This document shows positions 1 through 64,000 of a stretch of 64,000 nt of DNA, in pieces. Source of the stretch: Rhynchopus sp. YZ270_cl-10 (taxonomy: Eukaryota); the NCBI GenBank assembly GCA_964035575.1, contig OZ037846.1, positions 372,001-436,000 of the forward strand, in the 5' to 3' direction. How positions within the stretch are numbered: position 1 is the first letter of the stretch; every line of letters begins with the position of its first letter. A program made the position numbers and the translations under genes. The notes under the pieces were generated by a model. The model had not been told where the DNA came from. It saw nothing but the letters and a program-made list of their open reading frames with translations, and searched no databases.

Positions 1-19
1 TCCCAAGATGAGAATAAGT

Positions 20-67
20 CCCGCACCCCGCACCCCGCACCCCGCACCCCGCACCCCGCACCCCGCA
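20..67. repeat. (CCCCGCA)n microsatellite, about 7 copies
   Basis: Direct 7-bp tandem repeat read from the sequence; the minus strand is (TGCGGGG)n. Confidence 0.95.
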
Positions 68-737
68 CCGAGAGTCAGGAAATGCAACCTGGAGGAGACC
101 TACAGCGCGCATGCAACCAAACTCCAGGCCCAAAGGGTTGCAGTCACAGGAGTCCCACAACAACGAATGGACACGCTTCCTCAAAGCATGGTCGGAATAA
201 CAAATATCAGTCCAAGAAAAGCACTTTGTGCATTACTTTAGCACGCTCCACGAGATTTGCAGGAACTGTTCACCGTACCCAACCTTGATACCCCGTACTG
301 GGTGCTCCGCAAGGGCAGTAGTCTAGAGAAACTTGCAAAATGCTATTCAATAATTTACACTCAATCCCAAATTTTTGTCCAGACTGGGTATTTTTTTAAA
401 TAAAGAACAACTATTCAAAACCGTAAAATTCTTGCTTTAATTGATTTTTCTGGTAAAACCTATGAACACGCAAAAAAAATCGACCAGATTCGTTGAGTGA
501 CTAAAACCCAATCACCCATAGAGAGAGAGACCCAAAACGGTGATTTTCCCTGTAATTCCTTAAGGAATTGCCTTTGCCATTTGAAAAAATATTATGACCG
601 CAAAAATGGCAACATGTAATCTGTGATGCTCAAAAGTGCAAAATTCTTGCTCCAATGGATTCTCCGGGTATACATTGTACCTGGAGAATATGCTCATATC
701 ACTCTTCAGACCATCTGGGGTATGGTCACACACAGGT

Positions 738-1135
738 AGTATACACAGTATTCACAGTATACACAGTGCTCACAGTATACACAGTATACACAGTATACAC
801 AGTATACACAGTATACACAGTATACACAGTATACACAGTATACACAGTATACACAGTATACACAGTATACACAGTATACACAGTATACACAGTATACACA
901 GTATACACAGTATACACAGTATACACAGTATACACAGTATACACAGTATACACAGTATACACAGTATACACAGTATACACAGTATACACAGTATACACAG
1001 TATACACAGTATACACAGTATACACAGTATACACAGTATACACAGTATACACAGTATACACAGTATACACAGTATACACAGTATACACAGTATACACAGT
1101 ATACACAGTATACACAGTATACACAGTATACACAG
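738..1135. repeat. (AGTATACAC)n microsatellite, about 44 copies
   Basis: 9-bp tandem repeat; the reverse complement array occurs at 63528-63701. The HSI/VYT ORFs over it are repeat artefacts. Confidence 0.97.
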
Positions 1136-1145
1136 GGGATTGGGA

Positions 1146-1622
1146 GTACAGTACAGTACAGTACAGTACAGTACAGTACAGTACAGTACAGTACAGTACA
1201 GTACAGTACAGTACAGTACAGTACAGTACAGTACAGTACAGTACAGTACAGTACAGTACAGTACAGTACAGTACAGTACAGTACAGTACAGTACAGTACA
1301 GTACAGTACAGTACAGTACAGTACAGTACAGTACAGTACAGTACAGTACAGTACAGTACAGTACAGTACAGTACAGTACAGTACAGTACAGTACAGTACA
1401 GTACAGTACAGTACAGTACAGTACAGTACAGTACAGTACAGTACAGTACAGTACAGTACAGTACAGTACAGTACAGTACAGTACAGTACAGTACAGTACA
1501 GTACAGTACAGTACAGTACAGTACAGTACAGTACAGTACAGTACAGTACAGTACAGTACAGTACAGTACAGTACAGTACAGTACAGTACAGTACAGTACA
1601 GTACAGTACAGTACAGTACAGT
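1146..1622. repeat. (GTACA)n microsatellite, about 95 copies
   Basis: Perfect 5-bp tandem repeat, separated from the 9-mer array by a short spacer (ggggattggga). Confidence 0.97.
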
Positions 1623-2426
1623 GCGATTCACATATCAGACAAGATCTCGTTAGGCGTATACTTCTGGGCCTCGTTCACTTCATAAACCACAGATGCAATT
1701 TTTTGAGCCTACGACCCCACATTTAACTCATTTCGATCCGCAGATTTCAATCCCAAAAAATATTTCAAAAAAATATTTCTGGTGTGGCACCTTAACCGAT
1801 TCTCCGTGGTTCTACCCGTTGTCCCTCCGTAAAGGGGGGGTATGGATGTTGGAAAACAGGCCTTCATATGCACCTTCGGTTCAACGTCGCAGGCAGGCCA
1901 AACAGCGTTTTGAATTTGTTGTTTGTGAGCTACCCGCATGTGGAAGGCCCACTTCTCAGAATTCACGACATTTTTTCTCGACCCGATTGGTGGAGTACAT
2001 ATTTGTTATCACCGCCTGGTTACCCTACTGACACATTTTCAAAAGAATCTGCGTTAAAGAAAATCAGAATGCTCGATCTTCACGCGTGGGATAGTTTTTC
2101 ACCAGTATAAAGTACGGTGTGAACATCTCATATAATGGTGCACTCTCTCTGATCTCTTTGACCGGACATATGTGCAACACATGCACTCCTCCTCGCGTGT
2201 GCAGTTGATGAAGCTGTTGCAATCGTCTTCTCCATTGCAGTCTCAAGAGAAATACGTCTTACAGCAGACGAGTTCGGGGCTGGACATCCACTCAAATGCA
2301 GGACATGTCTCTAATGTCCTAATCCTGTGCACCAAGCACCACCCCAGGCGCTTCGCGGCGAAGGGCAGGCTTAGCCCAGCCCTTAGCCGCGAAGCGACTG
2401 GGGGGTCTGGGGGGCGGAGCCCCCCA

Positions 2427-5400
2427 GCGAAATTTTTTGACTTAACACTGCTTGTGCTTAGAAAACCCGAATTTTTTACCCTTCAAAATTGCATTTGAGG
2501 AACTCACAACGCGTCAAAACGAAAAGGTCGTTTTTGGCACTTTTAAAACCGGGCTCCGCTGAGTTCACCATATTTTTGCTCGATTTATTTAGTGGAGTAA
2601 CTAATTAGTAATCGTATTCTCGGACAAAAATTCGGGACGAGGTGTTAGATAATTCCTCTGTATTTTACTAAGGGAAAATCCCTAGTAAAATACAGGCAAA
2701 AATCCAGGTAAAAATCACTTTGTCTCGATTTTTTAGTAAAAATACAGGGTGCAACGAAACCAGAAAAAAACTTCGTCATTGGACGTTTCTGGGTTCCGAG
2801 CTTTTAACGCAAAAAAAAACCTATTTTTTTTTTCGCGAAATTTTTTGACTTAACACTGCTTGTGCTTAGAAAACCCGAATTTTTTACCCTTCAAAATTGC
2901 ATTTGAGGAACTCACAACGCGTCAAAACGAAAAGGTCGTTTTTGGCACTTTTAAAACCGGGCTCCGCTGAGTTCACCATATTTTTGCTCGATTTATTTAG
3001 TGGAGTAACTAATTAGTAATCGTATTCTCGGACAAAAATTCGGGACGAGGTGTTAGATAATTCCTCTGTATTTTACTAAGGGAAAATCCCTAGTAAAATA
3101 CAGGCAAAAATCCAGGTAAAAATCACTTTGTCTCGATTTTTTAGTAAAAATACAGGGTGCAACGAAACCAGAAAAAAACTTCGTCATTGGACGTTTCTGG
3201 GTTCCGAGCTTTTAACGCAAAAAAAAACCTATTTTTTTTTTCGCGAAATTTTTTGACTTAACACTGCTTGTGCTTAGAAAACCCGAATTTTTTACCCTTC
3301 AAAATTGCATTTGAGGAACTCACAACGCGTCAAAACGAAAAGGTCGTTTTTGGCACTTTTAAAACCGGGCTCCGCTGAGTTCACCATATTTTTGCTCGAT
3401 TTATTTAGTGGAGTAACTAATTAGTAATCGTATTCTCGGACAAAAATTCGGGACGAGGTGTTAGATAATTCCTCTGTATTTTACTAAGGGAAAATCCCTA
3501 GTAAAATACAGGCAAAAATCCAGGTAAAAATCACTTTGTCTCGATTTTTTAGTAAAAATACAGGGTGCAACGAAACCAGAAAAAAACTTCGTCATTGGAC
3601 GTTTCTGGGTTCCGAGCTTTTAACGCAAAAAAAAACCTATTTTTTTTTTCGCGAAATTTTTTGACTTAACACTGCTTGTGCTTAGAAAACCCGAATTTTT
3701 TACCCTTCAAAATTGCATTTGAGGAACTCACAACGCGTCAAAACGAAAAGGTCGTTTTTGGCACTTTTAAAACCGGGCTCCGCTGAGTTCACCATATTTT
3801 TGCTCGATTTATTTAGTGGAGTAACTAATTAGTAATCGTATTCTCGGACAAAAATTCGGGACGAGGTGTTAGATAATTCCTCTGTATTTTACTAAGGGAA
3901 AATCCCTAGTAAAATACAGGCAAAAATCCAGGTAAAAATCACTTTGTCTCGATTTTTTAGTAAAAATACAGGGTGCAACGAAACCAGAAAAAAACTTCGT
4001 CATTGGACGTTTCTGGGTTCCGAGCTTTTAACGCAAAAAAAAACCTATTTTTTTTTTCGCGAAATTTTTTGACTTAACACTGCTTGTGCTTAGAAAACCC
4101 GAATTTTTTACCCTTCAAAATTGCATTTGAGGAACTCACAACGCGTCAAAACGAAAAGGTCGTTTTTGGCACTTTTAAAACCGGGCTCCGCTGAGTTCAC
4201 CATATTTTTGCTCGATTTATTTAGTGGAGTAACTAATTAGTAATCGTATTCTCGGACAAAAATTCGGGACGAGGTGTTAGATAATTCCTCTGTATTTTAC
4301 TAAGGGAAAATCCCTAGTAAAATACAGGCAAAAATCCAGGTAAAAATCACTTTGTCTCGATTTTTTAGTAAAAATACAGGGTGCAACGAAACCAGAAAAA
4401 AACTTCGTCATTGGACGTTTCTGGGTTCCGAGCTTTTAACGCAAAAAAAAACCTATTTTTTTTTTCGCGAAATTTTTTGACTTAACACTGCTTGTGCTTA
4501 GAAAACCCGAATTTTTTACCCTTCAAAATTGCATTTGAGGAACTCACAACGCGTCAAAACGAAAAGGTCGTTTTTGGCACTTTTAAAACCGGGCTCCGCT
4601 GAGTTCACCATATTTTTGCTCGATTTATTTAGTGGAGTAACTAATTAGTAATCGTATTCTCGGACAAAAATTCGGGACGAGGTGTTAGATAATTCCTCTG
4701 TATTTTACTAAGGGAAAATCCCTAGTAAAATACAGGCAAAAATCCAGGTAAAAATCACTTTGTCTCGATTTTTTAGTAAAAATACAGGGTGCAACGAAAC
4801 CAGAAAAAAACTTCGTCATTGGACGTTTCTGGGTTCCGAGCTTTTAACGCAAAAAAAAACCTATTTTTTTTTTCGCGAAATTTTTTGACTTAACACTGCT
4901 TGTGCTTAGAAAACCCGAATTTTTTACCCTTCAAAATTGCATTTGAGGAACTCACAACGCGTCAAAACGAAAAGGTCGTTTTTGGCACTTTTAAAACCGG
5001 GCTCCGCTGAGTTCACCATATTTTTGCTCGATTTATTTAGTGGAGTAACTAATTAGTAATCGTATTCTCGGACAAAAATTCGGGACGAGGTGTTAGATAA
5101 TTCCTCTGTATTTTACTAAGGGAAAATCCCTAGTAAAATACAGGCAAAAATCCAGGTAAAAATCACTTTGTCTCGATTTTTTAGTAAAAATACAGGGTGC
5201 AACGAAACCAGAAAAAAACTTCGTCATTGGACGTTTCTGGGTTCCGAGCTTTTAACGCAAAAAAAAACCTATTTTTTTTTTCGCGAAATTTTTTGACTTA
5301 ACACTGCTTGTGCTTAGAAAACCCGAATTTTTTACCCTTCAAAATTGCATTTGAGGAACTCACAACGCGTCAAAACGAAAAGGTCGTTTTTGGCACTTTT

Positions 5401-8400
5401 AAAACCGGGCTCCGCTGAGTTCACCATATTTTTGCTCGATTTATTTAGTGGAGTAACTAATTAGTAATCGTATTCTCGGACAAAAATTCGGGACGAGGTG
5501 TTAGATAATTCCTCTGTATTTTACTAAGGGAAAATCCCTAGTAAAATACAGGCAAAAATCCAGGTAAAAATCACTTTGTCTCGATTTTTTAGTAAAAATA
5601 CAGGGTGCAACGAAACCAGAAAAAAACTTCGTCATTGGACGTTTCTGGGTTCCGAGCTTTTAACGCAAAAAAAAACCTATTTTTTTTTTCGCGAAATTTT
5701 TTGACTTAACACTGCTTGTGCTTAGAAAACCCGAATTTTTTACCCTTCAAAATTGCATTTGAGGAACTCACAACGCGTCAAAACGAAAAGGTCGTTTTTG
5801 GCACTTTTAAAACCGGGCTCCGCTGAGTTCACCATATTTTTGCTCGATTTATTTAGTGGAGTAACTAATTAGTAATCGTATTCTCGGACAAAAATTCGGG
5901 ACGAGGTGTTAGATAATTCCTCTGTATTTTACTAAGGGAAAATCCCTAGTAAAATACAGGCAAAAATCCAGGTAAAAATCACTTTGTCTCGATTTTTTAG
6001 TAAAAATACAGGGTGCAACGAAACCAGAAAAAAACTTCGTCATTGGACGTTTCTGGGTTCCGAGCTTTTAACGCAAAAAAAAACCTATTTTTTTTTTCGC
6101 GAAATTTTTTGACTTAACACTGCTTGTGCTTAGAAAACCCGAATTTTTTACCCTTCAAAATTGCATTTGAGGAACTCACAACGCGTCAAAACGAAAAGGT
6201 CGTTTTTGGCACTTTTAAAACCGGGCTCCGCTGAGTTCACCATATTTTTGCTCGATTTATTTAGTGGAGTAACTAATTAGTAATCGTATTCTCGGACAAA
6301 AATTCGGGACGAGGTGTTAGATAATTCCTCTGTATTTTACTAAGGGAAAATCCCTAGTAAAATACAGGCAAAAATCCAGGTAAAAATCACTTTGTCTCGA
6401 TTTTTTAGTAAAAATACAGGGTGCAACGAAACCAGAAAAAAACTTCGTCATTGGACGTTTCTGGGTTCCGAGCTTTTAACGCAAAAAAAAACCTATTTTT
6501 TTTTTCGCGAAATTTTTTGACTTAACACTGCTTGTGCTTAGAAAACCCGAATTTTTTACCCTTCAAAATTGCATTTGAGGAACTCACAACGCGTCAAAAC
6601 GAAAAGGTCGTTTTTGGCACTTTTAAAACCGGGCTCCGCTGAGTTCACCATATTTTTGCTCGATTTATTTAGTGGAGTAACTAATTAGTAATCGTATTCT
6701 CGGACAAAAATTCGGGACGAGGTGTTAGATAATTCCTCTGTATTTTACTAAGGGAAAATCCCTAGTAAAATACAGGCAAAAATCCAGGTAAAAATCACTT
6801 TGTCTCGATTTTTTAGTAAAAATACAGGGTGCAACGAAACCAGAAAAAAACTTCGTCATTGGACGTTTCTGGGTTCCGAGCTTTTAACGCAAAAAAAAAC
6901 CTATTTTTTTTTTCGCGAAATTTTTTGACTTAACACTGCTTGTGCTTAGAAAACCCGAATTTTTTACCCTTCAAAATTGCATTTGAGGAACTCACAACGC
7001 GTCAAAACGAAAAGGTCGTTTTTGGCACTTTTAAAACCGGGCTCCGCTGAGTTCACCATATTTTTGCTCGATTTATTTAGTGGAGTAACTAATTAGTAAT
7101 CGTATTCTCGGACAAAAATTCGGGACGAGGTGTTAGATAATTCCTCTGTATTTTACTAAGGGAAAATCCCTAGTAAAATACAGGCAAAAATCCAGGTAAA
7201 AATCACTTTGTCTCGATTTTTTAGTAAAAATACAGGGTGCAACGAAACCAGAAAAAAACTTCGTCATTGGACGTTTCTGGGTTCCGAGCTTTTAACGCAA
7301 AAAAAAACCTATTTTTTTTTTCGCGAAATTTTTTGACTTAACACTGCTTGTGCTTAGAAAACCCGAATTTTTTACCCTTCAAAATTGCATTTGAGGAACT
7401 CACAACGCGTCAAAACGAAAAGGTCGTTTTTGGCACTTTTAAAACCGGGCTCCGCTGAGTTCACCATATTTTTGCTCGATTTATTTAGTGGAGTAACTAA
7501 TTAGTAATCGTATTCTCGGACAAAAATTCGGGACGAGGTGTTAGATAATTCCTCTGTATTTTACTAAGGGAAAATCCCTAGTAAAATACAGGCAAAAATC
7601 CAGGTAAAAATCACTTTGTCTCGATTTTTTAGTAAAAATACAGGGTGCAACGAAACCAGAAAAAAACTTCGTCATTGGACGTTTCTGGGTTCCGAGCTTT
7701 TAACGCAAAAAAAAACCTATTTTTTTTTTCGCGAAATTTTTTGACTTAACACTGCTTGTGCTTAGAAAACCCGAATTTTTTACCCTTCAAAATTGCATTT
7801 GAGGAACTCACAACGCGTCAAAACGAAAAGGTCGTTTTTGGCACTTTTAAAACCGGGCTCCGCTGAGTTCACCATATTTTTGCTCGATTTATTTAGTGGA
7901 GTAACTAATTAGTAATCGTATTCTCGGACAAAAATTCGGGACGAGGTGTTAGATAATTCCTCTGTATTTTACTAAGGGAAAATCCCTAGTAAAATACAGG
8001 CAAAAATCCAGGTAAAAATCACTTTGTCTCGATTTTTTAGTAAAAATACAGGGTGCAACGAAACCAGAAAAAAACTTCGTCATTGGACGTTTCTGGGTTC
8101 CGAGCTTTTAACGCAAAAAAAAACCTATTTTTTTTTTCGCGAAATTTTTTGACTTAACACTGCTTGTGCTTAGAAAACCCGAATTTTTTACCCTTCAAAA
8201 TTGCATTTGAGGAACTCACAACGCGTCAAAACGAAAAGGTCGTTTTTGGCACTTTTAAAACCGGGCTCCGCTGAGTTCACCATATTTTTGCTCGATTTAT
8301 TTAGTGGAGTAACTAATTAGTAATCGTATTCTCGGACAAAAATTCGGGACGAGGTGTTAGATAATTCCTCTGTATTTTACTAAGGGAAAATCCCTAGTAA

Positions 8401-11400
8401 AATACAGGCAAAAATCCAGGTAAAAATCACTTTGTCTCGATTTTTTAGTAAAAATACAGGGTGCAACGAAACCAGAAAAAAACTTCGTCATTGGACGTTT
8501 CTGGGTTCCGAGCTTTTAACGCAAAAAAAAACCTATTTTTTTTTTCGCGAAATTTTTTGACTTAACACTGCTTGTGCTTAGAAAACCCGAATTTTTTACC
8601 CTTCAAAATTGCATTTGAGGAACTCACAACGCGTCAAAACGAAAAGGTCGTTTTTGGCACTTTTAAAACCGGGCTCCGCTGAGTTCACCATATTTTTGCT
8701 CGATTTATTTAGTGGAGTAACTAATTAGTAATCGTATTCTCGGACAAAAATTCGGGACGAGGTGTTAGATAATTCCTCTGTATTTTACTAAGGGAAAATC
8801 CCTAGTAAAATACAGGCAAAAATCCAGGTAAAAATCACTTTGTCTCGATTTTTTAGTAAAAATACAGGGTGCAACGAAACCAGAAAAAAACTTCGTCATT
8901 GGACGTTTCTGGGTTCCGAGCTTTTAACGCAAAAAAAAACCTATTTTTTTTTTCGCGAAATTTTTTGACTTAACACTGCTTGTGCTTAGAAAACCCGAAT
9001 TTTTTACCCTTCAAAATTGCATTTGAGGAACTCACAACGCGTCAAAACGAAAAGGTCGTTTTTGGCACTTTTAAAACCGGGCTCCGCTGAGTTCACCATA
9101 TTTTTGCTCGATTTATTTAGTGGAGTAACTAATTAGTAATCGTATTCTCGGACAAAAATTCGGGACGAGGTGTTAGATAATTCCTCTGTATTTTACTAAG
9201 GGAAAATCCCTAGTAAAATACAGGCAAAAATCCAGGTAAAAATCACTTTGTCTCGATTTTTTAGTAAAAATACAGGGTGCAACGAAACCAGAAAAAAACT
9301 TCGTCATTGGACGTTTCTGGGTTCCGAGCTTTTAACGCAAAAAAAAACCTATTTTTTTTTTCGCGAAATTTTTTGACTTAACACTGCTTGTGCTTAGAAA
9401 ACCCGAATTTTTTACCCTTCAAAATTGCATTTGAGGAACTCACAACGCGTCAAAACGAAAAGGTCGTTTTTGGCACTTTTAAAACCGGGCTCCGCTGAGT
9501 TCACCATATTTTTGCTCGATTTATTTAGTGGAGTAACTAATTAGTAATCGTATTCTCGGACAAAAATTCGGGACGAGGTGTTAGATAATTCCTCTGTATT
9601 TTACTAAGGGAAAATCCCTAGTAAAATACAGGCAAAAATCCAGGTAAAAATCACTTTGTCTCGATTTTTTAGTAAAAATACAGGGTGCAACGAAACCAGA
9701 AAAAAACTTCGTCATTGGACGTTTCTGGGTTCCGAGCTTTTAACGCAAAAAAAAACCTATTTTTTTTTTCGCGAAATTTTTTGACTTAACACTGCTTGTG
9801 CTTAGAAAACCCGAATTTTTTACCCTTCAAAATTGCATTTGAGGAACTCACAACGCGTCAAAACGAAAAGGTCGTTTTTGGCACTTTTAAAACCGGGCTC
9901 CGCTGAGTTCACCATATTTTTGCTCGATTTATTTAGTGGAGTAACTAATTAGTAATCGTATTCTCGGACAAAAATTCGGGACGAGGTGTTAGATAATTCC
10001 TCTGTATTTTACTAAGGGAAAATCCCTAGTAAAATACAGGCAAAAATCCAGGTAAAAATCACTTTGTCTCGATTTTTTAGTAAAAATACAGGGTGCAACG
10101 AAACCAGAAAAAAACTTCGTCATTGGACGTTTCTGGGTTCCGAGCTTTTAACGCAAAAAAAAACCTATTTTTTTTTTCGCGAAATTTTTTGACTTAACAC
10201 TGCTTGTGCTTAGAAAACCCGAATTTTTTACCCTTCAAAATTGCATTTGAGGAACTCACAACGCGTCAAAACGAAAAGGTCGTTTTTGGCACTTTTAAAA
10301 CCGGGCTCCGCTGAGTTCACCATATTTTTGCTCGATTTATTTAGTGGAGTAACTAATTAGTAATCGTATTCTCGGACAAAAATTCGGGACGAGGTGTTAG
10401 ATAATTCCTCTGTATTTTACTAAGGGAAAATCCCTAGTAAAATACAGGCAAAAATCCAGGTAAAAATCACTTTGTCTCGATTTTTTAGTAAAAATACAGG
10501 GTGCAACGAAACCAGAAAAAAACTTCGTCATTGGACGTTTCTGGGTTCCGAGCTTTTAACGCAAAAAAAAACCTATTTTTTTTTTCGCGAAATTTTTTGA
10601 CTTAACACTGCTTGTGCTTAGAAAACCCGAATTTTTTACCCTTCAAAATTGCATTTGAGGAACTCACAACGCGTCAAAACGAAAAGGTCGTTTTTGGCAC
10701 TTTTAAAACCGGGCTCCGCTGAGTTCACCATATTTTTGCTCGATTTATTTAGTGGAGTAACTAATTAGTAATCGTATTCTCGGACAAAAATTCGGGACGA
10801 GGTGTTAGATAATTCCTCTGTATTTTACTAAGGGAAAATCCCTAGTAAAATACAGGCAAAAATCCAGGTAAAAATCACTTTGTCTCGATTTTTTAGTAAA
10901 AATACAGGGTGCAACGAAACCAGAAAAAAACTTCGTCATTGGACGTTTCTGGGTTCCGAGCTTTTAACGCAAAAAAAAACCTATTTTTTTTTTCGCGAAA
11001 TTTTTTGACTTAACACTGCTTGTGCTTAGAAAACCCGAATTTTTTACCCTTCAAAATTGCATTTGAGGAACTCACAACGCGTCAAAACGAAAAGGTCGTT
11101 TTTGGCACTTTTAAAACCGGGCTCCGCTGAGTTCACCATATTTTTGCTCGATTTATTTAGTGGAGTAACTAATTAGTAATCGTATTCTCGGACAAAAATT
11201 CGGGACGAGGTGTTAGATAATTCCTCTGTATTTTACTAAGGGAAAATCCCTAGTAAAATACAGGCAAAAATCCAGGTAAAAATCACTTTGTCTCGATTTT
11301 TTAGTAAAAATACAGGGTGCAACGAAACCAGAAAAAAACTTCGTCATTGGACGTTTCTGGGTTCCGAGCTTTTAACGCAAAAAAAAACCTATTTTTTTTT

Positions 11401-14400
11401 TCGCGAAATTTTTTGACTTAACACTGCTTGTGCTTAGAAAACCCGAATTTTTTACCCTTCAAAATTGCATTTGAGGAACTCACAACGCGTCAAAACGAAA
11501 AGGTCGTTTTTGGCACTTTTAAAACCGGGCTCCGCTGAGTTCACCATATTTTTGCTCGATTTATTTAGTGGAGTAACTAATTAGTAATCGTATTCTCGGA
11601 CAAAAATTCGGGACGAGGTGTTAGATAATTCCTCTGTATTTTACTAAGGGAAAATCCCTAGTAAAATACAGGCAAAAATCCAGGTAAAAATCACTTTGTC
11701 TCGATTTTTTAGTAAAAATACAGGGTGCAACGAAACCAGAAAAAAACTTCGTCATTGGACGTTTCTGGGTTCCGAGCTTTTAACGCAAAAAAAAACCTAT
11801 TTTTTTTTTCGCGAAATTTTTTGACTTAACACTGCTTGTGCTTAGAAAACCCGAATTTTTTACCCTTCAAAATTGCATTTGAGGAACTCACAACGCGTCA
11901 AAACGAAAAGGTCGTTTTTGGCACTTTTAAAACCGGGCTCCGCTGAGTTCACCATATTTTTGCTCGATTTATTTAGTGGAGTAACTAATTAGTAATCGTA
12001 TTCTCGGACAAAAATTCGGGACGAGGTGTTAGATAATTCCTCTGTATTTTACTAAGGGAAAATCCCTAGTAAAATACAGGCAAAAATCCAGGTAAAAATC
12101 ACTTTGTCTCGATTTTTTAGTAAAAATACAGGGTGCAACGAAACCAGAAAAAAACTTCGTCATTGGACGTTTCTGGGTTCCGAGCTTTTAACGCAAAAAA
12201 AAACCTATTTTTTTTTTCGCGAAATTTTTTGACTTAACACTGCTTGTGCTTAGAAAACCCGAATTTTTTACCCTTCAAAATTGCATTTGAGGAACTCACA
12301 ACGCGTCAAAACGAAAAGGTCGTTTTTGGCACTTTTAAAACCGGGCTCCGCTGAGTTCACCATATTTTTGCTCGATTTATTTAGTGGAGTAACTAATTAG
12401 TAATCGTATTCTCGGACAAAAATTCGGGACGAGGTGTTAGATAATTCCTCTGTATTTTACTAAGGGAAAATCCCTAGTAAAATACAGGCAAAAATCCAGG
12501 TAAAAATCACTTTGTCTCGATTTTTTAGTAAAAATACAGGGTGCAACGAAACCAGAAAAAAACTTCGTCATTGGACGTTTCTGGGTTCCGAGCTTTTAAC
12601 GCAAAAAAAAACCTATTTTTTTTTTCGCGAAATTTTTTGACTTAACACTGCTTGTGCTTAGAAAACCCGAATTTTTTACCCTTCAAAATTGCATTTGAGG
12701 AACTCACAACGCGTCAAAACGAAAAGGTCGTTTTTGGCACTTTTAAAACCGGGCTCCGCTGAGTTCACCATATTTTTGCTCGATTTATTTAGTGGAGTAA
12801 CTAATTAGTAATCGTATTCTCGGACAAAAATTCGGGACGAGGTGTTAGATAATTCCTCTGTATTTTACTAAGGGAAAATCCCTAGTAAAATACAGGCAAA
12901 AATCCAGGTAAAAATCACTTTGTCTCGATTTTTTAGTAAAAATACAGGGTGCAACGAAACCAGAAAAAAACTTCGTCATTGGACGTTTCTGGGTTCCGAG
13001 CTTTTAACGCAAAAAAAAACCTATTTTTTTTTTCGCGAAATTTTTTGACTTAACACTGCTTGTGCTTAGAAAACCCGAATTTTTTACCCTTCAAAATTGC
13101 ATTTGAGGAACTCACAACGCGTCAAAACGAAAAGGTCGTTTTTGGCACTTTTAAAACCGGGCTCCGCTGAGTTCACCATATTTTTGCTCGATTTATTTAG
13201 TGGAGTAACTAATTAGTAATCGTATTCTCGGACAAAAATTCGGGACGAGGTGTTAGATAATTCCTCTGTATTTTACTAAGGGAAAATCCCTAGTAAAATA
13301 CAGGCAAAAATCCAGGTAAAAATCACTTTGTCTCGATTTTTTAGTAAAAATACAGGGTGCAACGAAACCAGAAAAAAACTTCGTCATTGGACGTTTCTGG
13401 GTTCCGAGCTTTTAACGCAAAAAAAAACCTATTTTTTTTTTCGCGAAATTTTTTGACTTAACACTGCTTGTGCTTAGAAAACCCGAATTTTTTACCCTTC
13501 AAAATTGCATTTGAGGAACTCACAACGCGTCAAAACGAAAAGGTCGTTTTTGGCACTTTTAAAACCGGGCTCCGCTGAGTTCACCATATTTTTGCTCGAT
13601 TTATTTAGTGGAGTAACTAATTAGTAATCGTATTCTCGGACAAAAATTCGGGACGAGGTGTTAGATAATTCCTCTGTATTTTACTAAGGGAAAATCCCTA
13701 GTAAAATACAGGCAAAAATCCAGGTAAAAATCACTTTGTCTCGATTTTTTAGTAAAAATACAGGGTGCAACGAAACCAGAAAAAAACTTCGTCATTGGAC
13801 GTTTCTGGGTTCCGAGCTTTTAACGCAAAAAAAAACCTATTTTTTTTTTCGCGAAATTTTTTGACTTAACACTGCTTGTGCTTAGAAAACCCGAATTTTT
13901 TACCCTTCAAAATTGCATTTGAGGAACTCACAACGCGTCAAAACGAAAAGGTCGTTTTTGGCACTTTTAAAACCGGGCTCCGCTGAGTTCACCATATTTT
14001 TGCTCGATTTATTTAGTGGAGTAACTAATTAGTAATCGTATTCTCGGACAAAAATTCGGGACGAGGTGTTAGATAATTCCTCTGTATTTTACTAAGGGAA
14101 AATCCCTAGTAAAATACAGGCAAAAATCCAGGTAAAAATCACTTTGTCTCGATTTTTTAGTAAAAATACAGGGTGCAACGAAACCAGAAAAAAACTTCGT
14201 CATTGGACGTTTCTGGGTTCCGAGCTTTTAACGCAAAAAAAAACCTATTTTTTTTTTCGCGAAATTTTTTGACTTAACACTGCTTGTGCTTAGAAAACCC
14301 GAATTTTTTACCCTTCAAAATTGCATTTGAGGAACTCACAACGCGTCAAAACGAAAAGGTCGTTTTTGGCACTTTTAAAACCGGGCTCCGCTGAGTTCAC

Positions 14401-17400
14401 CATATTTTTGCTCGATTTATTTAGTGGAGTAACTAATTAGTAATCGTATTCTCGGACAAAAATTCGGGACGAGGTGTTAGATAATTCCTCTGTATTTTAC
14501 TAAGGGAAAATCCCTAGTAAAATACAGGCAAAAATCCAGGTAAAAATCACTTTGTCTCGATTTTTTAGTAAAAATACAGGGTGCAACGAAACCAGAAAAA
14601 AACTTCGTCATTGGACGTTTCTGGGTTCCGAGCTTTTAACGCAAAAAAAAACCTATTTTTTTTTTCGCGAAATTTTTTGACTTAACACTGCTTGTGCTTA
14701 GAAAACCCGAATTTTTTACCCTTCAAAATTGCATTTGAGGAACTCACAACGCGTCAAAACGAAAAGGTCGTTTTTGGCACTTTTAAAACCGGGCTCCGCT
14801 GAGTTCACCATATTTTTGCTCGATTTATTTAGTGGAGTAACTAATTAGTAATCGTATTCTCGGACAAAAATTCGGGACGAGGTGTTAGATAATTCCTCTG
14901 TATTTTACTAAGGGAAAATCCCTAGTAAAATACAGGCAAAAATCCAGGTAAAAATCACTTTGTCTCGATTTTTTAGTAAAAATACAGGGTGCAACGAAAC
15001 CAGAAAAAAACTTCGTCATTGGACGTTTCTGGGTTCCGAGCTTTTAACGCAAAAAAAAACCTATTTTTTTTTTCGCGAAATTTTTTGACTTAACACTGCT
15101 TGTGCTTAGAAAACCCGAATTTTTTACCCTTCAAAATTGCATTTGAGGAACTCACAACGCGTCAAAACGAAAAGGTCGTTTTTGGCACTTTTAAAACCGG
15201 GCTCCGCTGAGTTCACCATATTTTTGCTCGATTTATTTAGTGGAGTAACTAATTAGTAATCGTATTCTCGGACAAAAATTCGGGACGAGGTGTTAGATAA
15301 TTCCTCTGTATTTTACTAAGGGAAAATCCCTAGTAAAATACAGGCAAAAATCCAGGTAAAAATCACTTTGTCTCGATTTTTTAGTAAAAATACAGGGTGC
15401 AACGAAACCAGAAAAAAACTTCGTCATTGGACGTTTCTGGGTTCCGAGCTTTTAACGCAAAAAAAAACCTATTTTTTTTTTCGCGAAATTTTTTGACTTA
15501 ACACTGCTTGTGCTTAGAAAACCCGAATTTTTTACCCTTCAAAATTGCATTTGAGGAACTCACAACGCGTCAAAACGAAAAGGTCGTTTTTGGCACTTTT
15601 AAAACCGGGCTCCGCTGAGTTCACCATATTTTTGCTCGATTTATTTAGTGGAGTAACTAATTAGTAATCGTATTCTCGGACAAAAATTCGGGACGAGGTG
15701 TTAGATAATTCCTCTGTATTTTACTAAGGGAAAATCCCTAGTAAAATACAGGCAAAAATCCAGGTAAAAATCACTTTGTCTCGATTTTTTAGTAAAAATA
15801 CAGGGTGCAACGAAACCAGAAAAAAACTTCGTCATTGGACGTTTCTGGGTTCCGAGCTTTTAACGCAAAAAAAAACCTATTTTTTTTTTCGCGAAATTTT
15901 TTGACTTAACACTGCTTGTGCTTAGAAAACCCGAATTTTTTACCCTTCAAAATTGCATTTGAGGAACTCACAACGCGTCAAAACGAAAAGGTCGTTTTTG
16001 GCACTTTTAAAACCGGGCTCCGCTGAGTTCACCATATTTTTGCTCGATTTATTTAGTGGAGTAACTAATTAGTAATCGTATTCTCGGACAAAAATTCGGG
16101 ACGAGGTGTTAGATAATTCCTCTGTATTTTACTAAGGGAAAATCCCTAGTAAAATACAGGCAAAAATCCAGGTAAAAATCACTTTGTCTCGATTTTTTAG
16201 TAAAAATACAGGGTGCAACGAAACCAGAAAAAAACTTCGTCATTGGACGTTTCTGGGTTCCGAGCTTTTAACGCAAAAAAAAACCTATTTTTTTTTTCGC
16301 GAAATTTTTTGACTTAACACTGCTTGTGCTTAGAAAACCCGAATTTTTTACCCTTCAAAATTGCATTTGAGGAACTCACAACGCGTCAAAACGAAAAGGT
16401 CGTTTTTGGCACTTTTAAAACCGGGCTCCGCTGAGTTCACCATATTTTTGCTCGATTTATTTAGTGGAGTAACTAATTAGTAATCGTATTCTCGGACAAA
16501 AATTCGGGACGAGGTGTTAGATAATTCCTCTGTATTTTACTAAGGGAAAATCCCTAGTAAAATACAGGCAAAAATCCAGGTAAAAATCACTTTGTCTCGA
16601 TTTTTTAGTAAAAATACAGGGTGCAACGAAACCAGAAAAAAACTTCGTCATTGGACGTTTCTGGGTTCCGAGCTTTTAACGCAAAAAAAAACCTATTTTT
16701 TTTTTCGCGAAATTTTTTGACTTAACACTGCTTGTGCTTAGAAAACCCGAATTTTTTACCCTTCAAAATTGCATTTGAGGAACTCACAACGCGTCAAAAC
16801 GAAAAGGTCGTTTTTGGCACTTTTAAAACCGGGCTCCGCTGAGTTCACCATATTTTTGCTCGATTTATTTAGTGGAGTAACTAATTAGTAATCGTATTCT
16901 CGGACAAAAATTCGGGACGAGGTGTTAGATAATTCCTCTGTATTTTACTAAGGGAAAATCCCTAGTAAAATACAGGCAAAAATCCAGGTAAAAATCACTT
17001 TGTCTCGATTTTTTAGTAAAAATACAGGGTGCAACGAAACCAGAAAAAAACTTCGTCATTGGACGTTTCTGGGTTCCGAGCTTTTAACGCAAAAAAAAAC
17101 CTATTTTTTTTTTCGCGAAATTTTTTGACTTAACACTGCTTGTGCTTAGAAAACCCGAATTTTTTACCCTTCAAAATTGCATTTGAGGAACTCACAACGC
17201 GTCAAAACGAAAAGGTCGTTTTTGGCACTTTTAAAACCGGGCTCCGCTGAGTTCACCATATTTTTGCTCGATTTATTTAGTGGAGTAACTAATTAGTAAT
17301 CGTATTCTCGGACAAAAATTCGGGACGAGGTGTTAGATAATTCCTCTGTATTTTACTAAGGGAAAATCCCTAGTAAAATACAGGCAAAAATCCAGGTAAA

Positions 17401-20400
17401 AATCACTTTGTCTCGATTTTTTAGTAAAAATACAGGGTGCAACGAAACCAGAAAAAAACTTCGTCATTGGACGTTTCTGGGTTCCGAGCTTTTAACGCAA
17501 AAAAAAACCTATTTTTTTTTTCGCGAAATTTTTTGACTTAACACTGCTTGTGCTTAGAAAACCCGAATTTTTTACCCTTCAAAATTGCATTTGAGGAACT
17601 CACAACGCGTCAAAACGAAAAGGTCGTTTTTGGCACTTTTAAAACCGGGCTCCGCTGAGTTCACCATATTTTTGCTCGATTTATTTAGTGGAGTAACTAA
17701 TTAGTAATCGTATTCTCGGACAAAAATTCGGGACGAGGTGTTAGATAATTCCTCTGTATTTTACTAAGGGAAAATCCCTAGTAAAATACAGGCAAAAATC
17801 CAGGTAAAAATCACTTTGTCTCGATTTTTTAGTAAAAATACAGGGTGCAACGAAACCAGAAAAAAACTTCGTCATTGGACGTTTCTGGGTTCCGAGCTTT
17901 TAACGCAAAAAAAAACCTATTTTTTTTTTCGCGAAATTTTTTGACTTAACACTGCTTGTGCTTAGAAAACCCGAATTTTTTACCCTTCAAAATTGCATTT
18001 GAGGAACTCACAACGCGTCAAAACGAAAAGGTCGTTTTTGGCACTTTTAAAACCGGGCTCCGCTGAGTTCACCATATTTTTGCTCGATTTATTTAGTGGA
18101 GTAACTAATTAGTAATCGTATTCTCGGACAAAAATTCGGGACGAGGTGTTAGATAATTCCTCTGTATTTTACTAAGGGAAAATCCCTAGTAAAATACAGG
18201 CAAAAATCCAGGTAAAAATCACTTTGTCTCGATTTTTTAGTAAAAATACAGGGTGCAACGAAACCAGAAAAAAACTTCGTCATTGGACGTTTCTGGGTTC
18301 CGAGCTTTTAACGCAAAAAAAAACCTATTTTTTTTTTCGCGAAATTTTTTGACTTAACACTGCTTGTGCTTAGAAAACCCGAATTTTTTACCCTTCAAAA
18401 TTGCATTTGAGGAACTCACAACGCGTCAAAACGAAAAGGTCGTTTTTGGCACTTTTAAAACCGGGCTCCGCTGAGTTCACCATATTTTTGCTCGATTTAT
18501 TTAGTGGAGTAACTAATTAGTAATCGTATTCTCGGACAAAAATTCGGGACGAGGTGTTAGATAATTCCTCTGTATTTTACTAAGGGAAAATCCCTAGTAA
18601 AATACAGGCAAAAATCCAGGTAAAAATCACTTTGTCTCGATTTTTTAGTAAAAATACAGGGTGCAACGAAACCAGAAAAAAACTTCGTCATTGGACGTTT
18701 CTGGGTTCCGAGCTTTTAACGCAAAAAAAAACCTATTTTTTTTTTCGCGAAATTTTTTGACTTAACACTGCTTGTGCTTAGAAAACCCGAATTTTTTACC
18801 CTTCAAAATTGCATTTGAGGAACTCACAACGCGTCAAAACGAAAAGGTCGTTTTTGGCACTTTTAAAACCGGGCTCCGCTGAGTTCACCATATTTTTGCT
18901 CGATTTATTTAGTGGAGTAACTAATTAGTAATCGTATTCTCGGACAAAAATTCGGGACGAGGTGTTAGATAATTCCTCTGTATTTTACTAAGGGAAAATC
19001 CCTAGTAAAATACAGGCAAAAATCCAGGTAAAAATCACTTTGTCTCGATTTTTTAGTAAAAATACAGGGTGCAACGAAACCAGAAAAAAACTTCGTCATT
19101 GGACGTTTCTGGGTTCCGAGCTTTTAACGCAAAAAAAAACCTATTTTTTTTTTCGCGAAATTTTTTGACTTAACACTGCTTGTGCTTAGAAAACCCGAAT
19201 TTTTTACCCTTCAAAATTGCATTTGAGGAACTCACAACGCGTCAAAACGAAAAGGTCGTTTTTGGCACTTTTAAAACCGGGCTCCGCTGAGTTCACCATA
19301 TTTTTGCTCGATTTATTTAGTGGAGTAACTAATTAGTAATCGTATTCTCGGACAAAAATTCGGGACGAGGTGTTAGATAATTCCTCTGTATTTTACTAAG
19401 GGAAAATCCCTAGTAAAATACAGGCAAAAATCCAGGTAAAAATCACTTTGTCTCGATTTTTTAGTAAAAATACAGGGTGCAACGAAACCAGAAAAAAACT
19501 TCGTCATTGGACGTTTCTGGGTTCCGAGCTTTTAACGCAAAAAAAAACCTATTTTTTTTTTCGCGAAATTTTTTGACTTAACACTGCTTGTGCTTAGAAA
19601 ACCCGAATTTTTTACCCTTCAAAATTGCATTTGAGGAACTCACAACGCGTCAAAACGAAAAGGTCGTTTTTGGCACTTTTAAAACCGGGCTCCGCTGAGT
19701 TCACCATATTTTTGCTCGATTTATTTAGTGGAGTAACTAATTAGTAATCGTATTCTCGGACAAAAATTCGGGACGAGGTGTTAGATAATTCCTCTGTATT
19801 TTACTAAGGGAAAATCCCTAGTAAAATACAGGCAAAAATCCAGGTAAAAATCACTTTGTCTCGATTTTTTAGTAAAAATACAGGGTGCAACGAAACCAGA
19901 AAAAAACTTCGTCATTGGACGTTTCTGGGTTCCGAGCTTTTAACGCAAAAAAAAACCTATTTTTTTTTTCGCGAAATTTTTTGACTTAACACTGCTTGTG
20001 CTTAGAAAACCCGAATTTTTTACCCTTCAAAATTGCATTTGAGGAACTCACAACGCGTCAAAACGAAAAGGTCGTTTTTGGCACTTTTAAAACCGGGCTC
20101 CGCTGAGTTCACCATATTTTTGCTCGATTTATTTAGTGGAGTAACTAATTAGTAATCGTATTCTCGGACAAAAATTCGGGACGAGGTGTTAGATAATTCC
20201 TCTGTATTTTACTAAGGGAAAATCCCTAGTAAAATACAGGCAAAAATCCAGGTAAAAATCACTTTGTCTCGATTTTTTAGTAAAAATACAGGGTGCAACG
20301 AAACCAGAAAAAAACTTCGTCATTGGACGTTTCTGGGTTCCGAGCTTTTAACGCAAAAAAAAACCTATTTTTTTTTCGCGAAATTTTTTGACTTAACACT

Positions 20401-22634
20401 GCTTGTGCTTAGAAAACCCGAATTTTTTACCCTTCAAAATTGCATTTGAGGAACTCACAACGCGTCAAAACGAAAAGGTCGTTTTTGGCACTTTTAAAAC
20501 CGGGCTCCGCTGAGTTCACCATATTTTTGCTCGATTTATTTAGTGGAGTAACTAATTAGTAATCGTATTCTCGGACAAAAATTCGGGACGAGGTGTTAGA
20601 TAATTCCTCTGTATTTTACTAAGGGAAAATCCCTAGTAAAATACAGGCAAAAATCCAGGTAAAAATCACTTTGTCTCGATTTTTTAGTAAAAATACAGGG
20701 TGCAACGAAACCAGAAAAAAACTTCGTCATTGGACGTTTCTGGGTTCCGAGCTTTTAACGCAAAAAAAAACCTATTTTTTTTTCGCGAAATTTTTTGACT
20801 TAACACTGCTTGTGCTTAGAAAACCCGAATTTTTTACCCTTCAAAATTGCATTTGAGGAACTCACAACGCGTCAAAACGAAAAGGTCGTTTTTGGCACTT
20901 TTAAAACCGGGCTCCGCTGAGTTCACCATATTTTTGCTCGATTTATTTAGTGGAGTAACTAATTAGTAATCGTATTCTCGGACAAAAATTCGGGACGAGG
21001 TGTTAGATAATTCCTCTGTATTTTACTAAGGGAAAATCCCTAGTAAAATACAGGCAAAAATCCAGGTAAAAATCACTTTGTCTCGATTTTTTAGTAAAAA
21101 TACAGGGTGCAACGAAACCAGAAAAAAACTTCGTCATTGGACGTTTCTGGGTTCCGAGCTTTTAACGCAAAAAAAAACCTATTTTTTTTTTCGCGAAATT
21201 TTTTGACTTAACACTGCTTGTGCTTAGAAAACCCGAATTTTTTACCCTTCAAAATTGCATTTGAGGAACTCACAACGCGTCAAAACGAAAAGGTCGTTTT
21301 TGGCACTTTTAAAACCGGGCTCCGCTGAGTTCACCATATTTTTGCTCGATTTATTTAGTGGAGTAACTAATTAGTAATCGTATTCTCGGACAAAAATTCG
21401 GGACGAGGTGTTAGATAATTCCTCTGTATTTTACTAAGGGAAAATCCCTAGTAAAATACAGGCAAAAATCCAGGTAAAAATCACTTTGTCTCGATTTTTT
21501 AGTAAAAATACAGGGTGCAACGAAACCAGAAAAAAACTTCGTCATTGGACGTTTCTGGGTTCCGAGCTTTTAACGCAAAAAAAAACCTATTTTTTTTTCG
21601 CGAAATTTTTTGACTTAACACTGCTTGTGCTTAGAAAACCCGAATTTTTTACCCTTCAAAATTGCATTTGAGGAACTCACAACGCGTCAAAACGAAAAGG
21701 TCGTTTTTGGCACTTTTAAAACCGGGCTCCGCTGAGTTCACCATATTTTTGCTCGATTTATTTAGTGGAGTAACTAATTAGTAATCGTATTCTCGGACAA
21801 AAATTCGGGACGAGGTGTTAGATAATTCCTCTGTATTTTACTAAGGGAAAATCCCTAGTAAAATACAGGCAAAAATCCAGGTAAAAATCACTTTGTCTCG
21901 ATTTTTTAGTAAAAATACAGGGTGCAACGAAACCAGAAAAAAACTTCGTCATTGGACGTTTCTGGGTTCCGAGCTTTTAACGCAAAAAAAAACCTATTTT
22001 TTTTTCGCGAAATTTTTTGACTTAACACTGCTTGTGCTTAGAAACCCGAATTTTTTACCCTTCAAAATTGCATTTGAGGAACTCACAACGCGTCAAAACG
22101 AAAAGGTCGTTTTTGGCACTTTTAAAACCGGGCTCCGCTGAGTTCACCATATTTTTGCTCGATTTATTTAGTGGAGTAACTAATTAGTAATCGTATTCTC
22201 GGACAAAAATTCGGGACGAGGTGTTAGATAATTCCTCTGTATTTTACTAAGGGAAAATCCCTAGTAAAATACAGGCAAAAATCCAGGTAAAAATCACTTT
22301 GTCTCGATTTTTTAGTAAAAATACAGGGTGCAACGAAACCAGAAAAAAACTTCGTCATTGGACGTTTCTGGGTTCCGAGCTTTTAACGCAAAAAAAAACC
22401 TATTTTTTTTTTCGCGAAATTTTTTGACTTAACACTGCTTGTGCTTAGAAAACCCGAATTTTTTACCCTTCAAAATTGCATTTGAGGAACTCACAACGCG
22501 TCAAAACGAAAAGGTCGTTTTTGGCACTTTTAAAACCGGGCTCCGCTGAGTTCACCATATTTTTGCTCGATTTATTTAGTGGAGTAACTAATTAGTAATC
22601 GTATTCTCGGACAAAAATTCGGGACGAGGTGTTA
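2427..22634. repeat. 408-bp tandem satellite array, about 49.5 copies (20.2 kb)
   Basis: The unit start GCGAAATTTTTTGACTTAAC recurs at 2427, 2835, 3243 and so on. Copies look identical except for 1-nt homopolymer deletions in a few units after about 20.3 kb. The array ends mid-unit at ...GAGGTGTTA. Confidence 0.98.
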
Positions 22635-22999
22635 AAAAAAAATAAACAAAAATAAAGTGAAGTTGATAGTGCAAACGCCTCTGGGACGCAGGCACTGACA
22701 CTCCGCGGGTTATCGAACCCCGGAGTGTTGCGCATGGGAGTGGTTTACAGGGAAGTGTAAGCAGGTACACAGTCAATAAAAAACAATGCTAAAACCAAAA
22801 GGCTGAATGTGTCTACGCACATTTAAAAAAAACCTTGTAGGCAGGAGAAGTATCACTACATTCCTCTACATATAAATCAAGAGTGTTACGTCGTTACACG
22901 ACAAGAACAGATGACCTTGATTGAAATCCTCAAAACAGTTTCATTTATTGCGGCACAAAAATGAACCGCACCTTTCCATGTCAGAGGAGTGCCTCTCCA

Positions 23000-24709
23000 T
23001 CACACAAGAGACCACATAAGGAGGGAACCGTCGTGCCCGGCAGTGGCAAGAAGGTTGCTGTCGGGGGAGAACGACGCCTGAGCAACAACAGCGTCGAGGC
23101 CGGTGAGACGTGTGCGCACAGTGCCTGCTGCCGTCCACACGACGACCTCTGCAGTGCCTGCAGCAGCAAAGAGCTGCCCGTCTGCAGAGAGCGTAGCGTG
23201 GTGCAGCACGTGAGAGGGCATCGACACTGCTGCTGACACTGTCGCGACACCCACACCGACAGTCCCGCTTGCCCAACGCGTCATAAGGACAGCACCACTG
23301 TCCATCCCACGTAGCAGCTCACCGCCAGACAGGAATGCCACAGACACCACGCGCGCACCCTCAGAGGCAACAGTGCTTACCTTCGCACCTGTCGCAACGT
23401 CCCATATCTGCACAATCTCGTCCACCTCACTCCCCACCACAGTTGCCAGCAGACTTCCGTCAGGCGAAAACGCCACGTTGCGCGCATGCGCATGGATGAC
23501 AAGGTCCAAGGCACCGTCGTCTGCACGCACAACACGTGTGCTTGGCGCGTTCCCACCCCCACCCGCAAGCAGGCCACCCACACGTGAGTACGCGACCTTA
23601 CGTATCGGCGTGCTGCTGCTCCCCAGGTCGTGCAGGACGTACCGCAGTGCTCCTGTTGCCACATCGCACACCACAGCACGTCCACCCGCACCTGCAACAG
23701 CAACCGACAGTGCGTCCGGCGAGAACACAACGTCGTGCACGGCAAAGTCTGCACACGCAAGCTTCAGCGTCTGCGCGCCTGTCGCACTCTCAAACACACG
23801 CACGCCGTCGTCGCTGCCAGTGGCAAAGTGCATGCCGTCGCTCGAGAACGCAACAGAGAGCACCCTCGCATGGTGCTGCACCTTGAAGCGGCATGTGTCA
23901 GGCAGGCCCCGTGGGCACGTCGTCTTCATCGTGTCCTGCTCTGTGCATGAGGAAGGTGCGCTTGTCGGTGCTGACGTCGGCTGTGCTGGCACTAAAGTGG
24001 GAACAGGTGTCGGCACTGCAGTAGGCTGTGCTGTGGGAACAGAGGTTGGGGCAGCTGTTGTCACAGACGCACACCCTGTCGCTGTCGTGCCTGGTGCCCC
24101 GACGCTGGTCGCGAACTGCGACACAATGTTACCTGCCTCCTTATAAGCGCACATGAGGTGCGCGCGGCTGGAGGCGGCAGAGAGGCACAAACCACACCCG
24201 ACCTCGAGTGTCTCCTTCCACACCACCTGAGAGAAGATCAAGGCGGAGGAATTTTGCGAATTGTGACCGTAGTTGTAGCAGCCTTCCTGCGTGCAGTACC
24301 AGTCCTTCACACCCTCAGCCACGTCCCATCTTGTGACATCTCCACTAGGCACGACCACCGAGGCAAGGTGCTCACCGGGCGCTCTGTTGTACGTAGGGAC
24401 GTCTGTGTCGCAGGTGGTCTGGAAGCCAGAGCTCGAGCTGATATAGTCTGCCAGGGCAGTACTGTACGTCATCGGGCATGCACCGTGCTGTTCCCTGTAC
24501 AGGTTGTGCTGCTCAAGCACACGTGCCACCTGCCAGTTATGCAGCCGATTCGCGCAGTCAAAGACCCCTGGGCAAGACACGAGAAGGACAGGTGGTGCTG
24601 GAGACGGTGTGAAGGCACTGCACCACGACTGCTGCGAGGCACACTGCAAACCCGCAGTGGCACCTCTGCTGAGTGAGAGGGCCAAAAGCAGCACACACAG
24701 GGACCTCAT
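23000..24709 (-). CDS. Secreted CAP/SCP (PR-1-like) domain protein with P/T-rich linker and C-terminal WD40 repeats, 569 aa
   Basis: Signal peptide (MRSLCVLLLALSLSRGATA). CAP motifs HNLYREQHG, GEHLA, FSQVVWKET.EVGCG and CAY..AGN. PTxxPT linker. WD40-like repeats such as VLSVAFSSDGMHFATGSDDG, VAFSPDGSLLAT and SFSPDSNLLATAGHDGSLLMW. Confidence 0.85.
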   Translation of the reverse strand: MRSLCVLLLALSLSRGATAGLQCASQQSWCSAFTPSPAPPVLLVSCPGVFDCANRLHNWQVARVLEQHNLYREQHGACPMTYSTALADYISSSSGFQTTCDTDVPTYNRAPGEHLASVVVPSGDVTRWDVAEGVKDWYCTQEGCYNYGHNSQNSSALIFSQVVWKETLEVGCGLCLSAASSRAHLMCAYKEAGNIVSQFATSVGAPGTTATGCASVTTAAPTSVPTAQPTAVPTPVPTLVPAQPTSAPTSAPSSCTEQDTMKTTCPRGLPDTCRFKVQHHARVLSVAFSSDGMHFATGSDDGVRVFESATGAQTLKLACADFAVHDVVFSPDALSVAVAGAGGRAVVCDVATGALRYVLHDLGSSSTPIRKVAYSRVGGLLAGGGGNAPSTRVVRADDGALDLVIHAHARNVAFSPDGSLLATVVGSEVDEIVQIWDVATGAKVSTVASEGARVVSVAFLSGGELLRGMDSGAVLMTRWASGTVGVGVATVSAAVSMPSHVLHHATLSADGQLFAAAGTAEVVVWTAAGTVRTRLTGLDAVVAQASFSPDSNLLATAGHDGSLLMWSLV

Positions 24710-25188
24710 GGTTGATGTCTCTTTGGTTGTAAAGTAATCCTGTTGTGGGTGTGGATGTGAACGGCATGAAAAGCAGCTGTTTGGCTGTGTCTTTCGGGTT
24801 GCGGGAAGGGATATCTGAACAAATCGAGAATACGTGCAGAACGGGAAGGGGGTCTGTAAGAAAAAAAGTCATAAACTCTTGTTCATGTTCGTGTAGGAAT
24901 AGCAACAAAACTGTCGCTCTGTATATAAATATTATTTCATGCTTTTTGTCACTGGAGAGTCAAGGTTGTCCCGCTCACTGCTTCGAACACACGGTGACAC
25001 AGCTGTTGCCACGTTGCAAAGCCTCACACGCCCAACGTCTTCGAAGCGCAGCAGCAGTGACGTTGCACACAGCACTGTTCCGTGCAGAAACACAGAAATC
25101 CAGAGACTGATGCAGAGACGTGTCACAACGACGTCGTGCACTCTCGTTGGGTAAGTGCCAGATGTAAATCTGAGCAAACACAACAGTG

Positions 25189-26922
25189 CTACTTCACGGA
25201 ACAGATCTGAGAGCAACACACAACACTGCACGTCCCAGAAGGAACTGCGTGTGCTGGTGTGCCAACCCCTCCCGCAGCTGTCCATGCCTTGGCAACGTCA
25301 AGGTCAGACTGCCCACCGCGCAGGTACCCACGCACAGCAGTGTTGTACTCCTCCCAATGCTTCTTCCCACCTATCATGTACATCCACTCGTCAGCTGAAA
25401 CTGCCGTGTTCTCTTGTTTCGCAATCAGTTCCGCCACAACCTGTGCCTCACAGCCAGAAGCAACCTCCACCTTGCACGGAAGCAGACGCAGCTGGTGTTC
25501 GCACTCAGCATCGCTGAAGCACATCCTGTTGCACACCACATCACACCCCAGCATACGCCCCACACGTTCCAGACCGTTCACATCACGCACAAGCTCCCCT
25601 ACCATGCTGAACCGACGCATCACCTCGCAACCCATGTCACCACGCAGCACCTTCCCAGTCGCAACACCAGCATTCACCTTCTCACAAAAGCTGCTCGCAC
25701 CCTTCAGAAGCAGGCTTGCTGCATGCAGTGCAGATGTGGCATGTGTCGCACACTGCTTCGAGGCGTTGAACGAACAGTGGATCCTGTCCCCGATGAACAC
25801 GTCCACCATCCCACGTCTTGTCTCTGTTGCCTGCAGGGTCTTCAGGAGGAGAGTGGTGAAGAAAGAGGAGTAGGTCGCACTGTCCTTCTCCAGCAAATGC
25901 AGGGTGTTCTTCACGTTCAGTGTCAGCAGGGTTGTCATGACCGAGGACAGACCCAGTGGCAGGCACACTGGCATGGTCTCAAGTCTGCAATTAGAGGACT
26001 CTGTGGATGCGTCTGTTGTCTCTGTCAGGTCATCGTGCTCACTGCTCCCTGCGCATGTTCTCTCCACCTCATCCTGAAAAGGCAGACACGTCTTCGGGAG
26101 GTACGCTTTGTACATGCGCAGGTTCTTCTCCAGTCTCCACAGGGCAGCAGTCATCCCCTCAGGCAGGTCACCCCCATGCACGTCCAGCATCTCCGCCACC
26201 TGCTCCACGTCGTACCCCGCAAGAAGCGACGCAATCTCCTGCACAACGCTGATCGTGCGCCTCATTGACTCCTGCTCCTTCAGCACGTCGTGCGCAAACC
26301 TGCGTGTTACGAAGAAGTCGCTCACGAATACAAAAAGTGTGGCGATAAGGTCAAATGGGGGAAATGATGTCTTGCAGGGAAGGAACTCGCAGTCAGTTTT
26401 TTCACTCATGATCGATCTCCGGCTTTTGTGCTCACCTTCGTACGGCAACAACCCAGGAAGGTCAAACAAACCAAACCTGAAGCCTTCTTCACATGCCATC
26501 AGGAGAAGCCACACCACTGTCGCACCCACGAAACCTGCACTGTACCGTGATGGGACTTCCATCACAAGCAACATGTCCACAACCAGGATCAGAAGTGGCC
26601 AGCCAACAAAACCATAAGTACGTGCGTCCAAATCCCACAGGAAAATGCTCACGCTGAAAGAGTACAGGAAGCCCACCACAAATGTGGTGTGCAGTTGCTG
26701 CTTGCAGAGCACCTTAACAATGCCAACGCACCCGCTAAGAACAACGATAGTAGACCCAAGCACGTTCACTGTCTGTACCGTCACATCGTCCTGATGCATC
26801 ATAAATGCCAACACAGTCACGAGGACTGAAACCACACAGAACGCAAACATGATGGTACGCTTCTTCACCTCGTCAGCACTGAGCGACCCGTCAATGGTCA
26901 GTGCGCTGTTCAGGCACCGCAT
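25189..26922 (-). CDS. Multi-pass membrane protein with degenerate class III adenylate/guanylate cyclase-like domain, paralog 1
   Basis: Several N-terminal hydrophobic helices. Cyclase-like motifs LLTLNVKN, GMVDVFIGDRIHCSFN, AGVATGKVLRGDMG and FSMVGELV. First ATG is at 26922; the ORF track starts at a GTG 21 nt upstream. Confidence 0.8.
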   Translation of the reverse strand: MRCLNSALTIDGSLSADEVKKRTIMFAFCVVSVLVTVLAFMMHQDDVTVQTVNVLGSTIVVLSGCVGIVKVLCKQQLHTTFVVGFLYSFSVSIFLWDLDARTYGFVGWPLLILVVDMLLVMEVPSRYSAGFVGATVVWLLLMACEEGFRFGLFDLPGLLPYEGEHKSRRSIMSEKTDCEFLPCKTSFPPFDLIATLFVFVSDFFVTRRFAHDVLKEQESMRRTISVVQEIASLLAGYDVEQVAEMLDVHGGDLPEGMTAALWRLEKNLRMYKAYLPKTCLPFQDEVERTCAGSSEHDDLTETTDASTESSNCRLETMPVCLPLGLSSVMTTLLTLNVKNTLHLLEKDSATYSSFFTTLLLKTLQATETRRGMVDVFIGDRIHCSFNASKQCATHATSALHAASLLLKGASSFCEKVNAGVATGKVLRGDMGCEVMRRFSMVGELVRDVNGLERVGRMLGCDVVCNRMCFSDAECEHQLRLLPCKVEVASGCEAQVVAELIAKQENTAVSADEWMYMIGGKKHWEEYNTAVRGYLRGGQSDLDVAKAWTAAGGVGTPAHAVPSGTCSVVCCSQICSVK

Positions 26923-27453
26923 CGTTGGGCTTTTGATCCTCACAAACCTTTGCTATGTGTGGAGCAGGGGTGATGGATGGAATGTGCACTGGTGGGTGGC
27001 GTGAGGTTTTTCAAAATTTTCTTCCACAACACACGGTTCTTCTTTTCTACTTCATTATAAGACTGTGACGCGTTGCTGACGGCTTGCTTCATTACGCAAA
27101 GACTCAAGAACCTGAGGCCCTACAAGGAGGCGATCATAGGGTTCGTAGGAGGAAGGAGGCCTTCGTCGAGGTAGGTGTGCAGAACAGACACGTCGTTGAA
27201 AGCACATACAAGTGTCCGAGTGGCACAGCACCAAATACAACCCGGTGGTGCCAGGTTAATAACGACCCGCTTGTTCTTCCTCTGAGGGTCGGTCACCCAT
27301 CGGGGGGGGTGTGCAACATGTGGGGTGTTTTAAGAAGAATATTATTACGCGTCCACTCGACGTTTGGATAAAGAAAACGAGAGAAGAAAGGGGGTTTGGG
27401 GGGGGGAAGAGTTTAATTCTTGAACGCATCCCCACACTCAGTCACAGTTTTTC

Positions 27454-27488
<35 letters not shown>

Positions 27489-28042
27489 TGAAAAACACCA
27501 AAACGCTGTTCACAATAATGAACGATAATTTATGTGTGAGAGATGGGGAGCACGGGAGGGAAAAAACGACTCGTGGATACTGAAAAATTTCACTGGAAAT
27601 GCACACATTCAGGCCCTTAGGGTGGTACTTTTTGCTGGTCAGCGGACCAGCAACCTAGGTATTGCTGGTCCGGGTCTAAAAAAAAATAATAACAATAGAT
27701 TTTTTTTGAGATTTTTTTTTGAGAATCCCACCAGAACAGTCGGGTGTGTCACAGATGCAGAGACCCTGGGGGCTCAAGGGTACACCGTGGGAGACCAGAA
27801 CGCGACTCAATTGGTCAAACGCCGAAGGAAAAGGAAGCATGGATGCAGCATGGCGAAATATTGTTTCATATACTAACTATTCTACTGAATAGATGGTATA
27901 ATAGGGTGCACTAAATGTACCCAAACTTTTTTTTTTTACTTTATGTGGATTGTTTGTTTCTGATAGTGACGTGACTCGTTTTTTTATGTTTTTTTTTTGG
28001 AAAAGAAAGTTTCATGTACCCATTAATAAAAGTCCGTGAGGT

Positions 28043-28196
28043 TACAGCCAGTAAAATTTACCTCTTAAAAATAGCATTATCCTCGTTGGTACGGATTATA
28101 TGGGCTGACAATAAAAAGGAGATGGATACAGCCAGTACATTTTACCTCTCCATTAAATGTAGCATTATCCATATAAATACAGATTCTGGGCTGACA
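28043..28196 (-). repeat. Two diverged tandem copies (28043-28110 and 28127-28196) of a ~70-nt putative structured RNA motif
   Basis: Conserved minus-strand blocks UGUCAGCCCA, AAUCYGUA, GGAUAAUGCUA, AGAGGUAAA and UACUGGCUGUA, with variable loops between them. CAGCC/GGCUG closing stem and AUCY/GGAU hairpin in both copies. Confidence 0.6.
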
Positions 28197-28205
28197 CTCG
28201 TTTTA

Positions 28206-28278
28206 GTGGTTTCGAGCTGCCTGCTCCTAGACCACCTCGACAAAAACCCTGCGGCAGCAAACTCATCAGTAGGAGCAA
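28206..28278 (-). ncRNA. Hammerhead ribozyme-like motif (complete core, atypical strand order) downstream of the RT ORF
   Basis: Minus strand: UGCUCCUA-CUGAUGA-GUUUGCUGCC...GGUGGUC^UAGGAGCA-GGCAGCUC-GAAACCACU. Stem I is 8 bp. Stem III is ACCAC/GUGGU. Stem II is G-C plus GCUGCC/GGCAGC. GUC cleavage triplet present. Hammerheads are characteristic of Penelope-like elements. Confidence 0.65.
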
Positions 28279-28642
28279 GGGTTTAAAATATTGAGAGAAA
28301 CACAAACACGAGTTGGGAGGGATGGGAGGGATGGGGGTGAGGCGGGATGTTTGGACTATAGTTTTATCAAATTGACTTCTTCTTTGTTTTTCCAGGTTTT
28401 TTTTGGGGAAAAAGCAATGTTCTCTTTTTTTTTGTTTATTGATATTGTCCACAATATAACCAGTAATTCTCGAGACAATATCCTGTTTTTTTTGTTTTGT
28501 TTTGAAAAGCAAATAAAATCTTTTATTTTTTTTTATTTTTTTTTTTTTTTGAACGCTCTAAAATAAAAGTAAAAAGCTGTGAGATATTTCCCTGGGCTTC
28601 GTAGCTCGCCGCCCTAGCTGTAGTCTAACATATAGTTAGCTA

Positions 28643-31600
28643 CTATTTAATAGCGTCGAACACATGGATACCATGTGCCGAAAGCATGTGTCGTCCAATA
28701 TTTTTTTTTGTAATTTTTCTTCCGTCCCCTAGTTTAGTTTTGTTACATACCGGGCATTTTCCTTCAATGAGGTCTTCTTTTTTATACGTTTTTATTGTTG
28801 TTTGATTCTCTGTGTATTGAACGGGAAATGTTGGAAAGGTATTTTTTTGTTCTTGTAAAACAAGTGCTCTTAGTTCTTTGTCTGTTTTTTGTTTCTTCAG
28901 GTATCGTAGTGCAATGTTAGTAAAAACTTTTTTTTTTCTTTGTAAAAGGTCATCTTGTTGTTGGTCATAATGGTGTATGCTTTTTTTTGTAAAGTTGTAT
29001 AGTTTATACCCTACATCACTAAAGTGACGATAGGTTGTAGTAAAAAATTTACTAGCTGCTTGTATAAGGTATTTTCTTTGATGACCTCGTAATAGCATGT
29101 ACTTCATGATGTTGGCGATATCAAATTTTAGGTCCTCGATGTTGTTATTTATTCTTGTACTTCTCGTTAATTGTCCAATTACAATGCCTTTGGTGATGTG
29201 TAGTGGTTGTGCAGAGTTTGCAGCAGAGTATTTAATAGGTTTAAAAGAACCAAGTTGTTTCTCTTGTGTACCTATTCTTAGTATTTTCACTTCATCATCT
29301 TCGTCATTGTATGTTTCTATACTTATGAGAATACCGAGATACACGGTAGGTTCATCTACACATGTTTGACAGTACTCCATTTCGTATAGGCTTTGTGGTG
29401 GTGGTTCACCGGAAAAGGTTAGAAAATCATCAATATAGCGCGTAAGGTGGCGATATTTTTGTGCTTCTTCTATCTTTTTTTGTGCAATTAAATCTAAAAT
29501 AAAAGTCTTTTCAATTTGGAGGCAAAACGCGTTGGCAATATCAGGGGCAGCAGTACAGCCCATAGGAATTCCTTTGGTCTGTCTATACCACTCCTGTTTT
29601 TGCACATACGCAAAGTCTAAAACAAAGTGAATCATGTCTACAAGTTGTTCTTTTGTAAAAAATTGTTCTCCATCTTTGATATTCTTTTTTTCTTCAAAGA
29701 AAAAAGGTCTTTTTCTATCTCCTTTCCCAGACCTTACAAGAATAATTTCTTCTATGTTTGTTTTTTTTTTCCCGGCCACCCATAAAAAGGTATCGTTGAT
29801 CAGTTGTTTTAGTTCTTTTTTCAATTTTGTATGGCTGAGGTTAGTGTACATATTTTTAAAATCAAAAGTTTTTGGGTTCAATTGACTCAGTTCTTTTTGT
29901 CGTTGTTTCAGTCGAAGTGCTACTTCTTCTGAACTTTCGACAATAAAGAACCATGAGACTCTATGTTGTTCTATGGTCTCTTCGTTGATAGTTTTGTTTT
30001 TTGCAATAATAGTTTTGAGCATAACACTCAGAGTTTGTTGTGCGTGAGTCATGCAGTGGTGGTTCTTTTTTTTTTCATCTTCTTCATTTAATGGGCATTC
30101 TATAGTATTCCTATAGGTAGTACCCACTATAGGTCTCATGCTAACTGGGTTTTTGTGTAGTTTGACTGTTGCATAAAGGTATGGTAAAACGAAAGTGGTT
30201 TTGAATTTGTTTTTTTTGTTGAACATAATTATGTCCTTTACTATATCTTCTTGTGACGTCTGAATTTTTTGAAATGCATTCTCGATATGGTTGTTGAGGT
30301 ATTCGTGATATGCGTATTTACAAATGATTCCGAGGTCATGTGAGGTTTTATCCACTGGAACTATGATAAAGTCTTGCTGCAGTTTTTTTATTTCTCGGCG
30401 TACTACCTTTAGATTTTGTAGATCTGTAGGTGGTAAGTCTTTACAAATGGTGTTCATCATTTCTTGGTTAAGAATCTCTAAAAAATCTTTGTTTTCTTTT
30501 TTTTCCAAAGAGCCACAGTTTTTTCTAACGTACAGTATACAAGCTTGTTCAATTGCATCCATCATCTCTAGCTGGTTATCCTCAATTCTATACTTTCTAC
30601 CCATCTGGAATAGTATTTTGAGTTCCTTAGAAATGAAAGTTGCATTTTTTGCAAGCTCGCATGCATGTCCGTTAAATGTAAAACTAGTTTTTTCTTTGGT
30701 TTGAAAGCATGGGCAGACATGTTGGTCTTCTTTTTTTTTAAAAATATCACAGCTCTCTTTGGTGAAATTACAAAAAATGGTACCTATAGGTTTTTTAAGC
30801 CTGTAGGTAACTCTTGGTTTCTCGAGTATCTCTTTTTTTGGGCACGCTTGAATAATGTGCTGCTTTCTAAAAACTTGGGCAATGTTGTTTTGGTTAAAAC
30901 CTCTGTTGTTGAACTCTATTATGAATTTTGAGCTCGCAATATATTGTTTTCTTTTTGTTTTGATATCTTCAATTTTTATTTCGTTTATTCTTTGTGTGAT
31001 CTTCTTCTCTAGTATTTTTACCTTTTCTGTATACAAATTCCCCACCAGATATATTCTCATCCATTTTTTTGTTCTCATGCACCAATTTTTTGACCACGTA
31101 ACAACAGAGTATTTTTTCAAATCTTGTTTTGTTTTGTTTAAAAGTGAATTGAGTTTTGATCTTATGCCATAGTATCTGTTTTGTTTTGTTTCTTTTTTTA
31201 TATTGATCTGGACTTCACCGTCTTCAATTTTAGCCCAAATTGGAGGTGTGAAATCTTCTTCTTTGTTTCTCCAATTATTTCTTTTGTTTGGGGGGGGTCT
31301 TTTTTGTTTTCTGTTTGGTCTTTGTCTTTTTTTGTTGCGTCTAGGGATATCTGCTTCAGTAAGCGGTGGTTGTGCTTTATTACATTTCAATTTGAAATGT
31401 TTAATCCATGTGCCTTCTGCGACATCCGCGCTTCGTTGAAAATCTTTTGCATTCGTATAAGTATGAGAGGGTATTACCTCCAACACCGCCGGATACAATG
31501 GTCTTCTTCTTTCTTTTAAAAAGTATGCAATACGCATTGTTTTGTACTTGTATTTGCATTGCTCAAAATGTTGTTTTGCACGCTCTTGTGCTGTACAGGA

Positions 31601-32629
31601 GGTTTTTCCTACATATACAGGTGATCCTTTTTCATCCACGAGACAATATATAACACCATGAGTGTCTATTGATTTGTTTTGAGTATCGGTAAGTTTTCTT
31701 TTTGCAAGACCTTTTTTTATCGCATCTTTGTTTTTTTCGTAAAATAGGGTTCGTACTTGATCTCCTTCTTTTCTCCATTGATCGACATCAATTGTCCATG
31801 ATTTTTGTTCATCGGCAATCTGTTGTCTTATTTTTTTTAAAAAAGGCTCAAGCTGTATTCTTTGAAATTCTTCTTCCATTTTTAGTATTTGTTTTTTTTG
31901 TATTTTTTGCTCGTCTGCTTTTTTTATGATATGATGGAGTCTTTGTTTATTTTCAACAAGTTGTTCTCTTTGTTCTTTTTTTTTGGCTTGTAAACGTGCT
32001 AAACTCACTGTATGTCTTACATTTAACATATTCATTTCGAAAAGATGTTCTTCTTCTTCTTTTTTAGCTTGTTGTTTACACCATGATATTTCGCTTTGTA
32101 GCTCTATATTTTTGTTTTTTTGTTCTTCAATTTCTTTTTTCCAATGTTCGTATTGTCTAGCGTGTCTATTGTACATATTTATTGTTCTTGTAGTTATTCT
32201 CTGGCTCAAAGTATAGCTATGTCTTAGATGATTCGCTTGACGTCGATACGATTCAGCTCGTCTCTCACTTCTTCTTAAAGATGTACTGAGTTGTTCATAT
32301 GACATTGGAGGGTTAGACTGTACGGAAGAAAATTCCGTAGTTGTAGCGCTAAAGGGGGTAGGAGGAAGGGGAATCTCGTGGGGGAGGGGAGGTGGCGTTC
32401 GGGGTGGGGAGTCACTATCATGCGAGTTAGGGGGTTGTGTATCATGGTTTGTAGTAAAAGTTGAACCGGCCGTTGACGATGGCGCCGAGTTCTCGCCCTC
32501 GGTTTTTCCAAAAGTAGGTAGTAGATTTTTACAGGTCAATAAGACTCCCCAGGCCTTATCAACCTGGCTCGCTTTTTTTTTATAGAATGCACTGAGCTGC
32601 TTCTGGTAGGCTTTTCCGTTGCATACCAT
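28643..32629 (-). CDS. Penelope-like element polyprotein (Naiad/Chlamys type): coiled coil, N-terminal GIY-YIG endonuclease, reverse transcriptase, C-terminal C2H2-like finger, about 1328 aa
   Basis: GIY-YIG motif GVIYCL...VYVGKT...ERAKQH precedes the RT. Naiad-like linker CPC...GHA...GRKYR and VPVDK....ICK..Y. RT motifs KLHKNPVSMRPIV, FDFKNMYTNL, YRQTKGIPMG..AAPDIAN and RYIDD. C-terminal CPVC...HMLSAH. First ATG is 32629; the frame stays open to about 32752. Confidence 0.92.
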   Translation of the reverse strand: MVCNGKAYQKQLSAFYKKKASQVDKAWGVLLTCKNLLPTFGKTEGENSAPSSTAGSTFTTNHDTQPPNSHDSDSPPRTPPPLPHEIPLPPTPFSATTTEFSSVQSNPPMSYEQLSTSLRRSERRAESYRRQANHLRHSYTLSQRITTRTINMYNRHARQYEHWKKEIEEQKNKNIELQSEISWCKQQAKKEEEEHLFEMNMLNVRHTVSLARLQAKKKEQREQLVENKQRLHHIIKKADEQKIQKKQILKMEEEFQRIQLEPFLKKIRQQIADEQKSWTIDVDQWRKEGDQVRTLFYEKNKDAIKKGLAKRKLTDTQNKSIDTHGVIYCLVDEKGSPVYVGKTSCTAQERAKQHFEQCKYKYKTMRIAYFLKERRRPLYPAVLEVIPSHTYTNAKDFQRSADVAEGTWIKHFKLKCNKAQPPLTEADIPRRNKKRQRPNRKQKRPPPNKRNNWRNKEEDFTPPIWAKIEDGEVQINIKKETKQNRYYGIRSKLNSLLNKTKQDLKKYSVVTWSKNWCMRTKKWMRIYLVGNLYTEKVKILEKKITQRINEIKIEDIKTKRKQYIASSKFIIEFNNRGFNQNNIAQVFRKQHIIQACPKKEILEKPRVTYRLKKPIGTIFCNFTKESCDIFKKKEDQHVCPCFQTKEKTSFTFNGHACELAKNATFISKELKILFQMGRKYRIEDNQLEMMDAIEQACILYVRKNCGSLEKKENKDFLEILNQEMMNTICKDLPPTDLQNLKVVRREIKKLQQDFIIVPVDKTSHDLGIICKYAYHEYLNNHIENAFQKIQTSQEDIVKDIIMFNKKNKFKTTFVLPYLYATVKLHKNPVSMRPIVGTTYRNTIECPLNEEDEKKKNHHCMTHAQQTLSVMLKTIIAKNKTINEETIEQHRVSWFFIVESSEEVALRLKQRQKELSQLNPKTFDFKNMYTNLSHTKLKKELKQLINDTFLWVAGKKKTNIEEIILVRSGKGDRKRPFFFEEKKNIKDGEQFFTKEQLVDMIHFVLDFAYVQKQEWYRQTKGIPMGCTAAPDIANAFCLQIEKTFILDLIAQKKIEEAQKYRHLTRYIDDFLTFSGEPPPQSLYEMEYCQTCVDEPTVYLGILISIETYNDEDDEVKILRIGTQEKQLGSFKPIKYSAANSAQPLHITKGIVIGQLTRSTRINNNIEDLKFDIANIMKYMLLRGHQRKYLIQAASKFFTTTYRHFSDVGYKLYNFTKKSIHHYDQQQDDLLQRKKKVFTNIALRYLKKQKTDKELRALVLQEQKNTFPTFPVQYTENQTTIKTYKKEDLIEGKCPVCNKTKLGDGRKITKKNIGRHMLSAHGIHVFDAIK

Positions 32630-33659
32630 AAACGGACACACTTTTTTTTTGGTGGTTACAGTGTCATTAACCCGCTTTAAATAACCTACTTGCTCACCCT
32701 TGTTATTTCTATCATTTTTTTGTTGTCTCTTTTTTTGCTTTTTTGTTTTGTTTTACTTTTTCTTTTTTTTTTACTTCTTCCTTCTTTTTGAAAATACTCC
32801 GTGCAAAACTGACAGTACTGCTGTCTTGTCAGCTGCGAAATAAAAAAAAATAGCGTACCGTACGCCTGCGGCGCAATCTTGCCAACCCACCTTCCTATGA
32901 CATAGTTTGACAGTTAAAATGTGCCATTTTAAGGGAATTTTTTTGAAATCTTGCGTACCGTGGTTTCGCCTGGAACCTTTGGGTGCCATGACCGCCGCTT
33001 CTTTTATAGATGTACTGAGGTTACTGATAAGAAGGCTGACACCCACTACGGCTCGCGGTTCACCCTCCCCACCCGCCTTTCACGATTTTGTGCATCAGAG
33101 GGGAGAAAGCGCGTCACCTCCCTGCAGTGGCAGGGAGTCTTTTTTTACCACTGTGTGCTTTTCACCTGTTTTTTGCATTGACCAGCAAACCGGGTTTGGA
33201 CCAGCAGTTGGCGGCTACCCCCCTGACCACCCTAAGGCCCTGGCACACATGTCTTATAAAAACATAAAAAGTGAATTTCATAACCACACCAAAACCATAC
33301 CAAAATAAAAATAAAAATGCAGGAGGTCACTGTCCAATGCATAGCTTCGACAGCGACACTCCGGCGGCGCGAAAGACGCCCCCTCATCACCCCCCACAAG
33401 AAAAAGTCTAGGGTACTGTAGACACGCAACACAGATTCTGAAGCTCAAAGAACCAACGACTCTATAATATTCGACTCACACACTTCGCTGCACATTCGCT
33501 AGATGTGACACTGTACACCTGTTGCTTGGTGTTGAATAACGTCGCCTTTGTGCTGCAGAAACACAGAAACACAGAGACTGATGCAGAGATGTATCACAAC
33601 GACGTCGTGCACTCTCGTTGGGTAAGTGCCAGATGTAAATCTGAGCAAACACAACAGTG

Positions 33660-35396
33660 CTACTTCACGGAACACATCTGAGAGCAACACACAACACTGC
33701 ACGTCCCAGAAGGAACTGCGTGTGCTGGTGTGCCAACCCCTCCCGCAGCTGTCCATGCCTCAGCAACATCAAGGTCAGACTGCTCACCACGCAGGTACCC
33801 ACGCACGGCAATGTTGTACTCCTCCCAATGCTTCTCCCCACCTATCATGTACATCCACTCGTCAACTGCTTCTTCTGCATCACTCAACTGAGACATCACT
33901 TCCGCCACAACCTGTGCCTCACAACCAGAGGCAACCTCCACCTTGCACGGAAGCAGACGCAGCTGGTGTTCGCACTCAGCATCGCTGAAGCATATCCTGT
34001 TGCACACCACATCACACCCCAGCATACGCCCCACACGTTCCAGACCGTTCACATCACGCACAAGCTCCCCCACCATGCTGAACCGACGCATCACCTCACA
34101 ACCCATGTCACCACGCAGCACCTTCCCAGTCGCAACACCAGCATTCACCTTCTCACAAAAGCTGCTCGCACCCTTCAGAAGCAGGCTTGCTGCATGCAGT
34201 GCAGATGTGGCATGTGTCGCACACTGCTTCGAGGCGTTGAACGAACAGTGGATCCTGTCCCCGATGAACACGTCCACCATCCCACGTCTTGTCTCTGTTG
34301 CCTGCAGGGTCTTCAGGAGGAGAGTGGTGAAGAAAGAGGAGTAGGTCGCACTGTCCTTCTCCAGCAAATGCAGGGTGTTCTTCACGTTCAGTGTCAGCAG
34401 GGTTGTCATGACCGAGGACAGACCCAGTGGCAGGCACACTGGCATGGTCTCAAGTCTGCAATTAGAGGACTCTGTGGATGCGTCTGTTGTCTCTGTCAGG
34501 TCATCGTGCTCACTGCTCCCTGCGCATGTTCTCTCCACCTCATCCTGAAAAGGCAGACACGTCTTCGGGAGGTACGCTTTGTACATGCGCAGGTTCTTCT
34601 CCAGTCTCCACAAGGCAGCAGTCATCCCCTCAGGCAGGTCACCCCCATGCACGTCCAGCATCTCCGCCACCTGCTCCACGTCGTACCCCGCAAGAAGCGA
34701 CGCAATCTCCTGCACAACGCTGATCGTGCGCCTCATTGACTCCTGCTCCTTCAGCAAATTGTGCGCAAACCTGCGTGTCACGAAGAAGTCGATCAGGAAG
34801 ACAGCAAGAGTGGAAGTCAAGTTAATTGGGGGAAATGGTGTCTTGCAGGGCAAGAACTCACAGTTTACCCTTTCTGTAACAACCGCTCTCCTGCTGTGTT
34901 CACCTTCGTACGGCAACAACCCAGGAAGGTCAAACAAACCAAACCTGAAGGATTCCTCACATGCCATCAGGAGAAGCCACACCATTGTCGCACCCACGAA
35001 ACCTGCACTGTACCGTGATGGGACTTGCATCACAAGCAACATGTCCACAACCACGATGAGAAGTGGCCAGCCAACAAAACCATAAGTACGTGCATCCAAA
35101 TCCCACATGAAGATTCCAATGCCAGCGATGTACATAACGCCCACCACAAACGTGGTGTGCAGTTGCTGCTTGCAGAGCACCTTAACAATGGGAACAGACG
35201 CAACTGTAACGACTATGCAAGATCCGAGCTCGTTAACTATCCGGTATTGCACGTCGGTCCTCCCCTGATGAAAAACAGAAAAAGCCAGGGTAGATACTAC
35301 TGAAACCACACAGAACACAAACATGATGGTGCGCTTCTTCACCTCGTCAGCACTGAGAGACCCGTCAATGGTCAGTGCGCTGTTCAGGCACCGCAT
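33660..35396 (-). CDS. Multi-pass membrane cyclase-like protein, paralog 2
   Basis: Same architecture and near-identical cyclase-like domain to paralog 1. ATG at 35396. Confidence 0.8.
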   Translation of the reverse strand: MRCLNSALTIDGSLSADEVKKRTIMFVFCVVSVVSTLAFSVFHQGRTDVQYRIVNELGSCIVVTVASVPIVKVLCKQQLHTTFVVGVMYIAGIGIFMWDLDARTYGFVGWPLLIVVVDMLLVMQVPSRYSAGFVGATMVWLLLMACEESFRFGLFDLPGLLPYEGEHSRRAVVTERVNCEFLPCKTPFPPINLTSTLAVFLIDFFVTRRFAHNLLKEQESMRRTISVVQEIASLLAGYDVEQVAEMLDVHGGDLPEGMTAALWRLEKNLRMYKAYLPKTCLPFQDEVERTCAGSSEHDDLTETTDASTESSNCRLETMPVCLPLGLSSVMTTLLTLNVKNTLHLLEKDSATYSSFFTTLLLKTLQATETRRGMVDVFIGDRIHCSFNASKQCATHATSALHAASLLLKGASSFCEKVNAGVATGKVLRGDMGCEVMRRFSMVGELVRDVNGLERVGRMLGCDVVCNRICFSDAECEHQLRLLPCKVEVASGCEAQVVAEVMSQLSDAEEAVDEWMYMIGGEKHWEEYNIAVRGYLRGEQSDLDVAEAWTAAGGVGTPAHAVPSGTCSVVCCSQMCSVK

Positions 35397-35906
35397 CGTT
35401 GGGCTTTTGATCCTCACAAACCTTTGCTATGTGTGGAGCAGGGGTGTGTGGATGTGTGTTGTGTGCACTGGTGGGTGGTGTGGTTAATGTCAGGTTAATA
35501 ACGATAGGCAATTCTCCTCTTGCTGCTCCTCTGAGGACCCACGACACCACATGCCAGCGTGATGTGGTAAAAACGATGACATGTACCACATATCACGACA
35601 TGTGAAATGACATGTACCACAGGTCATTATGACATGCTAGCTCACACATCATTGTGGCACGATACTGACATGAGGGGTGCACTTTAGAACACGGAGGGGG
35701 GCTGGGACAAAAATATGGGGAAGACTGCTGCCTCTTTTTGAGAATCTGTTGGATGATGTGCTGCTTACGACGCAAAAGGCGTCACTTTCCAAAATATTGG
35801 TTTTACAGCAACACCCCGGCGGCACTAGAGCCACCCCCCTCACCACCCCACAAGAAAAAGGCTAGTATACTCTACACTCATTCCCCCCCCCTCTGCTTCC
35901 AACACA

Positions 35907-36146
35907 CACGGCGGTGAAGTCAATGACATGACATGTGCTTTTACATGTAAAATGACATGTGAAAAGTGACATGTGACATGTAAAATGACATATGAAATGA
36001 CGTGAAATGACATGTGAAACACATGACATTTTTACGGCCAATATACGTTACCGCACATGTCATTTTACATGTAAAATAACACGTGTTTCACATGTAAAAA
36101 AAGTTACATGGTAAGCACATGTCATGTCATTGACTTCACCGTCGTG
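35907..36146. mobile_element. 240-bp MITE with CAC...GTG ends (CACTA/CMC-like), 2-bp TSD
   Basis: 34-bp TIR CACGGCGGTGAAGTCAATGACATGACATGTGCTT with 1 mismatch, flanked by CA on both sides. The interior is rich in ACATGT repeats. Confidence 0.8.
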
Positions 36147-36237
36147 CACTCATGAGGAAATGACACAATGGTGTACACCTCGTAGAGCACATGTTGCAAC
36201 ACATCCTCACCCCCCCCCCCACCCCACCCAAACACCC

Positions 36238-37089
36238 TTACAAAGCAAACAGCATATTTGCCTGTGTTGCTGCCCCGTCTTCACTCGACTCTTCTGAGGA
36301 CTCCTCTGCACGCGTCTGTCCTACCTCCACCTGCACAGGCATCCCTCTCACCCCTCCCCTTGCCGCACCAGGAGGCTTTGAGAAGCCCAGGATGGGTGAC
36401 ACAACAAAAAGTGGTGCAACCTCTGGCGCGGCAATATCTTTGCCTTCGGCGACCAGAGTGGGGGATGCGGGAGCGAGGAGGGGCGATGCCGCAGCGCTCT
36501 GTGCCAGCTCTGGTGATTGCGCTCTGCCTCCGAAGTCTGGCGACACTGCACGCAATGGTGCGTCCCCTCCAGGGGGCGGAGGGATGCTTGCAGTGGCCGT
36601 GGCAGTCCCTTCCGCACTCAAGGGGTCAAAGTCGGGGACGACTGCAGAAGGCGCGGAAGGCGTGGTTCGAAGAATCTCATCGCGTTCGAGCTGGCGTCGT
36701 GCGGCCTCGTCAGCTTCTTCTTGGATGGTAGTTTTCGCTGCGGAGAATTGTGCGAAGAGGTCTAGTGCTTCGGTGTTTTCTGGTGGTGGTGGAGTTGGAG
36801 TTGGAGTTGGTTCTGTGGATGTTGGTGGCGGTATTGTTGCTGGTGTTTCAAACTTCACGACCTTCCTTCGTTTCGTTGTCTTTCCCTTCAAAGCGCTGGC
36901 AGGGAGGTGTTCGTCGAGTGGTAAGTGTTCGCCCAGCTCTGCGCGAAAGGCTGCAGTGAAGGCGGCCCAAGCGGAGCGCTGGGAAGTAAGGCGTGCAGTG
37001 CCGCTGCGTGCAGTGGGGTGTGCACGGAGGAGTGCGTCACCAGTGCTGTACTGTTCGCAGCGGGGGATGGCGCTTGCAGTGTGTGTCAT
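36238..37089 (-). CDS. Hypothetical Pro/Ala/Glu-rich protein
   Basis: GC-rich open frame on the same strand as neighbouring genes, with a pyrimidine-rich upstream tract. Likely start MTHTASAIP at 37089. No recognisable domain. Confidence 0.45.
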   Translation of the reverse strand: MTHTASAIPRCEQYSTGDALLRAHPTARSGTARLTSQRSAWAAFTAAFRAELGEHLPLDEHLPASALKGKTTKRRKVVKFETPATIPPPTSTEPTPTPTPPPPENTEALDLFAQFSAAKTTIQEEADEAARRQLERDEILRTTPSAPSAVVPDFDPLSAEGTATATASIPPPPGGDAPLRAVSPDFGGRAQSPELAQSAAASPLLAPASPTLVAEGKDIAAPEVAPLFVVSPILGFSKPPGAARGGVRGMPVQVEVGQTRAEESSEESSEDGAATQANMLFAL

Positions 37090-37841
37090 TGTTGTGGTTG
37101 TGTTATCTCGAACTGTTTGGTGTGTTGGGGCGTCTGAACTGATCAAAATTGAAAAAAATGGAGAGGGGGAACAAAAGGCGGGAAAGGGGGTATAGAGGGA
37201 AGTATCCTTCTCCATATCATCAAATCCTGGTCTCGATGTTAAATTGCATCCGGGGGCCCTTTTGCGCCACTAGCTCCTGCAACTCTATGAAGGTGCTTGG
37301 GACAGCTTAACGTACACAGTGAAAAAGGACGCACGTAGGAAAATGGTTAGGTGTCTCCGTGATGGCAAAAGCCACTCCCAAAAAAAGATCGGGTCTTTTG
37401 TTTGTGCACTCAAAGCCGGGAAAACAAAAAGGTGAAAAAATGTGTTAAACTGAAGTACGGTTGTTGTGGTTAATTGAGTACTCAAAGAAAACAAGCAAGC
37501 TTCTGTTTTTTTTCAATCCGTTTTGTTTGCCCTGCAGCGCTGCCTCCAATCTTTTTAGAATTGACAACAAGTTGTTTTATCAAAAAAAGAGAAACGGCAC
37601 CACTTATGTGACGTCGATCAGGTCCTCGTGGAGCTACCAGAGCATTAAGAAGCGAGGAAGTCCCAAGTAAAAAAAAAACAAATTCATAATAATAAAAGAA
37701 GAAGAAAATCATATTTGGTGTATCGGGTACTTTTCACAGTTACACAAGAAAAGAAAAGGGTGAGCGCAAAATCCTCGTGGACAAAACGGGTTTGCAGTTG
37801 GAAGCAAATGCCAGATGTAAATCTGAGCAAACACAACAGTG

Positions 37842-39587
37842 CTACTTCACGGAACACATCTGAGAACAACACACAACACTGCACGTCCCGGAAGGAACTG
37901 CGTGTGCTGGTGTGCCAACCCCTCCCGCAGCTGTCCATGCCTCAGCAACGTCAAGGTCAGACTGCTCACCAAGTAGGTACCCACGCACGGCAGTGTTGTA
38001 CTCCTCCCAATGCTTCTTCCCACCTATCATGTACATCCACTCGTCAGCTGAAACTGCTGTGTCCTCTTGTTTTGCAATAAGTTCCGCCACAACCTGTGCC
38101 TCACAACCAGAGGCAACCTCCACCTTGCACGGAAGCAGACGCAGCTGGTGTTCGCACTCAGCATCGCTGAAGCACATCCTGTTGCACACCACATCACATC
38201 CCAGCATACGCCCCACACGTTCCAGCCCGTTCACATCACGCACAAGCTCCCCCACCATGCTGAACCGACGCATCACCTCACAACCCATGTCACCACGCAG
38301 CACCTTCCCAGTCGCAACACCAGCATTCACCTTCTCACAAAAGCTGCTCGCACCCTTCAGAAGCAGGCTTGCTGCGTGCAGTGCAGATGTGGCATGTGTC
38401 GCACACTGCTTCGAGGCGTTGAACGAACAGTGGATCCTGTCCCCGATGAACACGTCCACCATCCCACGTCTTGTCTCTGTTGCCTGCAGGGTCTTCAGGA
38501 GGAGAGTGGTGAAGAAGGAGGAGTAGGTCGCACTGTCCTTCTCCAGCAAATGCAGGGTGTCCTTCACGTTCAGTGTCAGCAGGGTTGTCTTGACCGAGGA
38601 CAGACCCAGTGGCAGGCACACTGGCATGGTCTCATTTCTCGAATGTGAGGACTCTGTGGATGTGTCTGTTATCTCTGTCACATCTCCGTCGTGTTCACCC
38701 CCGTCGCTCTCTGAGTCCACCTTCTCCACCTCATCCTGAAAAGGCAGACACGTCTTCGGGAGGTACGCTTTGTACATGCGCAGGTTCTTCTCCAGTCTCC
38801 ACAGGGCAGCAGTCATCCCCTCAGGCAGGTCACCCCCATGCACGTCCAGCATCTCCGCCACCTGCTCCACGTCGTACCCCGCAAGAAGCGACGCAATCTC
38901 CTGCACAACGCTGATCGTGCGTCTCATTGACTCCTGTTCCTTCAGCACGTTGTGTGCAAACCTGCGTGTCACGAAGAAGTCGATCAGGAAGACAAAAAGT
39001 GTGGAAGCGAAGCCAAGTGGGGGAAATGACGTCTTGCAGGGAAGGAACTCGCAGTCTATCTTTTCCAGAATCAACGCTCTCCTGCTGTGTTCACCTTCGT
39101 GCGGTGGCAACCCAGGAAGGTCAAACAAACCAAACCTGAAGGATTCCTCACACCCTATGAGAAACAACCACACCACTGTTGCACCCACGAACCATGCACT
39201 GTACCGTGATGGGACTTCCATCACAAGCAACATGTCCACAACCAGGATCAGCATTGGCCAGCTCATTAAACCATAAGTGCGTGCGACTAAATCCCACATA
39301 AAAATTGCAATGCCAGCGATGTACATGATGCCCACCACAAACGTGGTGTGCAGTTTCTGCTTGCAGAGCAGCTTAACAATGGCAACAAACCCCGTTGTAA
39401 GGACTATGCAAGACGCGAATACGTTAACAATCCGGTGTTGCACGTTGGTACTCCCCTTGTGAGAAACAAAAACAACCAGAATCGCAAATACTGAAACCAC
39501 ACAGAACACAAACATGATGGTGCGCTTCTTCACCTCGTCAGCACTGAGAGACCCGTCAATGGTCAGTGCGCTGTTCAGGCACCGCAT
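37842..39587 (-). CDS. Multi-pass membrane cyclase-like protein, paralog 3
   Basis: Same architecture as paralogs 1 and 2, with shared 5' flank (cacatagcaaaggtttgtgAGgatc...ATG). ATG at 39587. Confidence 0.8.
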   Translation of the reverse strand: MRCLNSALTIDGSLSADEVKKRTIMFVFCVVSVFAILVVFVSHKGSTNVQHRIVNVFASCIVLTTGFVAIVKLLCKQKLHTTFVVGIMYIAGIAIFMWDLVARTYGLMSWPMLILVVDMLLVMEVPSRYSAWFVGATVVWLFLIGCEESFRFGLFDLPGLPPHEGEHSRRALILEKIDCEFLPCKTSFPPLGFASTLFVFLIDFFVTRRFAHNVLKEQESMRRTISVVQEIASLLAGYDVEQVAEMLDVHGGDLPEGMTAALWRLEKNLRMYKAYLPKTCLPFQDEVEKVDSESDGGEHDGDVTEITDTSTESSHSRNETMPVCLPLGLSSVKTTLLTLNVKDTLHLLEKDSATYSSFFTTLLLKTLQATETRRGMVDVFIGDRIHCSFNASKQCATHATSALHAASLLLKGASSFCEKVNAGVATGKVLRGDMGCEVMRRFSMVGELVRDVNGLERVGRMLGCDVVCNRMCFSDAECEHQLRLLPCKVEVASGCEAQVVAELIAKQEDTAVSADEWMYMIGGKKHWEEYNTAVRGYLLGEQSDLDVAEAWTAAGGVGTPAHAVPSGTCSVVCCSQMCSVK

Positions 39588-40959
39588 CGTTGGGCTTTTG
39601 ATCCTCACAAACCTTTGCTATGTGTGGAGCAGGGGTGTGTGGATGTGTCTTGTGTGCACTGGTGGGTGGTGTGGTTAATGTTAGGTTAATAACGGTGCTG
39701 CAACCCAAACAGACGTGCCTTCTACCAGAGACCTATAGTGATATATGCATTGGCTACTGATCACGACATGGACGTGAGGGACCTGCTGCTTAATTGGCAC
39801 CGTCGCATCTTCACCGAGGTGAGAAGTGGCGACACCCGCTTGAACATTGTCAACGCTGCAGCGGGCGAGGTTTCGCAAGGAGTGGCATTGCAACAACAAT
39901 GTGTGAACCGTTTTCACGTACCCCATATGTTGGCTATCTGGAGCCGCATGGTTGTGGTGTAAGGGTTACCTGCGATGCAGAAGACGGTGCGAGGCAAAAT
40001 GTCCAGGATGTTGGAAGGGAGTGAAGTTGGTGGGGTCGCGTACTTATTACGGCCCGCGGGAAAATAAAATAAAATGGACACGTTCCCTAAGGCCATCGCA
40101 GATCGTGTGAACGAGGAGGAGAACAAACCCAACATGCGGCGCGTGTACACGGCACAGGAGGTTAGGCAGGTGTACGATTATGGTCGTCAGGATGGGGCAG
40201 CGATCGCAGCCAGAAAGTAAGCGCAGGGGCAATCTCTGCCCAATGTAAAAAGGCCGAGGGCCAACACACAACACCGAGACAAATACCAGAAACCCTTCCC
40301 ACTCACCTTAGATAATATTTTTTTGGGAAAAGTCACTTAGTGCCCAAGTTTGTTGTACCCATTTAGGATAATACCCAGTGGGTATTATCCTAAATTATTT
40401 GGGTATTATCCTAAATTATTTTGGGTATTATCCTAAATTATTTTTGGGTACTGGGTACTGGGTACTGGGTACTGGGTACTGGGTACTGGGTACTGGGTAC
40501 TGGGTACTGGGTACTGGGTACTGGGTACTGGGTACTGGGTACTGGGTACTGGGTACTGGGTACTGGGTACTGGGTACTGGGTACCCAGAACGAAGGCACC
40601 TTGACAGCAGCGAAGGCAAGACAAGGTATGTACCGGGTAAATACGTAACTTTCTGGTGAATATTCAACAAAATAATTGCGCTTTCTTCGCCCCAAGGTGT
40701 GGCAGAGCCTACTGACTCTGGGCTGACGACAAAAGGGGACATGCCCCCCCCCCCCCGTTTTTTTGTAGTGGAACATTTCACAACGACGTTTCACAACCAC
40801 ACAACCATCACAGGATTGTGAGATCTGAACTGCATGCACAATTGCGATGAGAACCTTAGCCGGTCACAAGAAACTGAAATGGTATGACATTCACCCTCTA
40901 CCTCCCCCCCCACAGTTACTTTTAGTTGAGCCTTTTAATTAGTATTTTTTTAAAAAATA

Positions 40960-43959
40960 ATGGATGACATTGTCAAGTTGGCGGAATCGCTGGAGCGGTT
41001 TTCCCGTATGGTGGAGCAAGGATTGCTGTCTGTTTCGGAGTTTGAAGCGCTGAAAGTGCAGTGTTACGAGAGGACGTGGGGCCTGCAAATGGGAATCGGT
41101 GCTCAGACGCCACAGCTTGCCCCTGTTAGTGCTCAAACGTCACAGATTGCCCCCAAACTGAGGTCGCAGGCACGTACCAGGACCCCAGTTACTGATGACA
41201 CACCGCCGCCTACCGCCAACCCACCTGCTACGATGTCGCCTGCGCCGCCTGCTCCGCCTGCCAGAAAGCCGCGTACCCCGTCTACCCCGAACCCAGCCTC
41301 CGCGAACGTGTCTCTCCCGTCCACGAACCCAGCCTCCGCGAACGTGTCTCTCCCGTCTTCGACGAACTCAGCTTCCACGAACCTGCCTGCCAGAAGCCCT
41401 CCTGTCAGGTCTTCTGCGAACCTGCGCTCTACTTCTTCCACAACATCATCTGCCATGAACCCGCCTGCATCTGCCATGAACCCGCCTGCATCTGCCATGA
41501 ACCCGCCTGCATCTGCCATGAACCCGCCTGCCAACAACGTGCCTCCTCAGCCTGCGGCCCACTCGCCCACCACAGCGGCAGTCTCCAGCGCCTCTACTCA
41601 CCTCAATGGGGCAACATTCGGGGAAATGACGAATCTGCGGAACTTCGTCATTGCGGCAATAATGAGGGATAAGAAGAAGATGCGTGCGTGCAGGAGTGAC
41701 AAAACCAGGTGGGAAGTTGTTTGCTCTGGCGTTGTCGGGACAGGGGAAGAACAGCAGAAGTGTGCATGGTTCGTGAAGGTGAAGAAGCAAAAGGCAGCTG
41801 ATGGTGGCTTGTTCGAAGTGTCTTGCCCGTATGATCACACGTGCCTAGGTCCTGTTACGGACAAGTCGGAGCGCTTCACCGGAAGGAACGTCCGCACCAC
41901 CCACAAGGACGCTCTCGCAAGCGCGAGCCACACTCCGGCTCAGGTGCAGGCCAACGCTGCAGGGAACCCGAGGTACGGCGTGGCGCGCCGGGCCATAATG
42001 GCCAGCGTGAAGGAGAGGTGGGGTTCCGGGGAGGATAGTTGGAGGCAGGTTCCCAACTACCTGCTCAAGTTGGAGGAGGCTGACGCTGCGACGAAGACCT
42101 ACCACGGCACTGGTTTGGTCGTCGAGGGGCCTTTTATTTGCTTTGGTGCGGCACAGAAGGCATTACCGCATCTCGCGCCGGTTTATGCGGCAGATGCAAC
42201 GCACTGCGACGGCGAGGGGGCAACAGGCGTTCTCTTTTTTTTTGTTGGGGTCGATCCTCTAAGTAGGATTTACCCTCTCAGTATGATGTGGGCCCCAGCA
42301 GAGAATGGCGACTGTTGGAAGCAGTTCTTGACGCAAACTGCAAAGGCACTGGGATTATCTGCGGGCGGCACCCTCTACACCGACCACTTTAAGGGTATAG
42401 AAAGTACCGTTGCTTCGGTTCTCCCCCTTTTCGTGCATTTGCTGTGCGGTACTCACCTCAAGAGAACCGTCGCCAAATTCGGGAAGGACACCGTGGAGAA
42501 GTTTTCGTTGCTGGAGCGTTGTACGACCCACAGGGCGTTCAATGAGATACTGGCGGCGATCGGGAAGAAGAGCTCCGCGGCCAAGGAGTACCTGCACCGT
42601 TACGCGCCGATGTTTGCGGACGTGAAGGTGCCGACGACGACAGTACGTGCATACCATTATGGTACCAACGTTGCAGAAAGCTGCAACAACTGGATGGGGG
42701 CACGCCGTCACTTGCCGATTCTTGGGGTATTGGATTCGTTTCGGGTAAAGTGCATGGAGATGTTTGCAACGAGGCGTAAGGAATCGGAGAACCTGGTTGA
42801 TGTCGAGTTGACTCCATTTTTTCGGTCCAAAATTGAGTTATTATGCAATGATGCACAAACTTTTCGTGTCACCCCCTCTAGTGATACGGAGTACGAGGTG
42901 AAGAAGCGCGCCGAGAACGTGAACGCCGCACGCTACAAAGTGGTGATCCCGCTGACGGAGAGCGACAGAGGGCAGGCATCCTGCAGTTGTCCGCACTTGC
43001 AGGTGCACAAGATGTGCGTCCACTTTGTTGCCGCACTCGTGTTCTCCGGGAAGCAGGTGGATCTCTTCGTTCCTTCGTTCATGCGGAACTCGGCCCTCAA
43101 GGCAGTCTACTCCCACGGCATCCCCCCCATCGACATCGAAGAACTCGACGCTGACCACTCCAAGAACGCGCCCATACTTCATGTGAAAAGACCTGGACGC
43201 CCTAGGGTGAAGCGGATGAGGGTCAACAACGAGCACGTACACAGCAGCGCCTCCTCCGCCAAAAGAGTGAAGCTGGCCACCAGCAACCCCCCATCATGCC
43301 CCATGCCTTCAGACGCAGTTGCCAGGCCAGCCCTGGATTCGGACCCTGATATCAGGGTCCCAATCACCAGGCACGTTCGGGGTGGGGAGCACCGTGCCGA
43401 GTACGAGTGCGGGTGGGCGTGCATGAACTGGGTTCTGCACCACGTTGGGGAGGAGAGAATTCTATATTCTCTTGCCCACAACGTACAGTCCCACCTGTCC
43501 GGCAGTCTCGCGAGTTTGGGGGACCAGTCCGAGGAGGAGCTGCTGGGGGGGAATTTCTCCGTGAGCACCATCATGCTCATCCTCCTCAGCCGCGGTGTGC
43601 TGGTGAGCCATGCGGACGTGCCGTCGAACCCCAGGGCTCTTGTGGGGTACCTCATGGGGCCGCAGCAAGGAGGGCATCCTCACTGGGTGACTGGGCTTGA
43701 GGATGAAGCGGGGTCCGGGTACCGGATTATGGACACGGACGAACCGGAGCAGGTCATGACATTCCGGCAACTGCAGAGTGAATTTGCTGCATGGGAGATT
43801 TTTTCAGTTCAGGTGATGGAGCAGATGACGGTCGCGCAGCTGAAGGAAGAAGCATCCGGTCGAATGCCGGACACGCGTTTGCCAACCCTGAAAGCTGATC
43901 TTGTCAGGGCTCTGGCACAGAGCGCCGTTAACGTGTGCCCCATTCTTAGAAGGCCTTAG
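40960..43959 (+). CDS. MULE (Mutator-like) DDE transposase with SWIM finger, plus SHOCT-like N-terminus, Josephin-like protease and SAP domain, 999 aa
   Basis: DDE triad in AADATH, YTDHFKG and NVAESCN, with CxxH (CGTH). SWIM motif CSC......MCVH. N-terminal LERFSRMVEQGLLSVSEFEALK. C817 (CGWACMN), GNFSV, H908 (HW) and D925. C-terminal MTVAQLKEE...LKADLVRAL. Confidence 0.88.
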   Translation: MDDIVKLAESLERFSRMVEQGLLSVSEFEALKVQCYERTWGLQMGIGAQTPQLAPVSAQTSQIAPKLRSQARTRTPVTDDTPPPTANPPATMSPAPPAPPARKPRTPSTPNPASANVSLPSTNPASANVSLPSSTNSASTNLPARSPPVRSSANLRSTSSTTSSAMNPPASAMNPPASAMNPPASAMNPPANNVPPQPAAHSPTTAAVSSASTHLNGATFGEMTNLRNFVIAAIMRDKKKMRACRSDKTRWEVVCSGVVGTGEEQQKCAWFVKVKKQKAADGGLFEVSCPYDHTCLGPVTDKSERFTGRNVRTTHKDALASASHTPAQVQANAAGNPRYGVARRAIMASVKERWGSGEDSWRQVPNYLLKLEEADAATKTYHGTGLVVEGPFICFGAAQKALPHLAPVYAADATHCDGEGATGVLFFFVGVDPLSRIYPLSMMWAPAENGDCWKQFLTQTAKALGLSAGGTLYTDHFKGIESTVASVLPLFVHLLCGTHLKRTVAKFGKDTVEKFSLLERCTTHRAFNEILAAIGKKSSAAKEYLHRYAPMFADVKVPTTTVRAYHYGTNVAESCNNWMGARRHLPILGVLDSFRVKCMEMFATRRKESENLVDVELTPFFRSKIELLCNDAQTFRVTPSSDTEYEVKKRAENVNAARYKVVIPLTESDRGQASCSCPHLQVHKMCVHFVAALVFSGKQVDLFVPSFMRNSALKAVYSHGIPPIDIEELDADHSKNAPILHVKRPGRPRVKRMRVNNEHVHSSASSAKRVKLATSNPPSCPMPSDAVARPALDSDPDIRVPITRHVRGGEHRAEYECGWACMNWVLHHVGEERILYSLAHNVQSHLSGSLASLGDQSEEELLGGNFSVSTIMLILLSRGVLVSHADVPSNPRALVGYLMGPQQGGHPHWVTGLEDEAGSGYRIMDTDEPEQVMTFRQLQSEFAAWEIFSVQVMEQMTVAQLKEEASGRMPDTRLPTLKADLVRALAQSAVNVCPILRRP

Positions 43960-44491
43960 AAGGCCACAAAATTTTTATCAGAAAAGAATCATCATCAAAA
44001 TAGTTCAACTTAATTTTTGCTACCTCCTCCCTTCCCATTCTCGACACTTTCCCCTCCAACAGAACATTATTTTACACCCTCAGGCCAACTTATTTTTTTA
44101 AGAAGTCAGCTTCTTTAATTTCCCCACCGCTCACAACTTCACTTTTAAACAGGTATCGCGAACAACATCGAGAAGCAACTGTGAGAAGGTCACTGGCACC
44201 CACTGTCGACCCACCATAGGGAGACAGTATTGAAGTAGCATGGTATGATTTCCACCCCTCTACACCGCACACTTTAACAGTTTTTTTTTGTAGTGGACGT
44301 TCCTCTTTACATATCGTCCCTCTTTTCTGTTTCACTGAAAATTGAAACTGGCAAAATAAATTTTTCACTGCTGAGTAAAAGTAGCTCAAAGAAACTCGTG
44401 TCTCACTTTATCCTCCTCGCCACTCTCGCGCTGCCGTAGCAATGTGCCGCACAGCTTACAGACATGCTGGCCCAGAACTCGAGTCTCAATT

Positions 44492-44805
44492 CCCACAAGG
44501 ACGCTCTCGCGCGCTCAAGCGCGAGCCACACTCCGGCTCAGGTGCAGGCCAACGCTGCAGGGAACCCGAGATGCTGGCTTGTTGAAGGACACCGTGGGGA
44601 AGTTTTCGTTGCTGGAAACACCTCTACACCGCCCACTTTACGGTACTCACCTCAAGAGAACCGTCGCGAAATTCGTGAAGGACACCGTGGAGAAGTTTTC
44701 GTTGCTGGAGCGTTGTACCCCCACAGTGTTTCGTGCATTTGCTGTGCGAAAGTATATTATGTATTGCATAATATTATGCTGCTCGGCCCTGAAAGCTGTC
44801 GACTC
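44492..44805 (+). pseudogene. Scrambled mosaic of short fragments of the adjacent MULE ORF
   Basis: Segments match approximately 41900-41972, 41801-41818, 42483-42515, 42369-42391, 42447-42533, 42428-42448 and 43089-43112, in that non-colinear order. Confidence 0.8.
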
Positions 44806-47454
44806 GTATTTCCTCCAAAAAGTCTCCAGAACAATATTTTAAACCCTCAAGCCAACTTATTTTTTTAAGAAGTCACCTTCTTTAATTTCCCCACCACTCA
44901 CAACTTCACTTTTAAACAGGTATCGCGAGTGCAGCATCGAGAACCAACTGTGCAGAACGAGCGCATATGCGGTGGAAAGGGTGGTGGGAACACTCTGTCA
45001 GTCACTGCTATAGCCATTTAACCCAGGGAGCATAGCTAGTGCAAGAAATTCGACTTTGGAAACCTTCCGGAAAGTCTGTCCTCTGCTTACGGAGGACGAG
45101 GCACAAGAAAATATTGCGTTCCCCCAGAAAACCAGTGCACAATTCACACTCCTTGTGGGTGGTCTTGTTGCCTTTTTGTCACAGTAATTTTGGCCCAGGC
45201 ATGCTCTTGAAGCATGACAATTTAGTGTGTATGGGGCAGGGTGTTGTTTTGTTCTGAATTCTCTTTGTTATAACATCTAAGTCAATCGCGGGTGGTGGTT
45301 TGTGTAGCGTGAGGCACTCTTTTTAATAAACTTCCTGCAGTTGCTATGCACTGTTATTTCTTCGGATTTATCATCATACAGCGTAACATAGTGGATTCGC
45401 CTGGTCGACACAACCTTTGATAGATACGGGATAACCAACCCCCTTCGACCCCTTGTGGGTTCACTGAACAAGCCCTAGTGGTAGTTAAACGCGATTGACA
45501 TTTACATTCCTAGAGATGAAAGAACAAGATAACACTTCTGTACCCGCGCATCAAAATTGTGGAAAACTTTGCACCCCAAACACCCTCAACAACGCCCGCC
45601 AAAAGGCGCCCCTTGTTGCTGGGAGTTGGTTCTCATGATACCTGCACAGCGGGCATTCCTCTGAGTCCAACGCATGTTTGGCCTGTCTGCGGCGTTGTAC
45701 TTAAGGTGCACGAAGACTGGGTCTGGTGGTAAATTTTGCGTAGTACTGCGACGTGGTACTGCGTGGGTCTGGGAATTTGGGTACCTGGGTACGGGAAATT
45801 TGTTGTGGAAGACATCAACCACCATGCATTGAGGAGGGTAAGACAGTGTTCGCAGTTTCTACCTGATAGCATTACAACATTTAACTTCTCCACGGGGGTC
45901 TTGGGCCGTTCACTCGGTTCTACCTTGACTACCGGAAGATATTCTTGAGGCCTTTTTGGTCTCTAGAATATCCGGTCTTCCCGAACGGAGGCACACTTTG
46001 TGTGTTACTACGACCTGGCAATTTCCAGCAGTAGGTTAAGTAATCTTTCTTGTAAATTGTTGGATCATTATCTCCTCAGTGCATGAATGCCCCACGTGAC
46101 TGGACACTTTTGTGTTTGTCATGTGGAGCTGTGGTTGCTCTTTCACGACTTTTTTCCTGTTCCTGGGTACCTGTTCTTGGACCTGGACCTGGGTACCTGG
46201 GTACCTGGGTACCTGGGTACCTGGGTACCTGGGTACCTGGGTACCTGGGTACCTGGGTACCTGGGTACCTGGGTACCTGGGTACCTGGGTACCTGGGTAC
46301 CTGGGTACCTGGGTACCTGGGTACCTGGGTACCTGGGTACCTGGGTACCTGGGTACCTGGGTACCTGGGTACCTGGGTACCTGGGTACCTGGGTACCTGG
46401 GTACCCAGTACCCAGTACCCAAAAATAATTTAGGATAATACCCAAAATAATTTAGGATAATACCCAAATAATTTAGGATAATACCCAAATAATTTAGGAT
46501 AATACCCACTGGGTATTATCCTAAATGGGTACTAGAAACTTGGGTACTAGCCTAATTACCCCTATTTTTTTCTTCAAAAATTATTACGCGTCCACTCGAC
46601 GTTTGGATAAAGAAAACTAGAGATGAAAGGGGGTGTGTGTGTGTGTGATGGGGAGCACGGGAAGGGGAAAACGACTCGTGGATACTGAAAAATTTCGCTA
46701 GAAATGCAGATATGCCTTGCAAAATATTAATTACGTCGCACACTACTTACGTCGCGTACAAATTAAGTCGGCATTTGCCCTAACCGACTAAATTAGTACG
46801 CGACGGAATGTTCAACTCACCTCACAAAACTCACAGCTTAGTGCAGGGCCCATTCAATAAGGATACCCGACTTGAACTTCGTGTGAGACCATCAGAAAGG
46901 TGCAGACCCTCTACTCTACCGCCAACGTGGGTTATTGACGCAACATGAGACAAACGTCTACACACTGTGTGGAAGCTGGCGAATGCGCTGGCAAGCCAAA
47001 TGGTCGACACTCCTTCGTTCGTGCCAAGAGGACCACAACTCATTGAATATCCCTCGTCTGACATGACATCCATAACAGGAGCAAGAGCAATAAAAAAACA
47101 AGCAATCAGCGTAGCAGTGATCAACAAACTGAATCGAGACGTCGATTTGTGCACGATCTTGACTAAAGGGGGGGCCCAAATAAGTTTACCCCCAAATAAT
47201 AGCTATTTTCCCAAATAACTTTTTTTTTTCTCAGATTTTGGGTGCCGAAAAAGTTACCGAATAACTTCGCCCCCTCTCACCTCCTTTTTTATTTTTCAAA
47301 AATTTCCCCCAAACTGATAGTGTACTATATAAAATGGCGCCGCAGGCGAAAAAATTTTATGGTACGGTGTAAAAAGCTAGTTTTTTACACCACAGATATA
47401 ATCATCTAGGCGGCAGCCACGCTGGAGAAGGAAGTCTGGGGCGAAACAGATTTA

Positions 47455-47989
47455 CTGGGGGGGGGCTAATAAAGTATACGGTGCTAATAAAGTATACGGG
47501 GGTAATAAAGTATACGGTGCGGAAACCCATTTTGAGCGTGGAAATCTGTGAAATAAAGTATACGGTTTTTGTGTACATTTTTCTTACTAAAAATTTTTTT
47601 CAGCAAGTTTTGCACAAAAAATCGAAAAATTTTTTTTTTGATTTCGGTGGTCCGGATTCTGTGCGTGCTGTGATGGGGTCACTTTGTGCTGAGAAACGAG
47701 TATTTTTGACCTAAAACGCGTGTATCAGTTTTTACACGATTGGTGCTGATGGGGTTCAGATTTGTGAAAATTTAAGTCACCAAAAAATTGTTCATTTTTC
47801 CACATTGACCCCACCACTGGCTGGGATTGGCCCAAAAATGTCAATGGTGGTGTTTTCGCGAGGTTTCGGCCACTAGAAACCCCAAAATAACAGTGATTTT
47901 TTTTTCCCCCCCCCTTTTCGTTTTTTGGCCATTTAAGCAGTAATTCCCGCCGAATAAAGTATACGTATACTTTAATAGCTCCCCCCCAG
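47455..47989. mobile_element. 535-bp MITE with TA TSD (Tc1/mariner-like)
   Basis: TA|CTGGGGGGGGGGCTAATAAAGTATACG ... CGTATACTTTAATAGCTCCCCCCCAG|TA. Confidence 0.8.
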
Positions 47990-50092
47990 TAAAGCAGCAT
48001 CATCATTCGGGCGGTCGGGTCTTCTGGGGTCTTTACCAAACTACAAAACAGGAAAACAGAAAATAAGAGTTGACCCTCCCGCCGACTCCCGACTTTTGGA
48101 CCCCCAACCCCCGACCTCTGGTGCTGTCCTGCTACTGTGTACCATGAGGAAATTGATCAAAAACGAGAACTTGTCCATTTTGGCAAATTGACCCCACCAC
48201 TGGCCGGACGGATTCCAAAAATGCAAATACCGGTGTCTAAAAGCTTCACCAAGTTGGCAACGAGAAAAAACCCTGTTTTCAGTGCCCAAATAAGTTTACC
48301 CCCAAATAACTTAGGTTCCAAATAACTTTTTTTTTTTGCCGCGATTTTGGCTTTTCAAAGTTAGGGCAAACAAACTTTTTTTATGCGTTCGCGTCCTGCC
48401 TGCCTACTGGGGGGGAGCTATTAAAGTATACGTATACTTTATTCGGCGGGAATTACTGCTTAAATGGCCAAAAAAACGAAAAGGGAAAAAAAAAAAAAAA
48501 TCACTGTTATTTTGGGGTTTCTAGTGGCCGAAACCTCGCGAAAACACCACCGTTGACATTTTTGGGCCAATCCCAGCCAGTGGTGGGGTCAATGTGGAAA
48601 AATGAACAATTTTTTGGTGACTTAAATTTTCACAAATCTGAACCCCATCAGCACCAATCGTGTAAAAACTGATACACGCGTTATACATACTTGGACCGCC
48701 CGAAATATATTTCGGGCATTTCGGGCGATTTCGGGCGAATTAGGGGCGGATTTCGGGCGATTTTGTGCGCCCGAAGTCGCCCGAAATCGCCCGAAATGCA
48801 GATTTCGGGCGAATTCGGGCGCTTTTTCCGTAGTGAAAACCGACTAGGTAGGGTTCTACTCATTTTCGCAAAAAACTTTTTATATTTGGAAAGATTTGAT
48901 GCCAAATCTGTCAAAATGGAGGTACCCTAAATTGGTCAAAAATGGTAAAAATGGTAAAAATGGTAGGAATTTTGGGGGCTTTTTTAGGGGAAAAAAAGGG
49001 TGAGGGGAGTTGGGTCCAGTCATAGGGGGTATAGCATATTTTTTGGAAAATTCTTCAAAAAAACGAGGATTTTTGCTGGGCACAATGAAAATTTTCAGAA
49101 AAATCCCAATTTTCGGCCAAATTTGGAGCAAATTATGGCCCACCCACCCCGATTTTGGGTCAAAAACCGACTTCATTTTTGCACAGGAGTGCCTACGATT
49201 TCGTAAACCAGAGGTCCTCTGGATGCATGCATTGATAAACACAACACTGGAAATTGCAAGGAACGGGTCTGCATGTGCGTGTTCTCTAGCCACCACAGTC
49301 ACAGGGTATGCACAAAATGACCGAAGTGCAATGGCGTGAACGAAGTGCAATGGCGATAATGGAAAGATAGATGCCGGCATTGGTGAATTGCTGGAGTTCT
49401 GCACAGGAAGCTAGCATGACGTAGAATCACTGTGTGAACAAAATGACCGTATTTTGGTTGAAAATTTGACTTGAAAATTTTTTTCATAATTTGCCCAATC
49501 GAAGGTTTTCCTTGGATTTTTTGGGCCATTTTATGACGTACCACGCCCGATTTTGGGCGAAAAAAAAATTTTTTTTTTGGTCAAAAATCGCCTTGTATTA
49601 CCACTGTATTGGTGTAGGCTTGTACACAGAAGTGTGTTTTGTGTAACCACAGATGGTCAAAACACCCGATTTTTGCATTTTTTTTTGCATTTTTTGGTGC
49701 CCAAAGACCCACCTCAGTGGTCGAAATTTTCCCGAAAAAAAAAAATTTTTTTTTTTGAGATTTTTCGATTTTTTGACAAGGCGCTGGCCCACACAAAATG
49801 CACTGGTGGTACAGAAAATGGCTGGGGAATAAACTCTAGATGCTCAAAACAGCCCAATTCATGCTTTTTTTGACTTTTTGGTCTCAGAAGGGTACCTAGG
49901 GTGTAGTGAGCAGGCCTCAAAAACACTTGCACGGTGCAGTCTGTCCTGGAAATGTCGGACCCTTTTGTCGGAGTCCGAGGGGGTCCGACAGTCGGACCCC
50001 CTGAGTCCGACAGTCGGACTCAGGGGTCCGACTGTCGGACTCACAGTCGGACCCCTGAGTCCGACTGCCGGACCCTGGGGTCCGACAGGCAC

Positions 50093-53000
50093 ACCCAGGT
50101 GCCCAGGTGCCCAGGTACCCAGGTGCCCAGGTACCCAGGTACCCAGGTACCCAGGTACCCAGGTACCCAGGTACCCAGGTACCCAGGTACCCAGGTACCC
50201 AGGTACCCAGGTACCCAGGTACCCAGGTACCCAGGTACCCAGGTACCCAGGTACCCAGGTCCAGGTCCAGGAACAGGTACCCAGGAACAGGAAAAAAGTC
50301 GTGAAAGAGCAACCACAGCTCCACATGACAAACACAAAAGTGTCCAGTCACGTGGGGCATTCATGCACTGAGGAGATAATGATCCAACAATTTACAAGAA
50401 AGATTACTTAACCTACTGCTGGAAATTGCCAGGTCGTAGTAACACACAAAGTGTGCCTCCGTTCGGGAAGACCGGATATTCTAGAGACCAGAAAGGCCTC
50501 AAGAATATCTTCCGGTAGTCAAGGTAGAACCGAGTGAACGGCCCAAGACCCCCGTGGAGAAGTTAAATGTTGTAATGCTATCAGGTAGAAACTGCGAACA
50601 CTGTCTTACCCTCCTCAATGCATGGTGGTTGATGTCTTCCACAACAAATTTCCTGTACCCAGGTACCCAAATTCCCAGACCCACGCAGTGGCACATGACC
50701 GCCAAGTGTGAGTGACCCACACATGAGGGAATGCGACACTACGCAAAATTTACCACCAGACCCTGTCTTCGTGCACCTGAAGTACAACGCCGCAGACAGG
50801 CCAAACATGCGTTGGACTCAGAGGAATGCCCGCTGTGCAGGTATCAAACATGAGAACCAACTCCCAGCAACAAGGGGCGCCTTTTGGCGGGCGTTGTTGA
50901 GGGTGTTTGGGGTGCAAAGTTTTCCACAATTTTGATGCGCGGGTACAGAAGTGTTGTCTTGTTCTTTCATCTCTAGGAATGTAAATGTCAATCGCGTTTA
51001 ACTACCACGAGGGCTTGTTTAGTGAACCCACGAGGGGTCGAAGGGGGTTGGTTATCCCATATCTATCAAAGGTTGTGTCGACCAGGCGAATCCACTATGT
51101 TACGCTGTACGTTGTTAAATCCGAAGAAATAACGCTTTAGCAGCCGCAGGAAGTTTGTTAAAAAGAGTGCCTCACGCTACACAAACCACCACCCGCGATT
51201 GACTTAGATGTTATAACAAAGAGAATTCAGAACAAAACAACACCCTGCCCCATACACACTAAATTGTCATGCTTCAAGAGCATGCCTGGGCCAAAATTAC
51301 TGTGACAAAAAGGCAACAAGACCACCCACAAGGAGTGTGAAATGTGCACTGGTTTTCTGGGGGAACGCAATATTTTCTTGTGCCTCGTCCTCCGCAAGCA
51401 GAGGACAGACTTTCCGGAAGGTTTCCAAAGTCGAATTTCTTGCACTAGCTATGCTCCCTGGGTTAAATGGCAATAGCAGTGACTGACAAAGTGTACCCAT
51501 CCCCCTTCCACCCCAGATCTTAGTCCGCAAACTCAGAATGGATTGATGCGGGTGATACTCTTTGGATTTTGAGTTGCTGAATGTCGGAGACGCGGCGAGG
51601 CTTCTCATCACAATCGCAGATGCAGTTCAGATTTCACGATCCTGTGATGAGTGTAAATGTGGAGTGTGATTAATGAATGAAATGTATGGTGTAGAAACGC
51701 AGTTATCGGGAAAGGTGAGGTTAATGTGGTAAAAAAAGGGGATAAAACTCGTGTAATTTTGTGAATTCCCACAAAGGTGGGTGATAATGTGCCCTTTGTC
51801 ACTCAATTGTAACCGAGAATGTATGGGAGAATGAAATATTATTTCCCAACCCAACAACAACGATAAAGCGTGAAGACAATAAATGAAATCAAAGCGGAAT
51901 AAATTTGAGGTTTTGTGAGGCACTCAACGAGTGTGCCGGCTCTGTGGCGTCACGGAGCCACCAACACTCCCCAGTCATTTTTCCTGCGCTTCCAGGAAAA
52001 CTCGCGTTTGCGACCAGGCCGAAACGAAAAAATTTAATTCACAGCAAACAGGTGTGAGGGAGAAGAAAAGAAAGTGAACAAAAACGAAAAAACAATGTTT
52101 TTCTGAAATGTGATGTTGTTGGGGTGGGGAGAATAAAACAGTTCCAGAAAAGCTCCTGCGTCGGTTTTCTTTTGGTTAAAAAAATCACTCAGTAAAAAAA
52201 AGAACTTTTTCATCACTCCCCTCAAACACTGCCAAAACGAAGAAGGACAGGATGTATGACACTTACGGATACCAAGTCTCAGCGGGTATGAGAAGCAAGG
52301 AGGTGTACAAGAAGAAATGGGACGAGTTCTTGCGGTTTTCAAACCTCGAGCGACTTGGTCCGCTTTGTATTGACACGGACCTCGACACCCCGACATGTAC
52401 TGGCTTTTGAGAAAGGCAGTCGGTTCCTCGGTAGATTGCGTGCAAGTGAGGGAATATCCATCTGCTTGGAAGACGTCAAAACACCAAACATAGTATTTCG
52501 CGACATAAAGGGCAGATCAAATACTCACTGCCTTACATTCTCGGTTACAATTGAGTGACACAAAGGGCATATAATCTGCAAAATTACACGAGTTTTATTT
52601 CACTGAGTTAGATAATTATTATCTCATGAAATAAAGTGAACATTATTTCACGAGGTGGTGGGTGACTCAAACTGGGGCTCAACTTCACGAAGCGAGTGGA
52701 GTTCAGCATTTTGATTTCATGAGTGAAGTGAGTGTAATCATAAAAGTGATGTCACGAGCGATAGCGAGTGGGTATCACGTATTCCAGTTTGTGAATCACC
52801 CATCAGTTAAATAATGTTCACTTTAGTTTTCGATACGTAATTTTATACCACGCGTGAAAAACGTAAACAGGTGAAAAAGTGAGTGAAATAAGATTCGTTT
52901 TATTTCACGTTTTATTTCACGCAAATCGTGAAGGATTGGGTGGGGGAGTGAAATAAAAGATCACGGAGTGATCTGAAGGACACGACGTGTTCTTCCCTGG

Positions 53001-54364
53001 GCTCGTTCGCTCCTGAAAGTCTGTTGAAACGGAGGAAATCGTCCCATGTTTTCCTGTACTGCACACCACTGTTCATGTCGTCGAACAAGTTGTCATATGC
53101 ATCCTCCATCTCCGCAAACTTGCGCGTGGGTTTAGGCATGTGTGTAAGAGGCAATAAATAATCTGTAATTTGAAGTGTGGTGGTGTGAGGGGTGGAGCGT
53201 GGGCTCAACGTTCCACTGTTTACACCTATAAATACGTTTTTCACTTGTGGAATAAAATTACATATTGAGTGAAATAAGAACATTTTCTTGCACTTGCCAC
53301 TAAAAAGGCACCCTCGTGACTCTCACTCTTATTCCCCTCGCTTCGCTCGGGAAATAACGCACTCGGGCACCTTTTTAGTGGCGCGTGAAATAAAATAGTT
53401 CTTATTTCACTCGAATAAATAGTTATTATCTCACGGGCAATAATGTTGTGCTGCGTTTTCGAAATTCCTACAGTATATTTGACAAATGATGTATGACCAC
53501 CTAGTACGGGGCGTCAAGGTTGGGTATGGTGAACAGTTCCTCGAAGTCCTATGACTGCAACCCTTTTGGTTGCATGCGCAGATCTCCTCCACATTGCTTT
53601 TGCGCCTACTCTCGGCATGGGTTTTGTTTTGTTCTTTGTGTGCGGAGATAATGTCTACTGTATTTTGTGTAATCTCCAGGAAGGAATTTCGAAAACGCGG
53701 CTAAACATTATTACACAAGTGAGATAAAAAATTGTTGGCTCTCTCTCTGTTGTTTTGGCTTTTGTTTTTTTGTCTATTTGTGACGAGGCCTGGAACACCT
53801 GAACATAGGCATATCTGGAAAATCTATCTGAGGTGTGGCAAATTAAATATTCAAGCGTGTGGTTGAGGCGCACCTAAACATAAGTAAGTGCCAAGTCTGA
53901 ACATTTATTTTCAGAGGCCTTAGTGAGGCTGTTTCGGCCTCGTTGCATTGTATCATGATGTAATAAGGTTCACATACTTTCGATTCAAAGAAGAGAAAGC
54001 ACACAAGAAAATAAAATGCTGCAAACCACTGGGTGTGTTGTTTGCATCTACACAAGTAACTGAAAGTTAAACATTTACATACCTTGTCTTCCCCGTAGCC
54101 TCCGCCTTCGCTGCTGTCAAGCTGCCTTCTCTTGGTACCCAGTACCCAGTACCCAGTACCCAGTACCCAGTACCCAGTACCCAGTACCCAGTACCCAGTA
54201 CCCAGTACCCAGTACCCAGTACCCAGTACCCAGTACCCAGTACCCAGTACCCAGTACCCAGTACCCAGTACCCAGTACCCAGTACCCAGTACCCAGTACC
54301 CAGTACCCAGTACCCAGTACCCAGTACCCAGTACCCAGTACCCAGTACCCAGTACCCAGTACCC
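50093..54364 (-). mobile_element. Inverted, transposase-less relative of the 40338-46549 element
   Basis: 50093-51510 is the reverse complement of about 44975-46403, including the 8-mer array. 54075-54364 is the reverse complement of the 7-mer array and adjacent GGCACCTTGACAGCAGCGAAGGC motif. The outermost TIR portions are missing. Confidence 0.75.
52252..53140. pseudogene. Two inverted fragments resembling the N-terminal (SAM-like) region of tyrosine-recombinase/Crypton-type proteins
   Basis: The plus strand from 52252 gives MRSKEVYKKKWDEFLRFSNL and the minus strand from 53140 gives MNSGVQYRKTWDDFLRFNRL. Flanks carry GAAATAA repeats and CTCGCTTCGCTCG. The family assignment is inference. Confidence 0.4.
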
Positions 54365-55433
54365 AAATTGGTCGCCCCCTGGTTGGTCGAGAACCTAAAA
54401 ATGCAAAAAAACGCAAAATTCATGTGTTTTGACCATGTCTGGGTACACCAAATACACACCTCTGAACAAGCCTATACCCAGTAGTAGGCAACAAGCGCTA
54501 TTTTTTGACCAAGAAAAAAAAAATCCCCCAAAAATTGGGTGTAGTAGGTCATAAAATGGCCCAAAAAATTCAAAGAAAACCTCAGATTGACCAAACAATG
54601 AAAAAAATTTTCAAGTCAAATTTTCAGCCAAAATACGGCTATTTTGGTAAAACCATGTGTACTGTAGTGGCTATACAAGGCGATTTTCGGCCAAAAAAAT
54701 TTTTTTGGCCAAAAAAAAAATTTTTTTTTTCGGCCCAAAAAAAAAAAAATTTTTTTTTTTGGGTCCGACTGTCGGACCCCAGAGTCCGACAGTCGGACTC
54801 CAGAGTCCGTCTGTCGGACTCCAGAGTCCGACAGACGGACCCCTGAGTCCGTCTGTCGGACTCAGGGGGTCCGACTGTCGGACTCAGGGGGTAAGTCCGT
54901 TATTTACACACTCCAAGCACGACAGACCGCACCGTGTGTGAAAAAAAAAAAAAAAATTTTTTTTTTTGAGATTTTTGAAAAATCGGCCGATTTTGCGACC
55001 AAATTTGGCTGGGGAATTTCGGCGACCAAAGGGTCCCCCCTTTGGAAAAAAAACGAAATCGACCAAAAAACACGGGTTGCCTACGATCGTAGTGCGATCT
55101 CTTACGATCGTAGCTCTTTTTTGATCGCACTACGATCGTACTACGATCAAAGTACGATCGTAGTACGATCGTACTTACGATCGTATTATGATCGTACGAT
55201 CCTCCTTCTAAGGTGCTCGCTCTCCATACCTAGACCCTCGAATTTTTTTTTTTGCCCCTATATTGGGCTAATTTCGACGATTTGAGGCCATTAAAAGCAA
55301 AATTTGGCACTTTTGAGCATCTAGGGGGGTCTAAAACGCGGTTCCGCGAACCCAAAATTTCGTGATTTTTACCAAAGACAAGTCGATTTTTGAAAAAATC
55401 TCAAAAAAAAAAAAATCCCAATTTTTTTTTTTT

Positions 55434-58400
55434 CATAGGGTGAAAACGATCGTTTTTTTTTTTTTTTTTTTTTTACGAATCTGGGAAAAAGTGATCGGTC
55501 TTTTTTTTTTTTTTTTTTTTTTCACGATCGTGAAGAAAAAAAAACGATCGTTTTTTTTTTTTTTTTTTCTTCACGATCGTGAAAAAAAAGCACCTTTTTC
55601 TTCACGATCGTGAAGGAAAAAAAAAACGATCGTTTTTTTTTTCCCATATTATGTCGTTGATCGCTGGCCCACACCAGGGAGGGAGCCCCCACAGGTGCCC
55701 ACAACCCCCCTGAAATCGGCCGAGAGTAACTTTTAGCGGTGTTTTGACGTAAAATGTCACCTTTTTTGCCATTTTTGGGGTGTACTTTTCTGGAACAAAA
55801 TTCGCAAAACCCGAAATACGAATCGTAAAAAATCGCGACATTCTATGACATGCGTATACCATGAAGCAGCACGTCACGGCATGGCATGTAACATGCACAT
55901 GTAATATCGCCAAAAACCTAGTCGTAGTAACATCATCACTGTGCAAACCCCTGTCCATCCAATACAATTCACACTCTTTGTGGGTGGTCTTGCTGCCTTT
56001 TTGCCACAGTAATTTTTGGCCCGGCAGGCATGCTCTTGAAGCATGGCAATTTAGTGTGTATGGGGCAGGGTGTTGTTTTGTTCTGAATTCCCTTTGTTAC
56101 AATATCTATCCAATCGCGAGTGGTTGTATGTGTATCGTGAGACACTCTTTTTAACCCTTTACGGACCAAGAGGACATTTATGCCCATTGTGGCGGGGGAT
56201 GCGGCGTTCAACACCAGGCCAAGTTGGCCAAAAGCCCAACTTTTGTACTGTCCAACCTCTGTACAATTACGGTATATTTCGTTGGCTGGTGGTCTGAAGA
56301 GTGATCTGACCATATTCTCCAGGTATAACAAATGCCCAAATAATGCATTGGCGAAGGAATTTTGCACTTTTGACCATCACACATTACTTGTATTTTTACC
56401 GGTTTTTTAATGAGTACAACCTATGTCAGAGCACGCTGTCCCACAGATTTTAGAATTTGGGGGGGTCACGCAACAGGGATTACGCAGCTCCCCATACTTA
56501 TCGCTAAATATGCCGTTTTCCCCGAAAAATTTTAGAATTCCACGCCCAATTTCTTTCTTTTTGGCAAAAAAAAATTTTTCGCGCTTCGCGCGAAAAAGGT
56601 CCTCAGAAGCTCAATTCCGGAAACAAATACGGGGGGAGCGACGTTTTCCAACTCCTCCGCCATCAGCAGGAACACCTCCGTTTTCTCTTGAATCTGTGAC
56701 GCTTGTTGCTGAGAAACAGGGCAACAGCGCGTTCAAGCATATTCCCCATCTTTTCAGTGTTAAACTCGTGGCGAAGCCACGGTACGCAACATTTCTAAAA
56801 ATTGCGCTTAAAATTGCCTACTATGTCGCGGGAAGGGTGGGTTGAAAGCTCGCGCCGCAGTGCATCTTCCTTTTCCGGTAAAATAGAAGAAAATTGTCTT
56901 CTAAAAATAGAATTCTGTGGGGGGTAGGTGAGAGGTGGGCGGAGCCCCCACTCCTCCACCCCAGCCTCAATCCAAAACCCTGTATTTTTTTTTTTTTGGT
57001 ATTTTTTGAGCTGAGATTTTCAAAAAATACCAAAAATACCAGGGTCAACCGCTGTGATGCTCATTGTTTAGAACACAGGGCTATTTCTAAATATGGGGTC
57101 CGGAGTCCAAAATCCAATCCGGGACACAATTTTGGCAGATTTATTTTGGGCCAAAAACGTCTTTATTTACATTTTTGGGATTCGCCCGTGCAGTGGTGGG
57201 GTCAATCTCGAAAATTGGATTTTTTGACCACTTAAATTTTGAGAAATATGAGCCCGGTCACTTATACGTGGGCCCATTTTCGGCTAAAATTTTCCTCAAA
57301 ATCCGGGTTTGTAAAATTGACCCTTCTGTGAAGGAAGGTTGTGGAAAAGGGTCCTTATTTGCATTTTTGGAAGCCGCCCGTGCAGTGGTGGGGTCAATTT
57401 GCAGAATTGGGCAAGTTCTTGCAAGACAACGGGTAATGTTTGTTAGCTCTAAGGAGGGAAGGGGAGCGTTTGTAGCTCACACAGCACCCCAAACCCTGGC
57501 CTCTCTGTCCACAGCACACAGCTCTTCCCCTGAGTTCCATTTGTGCCTCAACATGCTGAGCGCATCTTCAGTACGATGGGTGGATGAGCGAGAAGAGGCG
57601 CAACTGGCTAGTTGCACCAAAGCTGCACAAGCTTGTGGTCGTAGCACGCAGTTTGTGCGAGAGCAAGCCGCCACAAGAGAATGGTTGGTGGGATGAGGAG
57701 AAGCTGGTGCAGGAGGAGAAGGAGCGTGCGGGAGCTATATTGACTGCGACGCGACAGCTGAGGACCCCAAGGTTGATGATGATGCTGAGCATCACGACTC
57801 TGACATCAGTGAAGGCTCTTGGGACTAAACGCATACAGTCTTGTCCGTACCCATTTCTCCCACACAAGTCACCACCCCCTTGTGACTTGCCTGTAACAGT
57901 GGAAACGTTTCCCTCCCAGCCGCAAACCCGTTCAGTGTATCGTGAGCCACTGCAGTGACCCACTCACGCTCGACCCTGTCCCTCCTTGTAAACAGTTCGC
58001 CTTCTCCTACGTTGTGCTAAGGAAAACCAAAAAACATGCTCAAAAATGATGGGCACGGGGGTCAGACTCCACTTCTGACCACTTAAAATTAGGTCATACA
58101 CGTGTTATACCCCAAACTGACCAAGAAATTTTCCCAGTATTCGATGGTGATCGAATTAAATCGGTGGTAAAAAGTGAAAAATGGGGCATGCCAGGCCCAC
58201 GTCAATCAGCCTAAAAATGTTGCAACTTTAAACGCGCGTCTCTCCCGTACACCAATATACACTTTTTAACACATACAGTACAGCAAGGGAAAACCAAGGG
58301 ATTTTACCCTGTGTTCTCCTTGTTACGGCTGCACTAACCTAATCATCAAAACTGCTCGATTTTGGCTTTATCTAAAAGATCGACATCAATTCTTACGAAA

Positions 58401-59003
58401 TATAATTTATTTTACGATTTTGAGTAGAATTCTGTTTGCAGGGCGAAGTCACGAGGCAGGGGGTGATTTTGGGGGTGAGCGCCAAAAAAAGTCCTTTTCC
58501 TAGGGTTGACCCACCTCCCTCCAGCATCCAACGATATGACATTTTCACGAAAGTTGTCGATTCTTGCCTTATTATTGTCACACAGAAAAAAAATGTTTTT
58601 ACGAAAATGAGTAGAACCCCATTACCCCTACCAACGTGTGGCATTCGTGCGCCACTATAGTGGCACTTGCCATGGGTAAAAACGGTTTTCTGGTTTTAGT
58701 GCCTCGCTGGCGACATCCGTTGGGGGGGATTCTGGTGTGAGAATGTTCTCGATTTTTGCTTTATTTGAAAGATTCGCCACAAAATCGTTTCAAGGAAAAG
58801 AGTCGGTCAAAAATTCCAAGTAGAACCCAGAAACTCTCCCTTGCCACCCATTTCACGCCCATGCCCCTTGTACTACTAGGGGAAAAAAAAAAAACGATCG
58901 TGAAAAAAAAAAAACGATCGTGAAAAAAAAAAAAAAAATGTCAAGATCTTGAAAAAAAGTTCAAGATCTTGAAAAAAACCGTCACGATCGTTCTCACACT
59001 ATG
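55434..59003. mobile_element. Composite TIR segment bounded by inverted (AAAACGATCGT)-rich units, inserted in a T-run
   Basis: CATAGGGTGAAAACGATCGT at 55434 versus ACGATCGTTCTCACACTATG ending at 59003. The flanks rejoin to match the reverse complement of 54937-54985. Confidence 0.55.
57500..57660 (+). pseudogene. Frameshifted remnant of a hAT transposase C-terminal dimerization domain
   Basis: AERIFSTMG at 57555, then a frameshift to WMSEKRRNWL...KLHKLV, matching the hAT 'ER.FS.......RnrL' motif. Confidence 0.65.
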
Positions 59004-59439
59004 TTTTTTCACAAGTGTTTTGAGGCCTGCTCACTACACCCTAGGTACCCTTCTGGGACCAAAAAGTCAAAAAAAGCAAGAATTGGGCTGTTTTGAGCAT
59101 CTAGAGTTAATTCCCCAGTCATTTTCTGTACCACCAGTGCATTTTGTATGGGCCAGCGCCTTGTCAAAAAATCGAAAAATCTCAAAAAAAAAAATTTTTT
59201 TTTCGGGAAAATTTCGACCCCTGAGTTGGGTTTTTGGGCACCAAAAAGTGCAAAAAAACGCAAAAATCGGGTGTTTTGATCTGGGGGTAAACCATATGCA
59301 CTACTGCACAATATCGACTTTTCCTTAGCAAATTCCTTGGAGCAAGGATATCTCTAAATCCGTCCCTTTTTGGCCAAATTCCGAAATCCCAATCCAAAAA
59401 ATTCCCTGTTTTTTTGGTTTTGTTTTTGGGCTGTTTTTT

Positions 59440-59481
<42 letters not shown>

Positions 59482-60332
59482 CTTACAATAGTTCTGTAAC
59501 CTCTCTCTCTTTTACGGCAGGTAACCGGTTGAGGTGATACTTCCGGACTGAGGAAGGGCATTCTTTTACTTTTTTTATTTTGCCTGGACGGGGATGGGGG
59601 CGGCTTTGTCTAGATTGTTTTTATTTTGTAGTCTTTTGTTGGGTTAAGGGGATTGGCAGACAACACTGAGGACCTCCTTGGGCCACAGCTGTTGGCGTTG
59701 TCTAGCTCTACCCGGCTGTACACGGTCGGCCTGAAAACAGGTCCGAATCTAGGCTATGTGAACGAAATAAAAATAGCCAAAAAAGAAGGAGAAAGGGAAG
59801 AAGGGGGGGGAGAGGGGAGAAAAAGTAAAAACTTTTTTGTGGGGGGGAAAAAAATTTTTCCCGATATGTCGTCAGGGCTCTCGCCGGGGTCATTTGGGGT
59901 CCCGAGCTTTCCCCCCGTAAAAGCGGTCGCTGCGCGCGCTTCGCGCGCGCGACTCCCTGCCAGTGCAGGGAGGCGTGGCGCTTTCTCCCCTCTGATGCAC
60001 AAAGGCAGGTGGGGAGGGGTGAACCACAATCCGTAGTGTGTCAGCCTTATCAGTAACCTCGGTACATTTATGAAAGAAACGGCAGTCATGGCACCCAAAG
60101 GTTCCTGGCGAAGCCACGGTACGCAACATTTGAGATCTCCTCCGTCTTCCAACCCTCATAATTGAATGCGATTGACACGTCTTCTCCTTCTTCTTGTGCA
60201 CAACCTCAAATGTCTCTGATGCTGGATGCTTGCCTGCAACTGACGTGAACATCCGCACCCACAACTACAGCAACCGCCTGCAGAGCCAATTTTTTCCTCA
60301 AAAATCCGGGACTTTTTTTTTTTTCCTTTTCA

Positions 60333-61440
60333 CCCAGTGGGTATTATCCTAAATTATTTTGGGTATTATGGGTACTGGGTACTGGGTACCCAGAGAAGGC
60401 ACCTTGACAGCAGCGAAGGCGCAAGACAAGGTATGTAAATATGTTTAACTTTCTGGTGAATATTCAACAAAATAAGGCCGTCGACTCGTATTTCCTCCAA
60501 AAAGTCTCCATAACAATATTTTACACCCTCAGGCCAACTTATTTTTTAAAGAAATCACCTTCTTTAAATTCCCCACCACTCACAACTTCACTTTTAAACA
60601 GGTATCGCGAGTGCAACATCGAGAACCAACTGTGCAGAACGAGCGAACATATGGGGTGGAAAGGGGAGTGGGAACACTCTGTCAGTCACTGCTATAGCCA
60701 TTAACCCAGGGAGCATAGCTAGTGCAAGAAATTCGACTTCGGGATCCGGAAAGTCTGTCCTCTGCTTGCGGAGGACTGGGCACAATAAAATATTGCGTTC
60801 CCCCAGAAAACTAATTTTGTCACAGTAATTTTTGCCCAGGGCATGCTCTTGAAGCATGGCGGCTTGGTGTGAGAAGGGGCAGTGTATTGTTTTGTTCTAG
60901 ATTTCAACGGTTGTTAGAACGAGTCAAGTGGATGCTTATCTAAACACTGACTTTAGTACAGACCCGAGAGATCACACATGACTTTGAGGAAAGAACAAAG
61001 CAATGCATCTGTACCCGCACGCCAGGTTGTAGTTACTTCAGGATTTTCTTAAGTTTGCATGAAAGAGAAGGGGGCGAAACCTTTGTATACGTTTACGACG
61101 AAGGTAGTAACCTAATGACAACCATGTGGTGGCTGTAATTCACATCCCTTAGAATTACCAGAATTCAGCCTTTGTTGAAGTAACGTGCATACTTGTATGT
61201 GCGTGTCACGCTTCTCCACCCTTAAATGGGTGCACCGCTCGGTGAGCAGTGGTAACCCTTCTCGACTAGTGCAAACTTAAGAATTTTCTGCTGGAACTTA
61301 CCAAAATCGATTTTCTTTCACCCCAAACACCCGCAACACCCCACCTGCTACTTCGGTAGCCTGTGTTGTTGGGAGTTGGTTCTCATGTTGATCCCCAGTG
61401 ACTGTCTAGCACTGCTTCTTCTGAGCCCAACGTTGTTTGG
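60333..61440 (+). mobile_element. Third, internally deleted copy of the GGGTAC TIR family
   Basis: The left-end motif (CCCAGTGGGTATTATCCTAAATT...GGCACCTTGACAGCAGCG...TATTCAACAAAATAA) is joined directly to sequence matching 44797 onward, so the MULE ORF is absent. The right boundary is approximate. Confidence 0.7.
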
Positions 61441-63527
61441 CCTGTCGACGTAATAAATACGAAGACAGGGCGGCGGTGCCAACAATTTTCCAATGATGTA
61501 ACGTTTTATCTGATTGATTATCGTTTGATATACCTTGTGTGTGCTTCATGCACACCATGCAAGGAATATCGAACGGTATTTCAAGCGATATTCGTTATTT
61601 CGTTTGGCAAACGTACTACGATCGTACTACGATCGTAGTTGATCGTAGTACGATATTTTACGATCGTTACGATCGTTTTTTGGTACGATCGTAAACGATC
61701 GTACTACGATCGTAGGCAACCCGTGAAAAAAGGTACCCTAACATTTCGGTTTTTTTCGGTTTTCATTTCGTTTTTTTCGGTTTTTCTGGTACAAGGGGAA
61801 ATTTCCCTTTGCGAAAAAAAAAAAAAACGAAATGGACCGAATTACACCGAATTGGACCGAACAGTTAGGGTACCTCCAATAAGCAAGAATCGAAAACTTT
61901 TGTACACCTGAGTGCACTTTGGAGGCCCGTGAGAATCACCACCAAGTCACGGGTTTTCTGACTATCATTTGCTTATTCCCACCCAAAACACACTATGAAC
62001 CGGGTTTTCACTATTTTTTCGTATTTCAGGGAGAATTTTTGTGAATTTTCGGGTCACAGGGTGGTTCTGACCCATTCTCGGGGTGTTTCGGGCCTGTAGT
62101 TGCTCAGGAGATGCCCAAAAACGTGAAAAATCGCCTTTTTACGTTTTTAGTAGTATTTTAGTGTAAATTGGTAGGGAAATCGGTTTTATACGTGGCTGCT
62201 AACAGAGCTGCACTCATATAAGTTGGGTTCTACTAGGAATTTTTGCTCAATTTTTTTTTTCTTTGAACAAATTTTGTGCCAATCTTTCAAATAAAGCGTT
62301 AGATTTTTACACTGATAGCATGCTTCCCAGCACACATAAGATACTGGTTGTGCGCCCGAATTCGCCCGAATCTGCCCGAAATCGCCCGAATTCGCCCGAA
62401 ATGTGCCCGAATTCGCCCGAAATGCGCCCGAATTCGCCCGAATTACGTATAAATTCCCTTTAAAACGCCCGAAATATATTTCGGGCACATTTCGGGCGCT
62501 CGGGATCCGCGCCCGAAAAATCCGCCCGAATTCGCCCGAAATATATTTCGGGCGGTCCAAGTATGGTTATAGGTCAAAAATACTCATTTCTCAGCGCAAA
62601 GTGACCCCATCACAGCACGCACAGAATCCGGACCACCGAAATCAAAAAAAAAAATTTTCGATTTTTTGTGCAAAAAATGCTGTAAAAAATTTTTAGCAAG
62701 AAAAATGTACACAAAAACCGTATACTTTATTTCACAGATTTCCACGCTCAAAATGGGTTTCCGCGCCGTATACTTTATTACCCCCGTATACTTTATTAGC
62801 ACCGTATACTTTATTAGCCCCCCCCCAGTAGGTTTTTTTGAGATTTTTGGGGAAAAAAGTTTTTTTGAAAAAAAGTTTTTTTCAATTTTTTTGTGTTGGG
62901 GCTGTGTCAGGGTGTTTCCTAATTTGCTTCCGCTTCCGGTCTTTAGAAAAAAGTGCCAGGGAAAAAGTTTGCGGAAAAATTAGGGACGTGTTTAAAGTGC
63001 TTATTTTTTGGTATTTTCCCGAAAAAGGTATGTTGGGTACCGTGCGCCTGCGGCGCTGCCTGTTCCTACCAGTTTCTACAGGCAAACACTTGGCCCCCTT
63101 TACCTTACGCTGACGGGTTTTGACCACAAGCAAGAACTTGTCCATTTTGGCAAATTGACCCCACCACTGGCCGGACGGATTCCGAAAATGCAAATGCCGG
63201 TGTTTTCGGGCATTTTCATGTTTTCAGGATCAGGGAGAGAAAATCTGGGTTGTGGGATTTACCTGCCACCTTTACCTTACACTCATTTTGTCCAAAACCA
63301 AGAACTTGGCCATTTCGGCAAAGTGACCCCACCACGGCGCGGACGGATTCCGGAAATGCCAATCGCAGTATGTTTTGAGTCTGCAAACCCACTTTTTTTC
63401 CAGGGAAAAAAATTGCTTCCGGATGTCGGAATTTTCCGAAAAATTTCCAGAATTTGGAGACACCCTGGGCTGTGAGTTAACATTCTTCCCTCCCCTGCTC
63501 ATCTCCCGACCCTTGGAAATTTCCGTC

Positions 63528-63701
63528 TGTGTATACTGTGTATACTGTGTATACTGTGTATACTGTGTATACTGTGTATACTGTGTATACTGTGTATACT
63601 GTGTATACTGTGTATACTGTGTATACTGTGTATACTGTGTATACTGTGTATACTGTGTATACTGTGTATACTGTGTATACTGTGTATACTGTGTATACTG
63701 T
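63528..63701. repeat. (GTGTATACT)n microsatellite, about 19 copies
   Basis: Reverse complement of the 738-1135 array, followed by sequence matching 48145-48250. Confidence 0.95.
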
Positions 63702-64000
63702 GAGGAAATTGATCAAAAACGAGAACTTGTCCATTTCAGCAAATTGACCCCACCACTGGACGGACGGATTCCGAAAATGCAAATGCCGGCGTTAAAAGCT
63801 TCACCAGCACCACTGTACTGTGGTCTGGGTACTCATCCGGGGGAAAAAGTGCTCACCTGCTATTTTATACTTTAAGTGGTTCCATTTTGGGAAATATGAG
63901 AAAATAGTCAAAACCAGTGTCAACAGGAAAAAAAAAGAGAAAAAACCGACTCCGGAGGGTCAACTCCCGGGTTCAGCAAGCACATTTTGAAAAAAACTTT

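Follow-up and report, generated by a model that had tools for sequence, protein, structure and literature searches.

A Penelope-like retroelement with an intact ORF, a dispersed repeat (repeat R) and a hAT-type shell lie one inside the other, from innermost to outermost, in the window (the entire 64,000-nt stretch of DNA that we analysed), and each duplication is a layer's own. We read these three layers as nested insertions, in which the intact retroelement would have entered an A-run by target-primed reverse transcription and the loaded shell would later have spread with it as cargo; to this account as a whole we assign a probability of about 0.5. Nesting with an independent origin of the retroelement is very probable, and it is slightly favoured that a hAT transposase made elsewhere afterwards copied the loaded shell to a few sites, with the retroelement as its passive cargo. 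Nesting itself is ordinary; should the loaded shell prove multi-copy, a retroelement that is usually truncated would be kept at full length and spread by a DNA transposon. Among the records listed in our literature searches there was no Penelope-in-hAT case like this one. The features are listed in Table 1.

Table 1. Features of the nested element, with positions in the window
Feature	Position	Strand	Details
Outer target-site duplication, left copy, GCACACAT	27601..27608	+	Supported by empty sites
Left TIR of non-autonomous hAT-type shell	27610..27626	+	16/17 match to right TIR
Three GACCAGCA subterminal motifs, left end	27633..27670		27633-40 (-), 27645-52 (+), 27663-70 (-)
Repeat R, left piece, split by retroelement	27795..27860		Left limit approximate; depth rise, loose ends at 27795, 27841, 27858
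Inner 8-bp duplication GCGAAATA, retroelement 3' side	27853..27860	+	Likely target-site duplication
Retroelement 3' terminus, two hairpins	27860..27925	-	Depth peak, loose ends, fold
Retroelement, Chlamys-type Penelope-like by sequence	27861..32834	-	4,974 bp, no pLTR
Two ~72-bp repeats, 84-bp spacing	28040..28196	-	28040-28110, 28124-28196; 75% alike
Candidate type-CSG non-circularly permuted hammerhead, 3' UTR of retroelement	28206..28284	- (sense)	
Hammerhead interaction helix	28284-78 with 28250-44		7 Watson-Crick pairs
Hammerhead stem I	28277-70 with 28229-22		8 bp
Hammerhead CUGAUGA	28269-63		
Hammerhead stem II			1 bp, internal loop, 6 bp
Hammerhead stem III	28235-31 with 28210-06		5 bp
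Hammerhead GUC	between 28230 and 28229		Predicted cut
Hammerhead GAAA	28213-10		
Single ORF	28643..32752	-	1,369 codons stop to stop; first ATG 32629, 1,328 aa from ATG
C-terminal Cx2Cx18Hx4H finger	28673..28756	-	Also in relative P0015 (68% identical)
RT core	29405..30352	-	DKT, motif A FDF, motif B GIPMG, YIDD
CxC linker motif	30707..30715	-	CPC at aa 680
N-terminal GIY-YIG endonuclease without CCHH	31391..31657	-	PF01541, E 2.6e-7, above cut-off
Inner duplication GCGAAATA, retroelement 5' side	32835..32842	+	Followed by target A-run
Repeat R, right piece	32843..33140		Further copies 56770-56876, 59951-60131
Two GACCAGCA subterminal motifs, right end	33180..33206	+	33180-87, 33199-206
Right TIR	33226..33242	-	Pairs with left TIR, 16/17
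Outer target-site duplication, right copy, GCACACAT	33243..33250	+	
Paralogous empty site of flanking repeat	46638..46724	+	Single octamer 46706-46713

The outer features of the original prediction were all recovered, namely a CAG-initiated 17-bp TIR pair, GACCAGCA subterminal motifs, an 8-bp GCACACAT duplication with one extra T on the left, and an in-window paralogous empty site near 46700. Both TIRs begin with CAG, the surplus T stands at 27609, between the left GCACACAT and the left TIR, and the five GACCAGCA motifs of the 64 kb all lie at most 63 bp from the shell ends. At the empty site, the alignment passes straight over the insertion junction and the octamer, GCAGATAT, is present in one copy; additionally, six contigs of sequencing run X5, among the matches listed, exit the window after 27608 into the letters of the right flank. 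Scanning 22635-64000 for an identical 8-mer with an inverted pair matching at 15/17 positions or better gave 11 distinct pairs, the other 10 of which lie within long inverted duplicates or simple repeats, and no such pair arose in 20 shuffled sequences. The TIR pattern had no matches in viral contigs. Short TIRs, an 8-bp duplication and subterminal repeats are described as hAT features (PMC4890040), and by these the shell is a non-autonomous hAT-type element. Minus the retroelement it measures 651 bp and is without a transposase, and a family scan detected no hAT transposase in the long RT ORF, in the eight long ORFs of the window that were scanned or in nine short ones; as no transposase was seen, the superfamily is read from end features only. 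In common with non-autonomous hAT elements and hAT-type MITEs, as far as the available text of PMC4890040 describes them, the shell has short TIRs that open with CAG, subterminal motifs repeated near each end, an 8-bp duplication and several insertion sites; unlike them, it carries a 5-kb cargo that is an entire retroelement, and most of its interior consists of an unrelated high-copy repeat.

That part of the shell is a dispersed repeat had been proposed, and copies of repeat R were indeed found at 56770-56860 and 59951-60131, the left piece giving an 11-bp match within the copy at 56.9 kb. Unsplit R was seen in public contigs, where loose ends after 27841 (of 19 X4 and 14 X5 contigs) continue into the A-run and AGCGTAC, equivalent to window positions 32843-32857, and where R carries a single copy of GCGAAATA. 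The retroelement, which had been thought to have no separate target-site duplication, is in fact flanked by GCGAAATA on both sides, although the final A of the copy at 27853-27860 may belong to the retroelement. It is because this duplication is the retroelement's own and splits repeat R at an A-run that we consider nesting so probable; the exact insertion point within the hAT-type non-autonomous element, one of the two arrangements first envisaged, is thus located. The reported lack of a pLTR-type direct repeat was borne out, the best direct alignment between the two ends of the retroelement being a T-run only, and as a result this copy may lack a promoter. As a candidate tRNA/SINE or structured RNA, repeat R was rejected (no tRNA; fold z -0.25).

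Public contigs of four runs (X1, X4, X5 and X6) were compared over 27010-28500, those listed being 32 of 8,308 pieces and 24 of 672 loose ends. All four runs had a sharp depth edge at 27856-27864 followed by an inward taper, summed X4 depth falling from 2.4 million at 27860-27909 to ~3,000 at 28310-28459. The segment 27860-27925 is common to very many short copies with A-rich flanks, and ahead of 27856-27864 the loose ends are rich in A and diverse, with 13-36 contigs at each listed place (agreement 0.40-0.50). The taper is what 5'-truncated copies with plentiful 3' ends would give, and together with the varied flanks it speaks for independent spread. We consider it less likely that 27860-27925 is a SINE or Helentron-type element in its own right on the plus strand, as depth tapers inward from a single sharp edge. 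Specific targeting of the MITE, suggested earlier, is unsupported because the 3' end adjoins many different A-rich flanks, here the A-run of a high-copy repeat. Mechanistically, the GIY-YIG endonuclease would nick A-tracts and the nicked strand would prime on the U-rich RNA end; entry into repeat R probably proceeded by target-primed reverse transcription at its A-run. All four runs have G at 28311, differing from the window, and an extra C after 27653 is a further such difference.

The only long ORF encodes a Penelope-like RT, in line with the original prediction, and has in order a coiled-coil-like N-terminus, GIY-YIG, a KR-rich block, CxC, RT and a C2H2-type finger. A Pfam scan of the N-terminal 293 aa was blank. 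No cysteine pair lies between the GIY and YIG motifs, and the candidate catalytic R, H, E and N, read by eye, are kept. An RVT_1 match at 29405-29668 (E 9.6e-5, below Pfam's cut-off) is in the same frame as the GIY-YIG domain, DKT stands at aa 801, and RT motifs A and B are 99 residues apart compared with 84-87 in three CCHH-type relatives, a comparison that excludes canonical Penelope-like elements (PLEs). At E≤0.001 there were 1,173 relatives, the nearest named ones being Diplonema papillatum proteins (31-36% identity). A PDB search with the RT profile gave no informative match, and the RT alignment yielded 49 pattern stretches in viral contigs and 32 in prokaryote genomes, with no confirmed locus in either. 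In a FastTree tree of the window RT and 45 of 117 matches, with CCHH labels from our own pattern and published Chlamys elements outside the tree, the window RT fell on the no-CCHH side and the CCHH-type matches formed a separate branch (local support 99); the program warned of long branches near the window row. Judged from its sequence, with an N-terminal GIY-YIG without CCHH, CxC, DKT and RT, the retroelement is a Chlamys-type PLE, a group described by Craig et al. (2021; PMC8557442). In the available text of that paper, such elements likewise lack CCHH or an upstream Zn finger at their N-terminal GIY-YIG, and have a CxC linker, DK with a variable third residue, a long A-to-B spacing (the insertion-in-fingers domain), accessory C-terminal domains, lengths of 3.3-8.2 kb, simple-repeat targets, frequent 5' truncation and plentiful 3' ends. 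Differences are that targets here are A/T-runs rather than (CA)n or (C)n, that ~320 residues precede the endonuclease, that this copy is without a pLTR and sits inside TIRs, that it has a candidate permuted hammerhead where canonical hammerheads are reported from two groups only, and that the D. papillatum lineage of its nearest relatives is not among the hosts named there. A pLTR or partial tandem is 'often' present in Chlamys PLEs and as such is not demanded of every insertion (PMC8557442). Naiad PLEs share the N-terminal endonuclease, CxC and KR-rich block, but carry CCHH within GIY-YIG and DKA, both missing here (PMC8557442).

With respect to the copying of the loaded shell, the left TIR end is multi-copy, with a depth like that of the retroelement 3' interior. 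A 206-nt contig of X6 stops within 1 base of 27610, instead of ~30 bases into the flank, at a depth of 17.7 compared with 2-5 for neighbouring locus-specific contigs, and one run showed several flanks for this end. Contig depth, which is no copy number, was 2,295 at the TIR end (27687) vs 2,199 in the interior for X4 (unique left flank 393), 893 vs 1,029-1,054 for X5 (108), 17.7 vs 15.7, 10.1 and 7.6 for X6, and 316 vs 543-566 for X1 (6), whose pattern differs from the other three; at 27653, X4 reached 6,720 (five overlapping contigs), at most threefold the interior. Under the reading that we prefer, a trans-acting hAT transposase from elsewhere would bind the GACCAGCA motifs and copy the loaded shell, with the retroelement as passive cargo, to a few sites. 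It is nevertheless quite possible, if less probable, that the composite is unique, the shell having come first and the retroelement later, with several copies of the TIR family and, separately, of the retroelement subfamily. Nested insertions are common in this repeat-dense window, the retroelement moves on its own, with a preference for the kind of A-run that the shell contains, and interior depth declines in X6 and in X4 (3,550 to 2,199) as separate truncated retrocopies would; no contig among the matches listed bridges 27813-27899, leaving the TIR end and the retroelement unlinked outside the window. Set against such a one-off event, the TIR end and near-identical interior agree within about twofold at one or more positions in all four runs, and depth along the interior is level in X5 (1,029 vs 1,054) and X1 (543 vs 566). 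Of the chance nesting that had been named as the refuting case, half is borne out, in that retroelement 3' ends occur outside the TIR family; on the uniqueness of the composite the contig depths are ambiguous, passive co-mobilization being about as probable as not.

The depth parity of TIR end and interior, together with an intact ORF within well-kept TIRs and no pLTR, would also suit an evolved class I/class II hybrid, a lineage that depends on, or aims at, hAT ends, perhaps via a BED-like C-terminal finger, whose Cx2Cx18Hx4H resembles the BED pattern Cx2CxnHx3-5H given in PMC4890040. We regard this as very improbable: the endonuclease looks intact, very many 3' ends have other flanks, the shell encodes nothing, and zf-BED had no match in the finger at E≤0.05. 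Furthermore, P0015 shares the finger and another relative, P0025, ends with a C2H2 finger, which suggests that such fingers are characteristic of the retroelement clade. The hybrid as one functional unit, raised in the original prediction, is unsupported, given that the retroelement carries an endonuclease and a duplication of its own and that members of its family occur outside the TIRs. Least probable of all is that the extra copies reflect segmental duplication or a collapsed assembly, the TIRs and duplication being old or accidental. The window does differ from the runs at a few fixed places, as given above, and its region has tandem gene paralogs and a 20-kb satellite, but depth is low in the unique left flank and higher in the element, the X6 contig stops at the first base of the TIR, the empty sites fit the duplication exactly, and shuffling produced no TIR-plus-duplication pair.

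A feature missed in the first reading is the hammerhead motif of the 3' UTR, where a complete type-CSG fold is present as a candidate ribozyme with predicted self-cleavage. The CSG pattern (CUGAnGA, GAAA, UH core, order C-S-G, stems I-III) matched once in total over the two strands of the window and never in 40 shuffles. Elsewhere it matched 16 metagenome and 4 viral stretches, none of them among the published CSG contigs; all 20 had a stem I of 0-2 bp and no RT nearby and were dismissed as chance, and no homologues were found in metagenome or viral contigs. Rfam searches over 22000-64000 and 27600-28700 gave no hammerhead match and nothing convincing, the ~72-bp repeats included; as twister ribozymes these repeats were rejected, the twister motif order not fitting. 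The minimum-energy fold was no better than shuffles (z 0.56) and gives no support, as expected for a pseudoknotted hammerhead order. In the available text of Eckert et al. (2023; PMC10085705), the type-CSG form is published from two similar metagenomic sequences only, the validated CSG-1 and CSG-2. The candidate has their strand order (interaction, stem I, CUGAUGA, stem II, interaction, stem III, UC, stem I, stem II, GAAA, stem III), four helices and 15 nt from cut site to CGAAA, and a single compensated pair sets its stem III apart from theirs. Unlike those sequences, which are metagenomic DNA without a known organism, it lies in a eukaryotic retroelement 3' UTR, with an internal loop in stem II and a stem II-III linker of 17 nt compared with ≤10 nt in the published descriptor. 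The transcript may self-cleave here, the type-CSG hammerhead taking the role of the canonical hammerheads of other PLEs, which Chlamys and Naiad elements mostly lack (PMC8557442). It would be a bolder and rather doubtful proposal that full-length coding copies spread mainly inside hAT ends by cut-and-paste, and short copies in their thousands by retrotransposition, as a single stable element with both classes of mobility, the CSG hammerhead being the RNA-processing ribozyme that PLEs with an N-terminal endonuclease have seemed to lack. In the available text of the literature searched, including a 2026 retrozyme preprint, no report tied a type-CSG hammerhead to Chlamys-type elements; the sense strand of an intact, putatively Chlamys-type element would thus give this ribozyme form a biological setting. 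Of the variants listed for 28206-28284, all lie at 28236-28260, in the linker, interaction helix and bulge, and none touches the core or stems I and III.

Our analysis of the locus identified a real three-layer nested insertion, in which a hAT-type shell encloses a dispersed repeat, R, and R is in turn split by an intact Chlamys-type Penelope-like retroelement with a duplication of its own. The shell is classed as hAT-type by its ends only. Here the original prediction of a CAG-initiated 17-bp TIR pair, subterminal motifs and an 8-bp duplication with one extra T on the left was borne out: the TIRs agree at 16 of 17 bases, and each of the five occurrences of GACCAGCA in the 64-kb window falls at one or other end of the shell. 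A TIR-plus-octamer scan of 22635–64000 returned 11 distinct pairs, of which 10 sit within long inverted duplicates or simple repeats; 20 shuffles scanned likewise gave no pair. The empty site anticipated near 46700 was also recovered, as this paralog aligns through the junction with a single octamer; six contigs from public sequencing run X5 agree, exiting the window behind 27608 and reading right-flank letters. The insertion measures 5,642 bp including one duplication, against the ∼5.6 kb predicted. No transposase match was found in the long ORF or the nine short ORFs scanned. A high-copy repeat also served as the outer target (27338–27608 and 46577–46724); its summed depth is > 100,000 in run X4.

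Features of the insertion and its surroundings
Feature	Position	Strand	Description
Satellite	2427–22634		49.5 near-identical 408-bp units, 99 % matches
CAP/WD40 ORF	23000–24868	−	CAP domain, then WD40 repeats
∼590-codon paralogs	25192–26952; 33663–35426; 37845–39617	−	DNA 89–92 % alike
Outer duplication	27601–27608; 33243–33250		GCACACAT, flanking the TIRs; one extra T at 27609
Left TIR	27610–27626		Starts CAG
Right TIR	33226–33242		Starts CAG
Inner duplication	27853–27860; 32835–32842		GCGAAATA; right copy followed by A-run
Retroelement	27861–32834		Bounded by inner duplication
Candidate hammerhead	28284–28206	− (ORF sense strand)	360 bases after stop codon
Long ORF	28643–32752	−	Single; 1,369 codons open
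Putative MULE-type ORF	40954–43959	+	1,001 codons; fragments at 44492–44957 and 60509–60639
Inverted repeat pair	44965–46354/50093–51518		Finishes in 8-bp tandem arrays
Inverted repeat pair	47712–47991/48405–48685		

No pLTR-type repeat was found at the retroelement, as already noted, but the accompanying claim that it lacks a separate TSD did not hold. GCGAAATA flanks it on both sides, and elsewhere R is unsplit across the insertion site and holds this octamer once: contigs exiting behind 27841 (19 in X4, 14 in X5) match 27846–27860 and continue into an A-run plus AGCGTAC, as in 32843–32857, and thus R is continuous elsewhere. In an R copy within the window (56876–56770), the left piece is represented by 11 bp and the right piece by about 105 bp; the junction itself is absent. 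Together, the flanking octamers and unsplit R set the limits of the retroelement, leaving a shell of 651 bp, and uphold the suggestion that the retroelement inserted into a hAT-type element.

The long ORF is, as predicted, that of a Penelope-like RT. Searched uncut, its protein matched no Pfam family; cut into parts, it gave a GIY-YIG match above the cut-off (E = 2.6 × 10−7) and, downstream, an RVT_1 match below it (E = 9.6 × 10−5). The protein has CxC (residue 680), DKT (residue 801) and YIDD motifs, with RT motifs A and B separated by 99 residues; its GIY-YIG motif contains no cysteine pair. GIY-YIG upstream of the RT, the missing cysteine pair, CxC, DKT and the A–B spacing are shared with Chlamys elements as described in the available text of PMC8557442, and we therefore call the retroelement Chlamys-type. 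A word-indexed protein search found 13 relatives (22–30 %) among 7,992 candidates, and a full scan 1,173 at E ≤ 0.001, with P0015 (68 %) first among the best 150; in the best 10, all four named relatives are Diplonema papillatum proteins (31–36 %). In an RT tree of the window and 45 of 117 hits, labelled by our own pattern, without published reference rows and subject to a long-branch warning, one branch (local support 99) separates 11 CCHH-type rows from 14 without CCHH, the window RT lying on the latter side. Five relatives (P0017–P0020 and P0034) have a C-terminal ubiquitin hydrolase (UCH) match, above the cut-off in four; in one cluster, the Diplonema members bear the host annotation 'Ubiquitin carboxyl-terminal hydrolase 26'. 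The passages of PMC8557442 consulted make no mention of a UCH accessory domain.

To judge by its 3′-end copies, the retroelement moves alone. Loose ends, where contigs leave the window, are many and A-rich before 27856–27864 (13–36 contigs per listed place, agreement 0.40–0.50), and short copies finish in A-runs behind 27922–27925. Summed depth peaks at 27860–27909 in all four runs and tapers inward, in X4 from 2.4 million through 620,000 and 55,000 to about 3,000; this is the 3′-heavy, 5′-truncated pattern described for Penelope-like/Chlamys elements. Priming would be by target-primed reverse transcription, an established mechanism. Its preference looks like one for A/T-tracts in general, not for the shell, contrary to the proposal that it may target the hAT MITE. 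Given the retroelement's own duplication and its 3′-end copies with other flanks, the locus is not an obligate class I/II hybrid. That it has evolved into such a hybrid is improbable: a C-terminal finger has BED-like spacing (pattern from the available text of PMC4890040), but gives no zf-BED match in Pfam with the ORF in parts and is common to P0015.

The loaded shell has possibly been amplified as passive cargo. Record 29 of run X6 spans 27610–27813 at depth 17.7, beside locus-specific contigs at 2–5, and its end lies no more than one base from the start of the TIR. With a single flank the contig would continue for about 30 bases more, which makes several flanks likely for the left end. TIR-end and interior depths are alike in X4 (2,295 vs 2,199 for the near-identical 3′ interior; unique flank 393), X5 (893 vs 1,029–1,054; flank 108), X6 (17.7 vs 15.7, 10.1 and 7.6) and X1 (316 vs 543–566; flank 6), a comparison that covers 27010–28500 in 4 of 11 runs and in which contig depth is not copy number. 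These depths count against one-off nesting, in which the composite moved no further after the retroelement entered the shell. Against amplification of the loaded shell, X4 reaches 6,720 at 27653; interior depth falls along X4 and X6; X1 is uneven; and, among the pieces listed (32 of 8,308) and the loose ends listed (24 of 672), no contig crosses 27813–27899. X1 and X4 belong to one study, and any of the runs may be related to the source of the window. On balance, we consider passive co-mobilisation slightly likelier than one-off nesting.

The most interesting part of the locus is a candidate type-CSG hammerhead ribozyme. Its order is a 7-nt interaction strand, stem I strand, CUGAUGA, stem II strand, interaction partner, linker, stem III strand, GUC, stem I partner, stem II partner, GAAA and stem III partner, with 8 Watson–Crick pairs in stem I, 7 in the interaction helix, 5 in stem III and 1 + 6 around an internal loop in stem II. 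CSG-1 and CSG-2, two similar sequences from metagenomes for which cleavage has been demonstrated (available text of PMC10085705), follow the same order. A descriptor for the C–S–G order matched once over both window strands, against no match in 40 shuffles. Of the 20 pattern-only matches from metagenome and viral contigs, every one had a stem I of just 0–2 bp. Rfam models and minimum-energy folding gave the candidate no support. Among the variants listed, with 146 rows beyond the listing, those in the motif fall only at 28236–28260, clear of the core and of stems I and III, and some affect the interaction helix, with no compensating change among them. Contig joints in X1, X4 and X5 link the 3′ terminal region to 28205–28207, the motif edge, which suggests that shorter relatives retain the motif whole. 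Our literature searches showed no published link between type-CSG hammerheads and Chlamys-type elements, including in passages of bioRxiv 10.64898/2026.07.22.740005, whose supplements could bear on this. Two ∼72-bp repeats adjoin the hammerhead (28040–28196), with common motifs, possible stems and no convincing Rfam match; an X1 relative retains the GGGCTGAC motif beside the hammerhead.

The insertion sits between the first two ∼590-codon paralogs, all three of which lack a convincing Pfam family. The putative MULE-type ORF has MULE transposase and SWIM matches, both below the cut-off. The two long inverted repeat pairs (95–97 %) are likely further foldback-type DNA elements.

Follow-up and report, generated by a model that had tools for sequence, protein, structure and literature searches.

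The 3' untranslated region (UTR) of an intact Penelope-like retroelement in a 64,000-nucleotide stretch of the Rhynchopus sp. YZ270_cl-10 genome (contig OZ037846.1, positions 372,001 to 436,000, referred to here as the window) contains the catalytic letters of a hammerhead ribozyme in an unfamiliar strand order. This locus raises the question of what kind of RNA is encoded here and what such an RNA would do for the element that carries it. As judged from its letters and pairing, the motif is probably a four-helix hammerhead fold of the order CSG, which a Chlamys-like Penelope element carries in its 3' UTR and which would cut the RNA of the element after C28230.

The hallmarks of a hammerhead, a CUGANGA core, a GAAA and an NUH triplet, are all present on the minus strand (Table 1). 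The CUGAUGA at 28269-28263 is presumed to correspond to C3 to A9 in standard hammerhead numbering. Stems I, II and III flank this core, with the pairs G10.1-C11.1 and A15.1-U16.1 in place. Stem III is formed between 28236-28231 and 28210-28205 through five Watson-Crick pairs and an outer G-U pair. Stem II starts with the G28262-C28214 pair, is broken after this first pair by an internal loop (a U-U mismatch and two extra U residues) and resumes as a 6/6 Watson-Crick helix between 28258-28253 and 28221-28216. In a pairing script run over 400 nt, the top partner of every strand is the proposed one; for the 5' strand of stem I, the runner-up partner scores 5 versus 8. A previous sequence-only reading of this DNA had listed the catalytic elements and stems, and the pairing script confirms them at the same minus-strand coordinates. 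That reading had also joined stems I and II end to end, in agreement with the direct succession of A28222 and G28221. In contrast, the 17 nt that it described as a plain linker conceal a fourth helix, here called helix P, in which 28250-28244 pairs with 28284-28278 at seven of seven positions; the motif really spans 28284-28205. Helix P ties stems I and II together, and its 5' strand lies directly upstream of stem I. Hammerhead chemistry places the cut after H17, which here is C28230, and cleavage is predicted between C28230 and U28229.

Table 1 Features of the window and of related loci (window coordinates unless a locus is named).
Feature	Position	Strand	Basis or detail
Type-CSG hammerhead, full four-helix candidate	28205..28284	-	Sequence, pairing, shuffles; layout matches CSG-1/CSG-2 (PMC10085705, accessible part)
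Helix P 5' strand	28278..28284	-	Partner 28244-28250; 7/7 Watson-Crick
Stem I 5' strand	28270..28277	-	8/8 Watson-Crick with 28222-28229
Core CUGAUGA, block C	28263..28269	-	Sequence
Stem II 5' strand	28253..28262	-	G10.1 = 28262, three internal-loop U, distal 6-bp helix 28258-28253
Helix P 3' strand	28244..28250	-	Pairing script
Unpaired 7-nt linker, helix P to stem III	28237..28243	-	Pairing script
Block S: stem III 3' strand plus GUC triplet	28230..28236	-	GUC = 28232-28230
Stem I 3' strand	28222..28229	-	Pairing script
Stem II 3' strand	28214..28221	-	Abuts stem I, linker 0 nt
GAAA (28213-28210) and stem III 5' strand, block G	28205..28213	-	Pairing script
Intact ORF, 1369 codons, Chlamys-like Penelope-like element	28643..32752	-	First Met 32629
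N-terminal GIY-YIG endonuclease	31391..31657	-	Pfam PF01541, E 1.8e-7, 31.8 bits vs cut-off 22.6
CxC motif, between endonuclease and RT	30707..30715	-	Motif reading
RT core, KLHK to YIDD	29426..30163	-	Motif reading
17-bp inverted repeat, left end of 5.6-kb unit enclosing element	27610..27626		Sequence
17-bp inverted repeat, right end	33226..33242		Sequence; 16/17 complementary
Split-form loci	L001, L003, L005, L006, L008, L012, L014, L016, L023, L026, L035, L041, L051, L062, L066		
Split form, example	L003 4313-4415		With same fourth helix, behind Chlamys-like RT

In the accessible text of Eckert et al. 2023 (PMC10085705), hammerheads are divided into three blocks named C, S and G. Each of these blocks is uninterrupted in the window motif, and their order is CSG; none of the orders of the nested types I-III (CGS, GSC, SCG) is found. 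The window motif is a real candidate for a type CSG, non-circularly permuted hammerhead, of a topology that is already published and in a host that is new. The sequence-only reading correctly recognized a crossing order outside types I-III, and its view that this order was undescribed does not hold, as type CSG has been shown to cleave (PMC10085705). The accessible part of that article describes the type from two unique soil-metagenome DNA sequences, named CSG-1 and CSG-2, that lack a known host; both were transcribed from single-motif templates and cleaved in vitro where predicted, with rates of 0.004 and 0.026 per min, respectively. Its authors found no type CSG when they looked in known-organism genomes, and they rate the evidence for its biological relevance as weaker. 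Because all catalytic letters and four helices of the window motif stand in the published order, the motif is likely to be self-cutting, and the cleavage of CSG-1 and CSG-2 makes such activity quite probable by analogy.

Sequencing contigs from other runs show how the motif is conserved. A 262-nt contig of run X6 spans it without a single difference, and a 288-nt X7 contig does so with one difference and one gap, which argues that the motif is no assembly slip. A diverged family is represented by one contig each in X6 and X7 (two studies). These contigs match the window at 28206-28283 only and have unrelated flanks, and the conserved island thus ends at the edge of the four-helix fold. Each diverged contig has nine substitutions and three gaps relative to the window motif; seven of the nine are listed per contig, all within 28236-28251, and with two substitutions and most gaps unplaced in each, retention of the helices throughout is not claimable. 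Most of the listed differences fall in the linker at 28237-28243. In the diverged X7 contig, the end pair of helix P has apparently changed from A-U to G-C, with both sides altered (one contig).

The motif is located on the same strand as the ORF, 359 nt past its stop codon. As the sequence-only reading had supposed, the host is of the Naiad/Chlamys type: the GIY-YIG, CxC, DK and RT motifs are found in one ORF, with the endonuclease N-terminal to the RT. The endonuclease has neither the CxxC/CCHH finger nor the CX2-5CxxC linker that characterize Naiads, and the lack of both fingers with retention of R, H, E and N is the Chlamys pattern, as defined in the available portion of Craig et al. 2021 (PMC8557442). 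The fingers insertion that marks the Naiad/Chlamys clade is present as well: motifs A and B of the RT are separated by 98 residues, versus 84-86 in three Naiad-type proteins (P0001-P0003), the only comparison set. The ORF is extended at its C-terminus, and this extension closes with a C2H2-like motif (28673-28756, minus strand); related loci likewise have 230-610 residues beyond the RT match. No Pfam family was matched with the whole ORF as query, no RT family was matched with the RT region, and a PDB profile search gave nothing better than E 0.27-0.58. At E <=0.001, 1270 database proteins match the RT region; the best nine representatives include four named Diplonema papillatum proteins (31-36% identity) and five that are unnamed or "hypothetical". 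In a FastTree tree of 92 sequences, built from unnamed loci and database proteins without named Chlamys references and with 6 of 80 loci omitted for short matches, the window RT groups with the Diplonema papillatum proteins (support 0.997), the nearest relatives with a name, which suggests a diplonemid host. Two proteins of this species, P0011 and P0017, are related GIY-YIG/RT elements whose database names are those of a kinesin or a ubiquitin hydrolase. P0011 has matches to kinesin, GIY-YIG and RT, likely because gene models were fused or a domain was captured. No pseudo-LTR or second copy of the 3' region is found within the window, a result that concerns this insertion alone.

The element is enclosed in a 5.6-kb unit (27610-33242) that is bounded by inverted repeats, has short subterminal repeats at both ends and is flanked by an 8-nt direct repeat, the left copy of which is one base off. 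In this it resembles the non-autonomous DNA transposons of the hAT type. At 27608, loose ends of run X3 open with sequence resembling that at 33251, the pattern expected of an empty site. Downstream of the ribozyme motif, 27797-27928 is a short high-copy repeat (X3 contig depth >1e6 versus ~3e3 nearby), and two ~72-nt copies with 75% identity (28040-28110 and 28124-28196) are directly adjacent to the motif. The unit sits between the first two copies of a tandem gene family (25189-26952, 33660-35426 and 37842-39617) of ~590 aa with several predicted membrane stretches; no confident Pfam match was obtained for this family, the C-terminal part of which we take to recall adenylate-cyclase-like proteins. 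The window further contains a 408-bp satellite (2427-22634, 49.5 copies, 99% alike), a minus-strand gene that fuses a CAP domain with WD40 repeats (23000-24868) and a plus-strand ORF of 1001 codons (40954-43959), the motifs of which presumably recall a Mutator-type transposase with a SWIM finger.

Relatives of the RT carry a related arrangement. From 220 metagenome stretches that encode RT relatives, 80 loci were kept, and type CSG is found in none of the 80. At a four-helix score of at least 21 (thresholds were fixed post hoc, and the cut-off was raised from 19 to 21 once results were known), 14 of the 80 loci have, behind the RT and in sense orientation, what is here called the split form, versus none in antisense orientation and 0.35 per shuffled set. 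In a 15th hit, L006, the split form lies upstream of the ORF, and one more case with a bulge was recognized by eye (L022). Restricting the count to the 43 loci whose 3' flank is 1 kb or longer leaves 14 with the split form and 29 with no accepted hit. The 14 loci belong to a handful of related groups and are therefore not 14 independent cases. In the split form, the stem II 5' strand comes first, followed by a helix P strand, S, G, the other helix P strand, a stem I strand and CUGANGA. Read from its predicted pairing, this form keeps the wiring of CSG and places the opening between A9 and G10.1, within the catalytic block that Eckert et al. (PMC10085705, accessible part) assumed cannot be interrupted. 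The G10.1-C11.1 and A15.1-U16.1 pairs are present in 15 of 15 split hits, in which the core and GAAA were imposed by the search. In anchored counts, pairs 2 and 4 of stem I and pairs 2-5 of stem II show several pair types; these counts lean to pairing because the hits were selected for pairing. A MAFFT alignment of 16 split stretches placed the helices out of register and was excluded from the pair counts. The clade of those split-form loci that the tree includes adjoins the group of the window and Diplonema papillatum in the FastTree tree, the root of which is unreliable, and four split-form or neighbouring loci that retain the N-terminus encode a finger-less GIY-YIG endonuclease as in the window. 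No RT relatives were found in viral contigs. Three other candidates were rejected: the split form as a plain SGC hammerhead (of five positions after CUGANGA, only 1-4 pair with the strand that precedes GAAA), an extra gap-closing helix in the split form (own pairs -2.55 versus crossed pairs -2.28, sd 1.72 kcal/mol) and a borderline GCS hit inside the ORF of L032, dismissed as chance.

The CSG fold itself is observed in Naiad consensuses. According to the available portion of Craig et al. 2021 (PMC8557442), Naiads and most Chlamys elements are without canonical hammerheads, the exceptions being two Chlamys subclades; eight families are marked "HHR_half_core", with core halves 35-50 nt apart, and no euglenozoan Naiad or Chlamys member is listed there. 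The consensus files of that study were read by eye over CTGATGA matches 26-58 of 62, CGAAAC matches 60 of 81 and six 3' ends, with each Naiad record named after the header that follows it and its place in the metadata sheet. Within this portion, the four-helix CSG fold is present in at least 8 of 54 Naiad consensuses and in four of the eight half-core families. The carriers are Naiad_Parc, Naiad-1/2/3_Nbra, Naiad_Hcon, Naiad_Hpol, a record that by its place should be Naiad_Ppac and the spider Naiad_Smim; seven of the eight nematode Naiad families are thus covered, Asuum being outside the matches viewed. The core, GAAA, G10.1-C11.1 and A15.1-U16.1 are kept in all eight, and the helices differ in sequence between families and all pair. 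The split form was recognized by eye in the half-core family Ovul, in Amil, Aacu, Anas and Obim, and in two further records. Among the other half-core families, Naiad-3_Dst and Esco are ambiguous by eye and Naiad-4_Dst is not among the names viewed. In green-algal Chlamys elements, neither the CSG nor the split form occurs among the matches viewed, indicating that the motif is not universal.

To reach the active fold, the hairpins of helix P and stem III would form first, and their loops would then pair as stems I and II. Folding programs that score nested structures only, with pseudoknots outside their scoring, favour helix P and stem III (~0.8), both of which are non-crossing; per-pair probabilities in helix P are 0.45-0.81, and stems I and II receive ~0.18 and 0, respectively. 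The minimum-energy nested fold includes a competing hairpin within the stem III loop, and the nested folding z-score of the motif, -0.52, is not unusual. The competing hairpin, together with a weak proximal stem II (stem II is weaker here than in other CSG examples, as measured by the pairing script), counts against the preferred reading and would suit an alternative in which the fold is real and conserved, cutting is slow or protein-dependent, and the motif is mainly a structured 3' element for RT binding or end protection, with cutting unneeded for jumping. This alternative is also in line with the slow published CSG rates (PMC10085705, accessible part), with the absence of the motif from many related elements, and with the Anolis Penelope element, in which, per the accessible part of that report (PMC11167929), the hammerhead cut only with protein, no RNA ends were detected at its cut site, and hammerhead mutants did not lower insertion in vitro. 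It is nevertheless considered unlikely, as catalytic letters, beyond the helices, are kept in the 15 split hits and the eight CSG Naiads.

A strand-swapped dimer between two RNA copies, as in minimal type I Penelope hammerheads, is a further possibility. Metazoan Penelope-like hammerheads appear to be made for dimers (PMC4209133, accessible part), and a monomer could come under strain where stems I and II meet at a zero-length joint. In the window motif, however, stem III is a full 6-bp helix and no palindromic stub, there is one copy only in the window, and CSG-1 and CSG-2 cleaved from single-motif templates (PMC10085705, the accessible part of which does not distinguish monomer from dimer). 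Helix P and the direct joint would moreover take the place of the loop-loop contact seen in ordinary hammerheads, which would make a second copy unnecessary. The dimer is thus judged very improbable, and the monomeric four-helix fold is preferred.

Chance was evaluated with shuffled and natural sequences. The bare motif order appears a single time in the window, and 4 of 100 shuffles contain it too. When three helices of at least 4 bp are added, it is found in 4 of 300 shuffles, and with helices of at least 6, 5 and 5 bp, in 0 of 300. The window motif has a four-helix score of 27, with a descriptor whose stem II offset was widened until this motif was recovered, and 0 of 200 shuffles equal it; a score of 21 is reached by 11 hits over the 200 shuffles (both counts on the 41-kb non-satellite part, both strands). 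Among the matches listed for viral contigs, 0 of 121 same-order loci score at least 21, and the best CSG score is 16. An arrangement of short motifs by chance in an AT-rich UTR, to which the bare-order shuffles and the post hoc thresholds lend something, is close to refuted by the empty shuffle sets once helices are required, by these natural loci, and by the conserved island and the same fold in relatives, and is given almost no weight.

If the four-helix hammerhead cuts as predicted, the 5' piece would bear one strand each of stems I, II and III; their partners would be on the 3' piece. Strand bookkeeping in this way upholds the earlier proposal that all three stems hold both products. With ~20 bp across three helices, the cut pieces would stay together and religation would be favoured. 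From a transcript that is tandem or reads through, two cuts would release a unit-length RNA, the ends of which would be the two halves of one ribozyme. Such paired RNA ends may, tentatively, favour joining into a circle that serves as template; circles were proposed for Penelope hammerhead elements by Cervera and de la Pena 2014 (PMC4209133, accessible part). As a single copy without a pseudo-LTR, the window copy alone gives no two-cut monomer.

A broader reading, conceivable although we stop short of calling it probable, is that Naiad/Chlamys elements do have hammerheads, in hosts that range over diplonemids, nematodes, spiders, corals and octopuses, and that these share a single knotted four-helix wiring opened at different places, as CSG in the window, nematodes and a spider and as the A9/G10.1 split elsewhere. 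Because three helices hold the cut ends in both forms, the ribozyme would act as an RNA end-joiner, in the service of circular templates. If this is true, type CSG gains its first known host, and the gap left by Naiads that "lack hammerheads" closes. In the literature surveyed (largely open-access, with subscription papers and bioRxiv supplements mostly outside), no link between non-circular hammerheads and Penelope-like elements was found. An intact retroelement in an assembled eukaryote genome would give the host-less type CSG a host and a job. The reported absence from Naiad/Chlamys had backed the idea that hammerheads may merely parasitise Penelope elements, and conserved knotted hammerheads in Naiad/Chlamys tails argue that nested descriptors missed them. 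Consistent with the earlier expectation that standard descriptors would overlook the motif, Rfam has no hammerhead match in the window, up to E=10, nor in eight split-form loci. Standard searches would undercount the self-cleaving RNAs of eukaryote genomes. The candidate RNA is 80 nt long and open to direct testing.

The window element and its motif can be compared with four known systems, each as described in the accessible parts of the reports cited. Like the Naiad/Chlamys elements of Craig et al. 2021 (PMC8557442), the window element has an N-terminal GIY-YIG endonuclease, CxC and DK motifs and a long A-B spacing, and its core halves are 49 nt apart, comparable to the 35-50 nt of the "HHR_half_core" families; it differs from them in the lack of a pseudo-LTR in this copy and in the added C2H2-like C-terminal extension. 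The minimal type I hammerheads of canonical Penelope elements (PMC4209133) likewise have their core on the sense strand of the element, within its UTR or terminal-repeat region. They are, in contrast, nested, have a stub stem III, are thought to need a dimer and hold their products by stem I alone. Type SGC (HRIMA-1 and variants, PMC10085705) has the same closed knotted wiring with a helix between stems I and II, opened elsewhere. It is known from 583 metatranscriptome sequences, is tied to hairpin-ribozyme circular RNAs and, unlike the window motif, yields a 5' product that holds a stem III strand alone. Finally, CSG-1 and CSG-2 (PMC10085705) share no helix sequence with the window motif, which alone has an internal loop in stem II, a longer linker before stem III and a 0-nt linker, versus 5 nt, between the 3' strands of stems I and II; the RNAMotif descriptor of Eckert et al. 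(linker 0-10 nt, continuous stem II) would miss it. What these two RNAs have in common with the window motif is the C-S-G order, the full core, the GUC site and a fourth helix (7 bp in the window), the 5' strand of which lies just before stem I and the 3' strand after stem II.

Follow-up and report, generated by a model that had tools for sequence, protein, structure and literature searches.

A Mutator-like transposon of Rhynchopus with a predicted Josephin-like protease domain fused to its transposase

The window analyzed here, a whole stretch of 64,000 nucleotides from Rhynchopus sp. YZ270_cl-10 (contig OZ037846.1, positions 372,001 to 436,000), contains a transposase reading frame that continues past its DDE and SWIM regions into a tail bearing cysteine, histidine, and aspartate motifs. 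An earlier note, made from the sequence alone, read this tail as a Josephin-like cysteine protease followed by a SAP domain. What kind of domain is this, and what might it do on a transposon?

The element, its ends, and its reading frame

The reading frame lies within a Mutator-like (MULE) element of 6,238 bp (40325..46562, + strand), delimited by inverted ends with the termini GGG...CCCC and by an exact 9-bp target duplication. The features of the window are as follows.

40316..40324, no strand: left target-site duplication TATTTTTTT (9 bp), an exact match to 46563-46571; both copies abut the element termini
40325..40584, + strand: left terminal inverted repeat with 21/22-bp and 7-bp (TGGGTAC x20) tandem arrays
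40960..43959, + strand: single-exon ORF of 999 aa with no internal stop, ordered SHOCT-like, Pro-Ser linker, MuDR DNA-binding, DDE, SWIM, basic linker, Josephin-like protease (predicted), SAP-like
40987..41055, + strand: SHOCT-like N-terminal helix pair (aa 10-32); sub-threshold Pfam SHOCT matches both here (E 0.06, fragment) and in the homolog P0003 (E 0.026)
41608..41793, + strand: MuDR-type DNA-binding domain (aa ~217-278); sub-threshold fragment match to Pfam DBD_Tnp_Mut (E 0.026)
42193..42678, + strand: MULE catalytic core with D412, D475, C496xxH499, and E573; Pfam MULE and Transposase_mut
42955..43038, + strand: SWIM zinc finger (aa 666-693); sub-threshold Pfam SWIM match (E 0.017)
43186..43221, + strand: basic stretch KRPGRPRVKRMR (aa 743-754), NLS/AT-hook-like as read in the sequence
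43345..43827, + strand: predicted Josephin-like papain-fold domain (aa ~796-956) with R812, C817, N823, G864, H908, W909, and D925
43828..43929, + strand: putative SAP-like helix pair (aa ~957-990), matched weakly by Pfam SAP
44492..44957, + strand: rearranged partial duplicates, inside the element, of its own transposase (41900-41972, 42447-42533) and 3' region (44060-44187); blastn 92-95%
46187..46562, - strand: right terminal inverted repeat with 21-bp and 8-bp (ACCTGGGT x27) tandem arrays
46563..46571, no strand: right target-site duplication TATTTTTTT, abutting the element end
50093..54367, - strand: second, inverted set of family ends without a transposase ORF (50093-51518 like 44965-46354; 54104-54367 like the left arrays)
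60332..60898, + strand: non-autonomous deletion derivative of the same family, its left end joined to 44798 via GGCC

The element is an intact Mutator-like DNA transposon of the cut-and-paste type. It has the long terminal inverted repeats (40338-40486 against 46401-46549, 88% complementary over 151 columns) and G-starting ends of MULE/Mutator elements. Target-site duplications of MULEs are 9-11 bp, a range that includes the 9 bp of TATTTTTTT, although this is a low complexity sequence with 61 occurrences on the + strand of the window. The genes neighboring the element included no named cluster members.

No other transposase copy was found in the window by tblastn. The joint of the deletion derivative (40675 to 44798) recurs in contigs of three of the four sequencing runs, and another derivative among the run contigs lacks 43509-43986, which is most of the protease. 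In two of the four runs, which may themselves be the source sample, a contig with zero differing letters covers 42982-43440, thereby linking SWIM with the Cys codon. The deletion derivatives of this family record past activity only. Contig depth in the runs corresponded to about one intact copy, with one deletion derivative roughly 20-30-fold commoner, depth being no measure of copy number.

The fusion proposed in the earlier note is borne out: the MULE transposase and the Cys/His/Asp-bearing domain form one stop-free frame, and the domain order is the same in P0003, an independent homolog that is 48% identical over the transposase. Pfam Transposase_mut matched the window ORF above its cut-off (E 6e-5). 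Pfam MULE (aa 412-501, E 2e-5) scored 25.2 bits, under the cut-off of 27.6, and P0003 passed with 32.2. D412, D475, C496xxH499, and E573 are all kept in P0003; we take D412, D475, and E573 to be the D-D-E residues on the basis of MULE motifs. The MuDR DNA-binding domain and the SWIM finger, both weak matches, stand in the order expected of a MULE, and 41 of 82 positions in the DNA-binding region (aa 215-300) are identical to P0003. The basic stretch, in which GRP.xKRxR is kept in P0003, may act as an NLS or AT-hook.

The SAP domain of the earlier note corresponds to a putative SAP-like helix pair, its Pfam SAP match on the isolated window fragment (E 0.011 over 13 residues) lying below cut-off. 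Sub-threshold matches of the P0003 tail were to Rho_N (E 0.025) and, along the entire profile, to SAP (E 0.2), and 14 of 34 tail positions are identical between the two proteins.

Conservation and profile searches of the protease-like domain

The conserved domain begins a little upstream of the 43380 first given as the start of the feature, at about aa 796-801 (nt ~43345). Its motifs lie where the earlier note placed them, in frame with DDE and SWIM: C817 (CGWACMN) at nt 43408-43410, GNFSV at G864-V868, H908-W909 at nt 43681-43686, and D925 (YRIMD) at nt 43732-43734. The Cys, His-Trp, and Asp are identical in all four family members that cover the whole domain (window, P0003, P0005, and P0006), and for this reason their conservation is judged, from the alignment, to be more than chance. 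The complete relatives are 30-39% identical to the window domain. One of the four is a stand-alone, transcript-derived protein from the diplonemid Lacrimia lanifica. P0004 does not reach the His; in P0007 the Cys is gone and the sequence diverges past the first helix.

Identical positions are scarcer in the domain (60/159) than in the DDE core (117/206), and conservation is unevenly spread, the Cys helix being identical to P0003 at 22 of 36 positions as compared with 16 of 46 for the adjacent linker. Both P0005 and P0006 are stand-alone ORFs of ~200 aa without the SAP-like tail; P0006 is annotated as a complete transcript ORF and has a basic N-terminus.

The protein searches for relatives, which covered proteins outside the range 364-548 aa, returned little. 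A word-index search with aa 790-999 found the window's own protein only, missing P0003, and the family-alignment search found P0005 and P0006 only. No relatives were found in metagenome or viral contigs, and a second pattern search for viral Josephins gave nothing new. Against PDB sequences, phmmer with the domain and hmmsearch with the family profile gave irrelevant matches only, the family profile finding no Josephin.

Membership of aa 800-950 in the Pfam Josephin family, which the earlier note had offered as a check, fails. None of six family sequences (window, P0003, and P0004-P0007) matched PF02099 at E ≤ 10, a profile whose cut-off is passed by 8 of 11 viral Josephins used as a control. 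The absence of the usual oxyanion Gln, already remarked on in the earlier note, was confirmed: the position 5 residues before the Cys (R812) is Arg in all five aligned family sequences, whereas Gln is found there in 23 of 30 viral Josephins. In place of C-x-x-H-x-x-N-N (CAQHCLNN in ataxin-3) the window has C-G-W-A-x-x-N-W; because this motif served to choose the viral panel, the panel provides no independent count of it. Plain PF02099 membership is rejected on these three features (profile, oxyanion Gln, and C-x-x-H-x-x-N-N). Judged by its sequence, the domain is Josephin-like and not a PF02099 member.

Comparisons of profiles were more informative. By hhalign, the domain and 11 viral Josephins aligned over 119 columns (probability 73, P 3e-5), the C, G.FS, GY..G, HW, and D motifs all falling in register; with seven C39 domains the probability was 29, over only 36 columns around the Cys. 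Local profile scores were 39.1 for Josephin and 24.1 for C39, with shuffled maxima of 28.1/31.6 and 18.7/22.7, respectively (60 shuffles each). A 30-sequence viral Josephin HMM gave only 6.6 bits; the corresponding profile scored 38.6 in hhalign over the second half of the domain only, hardly more than the 20-column block-shuffle maximum of 36.6. In ESM features, the top three clusters for the P0003 domain were Josephin (0.88-0.89), and C39-like clusters ranked first for the window domain (0.85). These scores are all under 0.9 and are thus leads only.

Predicted fold and competing readings

An AlphaFold2 model of the domain was built from five native family sequences without templates. The best model had a pLDDT of 67, the other four 46-50, and residues 808-812, which hold Arg812, fell below 50; a single-sequence model (pLDDT 38) was set aside. 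In the best model, helix 19-33 contains C817, strand 115-119 starts just after H908, and D925 lies at the end of strand 126-130, giving the papain-like arrangement of a Cys helix followed by a β-sheet with His and Asp. Foldseek ranked JOSD2 first (E 6.9e-4, TM 0.53) and ataxin-3 second; against predicted viral structures it gave no match at E ≤ 0.001. Among 48,161 chains compared with VIA-align, JOSD2 reached Z 11.6 (rmsd 3.3, 128 aligned) and ATXN3L Z 10.9 (rmsd 3.2, 133 aligned). The 13 chains at Z ≥ 8 were Josephins, C39-like enzymes, UfSP1, and PeiR.

As far as topology, superposition, and conservation go, the structural check suggested in the earlier note came out in its favor, the best match being papain-like and the triad conserved in 4/4. 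The model indicates that the domain very probably has a papain/Josephin fold. The Josephin pattern originally proposed stands in so far as Josephins are closest by Foldseek, VIA-align, profile register, and the ESM features of P0003; what remains of it is Josephin-like, without PF02099 and with C39 a close second.

It is this proximity of C39 that gives the best surviving alternative, in which a C39-style papain-fold endopeptidase would process its own transposase (or another peptide), for example after R-G-G at aa 807-809, freeing a protease-SAP fragment and switching the transposase on or off. C39 structures were the next-best matches (Z 8.4-9.4), level with bacterial Josephins (Z 8.7-9.0), although the best of them, ComA (Z 9.4), was 1.5-2.2 Z below JOSD2 and ATXN3L. 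The sole Pfam protease hint was also Peptidase_C39 (PF03412; E 0.044-0.078), confined to the Cys helix CGWACMNWVLHHVG (13-14 bits where 22 are required, over positions 9-45 of the 133 in the profile). C39 enzymes and deubiquitinases both cut after Gly-Gly, and RGG precedes the domain in both the window and P0003, with G809 kept in all five members; Gly-Gly itself is present in only two of the five. With this site 8 residues ahead of the catalytic Cys, a cut in cis appears unlikely. Moreover, for the domain's second half (G.FS, GY..G, HW, and D) there is an alignment to Josephins but none to the C39 panel, and the stand-alone P0006 has nothing to be released from. We consider self-processing unlikely.

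The altered residues raise a second alternative, a Josephin fold that is slow or dead as an enzyme and serves as a ubiquitin-binding or scaffolding module. The change of oxyanion Gln to Arg and the altered HxxNN and Ser motifs would fit it, but the Cys, His, Trp, and Asp are invariant in the four complete members at 30-39% identity, and a survey of papain-like families reports whole clusters without the canonical oxyanion residue. A slow or dead enzyme is quite unlikely on this evidence.

Stand-alone P0005 and P0006, together with the known capture of host fragments by MULEs, would also suit a third alternative, that the tail is a captured host gene carried as a passenger without a role in transposition, the real gene being the stand-alone nuclear protein of Lacrimia. 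Set against this are the in-frame fusion and the retention of every catalytic residue by two elements that share only 48% identity, as well as the absence of the SAP-like tail from the stand-alone forms, which make it quite unlikely. Ulp1 proteases have the catalytic order His-Asp-Cys; an Ulp1/C48 identity is rejected, the order here being Cys-His-Asp with no Pfam Peptidase_C48 match at E ≤ 10, as is an assembly chimera, because P0003 has the same build.

Proposed role and comparison with known systems

With modest confidence, we favor a Josephin-like cysteine protease on a Mutator-like transposase, the likely task of the protease being to remove ubiquitin or a ubiquitin-like tag from proteins where transposition takes place. 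The domain is probably catalytically active, and there is a fair likelihood that its substrate is ubiquitin or such a tag. The transposase would bind its own inverted repeats and cut and paste the element, the basic linker carrying it into the nucleus and the SAP-like tail keeping the protease on DNA. Arg812 may take the place of the oxyanion Gln or grip the substrate. Local deconjugation could spare the transposase from proteasomal turnover or reset ubiquitin marks on chromatin or repair factors at the break, a job that Ulp1, OTU, or VTD proteases may do in other DNA transposons.

A bolder and rather unlikely version would make this a new Josephin-like branch, so far restricted to diplonemids, in which the invariant Arg marks non-standard chemistry or a non-standard cut site (clippase-like or on a non-ubiquitin modifier). 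The SAP-borne enzyme would then irreversibly erase host marks at the element's own breaks, the stand-alone Lacrimia protein being a domesticated or source form.

The element extends the list of MULE-borne proteases with a predicted Josephin-like domain, and extends the predicted Josephin fold to a family missed by Pfam, with an unusual Arg at the oxyanion position. It is a clean test case: the ORF is intact and intron-free, the ends are defined and flanked by a target duplication, and the 160-aa domain is separable, with one catalytic Cys. The stand-alone transcript-derived relative adds to this value. A MULE and Josephin combination was not found in the literature searched; Repbase, which lay outside that search, could hold such an element. 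Josephin is absent from the main text of two transposon reviews, and the main text of a MULE survey (PMC6446971) names no protease, OTU, Ulp1, SAP, or Josephin.

The domain shares about 20% identity with the Josephin/MJD family (human JOSD2 6pgv, ATXN3L 3o65, ataxin-3 2aga; PF02099). In register by profile alignment, both have a Cys that opens the first helix, a G-x-F-S motif, a His with an aromatic residue next to it, and an Asp/Asn 15-17 residues past the His (H-W in 4/4 and a spacing of 17 here). The window has E-x-R-x4-C-G-W-A-x-x-N-W where Josephins have E-x-Q-x4-C-x-x-H-x-x-N-N, and D-T-D where they have D/N-S, a Ser following the third catalytic residue in 11 of 11 sequences compared; it also differs in its fusion to a transposase and SAP-like tail. 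Bacterial Josephins likewise have Cys-His-Asp, an aromatic gatekeeper after the His, and a His-Asp spacing of 16, and as deubiquitinases and clippases these divergent Josephins keep ubiquitin as substrate while the cut site can shift (bioRxiv 10.1101/2024.07.24.604956). BpJOS (9f5t), PaJOS (9g7g), and PcJOS (9fn4) share the Josephin-like fold with the window domain, but are secreted effectors with 9-13% identity to it in structural alignments. Peptidase C39 (ComA, PCAT1) occupies the same fold neighborhood with a similar Cys helix, and serves in bacterial leader-peptide processing.

Unrelated transposons have repeatedly acquired ubiquitin/SUMO-type proteases (Ulp1, OTU, C19, VTD, and Josephin-like), for which a role in transposition is only proposed. 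Josephin-like domains are described for Dualen non-LTR retrotransposons (Kojima and Fujiwara 2005, as cited in bioRxiv 10.1101/2021.04.23.441226) and, by the JCP label in a Fig. 4 legend, for the Chara Penelope-like element Chlamys-1_cBra (PMC9977147), and such domains have been suggested to interfere with protein degradation. The present element is less surprising for these printed accounts; compared by description only, both are retroelements and not DDE DNA transposons. Helitron VTDs are papain-fold deubiquitinases of demonstrated activity on a transposon (PMC9741609), but have an Asp-x-His active site, belong to rolling-circle elements, and reach only Z 5.7-7.1 against the window model. 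Similar in architecture are MULE/MuDR elements with Ulp1 (C48) and Ginger1 with OTU or Ulp1, in which an in-frame protease for ubiquitin-like modifiers has been proposed to act in transposition (PMC2836005); like these, the window element joins a DDE transposase to a predicted in-frame protease, but one of a different family and with its catalytic residues in the order Cys-His-Asp.

The MULE transposase and its element

A single 999-aa ORF without an internal stop runs from 40960 to 43959 (+), and reading of its sequence placed C817, N823, G864-S867, H908-W909 and D925 at the positions assigned to them in the earlier note. In the full-length protein, Pfam recognised Transposase_mut above the cut-off and SWIM at aa 666-693 (E 0.017); a MULE domain at aa 412-501 (E 2e-5) scored 25.2 bits, below its cut-off of 27.6. 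The tail had a single match, Peptidase_C39, which spans the Cys helix (E 0.078). Isolated fragments gave SAP (tail, E 0.011), SHOCT (E 0.06) and DBD_Tnp_Mut (E 0.026). The outline proposed in that note, a MULE whose transposase carries a Josephin-like protease followed by a SAP-like tail, was correct, and the element is real and intact.

Self-comparison of the window revealed inverted ends (40338-40486 versus 46401-46549; 88% over 151 columns), which after extension terminate in GGG at 40325 and CCCC at 46562. The exact 9-mer TATTTTTTT flanks the element on both sides, adjoining both termini exactly; it is of low complexity, with 61 occurrences on the + strand of the window. The inverted ends, the termini and the flanking 9-mer therefore define a MULE of 6,238 bp. 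Self-comparison also revealed:

60332-60898: deletion derivative of the element
50093-54367: second, inverted set of ends

The ORF was covered by contigs of four of four sequencing runs (two studies), the best-matching of which may be the source sample itself, and the 40675->44798 joint of the deletion derivative was present in three of the four. Run contigs contained further internal deletions, one of which takes out 43509-43986, most of the protease. The depth of 44937-45400, in the right arm of the element, was several thousand times that of the ORF in all four runs; loose ends were numerous near 44977-44983, and additional copies lie at 50986-51518 and 55964-56154. A MITE-like sequence of very high copy number, either nested in this MULE family or derived from it, probably accounts for this.

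A word-index search with the transposase (7,997 candidates) found one other protein, P0003 (990 aa, 48% identical), whose parts follow one another in identical order, triad and SAP-like tail included; an assembly accident as the origin of the fusion is therefore ruled out. Anatomy, frame and conservation are direct observations. Identity to P0003 was 117/206 in the DDE core, 60/159 in the protease, 14/34 in SAP, and 22/36 in the Cys helix compared with 16/46 in the preceding linker. A SHOCT-like oligomerisation motif opens both transposases (window 40987-41055; P0003 aa 71-94), a start that is not known from other MULE transposases.

Relatives and predicted fold of the protease domain

An exhaustive phmmer search of 1.84 billion cluster representatives with the tail gave five matches at E<=0.001, namely the window's own protein and P0004-P0007, none of the latter four matching Pfam. 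The triad is complete in two short ORFs, P0005 (202 aa) and P0006 (207 aa); P0004 stops short of the His position, and P0007, without the Cys, was excluded from family alignments A4 and A5. The family motif is G-E-[GH]-R-x-x-x-E-C-G-W-A-x-x-N-W ... G-[WN]-[FI]-S ... H-W ... D-T-D. Cys, His, Asp and the gatekeeper Trp are preserved at 30-39% identity in all four sequences with the complete domain; C817, H908 and D925, on whose conservation the earlier reading depended, are retained. P0006, labelled a complete transcript ORF in the EukProt set of the diplonemid Lacrimia lanifica, is a stand-alone protein in which a basic NLS-like N-terminus precedes the protease domain, its triad intact, and is a candidate domesticated or source gene. 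This one named relative suggests a diplonemid origin for the window. MULE-like ORFs are reported for Diplonema papillatum, domain detail being absent from the available text (PMC10161547).

A single-sequence model of the domain reached a pLDDT of 38, and a usable model was built from five native sequences without templates (best of five: pLDDT 67, pTM 0.65; remainder 46-50). In the best model the first helix holds the Cys, and the His and Asp lie on adjacent strands. Foldseek against the PDB ranked human Josephin-2 first (E 6.9e-4, the sole match under 0.001), followed by ataxin-3 (1.7e-3), ComA C39 (6.9e-3) and the bacterial clippase BpJOS, in agreement with the papain-like fold anticipated earlier. 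VIA-align (48,161 chains) ranked JOSD2 on top (Z 11.6, rmsd 3.3, 128 aligned, 20% identity), then ATXN3L (Z 10.9), ComA (Z 9.4), and bacterial Josephins and other C39 domains (Z 8.4-9.0). ESM Atlas features are taken as leads only: the top rank went to C39-like for the window's tail, at 0.85, and to Josephin for the P0003 domain, at 0.89. Taken together, the models and sequences point to a papain fold, with Josephin nearest and C39 next.

Viral Josephin and C39 panels were gathered from IMG/VR by motif and then verified with Pfam, in which 8 of the 11 Josephins examined exceeded the PF02099 cut-off and 7 of 7 C39 sequences passed C39 or C39_2. With near-duplicates and one fragment removed, the panels held 11 of 20 first-round Josephin loci and 7 of 9 C39 loci. 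The family profile and the Josephin panel aligned along 119 columns at probability 73 (P 3e-5), and the triad stayed in register; with the C39 panel the alignment spanned 36 columns (probability 29). Local reruns scored 39.1 for Josephin (shuffled maxima 28.1 and 31.6) and 24.1 for C39 (18.7 and 22.7; 60 shuffles each). An enlarged Josephin set (30 of 55 retained once near-duplicates were removed) scored 38.6 at probability 84, yet the second half of the domain alone aligned, and shuffled maxima were 23.9, 29.6 and 36.6 (80 each); an HMM of these 30 gave 6.6 bits at most on the family. IMG/VR (L001-L020, L030-L067) holds many divergent Josephins in giant-virus and other viral contigs, with 55 motif-bearing loci (30 distinct), and 3 of 11 tested fell below the Pfam cut-off.

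PF02099 itself gave no Pfam match to the window protein even at E<=10. At position -5, Gln in 23/30 viral Josephins is replaced by Arg in 5/5 family members, matching the missing oxyanion Gln remarked on earlier; model pLDDT is below 50 around Arg812. Josephin HxxNN is AxxNW in this family and D/N-S is D-T, whereas Glu or Gln at -7 is common to both. The description "Josephin-like" holds for the predicted fold and triad but does not extend to PF02099 membership.

Neighbouring features

25189-26922, 33660-35396 and 37842-39587 (all -): three paralogous ~580-aa genes
2427-22634: 408-bp satellite, 49.5 copies, 99% identity
47712-47926 / 48471-48685: inverted-repeat pair of another non-autonomous element
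49978-50096 / 54747-54885: inverted-repeat pair of another non-autonomous element

The two inverted-repeat pairs (47712-48685, 49978-54885) are accompanied by 21-bp arrays. In each ~580-aa paralogue a membrane region at the N-terminus is joined by a C-terminal portion apparently resembling a degenerate nucleotide cyclase; Pfam was blank for the one gene tested, and a cluster look-up gave no named members. An AT-rich ORF of 1,328 aa at 28643-32629 (-) carries a GIY-YIG-like motif (GVIYCLV...YVGKT) towards its N-terminus and an RT-like YIDD towards its C-terminus. It resembles a Penelope-like retroelement that has an N-terminal endonuclease; Pfam gave no relevant match, and the exact protein was absent from the protein collection searched. 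At 23000-24709 (-), a 569-aa protein with a signal-peptide-like start unusually pairs a CAP (cysteine-rich secretory) domain with a WD40 propeller.

Proposed function and comparison with known transposon proteases

Persistence of the triad and Trp gatekeeper at 30-39% identity suggests that the protease is probably an active Cys-His-Asp enzyme. Its substrate would be ubiquitin or ubiquitin-like, because the nearest eukaryotic and bacterial fold relatives act on ubiquitin and an aromatic follows the His, a DUB feature according to the available text of 10.1101/2024.07.24.604956. The position of the domain between a basic NLS-like stretch and the SAP-like tail suggests that it might act at the transposition site. 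Self-processing of the protein by the domain at RGG 807-809 is an unlikely alternative. A dead or slow scaffold is less probable again, set against the persisting triad; the accessible part of a papain-like family survey describes entire clusters without the canonical oxyanion residue (PMC10318531). Passive cargo, which would leave the domain without a role, is the least probable. An active protease directed at ubiquitin or a ubiquitin-like protein is the reading preferred here.

A Josephin-like domain was reportedly described on Dualen elements by Kojima and Fujiwara in 2005. According to the available text of bioRxiv 10.1101/2021.04.23.441226, such domains occur on a Chara Penelope-like element as well as on Dualen LINEs, and Zisupton DNA transposons carry SAP. 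A "Josephin-related cysteine protease" is labelled in a figure legend of PMC9977147, the element being unnamed in the text available. A MULE with a Josephin-like domain was not found in the literature searched, although the supplements of the MULE survey PMC6446971 or Repbase entries could list one; a term search of the survey's main text, including Josephin, gave no match, and Josephin is absent from the available main text of two transposon reviews (PMC6431247, PMC5718144). As far as its available text goes, PMC2836005 reports that Mutator elements carry Ulp1, that Ginger1 carries OTU or Ulp1 and that a Trichomonas transposase has a C19 domain, and proposes that the ubiquitin pathway is important for transposition; Helitron VTD domains are active DUBs according to the accessible part of PMC9741609. 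Compared with these systems, each part of the present protein is of a known kind and the combination of MULE, Josephin-like protease and SAP-like tail appears to be new, and the divergent protease family of this MULE merits an assay.
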